A stretch of 32,904 nt of DNA from Salisapilia sapeloensis CBS 127946 (taxonomy: Eukaryota > Protista > Oomycota). Below the pieces are notes generated by a model, which ran no database searches, had not been told where the DNA came from, and was given only the letters and a program-made list of their open reading frames with translations. The number at the start of each line of letters is the position of its first letter. Position 1 is the stretch's first letter. Location of the stretch: assembly GCA_023334545.1 (NCBI GenBank), contig JAADVB010000212.1, positions 1 through 32,904 on the forward strand, read 5' to 3'. A program made the translations under genes and the position numbers. Positions 1 to 32,904 of this stretch are shown piece after piece.

Positions 1-779
1 AGTTGCGCGAACAACGCTCGATCAGCTTGGTACTTCAAATCTTCCTGCATCCAACATTACAGTATGATCTTGTGATAGCAAATCGCCGGAAAGAGATGCA
101 AAAGTACCTTTTTGATGCGTTGCAACTCCTTTCGGAGTGTGGCTTCGCTTACAAGAACACGTTTTTGGAAGCTCTTTCGCTCAGCTCTAGCTTTTTCGAG
201 TATCGACCGAAGTACTTTGACTTCTTGACCAAGCTATTACAAATGATCAAATAGGGTAAAAGAAAGTAATATGGATCACCGACATACCTTCTCTCTTGAT
301 GTGTTTGTTGCAAAGGTCAATGCCTCGGTTTTCGCGACCTGTGGAAACCTGGCATTAGACTAAGCAATGATGAGCAATGATGGAAAAGTATGGGCCTGCC
401 TGTGCTTTTTCGAGCAAATCTTCAATTCGTTTTAGCTCTCCATCATCGATTGTTAAATACCTGAAATATAGTCACATCGAAATGGGAGTGCTTTGTAGAG
501 TAAGGATATTTCATGGATATAATGACGTACCCAGTTTGAATATCTGTTTGTGTTGGTGAAAGTGCATTTGCTTGGTTCATTTTCGACCGTAAGAGAACGT
601 TTTCGGCTCGTAGGAGATTGAGCTCTTCGCGTTCATGAAAAGATAAGGCGTCTACAGTATGATTCATGAATCAACGCGTTACTGTCGAGTACGTCAATAG
701 AGATAGCAGGACCATCCATTTCGTTTCGGTGCTCATCGATTTCACCATTGCTTTCATGAATGTCATTTTCCTCCGACAT
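1..779 (-). CDS. Multi-exon coiled-coil protein of unknown function, 5' part (3' end lies left of the window)
   Basis: Manual splicing of the minus strand. ATG at 779; first intron ends at 652 with an uncertain donor; further exons 651-531, 460-400, 338-288, 233-108 and 44-1. GT-AG introns at 530-461, 287-234 and 107-45 keep the frame, as does a probable GC-AG intron at 399-339. Translation includes EREELNLLRAENVLLRSKMNQ and LGQEVKVLRSILEKARAERKSFQKRVLVSEATLRKELQRIKK, which are heptad-like. Confidence 0.65.
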
Positions 780-2240
780 TATAGACGACTATTATCTAAG
801 ATTAGGAAGAGGTTGAGTTAATACGGCAGCCGTTTCAAAACGTGCAGCTCGAACACTCTACTTCGCAAGTTCATCTTTACTCTTTCTTTGCTTATCCAGG
901 CCTTAAGACATGATGATAGATGCAAATGTCCTTCCATAGGACCAAGAAGATTTACTAGAAACTAACCTGATAATGCTATATCAATTATTTGATTCAAGTA
1001 AATTAACAATAAATTAACATGAACTGTTCAATTATGTACTGTAATTACCTCCAGTATCCACCAGCCTTTTAGAAAAGGATTAAGGACAACCGAACGATTA
1101 ATTTTGCTAACCGGGCTGTCATTTTGATGGTCACTGCTCAGTCTGGATCCTTGTTCATCTTTAGAGACGAGAGGGATCCGATAAAAAGACGGTAATATAA
1201 ATAAATGATATTGAGTTTATCCGATAGCTACCTCGGCAGTAAAGCAGCCTTCTATATTCATCTGTATTCGCATGTGATCATCTACATCTAGTCTATGCGG
1301 TGATGCAGACACTCGGACACTCAAAAACGTGTTAATGAAACTTTGCACTCGCGTGGAAGAAGACATCAAGAAAGCCAACAAGATATCAAGAATGTAGGCT
1401 TTTATCATCCGTGCTCTAGAGGCTGTATTATATGGCGAGTTTGGGTATTCTAGTAGACTAGGAGTACGATGCTTGCGGGAATATGCGTGTTAGCATTAAA
1501 GGATAAGCGTGCTTAACGCTTTTCTATGTAGTAATAATTTGCGAGGTCTCCAAGCTATCCGTGTCCACTGATGTCCCCTCCGTGACATTGTAGGTGATCG
1601 TGATGTGTGTGTGGTGCAAAGAAAACCACACGCTCAAATCTTGATAGACGTTTCGACGTCAAGCGAAATACACGCGCCTACAACTTGCGACATCTTGATT
1701 GGATAGCATCGGAGTTTGATTCCATGATCTTATCCATTCGGCATGTCTGAACTTTGTGTAGTAGCCGTGCACCATGGCACCGATATCGCCGGCGTCTAGC
1801 TCTGCACTGGGAAATGGCCCTACACCTTTCTGTGCTTGGACTGATTTATAGTATCCTTTCGGCAAAAGGAAAGCAGTATAAGTACTTGTACTACCTGTAC
1901 AAAAGCATCGGAAATTGCATGCGAGAGCCCTTATTGCAACGGACAGAGCACGCGCCTCATGGATTAAAATCAGACCCTTCTACAACGCATCAAAACCAGC
2001 CGTATGATAGGATAGTACTGGCTAGCGCGTGCGCGAGCTCGCGTGGGCAGCTTCTCACCAGTCGATCCAACCATTGCTGATTACAACGACTATTTCTAAT
2101 TCTAAAGAGCTCAATGTAGCGATAGCGTGGTAGATCACGAAGTCGGTCGATTTTGGATAGTACACTACTCTTTTATTTTTGCATCTTTCTTTGGTAGCTT
2201 AAAGGACTCGCAACTGCCCAGGCATCACGCCGGTACTTTG

Positions 2241-2291
2241 TTTTGGTAGTCGACAAGTTTTGGCAGTCGTCGACTTTTGGTAGTCGAAGGT
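2241..2291. repeat. Three degenerate tandem copies of a 17-bp unit with core TTTTGG(T/C)AGTCG
   Basis: Cores begin at 2241 (ttttggtagtcga), 2258 (ttttggcagtcg) and 2275 (ttttggtagtcga), an exact 17-bp period. Confidence 0.8.
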
Positions 2292-2834
2292 GAATCAGAC
2301 GATTAGTCATCTTTTCTGAGCACGTCATATTGAGCCGGGAACGGATCCTGCCATCTTATCCATTCACATAGATGGTTAGGGTTAAAGATTGAGTTACCAA
2401 ATCGGCGATATCGAATTAAAGGCTACTAGTATCCACGATTAAAGTATCAAAATCTATCAAGGTCTGCCATAAATACTGCTGGAAAGCCCTAAAGGGAACC
2501 AGTCACCGGACCTTTCTGATGCCATGCACCATCTCTTGGTGGCGCTAGTCACGTCCCGGACCGAGTGGCTGTGCTCAGAGTATGTTTAATATGCCGATCG
2601 CAGCGATAATAATCAAATACCCAATCGCACGGCGTGGTGGCACGGTCCGCTGCGCATAAAAGGGATGGTCTGATGAGCCGTCTCACGAAACGCGTGCCTT
2701 CAAGCCTATCAAACCATGCAAGTAGAAACCTCGTTGTAGTACGTTCTAAACGGACCATTAAGTTGCAAAGAGCAGCGCAATGGATCTGCAGAGTGTCGAC
2801 CAGTCAATGCCGGACTCGGGCCGGTCACCTAGGC

Positions 2835-2850
2835 TCCCATTCCGCAATTT
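2835..2850 (+). promoter_or_regulatory. Oomycete INR-FPR core promoter of the oxidase-ZIP gene (likely TSS about 2839)
   Basis: tcccATTCCGCAATTT matches the INR-FPR consensus (GCTCATTYBNNNWTTY) at all positions from the CA onward. It lies about 100 nt upstream of ATG 2940, which supports that start over the upstream in-frame GTG 2634 or ATG 2673. Confidence 0.75.
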
Positions 2851-2939
2851 CCAACTTGCTTCACAAGGCCAACTGCCTGATCTACCCCAGACTACCAGCT
2901 TGGCCAGACAAATCTAAATTTGTCTACTCTTCACCACGC

Positions 2940-5678
2940 ATGATGCACCGAGTCCAAGTCATTGCATTCGTACTCGCGTGTGCGCTGTTGGAAATTGCGC
3001 AAGGTCAAGCGAACCTTAAGACCGATTGGGAAGCCTATGCGTCTCCACTGGTAATCCCGGAAGTCATCGACATGACCAAGGGTGGCCATGTTGACATGCA
3101 GATGGGACGTGCAGAGCACAACTGGACGTCTGACGGAGAGTTCAGTGGCATCACCTACGGTTACGGTCTCCGCAACGGCTCCGCTACCTTCCCTGGCCCG
3201 ACGTTCAAAGTCGCTCGTGGTGTCCCCATTTCCGTCACATGGTATAACGAACTCGGCGCGAAGCATCTTCTCGACGACCGTGTCGACTTGACTCTTACGA
3301 AGGAAGAGTCTGGCTGCTACCCTCGTTGCGGTGTTCCTGCCGTCGTCCACGTCCACGGACTTGAATCTGCTGCCGTGGATGATGGACTTCCCATTTCGTC
3401 GGTCTATGCGAACCAGAGTCAAACGGCTTACTATCGAAACAACCAGTCTGCTTCGACGAAGCTTTACCACGACCATGCGGCTGGTTTGTCTCGAATGAAC
3501 GGATGGGCTGGACTCCTCGGTGTCTACATCGTCGATGATCCCGACACGGAGCAGGAGTACAACGTGGATGTGGACACCGACATCCCACTCATGTTCGCCG
3601 ATCGTTTGGTAACAAACGATGGAGAGCTTCGCTACTCTGAAGACAGCTGCATCGGTCTGGAAAACGATGCGTGGGTTCCTGAATCCTTCGGTGTGGTGAA
3701 CACTGTCAACGGTGTTGTCATGCCGTACGTTGAGGTACCACCAGCGCAGACTCGCTTCCGTGTGATCAACTATGCCAACGCCCGAAACTACAACTTTTCG
3801 ATCCCGTTCGCCGACAAGTGCAAACTGATCGCCAAGGATTCTGGCCTGGTTGCTCACACCGAGCCAATCCCGAGATACCTGAACTTGTTCCCGTTCGAGC
3901 GTATCGAGATGATCTGCGACTTTAACGGTGACAAGGACGGAAAGAAATACGAGGTGACGGACATCCCGACCGTTGAACAGGACCAGCCGTATGATCCGCG
4001 CATTCTCGAAGTTCGCATTTCGGAAGACCTGCTGACTGATGACATGGTCCATCGCGAGATTCCTGACAAGCTTGTCGAGTACAAGAACTTGTCCAAGCTG
4101 TTTAATGAGCTCGGAGGTAAGAACCGAGCGCTGATGTTGGGTGAAAACGAGTACAGCTACCTGTGCCCTGAGCGCTCGATGATTGTCTACAACACGAAGG
4201 AGATCAACACGACGGACATTTGGAACACGCTTGCTTGCACGAAGGGAACGGTCGAGAAGTGGCACTTCAAGAACCCGACGGACGACCCTCACCCCTTCCA
4301 CTGGCATATTGTGAACGCTCAGTGCGGACCGACGGAAGAAGAAATTGACACGAACGGATTTAAGGACGTTGCCGTTATCCCGAATGCGAACGCCACGAAG
4401 GACAACCCGTCGGGTGTGACGCAAGTGTGCTACGTCGCCTGCACGCCACAAGAGTATCTGATTGAAGGCTCGGAGTGGGGTCCTCGGGACTACAGCTTCG
4501 ACACATCTGGTAAGTATGTTGCCCACTGTCACATCATGGAGCACGAGGACAACAGTATGATGGCCTGGTTCCGTATCACTGACCAAGACGACGGTATTCC
4601 TGACGACGATGGAACCGTGGTCGGTGGCTTCATCACTAACACGGTTATCGGTACGGCTATGGGCATGAGTGTATTGGGTGGTCTCGCCATGACGGCGTCT
4701 GTGCTGGTCATCTCCGTCGATCGCCTCAACTTCCTCGCCAGTCCGATCCCGCTTTCCATTGCCTTCGCCCTGTCCGCTGGTGTCATGGTGTTCATTTCGC
4801 TCGCCGATCTCTTTGCCGAAGGCATTGCGTTCTTCACAGCTACTTTCACGGTCGGTGGCAACCCTGACCCGGAGGCCTACGAAAAGGGTGGCTCCGTTGA
4901 CCCTGGTGTGTGTGACACGACGTGTATCGGCAATGCTTGGGCTGCCACCATCGGAAGTCTGTTCGTTGGTGTTGCGATCATTTTGGCCGTCGAGTACATT
5001 GTCCACCAGGTCATTGAGAAGAAGTATGGTGCTGGCCACGACCACGGTAACGATGGGCTTTCACCCGCTCACAGTCCGAACGCCAAGGACGCCCTGCGCT
5101 CTCCGGCGGCCTCGAACGGCTATGAAGACGATAAGGTAAAGGCGAACGACAATGAGACTGGTACCGAGGAGGATGACTCGCTCGTCGGCCAGAATGAGGA
5201 AGTCAAGAACGAATTCAAGCGTGCGGGTATGATGACGGGTGTTGCCATGGCAATCCATAACTTCCCGGAAGGTCTAGCCCTCTTCGTCTCGTCTCTCCAA
5301 GGTCTTCGCACGGGTGTTGTGCTGTCCATCGGTATCATCCTCCACAACCTGCCGGAAGGTCTGGCTGTTGCAGCGCCAGTGTACTACGCGACTGGCAGCA
5401 AGTGGGAGAGCTTCAAGTGGTCAGCCATTGCCGGTGTTGCCAACCCCATCGGTGCTGCTATCGGATGGGCTGCTATCTCCGGCGGTCTCCCGTACTGGCT
5501 TGAAGCATTCTTGTACAGTATGGTCGCTGGTATGCTCATGACGATTACGATTCAGGAGCTGCTGCCTGGTGCGTACAAGTTCGACCCGAGTGGCAAGTAC
5601 TTCCTCCCAGCGTTCTTCACCGGATTTTTAATCATTGCCCTCAGTGTGATGGCTCTGCACTACGCCGGATCTGGTTAG
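2940..5678 (+). CDS. Multicopper oxidase (CotA/bilirubin-oxidase-like) fused to a ZIP (ZupT/GufA-type) metal transporter, 912 aa
   Basis: One uninterrupted ORF. Signal peptide MMHRVQVIAFVLACALLEIAQG. Copper motifs HVH (3348-3356), YHDH (3465-3476), HPFHWH (4290-4307) and HCHIMEHEDNSM (4524-4559). About eight hydrophobic segments follow, with ZIP signatures HNFPEG (5256-5273) and HNLPEG (5343-5360), a His/acidic loop after TM3, and ELLP in TM7. Confidence 0.93.
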   Translation: MMHRVQVIAFVLACALLEIAQGQANLKTDWEAYASPLVIPEVIDMTKGGHVDMQMGRAEHNWTSDGEFSGITYGYGLRNGSATFPGPTFKVARGVPISVTWYNELGAKHLLDDRVDLTLTKEESGCYPRCGVPAVVHVHGLESAAVDDGLPISSVYANQSQTAYYRNNQSASTKLYHDHAAGLSRMNGWAGLLGVYIVDDPDTEQEYNVDVDTDIPLMFADRLVTNDGELRYSEDSCIGLENDAWVPESFGVVNTVNGVVMPYVEVPPAQTRFRVINYANARNYNFSIPFADKCKLIAKDSGLVAHTEPIPRYLNLFPFERIEMICDFNGDKDGKKYEVTDIPTVEQDQPYDPRILEVRISEDLLTDDMVHREIPDKLVEYKNLSKLFNELGGKNRALMLGENEYSYLCPERSMIVYNTKEINTTDIWNTLACTKGTVEKWHFKNPTDDPHPFHWHIVNAQCGPTEEEIDTNGFKDVAVIPNANATKDNPSGVTQVCYVACTPQEYLIEGSEWGPRDYSFDTSGKYVAHCHIMEHEDNSMMAWFRITDQDDGIPDDDGTVVGGFITNTVIGTAMGMSVLGGLAMTASVLVISVDRLNFLASPIPLSIAFALSAGVMVFISLADLFAEGIAFFTATFTVGGNPDPEAYEKGGSVDPGVCDTTCIGNAWAATIGSLFVGVAIILAVEYIVHQVIEKKYGAGHDHGNDGLSPAHSPNAKDALRSPAASNGYEDDKVKANDNETGTEEDDSLVGQNEEVKNEFKRAGMMTGVAMAIHNFPEGLALFVSSLQGLRTGVVLSIGIILHNLPEGLAVAAPVYYATGSKWESFKWSAIAGVANPIGAAIGWAAISGGLPYWLEAFLYSMVAGMLMTITIQELLPGAYKFDPSGKYFLPAFFTGFLIIALSVMALHYAGSG

Positions 5679-5936
5679 ATGTTTCATTAAGGCTTTTAGT
5701 TCTCGCATGTTGTGTATCGCGATCGTGGCTGCATGACAAAAAATAAAATTGATTTTGAGCTTGCAAAGAGTATACGTTCTCATATCCATGTGCTCACTCG
5801 AGATGTATCGGTAGCACTCATGTGTCGAAGCGATCATTCCCAATCGGATCATAGAAATCTTGTTGTTATCAAGTAAAGCGTGTGCATTCATTTTGAAGCC
5901 TTACTACTTGGTAGCTTCGGCAAGGGAAGACTGAAA

Positions 5937-7373
<1,437 letters not shown>

Positions 7374-7425
7374 GGTGAAAGTAGCTAGGAAGGAATCGGT
7401 TTGTTTGGCTTGCGTCCTCGGCGGC

Positions 7426-7441
7426 GAATTCGGAAGTGAGA
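7426..7441 (-). promoter_or_regulatory. INR-FPR core promoter of METAP2
   Basis: The minus strand reads TCTCACTTCCGAATTC, fitting the INR (YCAYTYY) plus FPR (WTTY) spacing. It lies about 60 nt upstream of ATG 7373. Confidence 0.7.
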
Positions 7442-8543
7442 TCTCCAAGACCTCCGCAGTCCATCGAGTCGCCTGGAAGAGGCTCTACCTCTCGTAGCGA
7501 CATCCAACTTCAAGAATTTGTTGGGAGGCATGATTGAGTCATCCTCCCTGTTACTTCTTTTCAGTATGGCAACCCAATATCGGCGATTGCATCATCGGCC
7601 TGAACCCAACTGTCGGAGGAACTGACAAGTCACTTCATCGGCTGGAAACGGATACGTTCAATCTTATCATGCACAGGCCAGCAAATTCTCGTATGCTCGC
7701 GTTTGAAAGAAGAAACACTCATGAAAATAGAAAAAAAGTTGATCGTTTCCACTCTCTTTGACAGACCCTGGTGCATAGTGTTGAACTTCTGTATCAATGT
7801 TTCTGAAGCTCCTTTCACGTTTGACTAACCAGGCAGCACGTTTATTGGCTTTCGATGTACCACGTTGCATAATGAGCTACAGGTGCGATCTCCATTGTGA
7901 TTCCTGTGCGACCAAGTCACGGCTTTCGTGTGTATATCAAAGGCACCAGCACCATACCTCGCCTCATACAGCTATTGATCCAATGGAAATCTAGCCGATT
8001 GACAGCGTTTACGTGGCCTCGCTCGCTCTACTCGTTCGTAGCATTGATTGCACCTCTTTTGCATATATCTTCGACAAGGACAATGCTCATGAAGCTGTTT
8101 GATCAATAAGAATTTATTATTTTGCGAAGACATACTTCATTTCGCGTCGTGCTAAGCTTTCGTAGTCTGCACAAGTGGCCTTTTCTGTATGTTATGTTGG
8201 TACCAGAAGCGACCCATCGGCTACCTCTATTCGCGCGACAACATCTTACCACGAAGAAATACAGGCTCTTCGCTACCATATATATAATCATAGAGATGAT
8301 CACTCTGCGACCAATCACCTCAACCAAGTGTAGGACGTAAAAGTAGTGTTTGTTTGCCCCAATACTGGACTATCCAGTGTATATTAAATGAGCAGAGTTG
8401 TACCTTGACATCCTATACAACTCCTAGAACCGTTGCAAAGCACTTTGCGAATTGTATCGGCCATTGTGAACCGCTCAGGACCGTATCTCCAACTTACCGC
8501 TGGACAGTCCAATGTAGACCTACTTTACATGCCATCTTTTACA

Positions 8544-11500
8544 CTAAGTCGTGTCTTCCGGTTGTGCTTGCTTTCGTATCGGAGGCAATGTAGTGGATTT
8601 CTTGCGTGACTCAGCTAAGCGACGATAGAGTGACGAGTTCCTGTATGCGTTCTTTTTTATGTGGGCTTTTTTGTTCATATCTTGCTCTGAGTCGGTATGC
8701 TCAGCGTTACCTTCCACCTGTTGCTGATTGTTGCTTCCAACCATCGCTTCATCTTTGCTAGCTTCCAGATCTTTCGAGTCGTGGGGAGTACAATACACGT
8801 CGACTCGACGTCTTTGAAATTGTGCCATATCGTCTGATGTGAAGTGAGGACAATGCGTCACGTCCAGCGTTGACAACAGTTTCAATCTATCGTAGATAGC
8901 TTGAAAGCTTTGACTCGTGAGTTTCTTGCATGAAGACAAATTCAACGACTGAAGCGCTTCCGCTTGTGCTACGATACTAAGCAGCCCTTTGTCTGAGATT
9001 TTGATGCACCGCGCCAAATTGAGTTCTTCTAGCCACAAATGTTTCGCGATGGATTCCAACGCAACGTCCGTCAAGTTCCGACAAAAGCTGATATCTAGAC
9101 GGATGAGTTTAGAGCAAGTTTGGACAATATCTGCCACGTTTTCGTCTGTAAGGTAGCTACAGCCTGCCAACTTGACAGTGGTAACGTCGGTGCATTTCAT
9201 CACGACCGCCTTGATGCCGTCTGCGGACAACTGCAAACAGAAGCTCAGGTCAACAGCTTCCAAACTTATGTCTGTTGGTTTCCCACTAAGGTTGTCACAA
9301 AAGAGCCAGCGAAGTCCCTGGTCAGTCACACCGGAGCAGCGTGATATGTTGATTGACTTTAACCGACGGGCGCGATGGCCAACATGTCCGAGCAATACGT
9401 CATCAATGGATGCACCACCGGCAACGCTCAGCTCAATGATGTTTGTCAGCATCTTTCGATCAACGATATCCCGCCCATCGTTCACTTGATCGAACATAAA
9501 GCTCGTCGACGAAATTGACATGACATCTTCCGCTAACAGAGTATTAATCTTGACGCAGTTATGTGTGATGCGCTTGAGCGACTTGTCTGTCAGTTTCTCA
9601 CATTTATTGACATTAAGATGCCGTAGTTCAGGGCAATGTAGAGCTACATTTAACAAGGCAATGTCATCTAGACGTTGACATCCACTGAAATTGAGCTTTA
9701 GAAGTGTGGATGGATCCTGCATCTTCTTCAGCATTCCTTCGACACCAGTACTTCGAATCTGCACACACATCTCAACATCGAGCGTATGCAGCTTACGCAC
9801 GTACTTTGCAAGGAACAAGAGAGTATAGTCGGTGACATGTGAACAGTAAGAAAGACCAAGTTCTCGTAGCTTGGCATTGGATCGAGCTAGTGCCTCGATA
9901 CCAGTGTCTGTTAGGTTATAGCAGTGCGCTAGCCACACCCGTTGCAATTTTGTACAGACACGACCGATATATTGAAAAGCAGTGTCTCCTAGCTGATCGC
10001 AGTAAGAGAGCTCAAGCTCTTCGACATGAGACAATGATTGAAAAGCACGTCCAATCCCTTCATCAGACAATAATCGGCAGTTATTTGCTTTTAAAGACGT
10101 GCAAAACGTATTGTTGCGAGCGATTATCTCAAAATCATGGTCATTGATGTCCAATACATGTTTCAAGTCGATGCATCGAGGGTCTTCACCGCTTTCACTC
10201 GCAAGGATGAAGTAAGCGATGGCTTTTTGGTTTTGCAAGCTTCGAACCCACGAAAGATTCGTCAGCTCATCTCCATAATATGTAGGAAACACTTCTAGGA
10301 CTCTGCATACCACATCTGTAAATACATGTAGCATACTTTCTTCCGTACTCTCGATGTCATCTTTATCGTCACACTTAAGACAACCAAGTGAATAGGCTGT
10401 TTGAGAACCAAAGAAAAAATCAAGCGGCATGCGTGCGAGGTCTGGTAGACTAAGGCGACATTGATCACTTTCCGTGGCTTGAAAGTACTGTGAGTCCATT
10501 TCAAGTACACTACGATAGCAGTGGATAAACAAGTCACTAAAAGCGATGTCTCGAGGTAGACTCTTTAATATCTCAGCAATGCCATGCACGTTTTCACTCG
10601 TAAGAAGAGGTACGAGACCACATCGAACTTTTTTCTTGTACATGTTTTGCGCATACTGCTGATCCAAGTCGTACTTGAGGGATGCACAAATGTTATCTGC
10701 AAACTTGCGTAGCATAAGCTTATCGTCCGGAGCAAACGAAAGTGCTTGCTGGAAACGACTTGCTGAAAGACTAAAGAAGTAGTCAGACTCATTTGCTCGA
10801 TCGCGCGTGCCCATGACAAAGTGAGAGTTGATCTCGTCGTGACTGAGCGTGTGCCCATTGTAATACGCAACATGCGCAATGCAGCCATGAAAGAAGCGCT
10901 TACCATCTTTCCGTCGTGCTGACGATAAGCATCCTATTCTGAGCGGTCGATTGCCCTGTGTAGCTTGTTCTGCCAAATCATTTTCGATTTCCAAATTCAC
11001 TCGGTTCCTCATTTCCTCGTATTCTTTCACGACAACCTTTAGACGTTCCTCATACTCGGATCGAATTGACTGTTTTTTTGCCAGTGGCTCAAAATCTAGA
11101 TAAGATACTTTCGACAAGTCTTTCATCGTTTTTGCCTTTTGTTTGGTCTGTAGACGCGAATCCTCCGCTGCACTGGCAACACTTCCTTGGGAAAGCCGCG
11201 ATCGAAATTTGTGTTCTTCGCACAATTTTTGACTCATCGCTTTTATATTTTTCTTGCCTTCCTTTGTCACAAAGTAAGTTTGCATTTCACTTTCGACATC
11301 TTTAAAGCAAAGCGCCTTGGCATCATCCTCTAGCTGGTTAATATCGTCACGCTTCTTTTGGATCATAGCCTCTCTCTTGGCAAGTGCTTGGTCTACAACA
11401 GCATCCACTTCCAATTCATGGCAAAGATATCCATCGGCATAGAACCGCATGATCGTACCATCGAACGTTCCCACAAGGTACACCCACTTCCCAAAGACGA

Positions 11501-14500
11501 CTCGTGGTCCTTTTGCCGACAAGTCAATGTCTTTAAAACTACCGCTAAATGCCCATCGATTGCTTTTGAGAGCGCTAAGTGAATACCGACCAACGGTCAC
11601 AGCAACTCGGCGTGTGCTTTCATGACCGTCACATTTACACCATGCTTCAACAGAAACCTTTGCATCTGGTGATGTCGGGTAAAAGCGATCAATGTATTTA
11701 AATCGCACGTAGCTTCGGTTCTTCTTATCTAACTGAACAGCACGATTGAATGCCACATTGCATACAGGACCATCCGCTTCTAGCCTGCATCCAGGTAAAA
11801 AGTCTCCGATCCAATCCTTACTGTATGTACCCATATTCGCGGCAATTAGAGTTCCTCGCCGCTCACACAGTGTCCAGTAACCGGAGGGTTTATGAGAAAC
11901 AATGAGATCAGAATAAGAAGTCGCTTGCTTCACAACTGCTTGTAGCAGTAGAAGAGATGCCATGGAAAAGTGAAGCATCGAAAGATTGTGCTTAATGTGG
12001 CAGTAGTCACCATCGAGTAGGTCATCGGCTATAAACGTATAGCTGTCTGGTAAGAGGCTGAGTCTTTCCAAGCATTTGGATTGTAGCTTTATTCCAGTCA
12101 TCGATACAAGTCGGTCTATCATATACCGCATCTTAGGTACTAAAGTGCGTCGGAGACTCGGTTTCTCTACTTCGGATATCGATCTAACACCGAAACGCTG
12201 ACGGATACCAACATACATGTGCGTCGTCCAAAACCATTCACTAATGTCTCCACTTCCACAAAGCAAGTTTAGACAGTAGACAATGAGTTTTGCATGCAGA
12301 CCTGCTGTAAATCCTGCTCCGACCATCTTTGATGTGCTGCGTAGAAAGTGGCGAAGTATGTTCTTAAACGTCCGTACAGCTATCTCGGCAAGAATGAGCA
12401 GTCGAATGTCGGCTGCATGCTGCTGGCATTCAAGCCACCCGCTATAAATGTCAACATTTTGTTCCGAGTGATCTGGATGAACTCGATCTAAAGTTATACA
12501 CGTTGCATCAAATCGGTGGCGTCTACTCATACTGACTTTAAACTGCTTTCCATGGATGATGATCGGTCCACCTCGCTCTACTTCTCTCGTGAAATCATCC
12601 GTGGATGCAACTTCAGCTGTGCCATACTGAAGTGTGACTGTGCCTGTGAGTTGGAACACAAACTTGGATCGTAATAAACCAAGGTGTCGCACGTTAATAC
12701 CGTGTCGATGGAGCTCTGTTGTCAAGTAGAAGGCTTCAGAGGTAAAGTATCGCTCTTTCTGTGATAACTTGACGGCAAAATTGTGAAGGACATCACCTAG
12801 CAAATATTTCGTAGCTTTTTCCACACCTGATGCTTGCTCTTGCCAATCCGGTGTGCAATACGTCATATACGATAGTGCATCTGATGATAGTGGCTCTTCG
12901 TTCATTGCGACAAACTCCGGTCGTAGCTGTCTCCATAAAATAGACAGTCCTCTTGTCGATTGTGGTAGGTGGATGGTAAGACTCGGGTCTTCCGGTGGCA
13001 TCGCTCGAGCGAACTGAAGTAGTGCAAAACCTTTCTCTGTCGTTGCGTATCCCAACATGTCTGCAGGTCCATGGAAAACCTTGGATGTTAAATCCTGGTA
13101 ACCGCGTGCGCTGTGACGTTTTAGGTTTAGACGACCTGCAGCATCTTCTAGTATCTTGGACATCTCTTTACTCTGAGAGATCATCGTTTTACCTCTGCTA
13201 TCACTCCCGCAAAGCAACTGCTTGGTGCGTTTCTGTATTGCCGTACCAGCTTCATTCCAAGTGATGGTCTCGATCGGAAGCTTAGCCACACATAGCAGTC
13301 GGAAACCTGCATAGTCAACGGTACATTGGAGTGGGAGCAAAAGGTTTTGAACGTGGCTTAAGTGCCTGAAATATAATGCCGAGTTTCGGATCTCATGAGA
13401 CGCATACTTGGCCGCGTACTCGTCTGAATTTTCAAACCGGCCATGATCGTCGGTGCAAAATTGAAATCGAATGTTATGGCATTCATATGTATGTCGATAA
13501 GTCGATCGAACGTCATCCTTCCGTCCATCGACTTCAGAAGTGGTAGTTGGCAAGATAGATTTATCTCGAAGAGGTAGCGGGTACTCTCGAATGAGTATCA
13601 TGCCAATAGCACGCGCTGTCTCAACAAAATCATGACAGACATTCGACAGCTCCGTGTATTTCTGAGAAGCTTCTTCTGCGGTACTATCAGGTGTGCGCAA
13701 AGCGTTGTAAAAGCGCTCCGTCCATTTGACTCGATCTGCCGAGAGTATAGGATATTTAGATTGCTCTTTGAGCTGCTGCTTTTGAGTGTGCAGTAACGCA
13801 ATTTCGGCTTCCTTCCAAGCTTTCATCGCTTCCATAAGTTGTTTGTGAGTATCATCTACTTTCTTTCTCTTTTCATTAAGTTCAAAAAGATTTGCATGCT
13901 CTAGAGCAGCCATTGAATCCACTTCTTCTGTTTGCTTCTCTTCGCTTTCAATGTGTGCTGCCGCTAACACGTCTTTCTTGTATCCCATGCGAATGAGTTT
14001 CTTTTCAATCATAGTGGCATTCGCTTTCGTCTGTTCTGATGCTTGGAAAGTGACTAGATTTTGTAGTATAGAATCATTTATTTCAAGCACTCGATGCATA
14101 AGCTCTTCCGCCACTCCAAACTCCATGTCGGTAGTAAAAATACGAACAAAACCTTGTGCAAGATCCTCTGCACCACGAATAATACGGAAGTGATCGAACA
14201 AGTCTGTTTCCAATCGGTTCATGTCAAATGTCCCATCCGACTTGCGGAAAGCTTGTACATAAGTGCAAAGGTGCCGCTTTGATGGTAGCTCTTGAAGCAT
14301 CTCTTGCAGTTTTAAATCTGTCAACCCACGACACATACTCTGTAATCGGTTTTTAAAGTCAACTAAAGCAGTGTCTGTACATCCTAGACGTAACTCTGTT
14401 CCCACTTCGTCTCTTGTTAGCCCTTTACCATATGCGATGGCATCAAAGCGTCCTCTGACCATGTCATCCTGTCTCTGACGACTAGCTTCAAGTCGAATTT

Positions 14501-17500
14501 CCCGTTCCTCTTCATCGACAAAATGTAAAGAAGTTTCACGCGCAACCTTGTCATCCTCTTCCACTTCTTCCCAATGCTCTTTTGTGTCCTTGGTTTCATT
14601 TATCGCAATCATCTCTTTCATGATAGATATATCTGCTGTGGCTTCTTTGGCTTTTACGACATTATCAACAAGTTCTTTAGAAACAGTGCCTTCTAAATAG
14701 ACGAGATCGGCATGCGGTTTCTCTACCAAATCCTTATGCGTCACATAGCCGAGCGATTCCTCCATCTCTCGAAACCTATTTTCCACTTCCTTTTGCGCTT
14801 GCTGGACTGCTTCCTCCCGCATTAACGCCATGACTTCGTCTCGGCTGAACGTATTTCCCTTTGTACGTAGCTTGACCTGACGCATCCGAATCTTTGCTTC
14901 AAACCTCATCTTTTCCACCGAGTGACCGGGTTTTTCATCCTTCTCTTGCCACTCTGCCTCGATAGTGTCTCTCGCTTCTTGCAACTCTACGCCTCGAGCA
15001 TGGTAAAATGCTTGCTTTTCAGCTGCAAAACGAGCCATTTGACGCCCTCGTTTGGCTCGCCAACCTGTTTGGAGTTTGATAGCAGCACGTAGCATCATAT
15101 CCATGCGGAAGTTAATGAGATTTCTGTAGCCACCATGATCTAACGGAACGACTTTGGATAGCAAGTTGGAATGACGTTTGGGTAAGTACTTGGAATAATC
15201 TGTTTTTAGCGGGTCATTTTCACCCATGGCAAGTGCTCTTGTGTGTATGACCTCTTTCCTATACATGGAAAGCTGTTGGCGGCAATGAGCAGATTCGTAT
15301 GCGATAGCATACTGGAGATCGCTCATGTTGATTAAACCGAGTCGATAGCGATGTACCGCACTCATATGTTGGATCACGAACCGACTCAGTTGGTCATACT
15401 GCCACACGTGATGGAAGATGTCACACAAATATTTCGATTGCTCCACCGTTCCAATACAATAGCGTTCAAATTCTAAACTAGTCATACCATCGATTCGTTG
15501 TCCACTTGCATGCGCCTTCAGTTCACCAGTAGGTACACCTAGCTTTAGGAATTCACGATCAGCTAAACGTAGTAGAAACTCACGCGTGAGTCCGCGAGGC
15601 AAGTGAAGATCTTGTATACGAATGATCAAGTCCACTGCTAATCGCAATATTTCTGCAAATGCGTTTCGCGATAGAACTTGAATTGTAGTTTTACGATTGC
15701 AAAAGAGGCGAAAGACGAATTGAGTTCTTTCATGAAGGCTGTTGGCGGCGCTGCCTATGATTAATGCTATTGCGAGCTCCAACAAGGTACATCGGATTTG
15801 ACCTTCACCATTCTTAGACTTGGTTAAACAACTATAAAGCGGAAGAAATATCTGTTCTTGGTGGTAGATCGCTTCGCCTCTTTTAAGTAAAAACAGTTCT
15901 TCATCGTACATTTTGCAGATCGATTCCAATTCCTTTTCTTTCGACGTGATTTGGTCTTGCGCGAATAAAAGTTGAGACCGGTTTTTCGCGTCAGACCCTC
16001 CAATCACTTTGCTTTTGGCGTTTTGAAGAGCTACGAACTCTTCCTTTGCTATTCGAAGCGCCTGTTTTGCCTCTTCCATGTCGTGCTGTAGCTTGGACAT
16101 CTCGCTTTCGTGAAACTCGAGCCGATGACGGCCGATTGGTTCATCCACACGCCGAACACGCTTAATTTGGCCTAGTAGTTCATCACACTCCCGTTGTGCT
16201 GTTGAGATCTTTTCCTCGACTTTTTTCGTTTGCTGTTCCAACTCTTCGTCTTCTCGATCCCATTGCTCCTGCAATCGTTTGCTTTGAGCTTGAAACGTAC
16301 GAAAGAATGTGTCGTTCGGGTCAAGCTCCTTCTTTGCTCGATCGAATTCATTCTGACGTTGCTGACGCTGCTTCTGCCTTTTAGCTTCAACATCTTCTTT
16401 TCGCTCCTTTAAAATTTGTCCTTTACTCCTTTCGCTCCCGATGTTCGTCTCCATACGTTCATAATAATATTTAACTTTCTTATCAAACAGCTCATCTTCC
16501 TGTGCCTGTACTGCATCTTGAGCTTGTATCACGGTCTCCATCTCATTAGAAGCTTTCTTTAATGTGTAGCCAAAGAAGATAGGACTTCGGATCGTTGGAT
16601 CGATCGATTCAGGTAATTTTCGTTTAATCACGCGAGGCTGCTTTAATGATAAAAGATAAGGAGTTAATTCGTTTGCTTCTGCCTGTATTTCGTTTGAGGC
16701 CGACTGTGGATCAGGTATCGAACTCTCATCTATCAAACCTTCCTCTGTCTCTTTCTCCTCTGCGTCATCTGTCGCTGCTGGCTTTGTAGCAGGTATAATG
16801 TCGTCGTCTTCCTCACTCTCTTCATCAGAATCAACGATTCTCTTCTTTTGTCTGGAAGTCTGGGGATTGTTCTCTACATCTACATCTTCCTTTTCCTCTT
16901 CGTCTTCACTATCGTGTTCACTTTCATCTACGCTTGCAGCAGAGCTACTGGCACTATCGTCCGTAAAACCATCAATCTCGTGACGCTCTGGAGGTGGTAG
17001 CACAGTGTCTCCTGTACTGTATTCGTTGAACAGAGTTACTGCAGCTGGGTCCTTGTCCATTGCATATCCAGATGCTGAAGGATGCCAGCTCTTTGTCGCT
17101 GCAGCATGTGACTCCAAGTCTTCCTGCATATGAACCTGTGTTGCTGCTTTAATATAAGGAGCCCAGCAAACGATACGATGTAGATCGACACCATCAAAAG
17201 AAGCTAGTAGATGGCTTTCCATCTCCTGTACTAGTAGCTGGTGTTGTCGTAATGAAGTAGTAACTGCTTCTTTACGCTGCATGAGTTCCGTTCGAGAGAC
17301 TAGAGTCAAACGTTCATCCTCATTACCCCCCATGTGGGTGTCCAATTGTTGTAACTCGGACTCTACATGATCTAAAATGTCTATTTCTTGCTGAACAGTG
17401 AGATGCAATACATCAACCTGATCTTTGACACTTGACAAGTCGATTCGAGTCGCGAGTTCCGAAGAATTGTGGGCATCAAACTGCATATACCATCTCAACA

Positions 17501-17678
17501 TAGATGTGATCCGATCCGTACTCCAATTGAAGCAAAAAGAAAAGATCTGCTGCCGCTGCGCTACATCATTTTCCGATCGTTTCGTTTGTTCCGTACGAGG
17601 CGAATCGTAGTTGGAAATGACACCATTCATTTCTTCCTTTGTATCCTCTTCCAGAAACTTAGATATTTCACCACCCAT
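8544..17678 (-). CDS. Giant (about 3044 aa) multidomain protein: coiled coils, EF-hand-like region, IQ motif, CLU domain, LamG/ConA-like domain, C-terminal leucine-rich repeats
   Basis: Single 9.1-kb ORF; the first ATG at 17678 gives MGGEISK. IQ-like AAIKLQTGWRAKRGR (about 15040-15090). CLU-like TVDYAGFRLLCVAKLPI...LLCGSDSRGKT...FARAMPPE...LWRQLRPEFV (about 12900-13640) and LTTELHRHGINVRHLG. LamG-like SVEAWCK...WVYLVGTFDGTIMRFYADG...LRIG...FHGCIAHVAYY. Many LxxLxLSxCxxLTD repeats of the FBXL/AMN1 type (about 8820-10180). Confidence 0.88.
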   Translation of the reverse strand: MGGEISKFLEEDTKEEMNGVISNYDSPRTEQTKRSENDVAQRQQIFSFCFNWSTDRITSMLRWYMQFDAHNSSELATRIDLSSVKDQVDVLHLTVQQEIDILDHVESELQQLDTHMGGNEDERLTLVSRTELMQRKEAVTTSLRQHQLLVQEMESHLLASFDGVDLHRIVCWAPYIKAATQVHMQEDLESHAAATKSWHPSASGYAMDKDPAAVTLFNEYSTGDTVLPPPERHEIDGFTDDSASSSAASVDESEHDSEDEEEKEDVDVENNPQTSRQKKRIVDSDEESEEDDDIIPATKPAATDDAEEKETEEGLIDESSIPDPQSASNEIQAEANELTPYLLSLKQPRVIKRKLPESIDPTIRSPIFFGYTLKKASNEMETVIQAQDAVQAQEDELFDKKVKYYYERMETNIGSERSKGQILKERKEDVEAKRQKQRQQRQNEFDRAKKELDPNDTFFRTFQAQSKRLQEQWDREDEELEQQTKKVEEKISTAQRECDELLGQIKRVRRVDEPIGRHRLEFHESEMSKLQHDMEEAKQALRIAKEEFVALQNAKSKVIGGSDAKNRSQLLFAQDQITSKEKELESICKMYDEELFLLKRGEAIYHQEQIFLPLYSCLTKSKNGEGQIRCTLLELAIALIIGSAANSLHERTQFVFRLFCNRKTTIQVLSRNAFAEILRLAVDLIIRIQDLHLPRGLTREFLLRLADREFLKLGVPTGELKAHASGQRIDGMTSLEFERYCIGTVEQSKYLCDIFHHVWQYDQLSRFVIQHMSAVHRYRLGLINMSDLQYAIAYESAHCRQQLSMYRKEVIHTRALAMGENDPLKTDYSKYLPKRHSNLLSKVVPLDHGGYRNLINFRMDMMLRAAIKLQTGWRAKRGRQMARFAAEKQAFYHARGVELQEARDTIEAEWQEKDEKPGHSVEKMRFEAKIRMRQVKLRTKGNTFSRDEVMALMREEAVQQAQKEVENRFREMEESLGYVTHKDLVEKPHADLVYLEGTVSKELVDNVVKAKEATADISIMKEMIAINETKDTKEHWEEVEEDDKVARETSLHFVDEEEREIRLEASRQRQDDMVRGRFDAIAYGKGLTRDEVGTELRLGCTDTALVDFKNRLQSMCRGLTDLKLQEMLQELPSKRHLCTYVQAFRKSDGTFDMNRLETDLFDHFRIIRGAEDLAQGFVRIFTTDMEFGVAEELMHRVLEINDSILQNLVTFQASEQTKANATMIEKKLIRMGYKKDVLAAAHIESEEKQTEEVDSMAALEHANLFELNEKRKKVDDTHKQLMEAMKAWKEAEIALLHTQKQQLKEQSKYPILSADRVKWTERFYNALRTPDSTAEEASQKYTELSNVCHDFVETARAIGMILIREYPLPLRDKSILPTTTSEVDGRKDDVRSTYRHTYECHNIRFQFCTDDHGRFENSDEYAAKYASHEIRNSALYFRHLSHVQNLLLPLQCTVDYAGFRLLCVAKLPIETITWNEAGTAIQKRTKQLLCGSDSRGKTMISQSKEMSKILEDAAGRLNLKRHSARGYQDLTSKVFHGPADMLGYATTEKGFALLQFARAMPPEDPSLTIHLPQSTRGLSILWRQLRPEFVAMNEEPLSSDALSYMTYCTPDWQEQASGVEKATKYLLGDVLHNFAVKLSQKERYFTSEAFYLTTELHRHGINVRHLGLLRSKFVFQLTGTVTLQYGTAEVASTDDFTREVERGGPIIIHGKQFKVSMSRRHRFDATCITLDRVHPDHSEQNVDIYSGWLECQQHAADIRLLILAEIAVRTFKNILRHFLRSTSKMVGAGFTAGLHAKLIVYCLNLLCGSGDISEWFWTTHMYVGIRQRFGVRSISEVEKPSLRRTLVPKMRYMIDRLVSMTGIKLQSKCLERLSLLPDSYTFIADDLLDGDYCHIKHNLSMLHFSMASLLLLQAVVKQATSYSDLIVSHKPSGYWTLCERRGTLIAANMGTYSKDWIGDFLPGCRLEADGPVCNVAFNRAVQLDKKNRSYVRFKYIDRFYPTSPDAKVSVEAWCKCDGHESTRRVAVTVGRYSLSALKSNRWAFSGSFKDIDLSAKGPRVVFGKWVYLVGTFDGTIMRFYADGYLCHELEVDAVVDQALAKREAMIQKKRDDINQLEDDAKALCFKDVESEMQTYFVTKEGKKNIKAMSQKLCEEHKFRSRLSQGSVASAAEDSRLQTKQKAKTMKDLSKVSYLDFEPLAKKQSIRSEYEERLKVVVKEYEEMRNRVNLEIENDLAEQATQGNRPLRIGCLSSARRKDGKRFFHGCIAHVAYYNGHTLSHDEINSHFVMGTRDRANESDYFFSLSASRFQQALSFAPDDKLMLRKFADNICASLKYDLDQQYAQNMYKKKVRCGLVPLLTSENVHGIAEILKSLPRDIAFSDLFIHCYRSVLEMDSQYFQATESDQCRLSLPDLARMPLDFFFGSQTAYSLGCLKCDDKDDIESTEESMLHVFTDVVCRVLEVFPTYYGDELTNLSWVRSLQNQKAIAYFILASESGEDPRCIDLKHVLDINDHDFEIIARNNTFCTSLKANNCRLLSDEGIGRAFQSLSHVEELELSYCDQLGDTAFQYIGRVCTKLQRVWLAHCYNLTDTGIEALARSNAKLRELGLSYCSHVTDYTLLFLAKYVRKLHTLDVEMCVQIRSTGVEGMLKKMQDPSTLLKLNFSGCQRLDDIALLNVALHCPELRHLNVNKCEKLTDKSLKRITHNCVKINTLLAEDVMSISSTSFMFDQVNDGRDIVDRKMLTNIIELSVAGGASIDDVLLGHVGHRARRLKSINISRCSGVTDQGLRWLFCDNLSGKPTDISLEAVDLSFCLQLSADGIKAVVMKCTDVTTVKLAGCSYLTDENVADIVQTCSKLIRLDISFCRNLTDVALESIAKHLWLEELNLARCIKISDKGLLSIVAQAEALQSLNLSSCKKLTSQSFQAIYDRLKLLSTLDVTHCPHFTSDDMAQFQRRRVDVYCTPHDSKDLEASKDEAMVGSNNQQQVEGNAEHTDSEQDMNKKAHIKKNAYRNSSLYRRLAESRKKSTTLPPIRKQAQPEDTT

Positions 17679-17919
17679 CTCACCTGGTCTAATAGCAATT
17701 ATATAGCTACCAAGGTGCAAAGAATGAATCAAATAGATCGGTAAAAAGGCTTGTATAAGAGAAAATGGGCGTCTCCTCGCTCCATCATTAAGTTTGTTTC
17801 AGACGTTGTTGAAGAGACGCCTAGCAATCTTTTCATCCAATCATATAGACATAAACGACAAAACGATGATGCAGGTTGGATAAAATGTCTCTCTTTTCTT
17901 CAACATCCAACAGAGAAGT

Positions 17920-20817
17920 ATGCACCGGATACAGATAACGAACCTAGAGGAGAATACCTGCATCTCCTATCCGCTCGTACTATTAGAGGGGTATATCCAT
18001 GGCATTGCTGAAAAGTTTCAAGACCAAGCTACAAACTTGTTTCTTGAGGTATCAAGTGAGAATGCCACCGCTATGTTTTGGCCGGTGGCAGTACCCTCTG
18101 GTAGATATAAAGCATATTTGCTTCTGCCTTTCGAAGGCGCACACACAATCCATTTAAAGGTTGCCGGCTTTAATGAGAGGAAATTTGATATCAGCTACAA
18201 GAAACCTGAAGCAGTTGATATCATCCGCTTCTATTACCAAAAGTGTGCAGATGCAGGCGATGATCAGGGCTTCGATGCCCCTGATAATGTCGACAACTCG
18301 GACAAGGCTGCCATTTCTAAAATTCAGTTTAACGCCTTGCTTCTGCAGACAACCATGGCAGAGCTTATGCATGCGCAGGGTCTTGGCAGATGTACTTTTG
18401 TCATGGAATTGGACGCAAACAACCTCCCTATCGTCCCTCTCCTTCGTTCCAGTTTTGACAATGCTACTGCTCGGTCTATTCACGACCAAAAGCTTATCAA
18501 TCTTGTTAAACAAGATATAGAACATTATGGATACGACAAAAACATTACCGGCCGACTTAAGCACGAAGTAATCCTCGGATGCTCCACATTTAGTCGCGAA
18601 AAGCAGGCTCCGCTTGGTCACACCGCACTCGGTGGCTCCAAGGTTGGTGTCTTTGGCTCTTGCGGCCTACACACGTGGCCTAGTCACCTTGGCGAGCTTA
18701 CGGCTTGCTGCTTGGACAATCGACAGCTGGACACGAAGCGATTCTTTGACGATAGTTGCTATCGACGTACCTTTTGGTCAAACTACTCGACTGGTATCGG
18801 AGCATTCTTTCATGAAATGGGCCACACACTTGGCCTCCGACATGCCACGGACGGCATCATGTCTCGAGGTTTTGACGACATGAATCGCATCTTTAGCATA
18901 TACGAGGCAAATCATCGTTGCAAAGACCAAGCTTACAAGTCATGGGAGGTAAATGGAAGATTGGATCTCAATATGAAGCCTTTAAAAGAAGTATTGGACT
19001 GGCGAGGCGCAGTATGGAACCTTACTTCTGCCTTGAAATTGTCCAAATCGGACTGGTTGACGCACGGCCGGAAACCTCCCAAGGCAAGTGTACCTGTTGT
19101 TCGCTGGAAACAGAATGTCTGTGGTCCCGTTGGTTTTGGCGATCAAGATGGGGAACAGCATCCTTTTGGCGAATCAGCAAATGACTTTGACGTCGGAGTG
19201 ATTAAGATCAAAGCAGGAAACTCCGTCGAAAGTATTCAGTGTTTCTCACGCGACGAGGTGAAGCGTTGGGACTGGAATACTACGTTTGAAATGAATGAAG
19301 AACACATCTTTGCTCTCTTGGAAGAAGAGTATATTCTCCAGATAAATGTTCGTGCGATGTGTTGGGTTGACGCTGTACAAATTTGTACCAACATGAGAAC
19401 AACGAGATGGTATGGTGGGTGTGGTGGTCAGCAACAAACTCTGAAAGCTGCGAATGGATGGCACATCGCTTCCTTATATGGTAGTATCGGAAACCGCTTT
19501 GTGGGGACGATAGGTGCGTACTGTCAACCTGGAAGAGTACCTCTACGCCATCCTTTTAGCAAGAGGAATGGTGACTCGACACCGGGTGCTACTTATTCTG
19601 AATGCATGGGAAAAGCACGTGGAGACGGGAATCAAACTAAATTTACGTTTAATCAATCGTGCGAGGAAGGTGCCATTGTCGTCACGTGTGATGACAGGTA
19701 TGTGAAAAAACTGAGCATGAAGAACAAACAAAAGCACATGGACAATGTGGAACGACGTGATGGATGTAAAGGCTATGGACCGAAGGAGCATGTGCTAGAC
19801 CTCGTTCCGGAGGAGTATTTGACCAAGGTGGAGGTTAGAAGCGGATTCTGGATCGACGCGCTGCGTTTCCATACGAACAAGCGAGTGACGGGTTGGATCG
19901 GAGGCAGGAATGGTTCTACGACAGCATCGCTGGTTGCACCACCAGACCATAAGATATGCGGGTTCTATGGTAGTCATGGAAACAACTTTTTAGGCAGTGT
20001 CGGTGCGTGTTTTGGTCGCAGAGCTGTCAATGCCGATCTTTCGTCTGAGTTGAAGACGGGCGCGGATAGAGATGAAGAAGGGTATGAATCCTTTTCCCTA
20101 CTGCAATCTCCAGAATCTCTTTTTACCGATAAAGGATACGGAGATGGCATCAGTAGTGTGCTTGTATCTGTAAAGGATGGAGTCATTCAACATGTTGAAT
20201 CGAATGAAAACGCAGAGGGGTCAACACCTTTCCGAGCTAATATCAATCACCAGTTCGTACTGCGTAAAGAAGAGGAGGTAATTCAGCTCGAAGGCTCAGT
20301 CAATTCAGATGGAGCTCTTATCGGATTCTGTCTTCATACGACATCCAGATGCAGCTCATGGTATGGTCAACTCGATAACAATAACCTTCGATTCTATGTC
20401 GCTCCAGAGGGTCATTGCATCTCAAGCATTTCCTCCATCGCTTCAGACGGACAACTGGTTGATATTGTAGGTACTGTTCGATCATCTCCATCACCTTTTG
20501 CACCCTTGCAAGCGATTCACCAAGGCAATCTCGACCATGGCCAACGAGATGTTCGTCTAGAAGCCACAGATTTGAATGCTGTGCTGGAGTACGCGTTCCT
20601 AATGAAAAGACGTGAACGCGAGTATCTTGACTTCCGAGCTTGGCGATGGCATCAAGTGTCGTGTCAATCTCCTCCACGTCGCTGGTGTCTACCTCACAAT
20701 CTCCTGACAAGTCATTTGGATCAAGACAAAGTAAATAGCGATGAGCTCGTTCGAAACTATGCCGTTGGCGCCATCGACTCAAATGGTTATTATGGCGAAG
20801 CAACTGGATCCAATTAA
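17920..20817 (+). CDS. Putative zinc metallopeptidase (metzincin HExxHxxGxxH motif, yeast YIL108W-like) with C-terminal jacalin-like repeats, 965 aa
   Basis: HEMGHTLGLRH at 18811-18843, followed by the Met-turn-like GIMSRG. Repeated jacalin-type beta-prism motifs such as EYILQINVRAMCWVDAVQICTNMRTTRWYGGCGG, EYLTKVEVRSGFWIDALRFHTNKRVTGWIGG and EEVIQLEGSV...FCLHTTSRCSSWYG. Confidence 0.85.
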   Translation: MHRIQITNLEENTCISYPLVLLEGYIHGIAEKFQDQATNLFLEVSSENATAMFWPVAVPSGRYKAYLLLPFEGAHTIHLKVAGFNERKFDISYKKPEAVDIIRFYYQKCADAGDDQGFDAPDNVDNSDKAAISKIQFNALLLQTTMAELMHAQGLGRCTFVMELDANNLPIVPLLRSSFDNATARSIHDQKLINLVKQDIEHYGYDKNITGRLKHEVILGCSTFSREKQAPLGHTALGGSKVGVFGSCGLHTWPSHLGELTACCLDNRQLDTKRFFDDSCYRRTFWSNYSTGIGAFFHEMGHTLGLRHATDGIMSRGFDDMNRIFSIYEANHRCKDQAYKSWEVNGRLDLNMKPLKEVLDWRGAVWNLTSALKLSKSDWLTHGRKPPKASVPVVRWKQNVCGPVGFGDQDGEQHPFGESANDFDVGVIKIKAGNSVESIQCFSRDEVKRWDWNTTFEMNEEHIFALLEEEYILQINVRAMCWVDAVQICTNMRTTRWYGGCGGQQQTLKAANGWHIASLYGSIGNRFVGTIGAYCQPGRVPLRHPFSKRNGDSTPGATYSECMGKARGDGNQTKFTFNQSCEEGAIVVTCDDRYVKKLSMKNKQKHMDNVERRDGCKGYGPKEHVLDLVPEEYLTKVEVRSGFWIDALRFHTNKRVTGWIGGRNGSTTASLVAPPDHKICGFYGSHGNNFLGSVGACFGRRAVNADLSSELKTGADRDEEGYESFSLLQSPESLFTDKGYGDGISSVLVSVKDGVIQHVESNENAEGSTPFRANINHQFVLRKEEEVIQLEGSVNSDGALIGFCLHTTSRCSSWYGQLDNNNLRFYVAPEGHCISSISSIASDGQLVDIVGTVRSSPSPFAPLQAIHQGNLDHGQRDVRLEATDLNAVLEYAFLMKRREREYLDFRAWRWHQVSCQSPPRRWCLPHNLLTSHLDQDKVNSDELVRNYAVGAIDSNGYYGEATGSN

Positions 20818-20869
20818 GTTCAAAGCTCACTCCTAAAATGTTTTTGTATTGCGTTATAATTTCCATCGT

Positions 20870-23800
20870 CTACCTCTCACTCGATTCTCCCGACGGTTCT
20901 TCCACTGCAATCAGTGCCACCGCACTGTCATGTAGTCTCTGCAACAAGTCACGCGCTTCTTGCTTGGACATGGCACCTTGGACACCATACAAGTCGTCCG
21001 CCACGACATCGGCGATCTGTAACGACTTTTCCAACCACGGTCGAGCTAGTTCCACTTGAGGTTCTTCCGGATAGTACTTGAGACGCAACACCAACTTGGC
21101 AGACTCAAACTGGACACGGTGGAGGTTGAACACGAGCATTGGGAGGCACTTGCTCCGGACGGCATCCGCGTCCACGACGTGCTGTGGGCTGCATGCCAGT
21201 AGCCATCCACGCTCAAAGTGAAGCGCTTCTGTGATGGCGCCAGACGCACGTGCTTCTAAATGCGTAAGCTCTTCGACCATCTCCTTTTCTTCACTGTAAA
21301 CGCTCGGTCTCGCTCCATTGCTCGAAACAAAGTTTCTCCATGCATCGTACCGAGTACAGGCACGTAAGAACGCTTGCCAGCAGAGGAACTCGCGCAGAAC
21401 AAGTTCAATGTCGTCTTCCTCAAGCGACTGCTCGGACCGATGCGCCTCCACGACGCTGATCGAATCCTCTGGTATGCTTGTCTGGAAAAGCTCCTTGACA
21501 GCGTCCATCTTGCCCTGAACAGCAAACTGTCGTGACAAAGTCGAGACTGCTCGCAATGCTTCTGCGCGATGGGCTTCGTAAAAGCACAAGTACTCGATGC
21601 AGCGGATGCGACGACGGTCCTCATCACTAGTCGTGTGCGAGTGGGTGGTAATCGACTCCTCCGGCAGCCGGCATGCATCTGCCACGACAGCACGAAGCAC
21701 AGCGGACAAGAGATCCATGTCCGCATACTCGAGCAGTCTCTTGAGACACAGCTCTCGCTCGAGCACATCATCGACGAGAGCAAGCATTTGCTTGTACACA
21801 GCCACACTTCCATCGCGCGGAAGTTGGGAGGCGTAGATCGGAACGAGGGTCAACTGTCCATGTCGTACCAAGTGCCGAATGTACAGCTTCAGTAACATCT
21901 CTCCTCGTTGAGCTTCAAACTCACCACCAGTAAAGTCGACGATCAGCACCAGATGTGCTGCAAGACGTAGCAAAGATGGAGGTGCATTATCACACTTGTT
22001 CTGTGCATCCAACTCCAAGTCCCAGTGGTAAAAGTTGTCAGCCGGCAGCAACGTTGATGCCAATTCACCAACGACTGCATCCATCTGTGAAGTAGCGAGC
22101 TTTGCCTGGACACAACGCAGAGGTTCTTGCCCTTCATTACGAACGACTTGGCTGGAACTGTGCTTGAGTTCGTCGAACAGCGCATCCAAGTCCTTTTCAT
22201 ATCGACTCAGGTGGGACGTTTTGTCTAGAAGATTGCTGCATACACGCATGTACGACGCGTTGTTACCTACAACGTACTTGGATCGCTGTGCCTTCATCTG
22301 CAATAAACTACACAACGCCTGATCTTGCAGTCTTTCTCCAAGTGCCGTCACCATCGCCCAGCAATGGTGCTCCCAACTCTCACACAAAGGAGACGACGTG
22401 ATACCATGCGCATTTCCGCTTAACGCCGCATAGACTAGCTTCTCGAACTCAAGTCCTTGCTTCGTACTGCGCTTCGTGACGCTCGCTTCCTGCGCTTCAG
22501 ACAGCTTCCAACATGCTTGCTTCCACAAGGCTCTCGTCGGGTTTCCCCATCGACTGATACCATCCGAGCTCTCAGCAGCTCCGACAGGATTACCTCCCGA
22601 CAAGCTTGCCGCTCGCCATGACTGTCCAGCACGTGCGCACAAGTCGACTGCTTCGGACGTCTGGCCTGATCGAACTAAAAGCCACACGCTCTTCAACAGT
22701 TCCATCTCGTCCTCCGCATCGTCAGCCGCGAGATGCTCGTCACCTTGTCGGAAAACAGCGTCCGGGTCCATGTCCACCTCGGCTGGACTACCAGACTCGC
22801 GCACGCCATGCAGCCAACGTAGTGTACGTGCATGATCAGCGCGTTGGCGGCTTCCCATGGTCATTGCCTGCTCCACCGCTGTGGTTTCCAGCCAGTTTTT
22901 CAATGCAGAAAGCGTGGCAAACTGCTGATTGTGGGAAGACAGCCAGCTGACGGCGTCGTCGTCCACCATGTCAGTGTGCAAGGAAGAGCTGACGTCCGAT
23001 GCGACTGCGAGTGCTTGTTCATTGGTGTCAGACGGGAAGTTCGTTTGCACTTGACGAAGTTCGTACAAGAGTCGCCACGTGTTTCGTTCATCTCGAAGCT
23101 GCTTGGCTTCACTTTGCATTCGTTGCGTGAACATGTTTGAACGAGCCTGTGCATTGAGTTCACTGTCAATCTTCTCGAGACGAGATTGAAGGGTGTCGAT
23201 GTAGCCACCGAGTAACTGATCGGCATAAGCTTCCGTGTCACGCACATTCGGAAGATGTTCGTAGAAGTCGGAAAGCATATCGGCAAATTGCGCTTCCTCC
23301 GGGCGTACATGACGCGTCACGGCTTCGGACGTGGCTATTTCGCGATGGTCATTCCATTGCGTTAGACTGTTTGAAGTTTCCTGATCCTGTTCCATGCTTT
23401 CCGGCGTAGCGTACGTGGCTGAGATCGATGCTACGGACATCTGGGAGCTGGAGGCCCATGGTGGACGACGCCTACCAGCTAGAGTCGAACCAAAGGAGGA
23501 GTTCACCCACGACTGGGATTGAGATGGAGCGGCGGACTGGACAATGTACAGCGTGCCATCAAAACCCATGCCACAATCGACCGCCAGCCAGTCGTCTTCC
23601 ATGCGCTGACCGTCGATCATGACTTGCGCCTGTTGCGGTCGGAAGCCGAGGTCTCTCCATGGTTCTCTCTTCCGGCAAAAAGCGAATTTTAAGTCACCAA
23701 TTGTCGTGAATCGAGGATCGATATCGACGTATTCCACCGATTGATCTGGAAAAACACCTTTTACATGCAATCGACCGTTCTGTACTGACAGATCGACGGC

Positions 23801-24058
23801 AGACGTATCCTTTGCGTCTGGTTCCGGTTCACCTGAAGCTTCCTGGTGTGCGTGAGAAAGCAGATCGTATGATAGTGGTTGAGAGTGCGAGTGAGGAGCT
23901 AGCGTGGACGCCGTTTGCTCATTGGCCGAAGCATCCATGGCTTCGTCTAGTGAAGAGAGTATGCCGAGAGAACGATCAGCATCATCTAGCAGTCGTTGAA
24001 AGTTCCCTCGCTCGGACGTCGACAGCGGATCCCGACGTAGCTGCGTGTGGCCGGTCAT
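20870..24058 (-). CDS. NUP107: Nuclear pore protein Nup107/Nup84 with an N-terminal ubiquitin-like domain, about 1062 aa
   Basis: Nup107-type motifs ERNTWRLLYEL, LKNWLE, DMDPDA, LLKSVWLLVRSGQTSEAVDLC...GQSWRAASLSGG, GNPTRALWK and WEHHCWA. First ATG at 24058. The segment 23776-23540 aligns by eye with the ubiquitin fold. Confidence 0.85.
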   Translation of the reverse strand: MTGHTQLRRDPLSTSERGNFQRLLDDADRSLGILSSLDEAMDASANEQTASTLAPHSHSQPLSYDLLSHAHQEASGEPEPDAKDTSAVDLSVQNGRLHVKGVFPDQSVEYVDIDPRFTTIGDLKFAFCRKREPWRDLGFRPQQAQVMIDGQRMEDDWLAVDCGMGFDGTLYIVQSAAPSQSQSWVNSSFGSTLAGRRRPPWASSSQMSVASISATYATPESMEQDQETSNSLTQWNDHREIATSEAVTRHVRPEEAQFADMLSDFYEHLPNVRDTEAYADQLLGGYIDTLQSRLEKIDSELNAQARSNMFTQRMQSEAKQLRDERNTWRLLYELRQVQTNFPSDTNEQALAVASDVSSSLHTDMVDDDAVSWLSSHNQQFATLSALKNWLETTAVEQAMTMGSRQRADHARTLRWLHGVRESGSPAEVDMDPDAVFRQGDEHLAADDAEDEMELLKSVWLLVRSGQTSEAVDLCARAGQSWRAASLSGGNPVGAAESSDGISRWGNPTRALWKQACWKLSEAQEASVTKRSTKQGLEFEKLVYAALSGNAHGITSSPLCESWEHHCWAMVTALGERLQDQALCSLLQMKAQRSKYVVGNNASYMRVCSNLLDKTSHLSRYEKDLDALFDELKHSSSQVVRNEGQEPLRCVQAKLATSQMDAVVGELASTLLPADNFYHWDLELDAQNKCDNAPPSLLRLAAHLVLIVDFTGGEFEAQRGEMLLKLYIRHLVRHGQLTLVPIYASQLPRDGSVAVYKQMLALVDDVLERELCLKRLLEYADMDLLSAVLRAVVADACRLPEESITTHSHTTSDEDRRRIRCIEYLCFYEAHRAEALRAVSTLSRQFAVQGKMDAVKELFQTSIPEDSISVVEAHRSEQSLEEDDIELVLREFLCWQAFLRACTRYDAWRNFVSSNGARPSVYSEEKEMVEELTHLEARASGAITEALHFERGWLLACSPQHVVDADAVRSKCLPMLVFNLHRVQFESAKLVLRLKYYPEEPQVELARPWLEKSLQIADVVADDLYGVQGAMSKQEARDLLQRLHDSAVALIAVEEPSGESSER

Positions 24059-24627
24059 CTTCACGCCTTTTTACGTGGTGCTTATTATTGGAGGTGGTTT
24101 GTATTCAATCAAATGCGATTTTCATCCAAAGGTTGCGCGAAAGTAACAAATGGATTCTGACGAAACGTAGGATGTCAAGTTCGAGACAGGGCGATGGTTG
24201 AGGGTCTCTTTCCCGTTCTTTCCAGTGAGACGACGTATGGCGTGCGGATCTTCGTTTCCGGCAGAGGCGGCAATGTACCTTTGGGACACGGCTACTGTTT
24301 CGCGCGTCATTTCTCGTCACTTGATATAGGCGGCCTCGGACTTGGTAACGTGGTCGAGTTACTACGAGTACAAATACCTTTCATAATCTTTCTCACCCTC
24401 TTGCAAAGCACACATGGCTTCTATTTCGATAGCTCAACCTTCTATTAAATCTTAAGAGAATCAAGCAGCATAGAGTTTGCAAGTGAAAAATCATTCGTGT
24501 GACCTCGATCGTATCATCGTATCCCTTCTGTCGCAGATTTGGTGTATCAACCGCCATTTCGAAAATCATAGTCGAGGAGCTGGTCGGACGTCAGCAGAAC
24601 GCGATACGCTCGTCCCCGCCATCCGAC

Positions 24628-26124
24628 ATGTTCCCAGATTCCAACATGCCTACTAGGCGACGGTCGCTTCCTTCCCCGCGAGCTGCCAAGCAACTCGCAA
24701 ACGAACTCTCGTCCTCGTCATCCAGTCTAGATGACGTAGAAGAAATTGAGGCAGAGGATCATGTCCATGATAACGACAAAGATGATGTTGGAGACGACGA
24801 GGACCAGGTCACTGCTGGTAAAATGGTTCGCTTTCAAGACATGGACGGCATGGACTTGGCTGAGTGCCTCTCGCAGAGCACACTGTACTATCCAACGCCA
24901 CCTGCAGCCAAGCAAGTGATACCGAACAAATCATTGCGACGCTTTGCGATCGATGAAGTGGAATTGTACTTCTCGGAAGACACGCCCGATCGACCTGTTG
25001 CACCCACGGACTACGCTGTCACGAAAATCCAAGGTCGAGACGGATATCTAGCCGCCGGTACAGTCCAAGTCAAGCGTCGTCGCATGGGTATTTCGGTCTG
25101 GAAAAGCTACTGGGCTGAATTGTTCCATGGTTTGCTCATCTTGCGACGACATCGCGAGACTGACTTGCCTCCTGAGCGAAAGCGCACGCTTATCCCTGTT
25201 GCTGGAGGCTGTCACATTGAGTTTTTGGATGTCGAAAACGCAGTCATCCAGCTCGAATATACCTACCAAGGGCACGGTGCGAAACGCGTTCTACGATTTT
25301 CAACCAAAGAAGACATGTTCACCTGGTGGTACATGCTCCATCTGTCATCCGTCTCGCACGTCGACAACAAGCTGCTGCACAAATCAGTCGGACGACCTAG
25401 TGCATCACCACGTCAGCTGCGTGAAGAAGCCAGACAGCTCGGTAGTGTCCTCTTTCCACCAGAGCTTCGTCCACCTCGTCAACGCCAATTAATCAAGATG
25501 AGTGGCAAGCCTGCTGTCTCGCATCTGATACTTGTGCGTCATGGTGAGACGGAAAATATCAACTTCCGCGTGTCCGACCGTGACAAGAAACTGACCACCA
25601 AGGGCCGACGTCAAGCTGAGTTGACTGCTCAGGCGTTGGCGGAGCAACTGCAAAAAGCAGAGGCGACGGAAGCGAATGTGTCTCTCGTCTACAGCGGACT
25701 GCGTCGCACCGTCGAGACCGCTGCTGTCCTCGTAAACGAAATGCCGTGGATCAGTCGAAAGCACGAATGCTGTCTGTTGGAAGATGGTGCCCCAAAGGAG
25801 GTAGACTCTTTCCATCGACCCGAATACCGCAGCGCTATGCACAAAATCGCGAATGAAGTCTTGTGCCGGTGGGACGACGCAGATGAGCTCAAGCCCGGAA
25901 GTGGCCAGCAACTGGAAAACTATAAGATTGTCGTGTGCCACACGAGCTTCATCCAGTACTGCATGGCGCAGTGTTTGAAAGTGACGAAAGACGTAATTCA
26001 ACTGGGCGCTCCTATCAGTCATTGCAGCATCACGCAGATCGATGTGAGTAAGGAAGACGCGATGGAGATGGTGTGCATGAATCGAGTGGCTCACTTGCCA
26101 CTCACGTACCGCACGAACGAGTGA
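24628..26124 (+). CDS. PH-domain protein with a C-terminal PGAM5-like histidine phosphatase domain, about 498 aa
   Basis: PH-like WKSYWAELFHGLLILRR...LRFSTKEDMFTWWYML (about 25040-25350). Phosphatase motifs LILVRHG (RHG at 25537-25545), LTTKGRRQAELT, SGLRRTVETA, LLEDGAP, IVVCH and CSITQI parallel the PGAM5 catalytic domain. First ATG at 24628. Confidence 0.85.
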   Translation: MFPDSNMPTRRRSLPSPRAAKQLANELSSSSSSLDDVEEIEAEDHVHDNDKDDVGDDEDQVTAGKMVRFQDMDGMDLAECLSQSTLYYPTPPAAKQVIPNKSLRRFAIDEVELYFSEDTPDRPVAPTDYAVTKIQGRDGYLAAGTVQVKRRRMGISVWKSYWAELFHGLLILRRHRETDLPPERKRTLIPVAGGCHIEFLDVENAVIQLEYTYQGHGAKRVLRFSTKEDMFTWWYMLHLSSVSHVDNKLLHKSVGRPSASPRQLREEARQLGSVLFPPELRPPRQRQLIKMSGKPAVSHLILVRHGETENINFRVSDRDKKLTTKGRRQAELTAQALAEQLQKAEATEANVSLVYSGLRRTVETAAVLVNEMPWISRKHECCLLEDGAPKEVDSFHRPEYRSAMHKIANEVLCRWDDADELKPGSGQQLENYKIVVCHTSFIQYCMAQCLKVTKDVIQLGAPISHCSITQIDVSKEDAMEMVCMNRVAHLPLTYRTNE

Positions 26125-26267
26125 AGACTTGGATGTATTTACATGAACAAAATGAATAAAAGGATGTGCATGAGGGAGCTCTCATTCGACACACGAGTGG
26201 CGCGAAGCTGTGGTTATGATCAAATTCGTGTTTCAAATTAAAATCGGCTGATAGATGTTAGCAGCTA

Positions 26268-28796
26268 TCATGTACAAATCTCATCACCTTGCTTGTCCAT
26301 GCACATGTCGCCAATGAAGGAGTTGGGAGAAGTGACTTCGATGTCCACCTTGGAATTGAACTCAACTGTATAATGGCCAGCATTAGCTTTAGTTCGGCAT
26401 TCGTATGGCGAAAGTTCGCTTGGTCGGTCTCGGTTCACTCCATCTAAAGCATCTTGTTCACTCAGCGGATACCTTCCAACAGCAAGCACATACCTTCCTG
26501 GCTCCAAGTTGTGCGAAAAGTATGGGTCTTTGGAAGTGACGGACGTACGACCTCGTTCGTAGAATAGCACATCGTCGTCTTCCTTTTCAACCAAATCTTC
26601 TTTTGTTGGCTTGCCATCGTCGGAAGGAAGTCGGAAGATGTAACCGACAGCATCAATGTACGACGGATTGCAAAACCCATTCACATTGATGTATCTGCCG
26701 TCAGAGTCTCGATGGATAGAGGACTTGACTTCAATCATCACTTCGCTCTGCTTTTGCACCGTGAAGTGGATATGGTCCACACTAGTAGAATATGCTGCAC
26801 GAGTGATGGTACCTGCCGTCGACATGCCGGTATGAGAGTCGTCTTCCAGGTGATAACGACACTTACTGTATGGCCGGCCCTTGTTACCGGAGCGACATTG
26901 GTTACCAATGTACGTATCCTCCAGAGCTTTCGAGGACTCTAGTCCATCGGATCTGATAGTCAAATGATAGTTTCCAAAAGCAGCATCTCTTTTACCACAG
27001 ACGCGAGGACTTTCACTGCCTGTCGTGTGCCCCTGCTCTGCTTCTGCTCGTGTCATGGGTGATGTACCGATTGCAACACGATACCGGCCCTGAGTAAGTG
27101 ACTTAGATATGTAGGAGTCACGATCAGATATCGAGCCGTCTTCGCGTCCGGAGCCTGATGGAGCATCGTCGTTAAGCAAAATCATGTCTCCAAGAGTGTC
27201 ATCATCCTTGACGCAGAAAAGTGCAATGCTTGAATCGATATAAGCAGCACTGCAATCTCCATTGACATCAAGATACTCTGTTTTCATATCGATCACTAGC
27301 TCTTCATACGACAAGATGTCCAACACGACATCAGCGTCCTCGTTCAATGTGAAGTCTACATAGTCGACTGTTGTCTTTGCATAGCTGAAGAATAAGGTGC
27401 CATCATGCGTATTAGTCTTTGACACAGGATAGTCCGATGGAGGCGGTGATGGGGAAGGTGAGGGGGAAGGTGAGGGGGAAGGTGAGGGGGAAGGTGAGGG
27501 AGTGGAAGATGGAGGAGTTGTAGACGCTGGAGGTGCTGTGGTGGAAGTAGCAACAGCATCTGCTGGCAAGATGTTCCTTGCTATCATGTCTTCTACGATG
27601 AACTTACTGTTTACTCCGATATTGTTTCCTCTCGAGGAAGAAGACGAACATCCTCCACAATGATGAAGTGCCACTACGACGTTATCATCGAAGTGAATAA
27701 CAGGAGATCCAGATGATCCTCCCTTCGTGTCCAGCGAGTATCCAACTTGGTTGTCGCCACAATTACTATCGCGGTCAATGGTTTCGACGGTGCCATCATC
27801 ATCGCCAGCTTTCACGGCAATGCGTTTACCATAGCCAGATGGATGCTGTGGAATGTATATCCGCTCGCCAACTGCTGCTCCTTCCCCGCTCATTTGAAGA
27901 TAACCATACTTGCTAGAAATGTCATCGCCAGCTATTTTGATTAGTGCATAGTCAAGCTCACTGTCTGCATACACGAGTCTCCCTTCCCTTGCCGCTATCT
28001 CACCTCCACACCCATGCTGGCGCGTGCAGTCCGTCTCGCATGTTGCGCCTTGGGCACGAAATTCATATCGCGTGTTTGCAGCATGCGCCGTGGTGCTAAT
28101 GCAATGGTGGTTGGTAACTAAATAGTTGTCCGAGCCGAGCAACCACCCGGTACAAAAGTAGCTACCGGCTTGCTTGTGAATAAGTAGGCGAGCCACAGCT
28201 TCTGCTCCGCGCTTGATGGTACCAAATTCATCATAAGCACACTGCGCTTCCACCGTATCATCAGTACCACAAATGGACTCAAATTCATCTTGAGAGAAAC
28301 GGAAATCGGGTATTGCTCGGTAGTGGTAGTTGTCAATGTGAAAGCCGACACAAGATTCCTCTTCTGTAGCTGACACTTCGCCACCTAACGTGACAAGTTC
28401 AATTGTTATTGAGGTGTAGTAAAGTGTTCTCGAAAAGAAGCCGCCCTCAGGCGCACTTCTTGTATACGTGACAACATCGACATCATCTCTTCCTTTTTCT
28501 GTCGGAAAGATGCGAACCTCATCGCCGTCTGGAAGGTTGAACTGGTCAAAGTGAACAGCAATAAAATCAGCATCGTCGTTTTCAATGACAAAAGTTTGGA
28601 CTGAAGCGGTAGTAGCGTAGAGAATATCGGAGCTACAACCCACACCAATATCCATGAGTTCAACGCCGGTTCGGTCATCTTCTGCTGACGTGCTCGAACT
28701 GTTTTGAGCACTTGCAGTGAATCGAAATGACGTCCACAAAGCAGGTGTCGAGAGGGTGAGAAGTAGGAGTAACTTGGCAGTTAGAGGCATCCACAT
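26268..28796 (-). CDS. Secreted trypsin-like (S1) serine protease with an N-terminal CUB-like region, a Ser/Pro linker and two repeated C-terminal domains, 842 aa
   Basis: Hydrophobic signal peptide. Catalytic triad motifs TNHHC (His), DYALI (Asp) and GGSSGSP (Ser), plus VVALHHCGGC. An (SP)n linker precedes two homologous modules of about 170 aa. Confidence 0.9.
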   Translation of the reverse strand: MWMPLTAKLLLLLTLSTPALWTSFRFTASAQNSSSTSAEDDRTGVELMDIGVGCSSDILYATTASVQTFVIENDDADFIAVHFDQFNLPDGDEVRIFPTEKGRDDVDVVTYTRSAPEGGFFSRTLYYTSITIELVTLGGEVSATEEESCVGFHIDNYHYRAIPDFRFSQDEFESICGTDDTVEAQCAYDEFGTIKRGAEAVARLLIHKQAGSYFCTGWLLGSDNYLVTNHHCISTTAHAANTRYEFRAQGATCETDCTRQHGCGGEIAAREGRLVYADSELDYALIKIAGDDISSKYGYLQMSGEGAAVGERIYIPQHPSGYGKRIAVKAGDDDGTVETIDRDSNCGDNQVGYSLDTKGGSSGSPVIHFDDNVVVALHHCGGCSSSSSRGNNIGVNSKFIVEDMIARNILPADAVATSTTAPPASTTPPSSTPSPSPSPSPSPSPSPSPSPPPSDYPVSKTNTHDGTLFFSYAKTTVDYVDFTLNEDADVVLDILSYEELVIDMKTEYLDVNGDCSAAYIDSSIALFCVKDDDTLGDMILLNDDAPSGSGREDGSISDRDSYISKSLTQGRYRVAIGTSPMTRAEAEQGHTTGSESPRVCGKRDAAFGNYHLTIRSDGLESSKALEDTYIGNQCRSGNKGRPYSKCRYHLEDDSHTGMSTAGTITRAAYSTSVDHIHFTVQKQSEVMIEVKSSIHRDSDGRYINVNGFCNPSYIDAVGYIFRLPSDDGKPTKEDLVEKEDDDVLFYERGRTSVTSKDPYFSHNLEPGRYVLAVGRYPLSEQDALDGVNRDRPSELSPYECRTKANAGHYTVEFNSKVDIEVTSPNSFIGDMCMDKQGDEICT
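27451..27498. repeat. 12-bp tandem repeat (GGGGAAGGTGAG)x4 encoding a (Ser-Pro)n linker
   Basis: Four exact copies; on the minus strand they translate as SPSPSPSP... Confidence 0.9.
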
Positions 28797-28830
28797 AGCT
28801 GCCCAAGAAGGTATCTTGTTGAAAGCTGGG

Positions 28831-28846
28831 AAGTTGAGAAATGAAA
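28831..28846 (-). promoter_or_regulatory. Probable INR-FPR core promoter of the trypsin-like protease gene
   Basis: The minus strand reads TTTCATTTCTCAACTT, a clear INR with one FPR mismatch, about 45 nt upstream of ATG 28796. Confidence 0.55.
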
Positions 28847-30841
28847 TACGTCATTGATCAAGCGCCTTCACCCCATGCTATAACGTCCCTGTTCCGACTA
28901 AATGGCCATTTGAACGGTCGAAAGCTTACAATGGAAGAACAGACCTTTCAGCGATGGCTCTGCAAAGACAAAGAAGTAGACATTCGCACCATCTCGCTTA
29001 TGAGAAGATGCAAAGCAAAGTAGCAGAACGCATATTCTATTTATAGCAAGTCTTGTCCAATGTGAATGGGCAGACGGCAAAGTGTCAGTTTGTGTGTCTT
29101 TTCATCAGGAACGGACTTTTAGATGTACTCACTCGAAGGATGCGATCGTAGCACGTTACAAAGCTTAGCGGTCGTGTTTACTTTTGCTAGATGTACGTAG
29201 GTAACAAGAGGATCCCTCACTGAGCAGCACTACATATGAAAATCGAAAGTTACCATACACCTTGTCACGTGGCGACAAAATACCCAAAAGTCAATTTATG
29301 CAGTTACGAGAACACTGGGCTTGTGCATGATTTTTGCTTTCACGCTTCTCTTTCGATCAATACGCTTGTCACAAATGCGATGGAAATATCAAAACACATT
29401 TGAAACCCAAGTTGAAGCCGACGACAATGATTTTCAATAGAAATCTGGGCTGAGCATCAGTTCATGGTAACTTGAATAGGACACACTGTGACCACTATCT
29501 AGAGATTCCATGGTAGATATTGCTCGTTTGATAGAAGTGTATTGTTTTCCAATGTCTAGACTAAACGAACGCGATAGATTACTGATGTATGGAAGGAGAA
29601 ACTTCGAGCATATACAATAGAAAACCTGGTCAACCAATACAGATCAAATAAGATCGATTTATGACTTTGTTATTGACCTTTGCTGGAACTTGACATTGAA
29701 AAACGATCTATATGCATAAATAGACTGCTTGGGAGTAGAATGAGCGAGCATGACTTGCTTCGGTGCTTCGAAAGCTCATCCACACGTCCACGATCATGAT
29801 ACACTTGAAAGTTGCATGCCCAGAATTGCGATCCTTTTGTGACTTCCTGAAGGCACCACAATCTATATCCTTGTACAAGTGCGTTCCGAAGCTCGTTGAG
29901 GTTACTATTCCGGCATAAAGAAACCAAGATCCAAGCGTACTCCGCATGAGACAACTTTGACGACAAGATTACCATCTGACTAGAAAAAAGAATATCCCTA
30001 CTTCAATCATCGCTTCTGCGACACATAGACCATTTCAATCGATACCACTAGACATGCACATCCACCCCTGACAGAATAAGTACATATGCAAACCAGAGCT
30101 TCATATATTTGTTCAACAGCGAGATAATCAGCTCGAAAATGAAGTAGAAGAGACAGTCAGGGTACAGAGTTTTCAGTTAAAAACCGTAGAAAGCAGTATC
30201 ATTTATAAATGTCTTTGTATAGTTTTAAAGAACACATAGGTTGTTTTACATCTTTCGGTCAAGTCAATATTGTTAAATTGATATGAAAAAGCATAAACAT
30301 TGTATTTTATAGTAAACGACTACTCCATACGACGTACTTCGTCTGTTCCAGACTAATTGTTCACTTCGATTTCTTTGGAGATACCATAAAGTCAATTTGT
30401 GCCAGAGTAGTTTTCCTCACAGACTAGTTCGGTTGAGTGTTTTATTAGTCTGGACAAGATTATCCTTTTCATTCGATTATCAGTCTCCAGCAGACTATTT
30501 CTTCTTTTCATGGCCAGCTCTATGTGGTGGAGGAAGCTGCATAATTCTGCAAGTGACTCTCATATACATGTTGTGCTTTTCGGTCAGTATTTTCTTACCT
30601 TGAAAACTTTTGTCCTGCGCGCATTTTTTCTGATTGGCTATAATTTAATTTTTCTACCAATCGAATTACATAAACATGCGACGGATCACACAATAGGAAA
30701 TAATATACTAAGGGTCCGTCTGGTAAACCATTTTTCGCTGTATTTCTCTGGATCCAGAGAAAAGATACTTTTTATTAATCCAGTGGAATGAAGTTGAGCT
30801 TGCTGTCTGGCATGCCAATCATCTGCTTTTCAGACACTGTT

Positions 30842-31901
30842 ATGTCCACCATCCGCTGTATTTTCGTTTTACCTGCAGAGGTATATTTTCAATCCGCTGG
30901 ATCACAACCCGAATCGATAGAAAAGAACTAGTCTGCAGTCTGGACGGAGCCACTCCGGCTCTACCTCACTTTTGCCGTGCGCAAACAAGTAGCGTACGGA
31001 AAGGGAACAGATAGTGGTCTTAAAAAGGAAGAATGGTCTACGGTACTCCATAAATTTAACCAATACAACAAATTGGCATATACAAAAACGCAATTACAAA
31101 GCCAGTGGGGTGCAATGAAGGAGTATCAAACTTTTCCAGCGCTTGTCAGCGATAGCGGATTTGGCAGGGAAGAACTCAGTAAGCTGCCGACAGGTCCTCA
31201 AGAGGTAATGCGTAGTGTTTTGTATTAAATAAACAATGCTGACATTACTCAATGTATTTTAGATATGGGACGCGTATCTCGCAGTCCATAAAGATGCCAA
31301 AGAGTTTCAATACAAGACATTACCAAACTATGATGAGCTTCATATTGTCTATGTGACTAGCGGAGCGTACCCGCAATCATGCGGTCTCGACGCCTTGGAG
31401 GATCATCGATCACAATATCAAGATTACTCGACTGATGATGCGACTGAAGGTCAGATGTCGTCTTTTATGGTTGACTAACTATCTTTTCAATCGGATCCAG
31501 CCAAGGCTACATCTCCTGCTAATATGCCACAACGCAACCTAGCACCACTATCGCCAATAGCATCAACACCAAGCACAATATCCCGAGCGCGGGACGAGCA
31601 AGTAACAGGGAATGTTCGAGAGGGAAAGCGGAAAAGGTCGTCACGTAATGAAATAGCAGACGCTCTTCGTCTCCTGGCTAAGTGTCAGCTTGAACTTGCT
31701 GCAGTTCGAAAGGAAAGTCACTCGTCTGTAATGCAGCTTGCCATACTTGACTTCAATATGCAGTTTGCCGCCCGTTCACCACGCAGCAAGATCAAATTCA
31801 CTCGCCACATTGTCTTAAATCCTAACGAAGTAGAGATGTATAACGAGCTAGATGCTAAAGTTAAAATCGAGTACGTGGCTGATGACATTGGAGACGAGTA
31901 G
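30842..31901 (+). CDS. Harbinger ORF1-type Myb/SANT-like DNA-binding protein, spliced and possibly degenerate
   Basis: WTEPLRLYLTFAVRKQVAYGKGTDSGLKKEEW...QLQSQW...SGFG joins through intron 31205-31262 (GT..GCTGAC..AG) to IWDAYLAVHKDAKEFQYKTLPNYDEL, then through intron 31450-31500 (GT..CTAAC..CAG) in frame to the 31524-31901 ORF. An in-frame TAG at 30929-30931 makes the 5' end uncertain. Confidence 0.75.
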
Positions 31902-31929
31902 GCATAAAAAGAAAAGCAACAACAGGTCA

Positions 31930-32904
31930 CTATTCTTGAGAGTTCAAGTATTGCTGATAGTCCGACCACATCTTCGTCGCTAGCCTATCGCGGAACTTCG
32001 ACGCTTCGCTATTGTCCTGACCTTCGTGCACAATGTCGCCCTCGTCACAATACTCGTCGACTGTTTCGTTTGTGCTACATATTATATCGTTGTCTTCCTG
32101 ATACCGGAGGATATACTTATGCAGGATACAGCAGCACAAAATCAGGTTAGATTGTAAATAAATGAAATATTCCGGGACTCTTTTCAAAATATCCCATCGT
32201 TTTCTAGTGACACCGAAAACTCTTTCGACGACGTTTCTGGGTGAAGAGTGACGGAGATTAAAGAGCTCCTTCTTGTCCTGCGAATGCTCATAACCTTTAG
32301 ACCATTCATTCAGACGGTATCTTACGCCTCGATGAGGAGTGAGTATATTCTTAGTAAGAGCATAACCTGCGTCGCCAAGATAAAACTACTTCTCGCCACA
32401 CTTTAGACCTTACGTCCATGCGTCCCGTAGTACCCGTCCATCGTGAGCTGATCCCTCCCATCTTGCAAGTAAGTATGAAAACGACGTATCGAAATTACAT
32501 ACTGCCAAAACATTTTGACTCAAGCTGCCTTTCCGATTTCGGAGAGCACGACTATCTATTTTACATGGTAATATGTCAATACGAGTGCCGTCTAGTGCCC
32601 CAATACATTGCTCGAAGTACAGTTGAAAGCCTGGTTTAAAGGATTTTGTTGGTCTCTGTACGACGTACTGCCGCTGCAAGGGCAAGACGGCACTCGCAAA
32701 CTCGAGTAGAGCTCTTTTAATCGTTTTCCACTATGCTTATAACGTTCTTTGTAATGGGCTAATCATTACATAGGACACAATGGCCATTGTCCTCGATGAT
32801 TTCGTACATATACATACGAAGTGAGGCGGAAGTGATGATGCACGCGTCATCATTCCAATTGCCAGAGGCTAATATGTTGAAGCCGTTATCAGGAGAAGTC
32901 AGAA
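31930..32904 (-). pseudogene. PIF/Harbinger DDE transposase pseudogene
   Basis: YFEQCIGALDGT, RNRKG..SQNVLAVC, WEGSAHD, YLGDAGY and ELFNLRHSS.RNVVERVFG...RWDIL are in one frame, with nonsense codons at 32410-32412 (TAA) and 32386-32388 (TAG). There is an apparent 1-nt frameshift near 32730 (HSG-E-TI motif) and further disruptions upstream. Confidence 0.9.

What the first reader, a model, noticed from the sequence alone, without database searches (positions are those of the whole stretch)
2940..5678. Single-chain multicopper oxidase-ZIP transporter: a possible one-polypeptide redox-coupled metal transport system
Seen: one ORF with no stop or frameshift joins a signal peptide, a complete multicopper oxidase (all T1/T2/T3 His/Cys/Met ligand motifs, about eight N-glycosylation sequons), a short acidic linker (DQDDGIPDDDG) and a complete 8-TM ZIP. 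Established: ZIP N-termini face the extracytosolic side, so the oxidase would sit at the transporter entrance, where LIV-1 ZIPs such as ZIP4 carry their extracellular domain. The known oxidase-permease partnerships (Fet3-Ftr1, hephaestin/ceruloplasmin-ferroportin) use separate proteins and non-ZIP permeases. ZIPs carry divalent ions while multicopper oxidases oxidise their substrates, so this cannot simply copy Fet3-Ftr1. Inferred options: oxidation of Cu(I) to Cu(II) feeding uptake; trapping of Fe(II) or Mn(II) moved outward or into the secretory lumen; or the ZIP supplying metal for the oxidase. I do not know of a functional description, but it may already exist as an automated annotation.
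Basis: partly seen in the sequence, partly recalled or inferred. Interest (0 to 1): 0.87.

Follow-up and report, generated by a model that had tools for sequence, protein, structure and literature searches.

The report
Oomycete copper oxidase fused to ZIP transporter
This is a real, transcribed gene, kept in all major groups of water moulds, that joins an iron-oxidase-like copper enzyme on the outside of a membrane to a ZIP metal transporter in one protein chain; no function has been described for it, and it most likely handles iron.

Summary
Window 2940-5678(+) is one uninterrupted 912-aa ORF: signal peptide, three-domain multicopper oxidase (MCO) with every Cu ligand, an acidic tether, and an 8-TM ZIP. 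RNA-derived contigs cover only this gene, bridge the tether and show no splice or break.

It is not a one-off. About 70 full-length relatives carry the same architecture in Pythium, Globisporangium, Phytophthora, Lagenidium, Albugo, Aphanomyces, Saprolegnia, Achlya and Thraustotheca. Trees of both halves are congruent, indicating one ancient fusion. Among 1.84 billion cluster representatives, only this family matches both halves.

New here:
- The oxidase belongs to the CotA/LPR1 clade, not Fet3. It carries, invariantly, the two carboxylates (E248, D449) essential for Fe(II) oxidation in Arabidopsis LPR1.
- The fused ZIPs keep both HNxPEG motifs.
- They have fusion-specific features: an extracytosolic ExxE loop, a conserved DD..DDG tether, and Gln/Asn in place of the TM6 Glu of the second metal site.

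Best reading (about 0.4): a single-chain ferroxidase-permease for iron, analogous to Fet3-Ftr1 but with a ZIP. Transport direction and transported species are untested. Databases hold only automatic names, and I found no functional paper. Verdict: new variant of a known kind, interest 0.66.

The parts
2781..2939 (+). 5' UTR (transcript 5' ends at about 2781-2855). An out-of-frame ATG at 2807 lies only in the longest contig.
   Evidence: Contig ends; ATG scan.
2940..3005 (+). Signal peptide, aa 1-22 (MMHR / hydrophobic core / AQG|Q).
   Evidence: Sequence and hydropathy. The N-terminus is variable but hydrophobic in all relatives.
3006..4580 (+). Extracytosolic three-domain multicopper oxidase of the CotA/LPR1 clade, aa 23-547, with 8 N-glycosylation sequons and 9 invariant non-ligand Cys.
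3348..3356 (+). Cu motif 1, HVH (H137, H139).
   Evidence: H137 in 69 of 69 and H139 in 68 of 69 (one gap).
3468..3476 (+). Cu motif 2, HDH (H177, H179).
   Evidence: Invariant.
3672..3692 (+). WVPESFG, with E248 at the position of LPR1 E269 (Fe(II)-binding carboxylate 1). CotA has Ala here.
   Evidence: E in 69 of 69. Motif from PMC9168544. CotA alignment.
3960..4019 (+). Variable acidic loop before the beta-strand ILEVRI (D341 and Y351 invariant, D352 in at least 90%). This is the possible counterpart of the dispensable LPR1 D370 loop; the literal motif 2 is absent.
4272..4307 (+). NPTDDPHPFHWH: D449 at the position of LPR1 D462 (carboxylate 3), followed by T1 His451 and the T3 His residues. 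CotA has Gly at the D449 position.
   Evidence: D in 66 and E in 2 of 69.
4524..4559 (+). HCHIMEHEDNSM: T1 Cys530, His535, axial Met540, and T3 His529/His531.
   Evidence: Invariant.
4581..4637 (+). Conserved acidic tether DQDDGIPDDDG plus a short spacer, aa 548-566. It has 6 acidic residues, 0 basic residues and no dibasic site.
   Evidence: D550 invariant; D551, D556 and G558 in at least 90%; family pattern DD[DG]xx[DN]DDG.
4638..5663 (+). 8-TM ZIP permease of the GufA/ZupT/ZIP11 type, aa 567-908.
4848..4922 (+). Extracytosolic TM2-TM3 loop. It carries the fusion-specific D-P-E-A-Y-E-K-G (ExxE, E645/E648) and C658-x3-C662.
   Evidence: D.E..E.G occurs in 58 of 59 fusions and 0 of 65 stand-alone ZIPs. 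CxxxC occurs in 59 of 59 fusions and 7 of 65 stand-alone ZIPs.
5031..5183 (+). Variable cytosolic TM3-TM4 loop containing His (GHDHG), aa 698-748.
   Evidence: Mean identity 19%; low pLDDT.
5256..5273 (+). TM4 HNFPEG (H773, N774, E777), aligned to BbZIP H177/N178/E181.
   Evidence: Invariant; BbZIP alignment.
5343..5360 (+). TM5 HNLPEG (H802, N803, E806), aligned to BbZIP Q207/D208/E211.
   Evidence: Invariant.
5439..5453 (+). TM6 A-N-P-I-G: N835 replaces the Glu aligned to BbZIP E240 (second metal site).
   Evidence: Among fusions: Q in 50, N in 1 (this window), L in 2, 6 unscored. Among stand-alone ZIPs: E in 48 of 48 scorable.
5676..5678 (+). Stop codon (TAG).
5679..5862 (+). 3' UTR.
   Evidence: Contig ends at 5764-5862.

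Best explanation
The gene encodes a membrane protein of an oomycete-wide family that arose from one ancient gene fusion. After the signal peptide is removed, a copper-loaded, glycosylated, disulfide-bonded multicopper oxidase of the CotA/LPR1 clade sits on the extracytosolic face. A short, conserved, strongly acidic segment tethers it to TM1 of an 8-TM ZIP permease.

I propose that it works as a single-chain iron oxidase-permease:
1. Fe(II) binds at the carboxylates E248 and D449 next to the type-1 copper and is oxidised, while O2 is reduced to water at the trinuclear cluster.
2. The acidic tether and the fusion-specific ExxE loop at the mouth of the ZIP pass the metal between the oxidase and the permease.
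3. The ZIP, with intact HNxPEG motifs in TM4 and TM5, moves it across the membrane, most likely into the cytosol.

This would give iron-selective, high-affinity uptake in the manner of Fet3-Ftr1, but with a different oxidase lineage and a different permease family.

Shown here: architecture, topology logic, transcription, conservation, single origin, catalytic and transport residues.
Inferred: Fe(II) as substrate (about 0.6), functional coupling to transport (about 0.45), uptake as the direction (about 0.3-0.4).
For: - One ORF and one transcript.
- Every Cu ligand, E248, D449 and both HNxPEG motifs are invariant or nearly so in 68 full-length relatives spanning Saprolegniales, Albuginales and Peronosporales. 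Both halves are therefore under selection for activity.
- 24 of the 36 listed coding differences from a 96%-identical relative fall on third codon positions.
- E248 and D449 sit in the LPR1 motifs whose mutation abolishes ferroxidase activity (PMC9168544). CotA, a laccase, has Ala and Gly at these positions.
- LPR1 homologues and CotA are the best structural matches in Swiss-Prot.
- Trees of the two halves are congruent, and the fused ZIPs form one clade with support 100.
- Fusion-specific changes lie at the outer mouth and in the metal site of the ZIP: the ExxE loop in 58/59 against 0/65, and TM6 Glu changed to Gln/Asn. This argues for co-adaptation of the two halves.
- The family is retained in the obligate biotroph Albugo.
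- Twelve invariant Cys and 8 sequons fit a secretory or extracytosolic location.
Against: - ZIPs are known to carry divalent cations (established knowledge), whereas the product of a ferroxidase is Fe(III).
- The transport site is essentially that of stand-alone ZupT-like ZIPs and has lost a carboxylate rather than gained one. That does not suit a trivalent ion.
- LPR1 motif 2 is absent, and motif 1 deviates at one position (Ser for Tyr/Ala/Phe).
- MCO-only paralogues keep the same E/D pair, so these residues are not specific to the fusion.
- No iron-related neighbours occur in this window or in three other oomycetes.
- There are no activity, localisation or regulation data.
- The model is of moderate quality (pLDDT 72, pTM 0.62, low confidence around the Cu sites) and gave no usable inter-domain geometry.
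Confidence: 0.4

Rival explanations
1. Efflux or lumenal trapping. The ZIP lets Fe(II) (or Mn(II)) leave the cytosol to the outside, a vacuole or the secretory lumen. The tethered oxidase converts it at the exit to Fe(III), which makes the flux irreversible and deposits iron in the wall or lumen. This resembles ferroportin with hephaestin/ceruloplasmin, or Drosophila ZIP13 feeding secretory ferritin.
For: - The ZIP site stays a divalent-type site, so Fe(II) is a natural substrate.
- The oxidase then acts on the permease's product, which fits the chemistry better than Fe(III) import.
- A ZIP that exports iron from the cytosol is described for Drosophila (Zip99C/ZIP13, as cited in PMC12218971).
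- The acidic tether and ExxE loop could equally guide metal from the exit to the oxidase.
Against: - Nearly all characterised ZIPs move metal into the cytosol (established knowledge).
- Retention in a reduced obligate biotroph (Albugo) and several paralogues per genome fit nutrient acquisition better than detoxification.
- There are no localisation data.
Confidence: 0.2
2. Copper route. The oxidase acts as a cuprous oxidase, turning Cu(I) into Cu(II), and the ZIP imports Cu(II). The oxidase product would then be a divalent ion that a ZIP can carry.
For: - This is the only scheme in which the oxidase product matches ZIP charge selectivity.
- Ferroxidase-type carboxylate sites such as that of Fet3 also oxidise Cu(I) (established knowledge).
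- His/Asn/Glu ligands suit Cu(II).
Against: - There is no Met-rich CueO-type insert: at most 3 Met in any 45-aa window.
- Environmental copper is already Cu(II) under oxic conditions, and eukaryotes normally reduce it for Ctr uptake (established knowledge).
- E248 and D449 match a proven Fe(II) site.
Confidence: 0.12
3. A Zn/Mn importer with an attached guard. The ZIP imports Zn(II) or Mn(II), and the oxidase merely removes redox-active Fe(II) or Cu(I) nearby, or senses them and gates the ZIP, without handing metal over.
For: - The ZIP half is closest to ZupT/ZIP11-type zinc transporters.
- Oomycetes often live in waterlogged, Fe(II)-rich habitats (general knowledge).
- In LIV-1 ZIPs, an extracellular domain at the same position modulates transport (established knowledge for ZIP4).
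Against: - A single tethered enzyme cannot deplete a freely diffusing ion at the pore mouth unless access is sterically channelled (physical argument, inference).
- Strict 1:1 covalent coupling kept since the Saprolegnian/Peronosporalean split is easier to explain by hand-off of an intermediate.
Confidence: 0.12
4. Anchor only. The ZIP half serves just to hold a wall-modifying laccase or phenol oxidase at the membrane.
For: - The oxidase is CotA-like.
- Some paralogues have swapped the ZIP for a Ser/Thr-rich tail or lost it, so the oxidase can work without a ZIP.
Against: - The transport-site residues H773, N774, E777, H802, N803 and E806 are invariant in 69 sequences, and the TM core is as conserved as the oxidase.
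- An anchor would need one helix, not eight.
Confidence: 0.05
5. Artefact: two adjacent genes read through, or a mis-assembly.
For: None found.
Against: - No stop, frameshift or intron; RNA contigs bridge the junction in four runs from two organisms.
- About 70 independent assemblies show the same fusion.
Confidence: 0.01

Closest known systems
Fet3p-Ftr1p (yeast) and FOX1-FTR1 (Chlamydomonas) oxidase-permease iron uptake
   Same: An extracytosolic multicopper ferroxidase is physically coupled to a polytopic permease. Acidic residues next to the T1 copper bind Fe(II). ExxE-type and acidic motifs are proposed to relay iron.
   Different: Those systems use two separate proteins. Their oxidase is of the Fet3/laccase lineage with its own C-terminal TM helix. 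Their permease is Ftr1 (OFeT family), with RExxE in TM helices, not a ZIP. Here there is one chain, a CotA/LPR1-lineage oxidase, and ExxE in a loop.
Arabidopsis LPR1 / LPR2 and bacterial LPR1-type ferroxidases
   Same: Same MCO clade: top Foldseek hits and 'LPR1-like' automatic names. The two essential carboxylates are conserved in equivalent motifs (WxPE..G and NPTxDxHP).
   Different: LPR1 is a soluble cell-wall/ER protein with no transporter. Motif 2 with D370 is not recognisable here. Sequence identity is only 22-25%.
Bacillus subtilis CotA laccase / bilirubin oxidases
   Same: Best sequence match among solved structures (E 1e-47 over aa 81-549). All four Cu motifs and the axial Met are shared.
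   Different: CotA has Ala and Gly where this protein has E248 and D449. It oxidises bulky phenolics and is not membrane-bound.
ZupT (E. coli), BbZIP, mammalian ZIP11 (GufA subfamily of ZIPs)
   Same: 8 TM helices, with HNxPEG in TM4 and TM5. Aligns to BbZIP TM4-TM7 and to the ZupT model (165 bits).
   Different: The score is below the ZupT equivalog cutoff (252). The TM6 Glu of the second metal site is replaced by Asn/Gln. The loop carries an added ExxE, and there is a ~550-aa N-terminal ectodomain.
Ferroportin with hephaestin/ceruloplasmin; Drosophila ZIP13 with secretory ferritin
   Same: A divalent-iron carrier is paired with a ferroxidase on the trans side.
   Different: Those are separate proteins that act in export. 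Ferroportin is not a ZIP, and the ferritin ferroxidase is not an MCO.
LIV-1 ZIPs with large extracellular domains (ZIP4, ZIP14 etc.)
   Same: A large N-terminal extracytosolic domain precedes TM1 of a ZIP.
   Different: Their ectodomains are non-enzymatic helical/PAL domains. Here it is a complete redox enzyme on a GufA-type ZIP.

Membership tests
Three-domain multicopper oxidase (CotA / bilirubin oxidase / LPR1 clade) | Four copper-binding motifs: HxH, HxH, HxxHxH, HCHxxxHxxxxM. | tested here: met
   HVH137-139, HDH177-179, HPFHWH451-456, HCHIMEHEDNSM529-540. Invariant across 68 relatives apart from single gaps.
Three-domain multicopper oxidase (CotA / bilirubin oxidase / LPR1 clade) | Three-cupredoxin fold with full-length similarity to clade members. 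| tested here: met
   CotA aligned 52-511 of 513, E 1e-47. Foldseek TM by hit is 0.70-0.78 to LPR1 homologues and CotA. Pfam detects domains 1 and 3 only.
LPR1-type ferroxidase (Naumann et al. 2022) | Motif 1, [WVI]xP[EA][YAF]x[GA], with Glu (E269). | tested here: inconclusive
   WVPESFG has the Glu, invariant in 69 of 69, but Ser at position 5 is outside the published pattern. Some clade members (WVPEAFG, WAPEAYG) match literally.
LPR1-type ferroxidase (Naumann et al. 2022) | Motif 2, N[DTS][AG]xxP[YF]PxG[DE]x(5-10)[VI][ML]xF (D370; reported as dispensable for high affinity). | tested here: not met
   No literal match. There is only a conserved acidic loop (D341, Y351-D352) before ILEVRI. The bacterial outgroups P0120, P0121 and P0126 do carry NDAxxPFP.
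LPR1-type ferroxidase (Naumann et al. 2022) | Motif 3, NxTx[DEG]xHP, with Asp (D462) two residues before the T1 His. | tested here: met
   NPTDDPHP 445-452. D449 is D in 66 and E in 2 of 69.
LPR1-type ferroxidase (Naumann et al. 2022) | Measured Fe(II) oxidase activity. | not testable with these tools
   Needs an enzyme assay.
Fet3-type ferroxidase | Membership of the Fet3/fungal laccase lineage with a C-terminal single TM anchor. | tested here: not met
   No Fet3 appears among the 60 listed PDB sequence hits or the top 30 Swiss-Prot structural hits. The nearest are CotA, LPR1, bilirubin oxidase and CueO.
ZIP (SLC39) family, GufA/ZupT subfamily | Pfam Zip domain over eight TM helices. | tested here: met
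   PF02535 at 106 bits (cutoff 35.1), profile 14-321 of 323. Eight helices in the model.
ZIP (SLC39) family, GufA/ZupT subfamily | TM4 and TM5 metal-binding motifs (HNxPEG twice). | tested here: met
   HNFPEG 773-778 and HNLPEG 802-807, invariant, aligned to BbZIP H177/N178/E181 and Q207/D208/E211.
ZIP (SLC39) family, GufA/ZupT subfamily | TM6 Glu of the second metal site (BbZIP E240; 'AEPxG'). | tested here: not met
   N835 here. Among fusions, Q in 50 and L in 2. E in 48 of 48 scorable stand-alone relatives.
ZIP (SLC39) family, GufA/ZupT subfamily | ZupT equivalog (NCBIfam NF003243 cutoff). | tested here: not met
   165 bits against a cutoff of 252; only profile positions 111-265 matched.
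Oxidase-dependent iron permease system (Fet3-Ftr1 type) | Permease of the Ftr1/OFeT family with RExxE in TM1 and TM4. | tested here: not met
   The permease half is a ZIP. The ExxE lies in the TM2-TM3 loop, not in a helix core.
Oxidase-dependent iron permease system (Fet3-Ftr1 type) | Obligate physical association of oxidase and permease. | tested here: met
   Covalent fusion, transcribed as one mRNA and conserved in about 70 orthologues and paralogues.
Oxidase-dependent iron permease system (Fet3-Ftr1 type) | Oxidase-dependent iron transport. | not testable with these tools
   Needs uptake assays with oxidase-dead mutants.

The most novel reading that the evidence does not exclude
The fused ZIP is a true oxidase-dependent iron permease: iron oxidised by the tethered LPR1-type ferroxidase is handed through the acidic tether and ExxE loop into the ZIP. 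By 'Rosetta-stone' logic, this would mean ZIP transporters can be the long-sought permease partners of multicopper ferroxidases in lineages that lack Ftr1. The partner of Drosophila Mco4, for example, is explicitly unknown (PMC12218971), and Paracoccidioides has ZIPs but no Ftr1 (PMC4585334). It would also mean oomycetes, including major crop and fish pathogens, use a lineage-specific iron-uptake machine.
Probability: 0.25. Interest if true: 0.85.

Novelty: new variant of a known kind. Interest (0 to 1): 0.66.

Why it matters
Oxidase-permease coupling is a textbook principle of eukaryotic iron uptake, but it is known only for separate proteins with Ftr1-type permeases. A covalent, anciently conserved fusion of a ferroxidase-like MCO to a ZIP would matter in four ways:
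1. It is strong genomic evidence that an MCO and a ZIP can work as a unit.
2. It poses a sharp chemical question: how can a divalent-cation carrier cooperate with an enzyme that makes Fe(III)? A single construct can address this.
3. It suggests where to look for the missing permease partners of ferroxidases in animals and fungi that lack Ftr1.
4. It defines an oomycete-restricted surface protein family, absent from plants and animals as a fusion, in organisms whose metal nutrition is poorly understood.

If it turns out to be a zinc importer with a decorative oxidase, the interest drops. The fusion-specific changes at the ZIP mouth would still need explaining.

Tried and rejected
- **Fusions outside oomycetes.** An exhaustive phmmer search of 1.84 billion representatives found only the family's own cluster (P0007) matching both halves. 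Pfam scans showed the long or multi-stretch hits to be bacterial MCOs with secretion or adhesin tails, or tandem ZIPs. The ESM Atlas returned only MCO-only clusters. A very divergent fusion scoring below about 139 bits could still have been missed.
- **Genomic context.** This window holds MetAP2, a CLU-LamG-LRR giant, a peptidase-jacalin protein, Nup107, a His phosphatase and a trypsin-like protease. The loci in P. cinnamomi, Saprolegnia parasitica and Pythium oligandrum also have no metal-related neighbours. The conserved downstream unknown protein is ARM-repeat-like and 63% identical between the first and last of these. Context gives no clue.
- **Literature.** Nine full-text searches and six papers read gave no description of the fusion. 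Subscription-only papers and database notes such as TCDB or InterPro could not be checked.
The model tool returns no coordinates, and pTM is only 0.62, so this was not measured.
- **CueO-like Met-rich insert.** Absent.
- **Kex2-type dibasic cleavage site in the tether.** Absent. This is weak evidence against processing.
- **Loop-length argument (short CotA loop against long LPR1 loop).** Dropped, because the HMMER alignment to CotA shows similar loop lengths.
- **Whether oomycetes also have Ftr1/Fet3.** Not testable here, because no tool-supplied Ftr1 query was available.
- **CxxxC pair as a fusion-specific feature.** Rejected: 7 stand-alone ZIP relatives share it.

Full report
**Observation**

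The window holds one long ORF at 2634..5678 on the + strand. Its first in-frame ATG downstream of the mapped transcript starts is at 2940, which gives a 912-aa protein.

- Pfam finds Cu-oxidase_3 (aa 134-201), Cu-oxidase_2 (428-549) and Zip (582-901, nearly the whole profile).
- Residues 81-549 align end to end with Bacillus subtilis CotA (E 1e-47).
- The ZIP half aligns with the ZupT model and with TM4-TM7 of the solved Bordetella ZIP.
- All copper ligands are present: HVH137-139, HDH177-179, HPFHWH451-456, HCHIMEHEDNSM529-540.
- Eight N-x-S/T sequons lie in the oxidase half.
- An AlphaFold2 model built on 59 family members (pLDDT 71.7, pTM 0.62) has a beta-rich N-terminal half and eight long helices between 567 and 908.

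**Transcription**

In three runs from the same organism, contigs match with 0 mismatches and cover about 2781-5764. Depth is zero over the upstream intergenic stretch (2381-2742) and about 3 over the neighbouring MetAP2 gene, against 60-140 on this gene. That pattern is what RNA gives, not DNA.

A 958-nt unitig (4403-5360) bridges the linker (nt 4581-4637). In a ~96%-identical relative, one 3008-nt contig runs from 2855 to 5862; its only indel is at 5738, behind the stop codon. No joints (introns) and no internal transcript ends were reported. Of the 36 listed coding differences from that relative, 24 are at third codon positions. The run type is marked 'RNA?' by the tool, so this rests on the coverage pattern.

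**Distribution**

The word-indexed search returned about 76 proteins of roughly 820-940 aa with the same three Pfam domains:
- Peronosporales and relatives: Pythium, Globisporangium, Phytophthora (several paralogues per genome, some in tandem), Nothophytophthora and Lagenidium.
- Albuginales: Albugo.
- Saprolegniales: Aphanomyces, Saprolegnia, Achlya and Thraustotheca.

They are 47-62% identical to the window protein. Their names are automatic ('ZIP family', 'Spore coat protein A', 'Multicopper oxidase LPR1-like', 'FtsP/CotA-like multicopper oxidase.../zinc transporter ZupT').

In an exhaustive search of 1.84 billion cluster representatives, only one representative, the family itself, matched both halves. 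Every other top hit was oxidase-only or ZIP-only. The long or multi-stretch hits proved to be bacterial oxidases with secretion tails or tandem ZIPs. The ESM Atlas gave only oxidase clusters. As far as these searches reach, the architecture is restricted to oomycetes.

**Origin**

- A maximum-likelihood tree of the oxidase half puts all fusions and the oomycete oxidase-only paralogues in one clade (98/99). That clade splits into a Saprolegnian and a Peronosporalean branch.
- Oxidase-only forms are either sister to the fusions of one branch or nested inside them. P0082-84 sit within Phytophthora fusions and carry a Ser/Thr-rich tail in place of the ZIP. P0087 stops right after the linker motif.
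- The ZIP halves of the fusions form a single clade (support 100, FastTree) with the same internal split. They are separate from stand-alone ZIPs, including one from the oomycete Lagenidium.

Together with the shared tether and loop motifs, this indicates one fusion before the Saprolegnian/Peronosporalean divergence, followed by duplications and occasional loss of the ZIP.

**What the oxidase is**

The nearest solved and reviewed relatives are CotA, plant LPR1/LPR2 and homologues, bilirubin oxidase and CueO. Fet3 is not among them.

Naumann et al. (PMC9168544) showed that Arabidopsis LPR1 is a high-affinity ferroxidase. Its activity depends on E269 and D462, with D370 partly dispensable. These residues sit in motifs [WVI]xP[EA][YAF]x[GA], N..P[YF]PxG[DE]..., and NxTx[DEG]xHP. 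CotA lacks these carboxylates.

- The window protein has WVPESFG (E248) and NPTDDPHP (D449), where CotA has Ala and Gly.
- E248 is invariant, and D449 is Asp or Glu in 68 of 69 sequences.
- Motif 2 is not recognisable. Only a conserved acidic loop (D341, Y351, D352) remains.
- There is no CueO-like Met-rich insert.

I therefore rate Fe(II) as the most likely substrate (about 0.6). Membership of the LPR1 type is only partly met.

**What the ZIP is**

Both HNxPEG motifs (TM4 H773/N774/E777; TM5 H802/N803/E806) are invariant. They align with the metal-site residues of BbZIP. The TM core is as conserved as the oxidase: 59-66% mean identity against 58%. This argues against a mere anchor.

Three features set the fused ZIPs apart from 65 stand-alone relatives:
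1. The extracytosolic TM2-TM3 loop carries D-x-E-x-x-E-x-G in 58 of 59 fusions and 0 of 65 stand-alone ZIPs.
2. The TM6 Glu that aligns with BbZIP E240 (second metal site) is Gln in 50 fusions, Asn in the window protein and Leu in 2, but Glu in all 48 scorable stand-alone ZIPs.
3. The tether before TM1 keeps a DD[DG]xx[DN]DDG pattern, with no basic residue and no dibasic processing site.

A CxxxC pair in the same loop is shared with some stand-alone ZIPs, so it is not fusion-specific.

**Topology**

By established knowledge, ZIP N-termini and the TM2-TM3 loop face the extracytosolic side. A signal peptide, eight sequons and twelve invariant Cys (ten in the oxidase half, counting the T1 ligand Cys530, and two in that loop) fit this orientation. 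The oxidase, the acidic tether and the ExxE loop are thus all on the same side, at the outer mouth of the transporter.

**Mechanism**

Covalent 1:1 coupling, kept since the Saprolegnian/Peronosporalean split and accompanied by fusion-specific changes at the ZIP mouth and metal site, is best explained by hand-off of a metal between the two halves. This is the logic of Fet3-Ftr1, where insoluble Fe(III) must be channelled.

My preferred reading is a single-chain ferroxidase-permease for iron uptake. Its weak point is chemistry. ZIPs carry divalent ions, and the site here has lost a carboxylate rather than gained one.

- The main rival reverses the order: Fe(II) leaves through the ZIP and is oxidised at the exit. 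This resembles ferroportin-hephaestin, or Drosophila ZIP13, which moves iron out of the cytosol.
- Cu(I)-to-Cu(II) uptake is the only scheme in which the oxidase product is a ZIP-type ion. It lacks any specific support.
- A 'guard' that depletes Fe(II) at the pore is physically weak unless access is channelled.
- Genomic context gives no help.

**Comparison and novelty**

The system works like an oxidase-permease pair but is not a member of the Fet3-Ftr1 system: the oxidase lineage is different, the permease family is different, and it is one chain. Nine full-text searches found no paper describing it. It exists in databases under automatic names. I class it as a new variant of a known kind.

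Two first-reader notes on this same window agree with what I found independently: the oxidase is CotA-like rather than Fet3-like, and Asn stands at the TM6 Glu position.

By Rosetta-stone reasoning, the fusion suggests ZIPs as candidate partners of ferroxidases where Ftr1 is missing. The partner of Drosophila Mco4 is unknown, and Paracoccidioides has ZIPs but no Ftr1.

Noticed in passing
window 3773-3824, 4392-4432, 5331-5470: Short unitigs of two- to four-fold higher depth interrupt the gene's contigs in runs X1-X3, and the last carries two differences. They probably hold k-mers shared with a second expressed paralogue or allele of the MCO-ZIP gene in the same organism.
   Followed up: no
window 5937-7448 (-): A methionine aminopeptidase 2 gene is split into two ORFs (5937-6728 with Peptidase_M24; 6822-7448 with a poly-Lys N-terminal block). 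The ~93-nt gap is probably one intron. It is expressed far more weakly than the MCO-ZIP gene.
   Followed up: partly
window 8544-17732 (-): An intronless 3062-aa ORF combines CLU, eIF3_p135-like, Laminin_G_3 and LRR domains.
   Followed up: partly
window 17920-20817 (+): A 965-aa protein has a PF12044 putative metallopeptidase domain followed by two jacalin-like lectin domains.
   Followed up: no
window 2807: An out-of-frame upstream ATG lies inside the longest 5' contig (which starts at 2781) but upstream of the other three contig starts (2846-2855). It may be a uORF on a minor longer transcript.
   Followed up: no
P0082, P0083, P0084 (Phytophthora and a JGI metagenome): These oxidase-only paralogues are nested inside the Phytophthora fusions. 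They have replaced the ZIP with a 250-390-aa Ser/Thr/Gly/Asn-rich, mucin-like tail, which suggests a wall-attached version of the same oxidase.
   Followed up: partly
P0110 (Lagenidium giganteum, 625 aa): Two complete ZupT-like ZIP domains lie in tandem on one predicted protein. This is either a gene-model merger or a genuine double ZIP.
   Followed up: no
L001 19112-20320 and L003 13972-15258: A conserved ~400-aa ARM-repeat-like protein of unknown function (63% identical) lies downstream of the MCO-ZIP gene in both P. cinnamomi and Pythium oligandrum. It is followed by DHHC and bVLRF1 genes. This is a different locus from the one in the window.
   Followed up: partly
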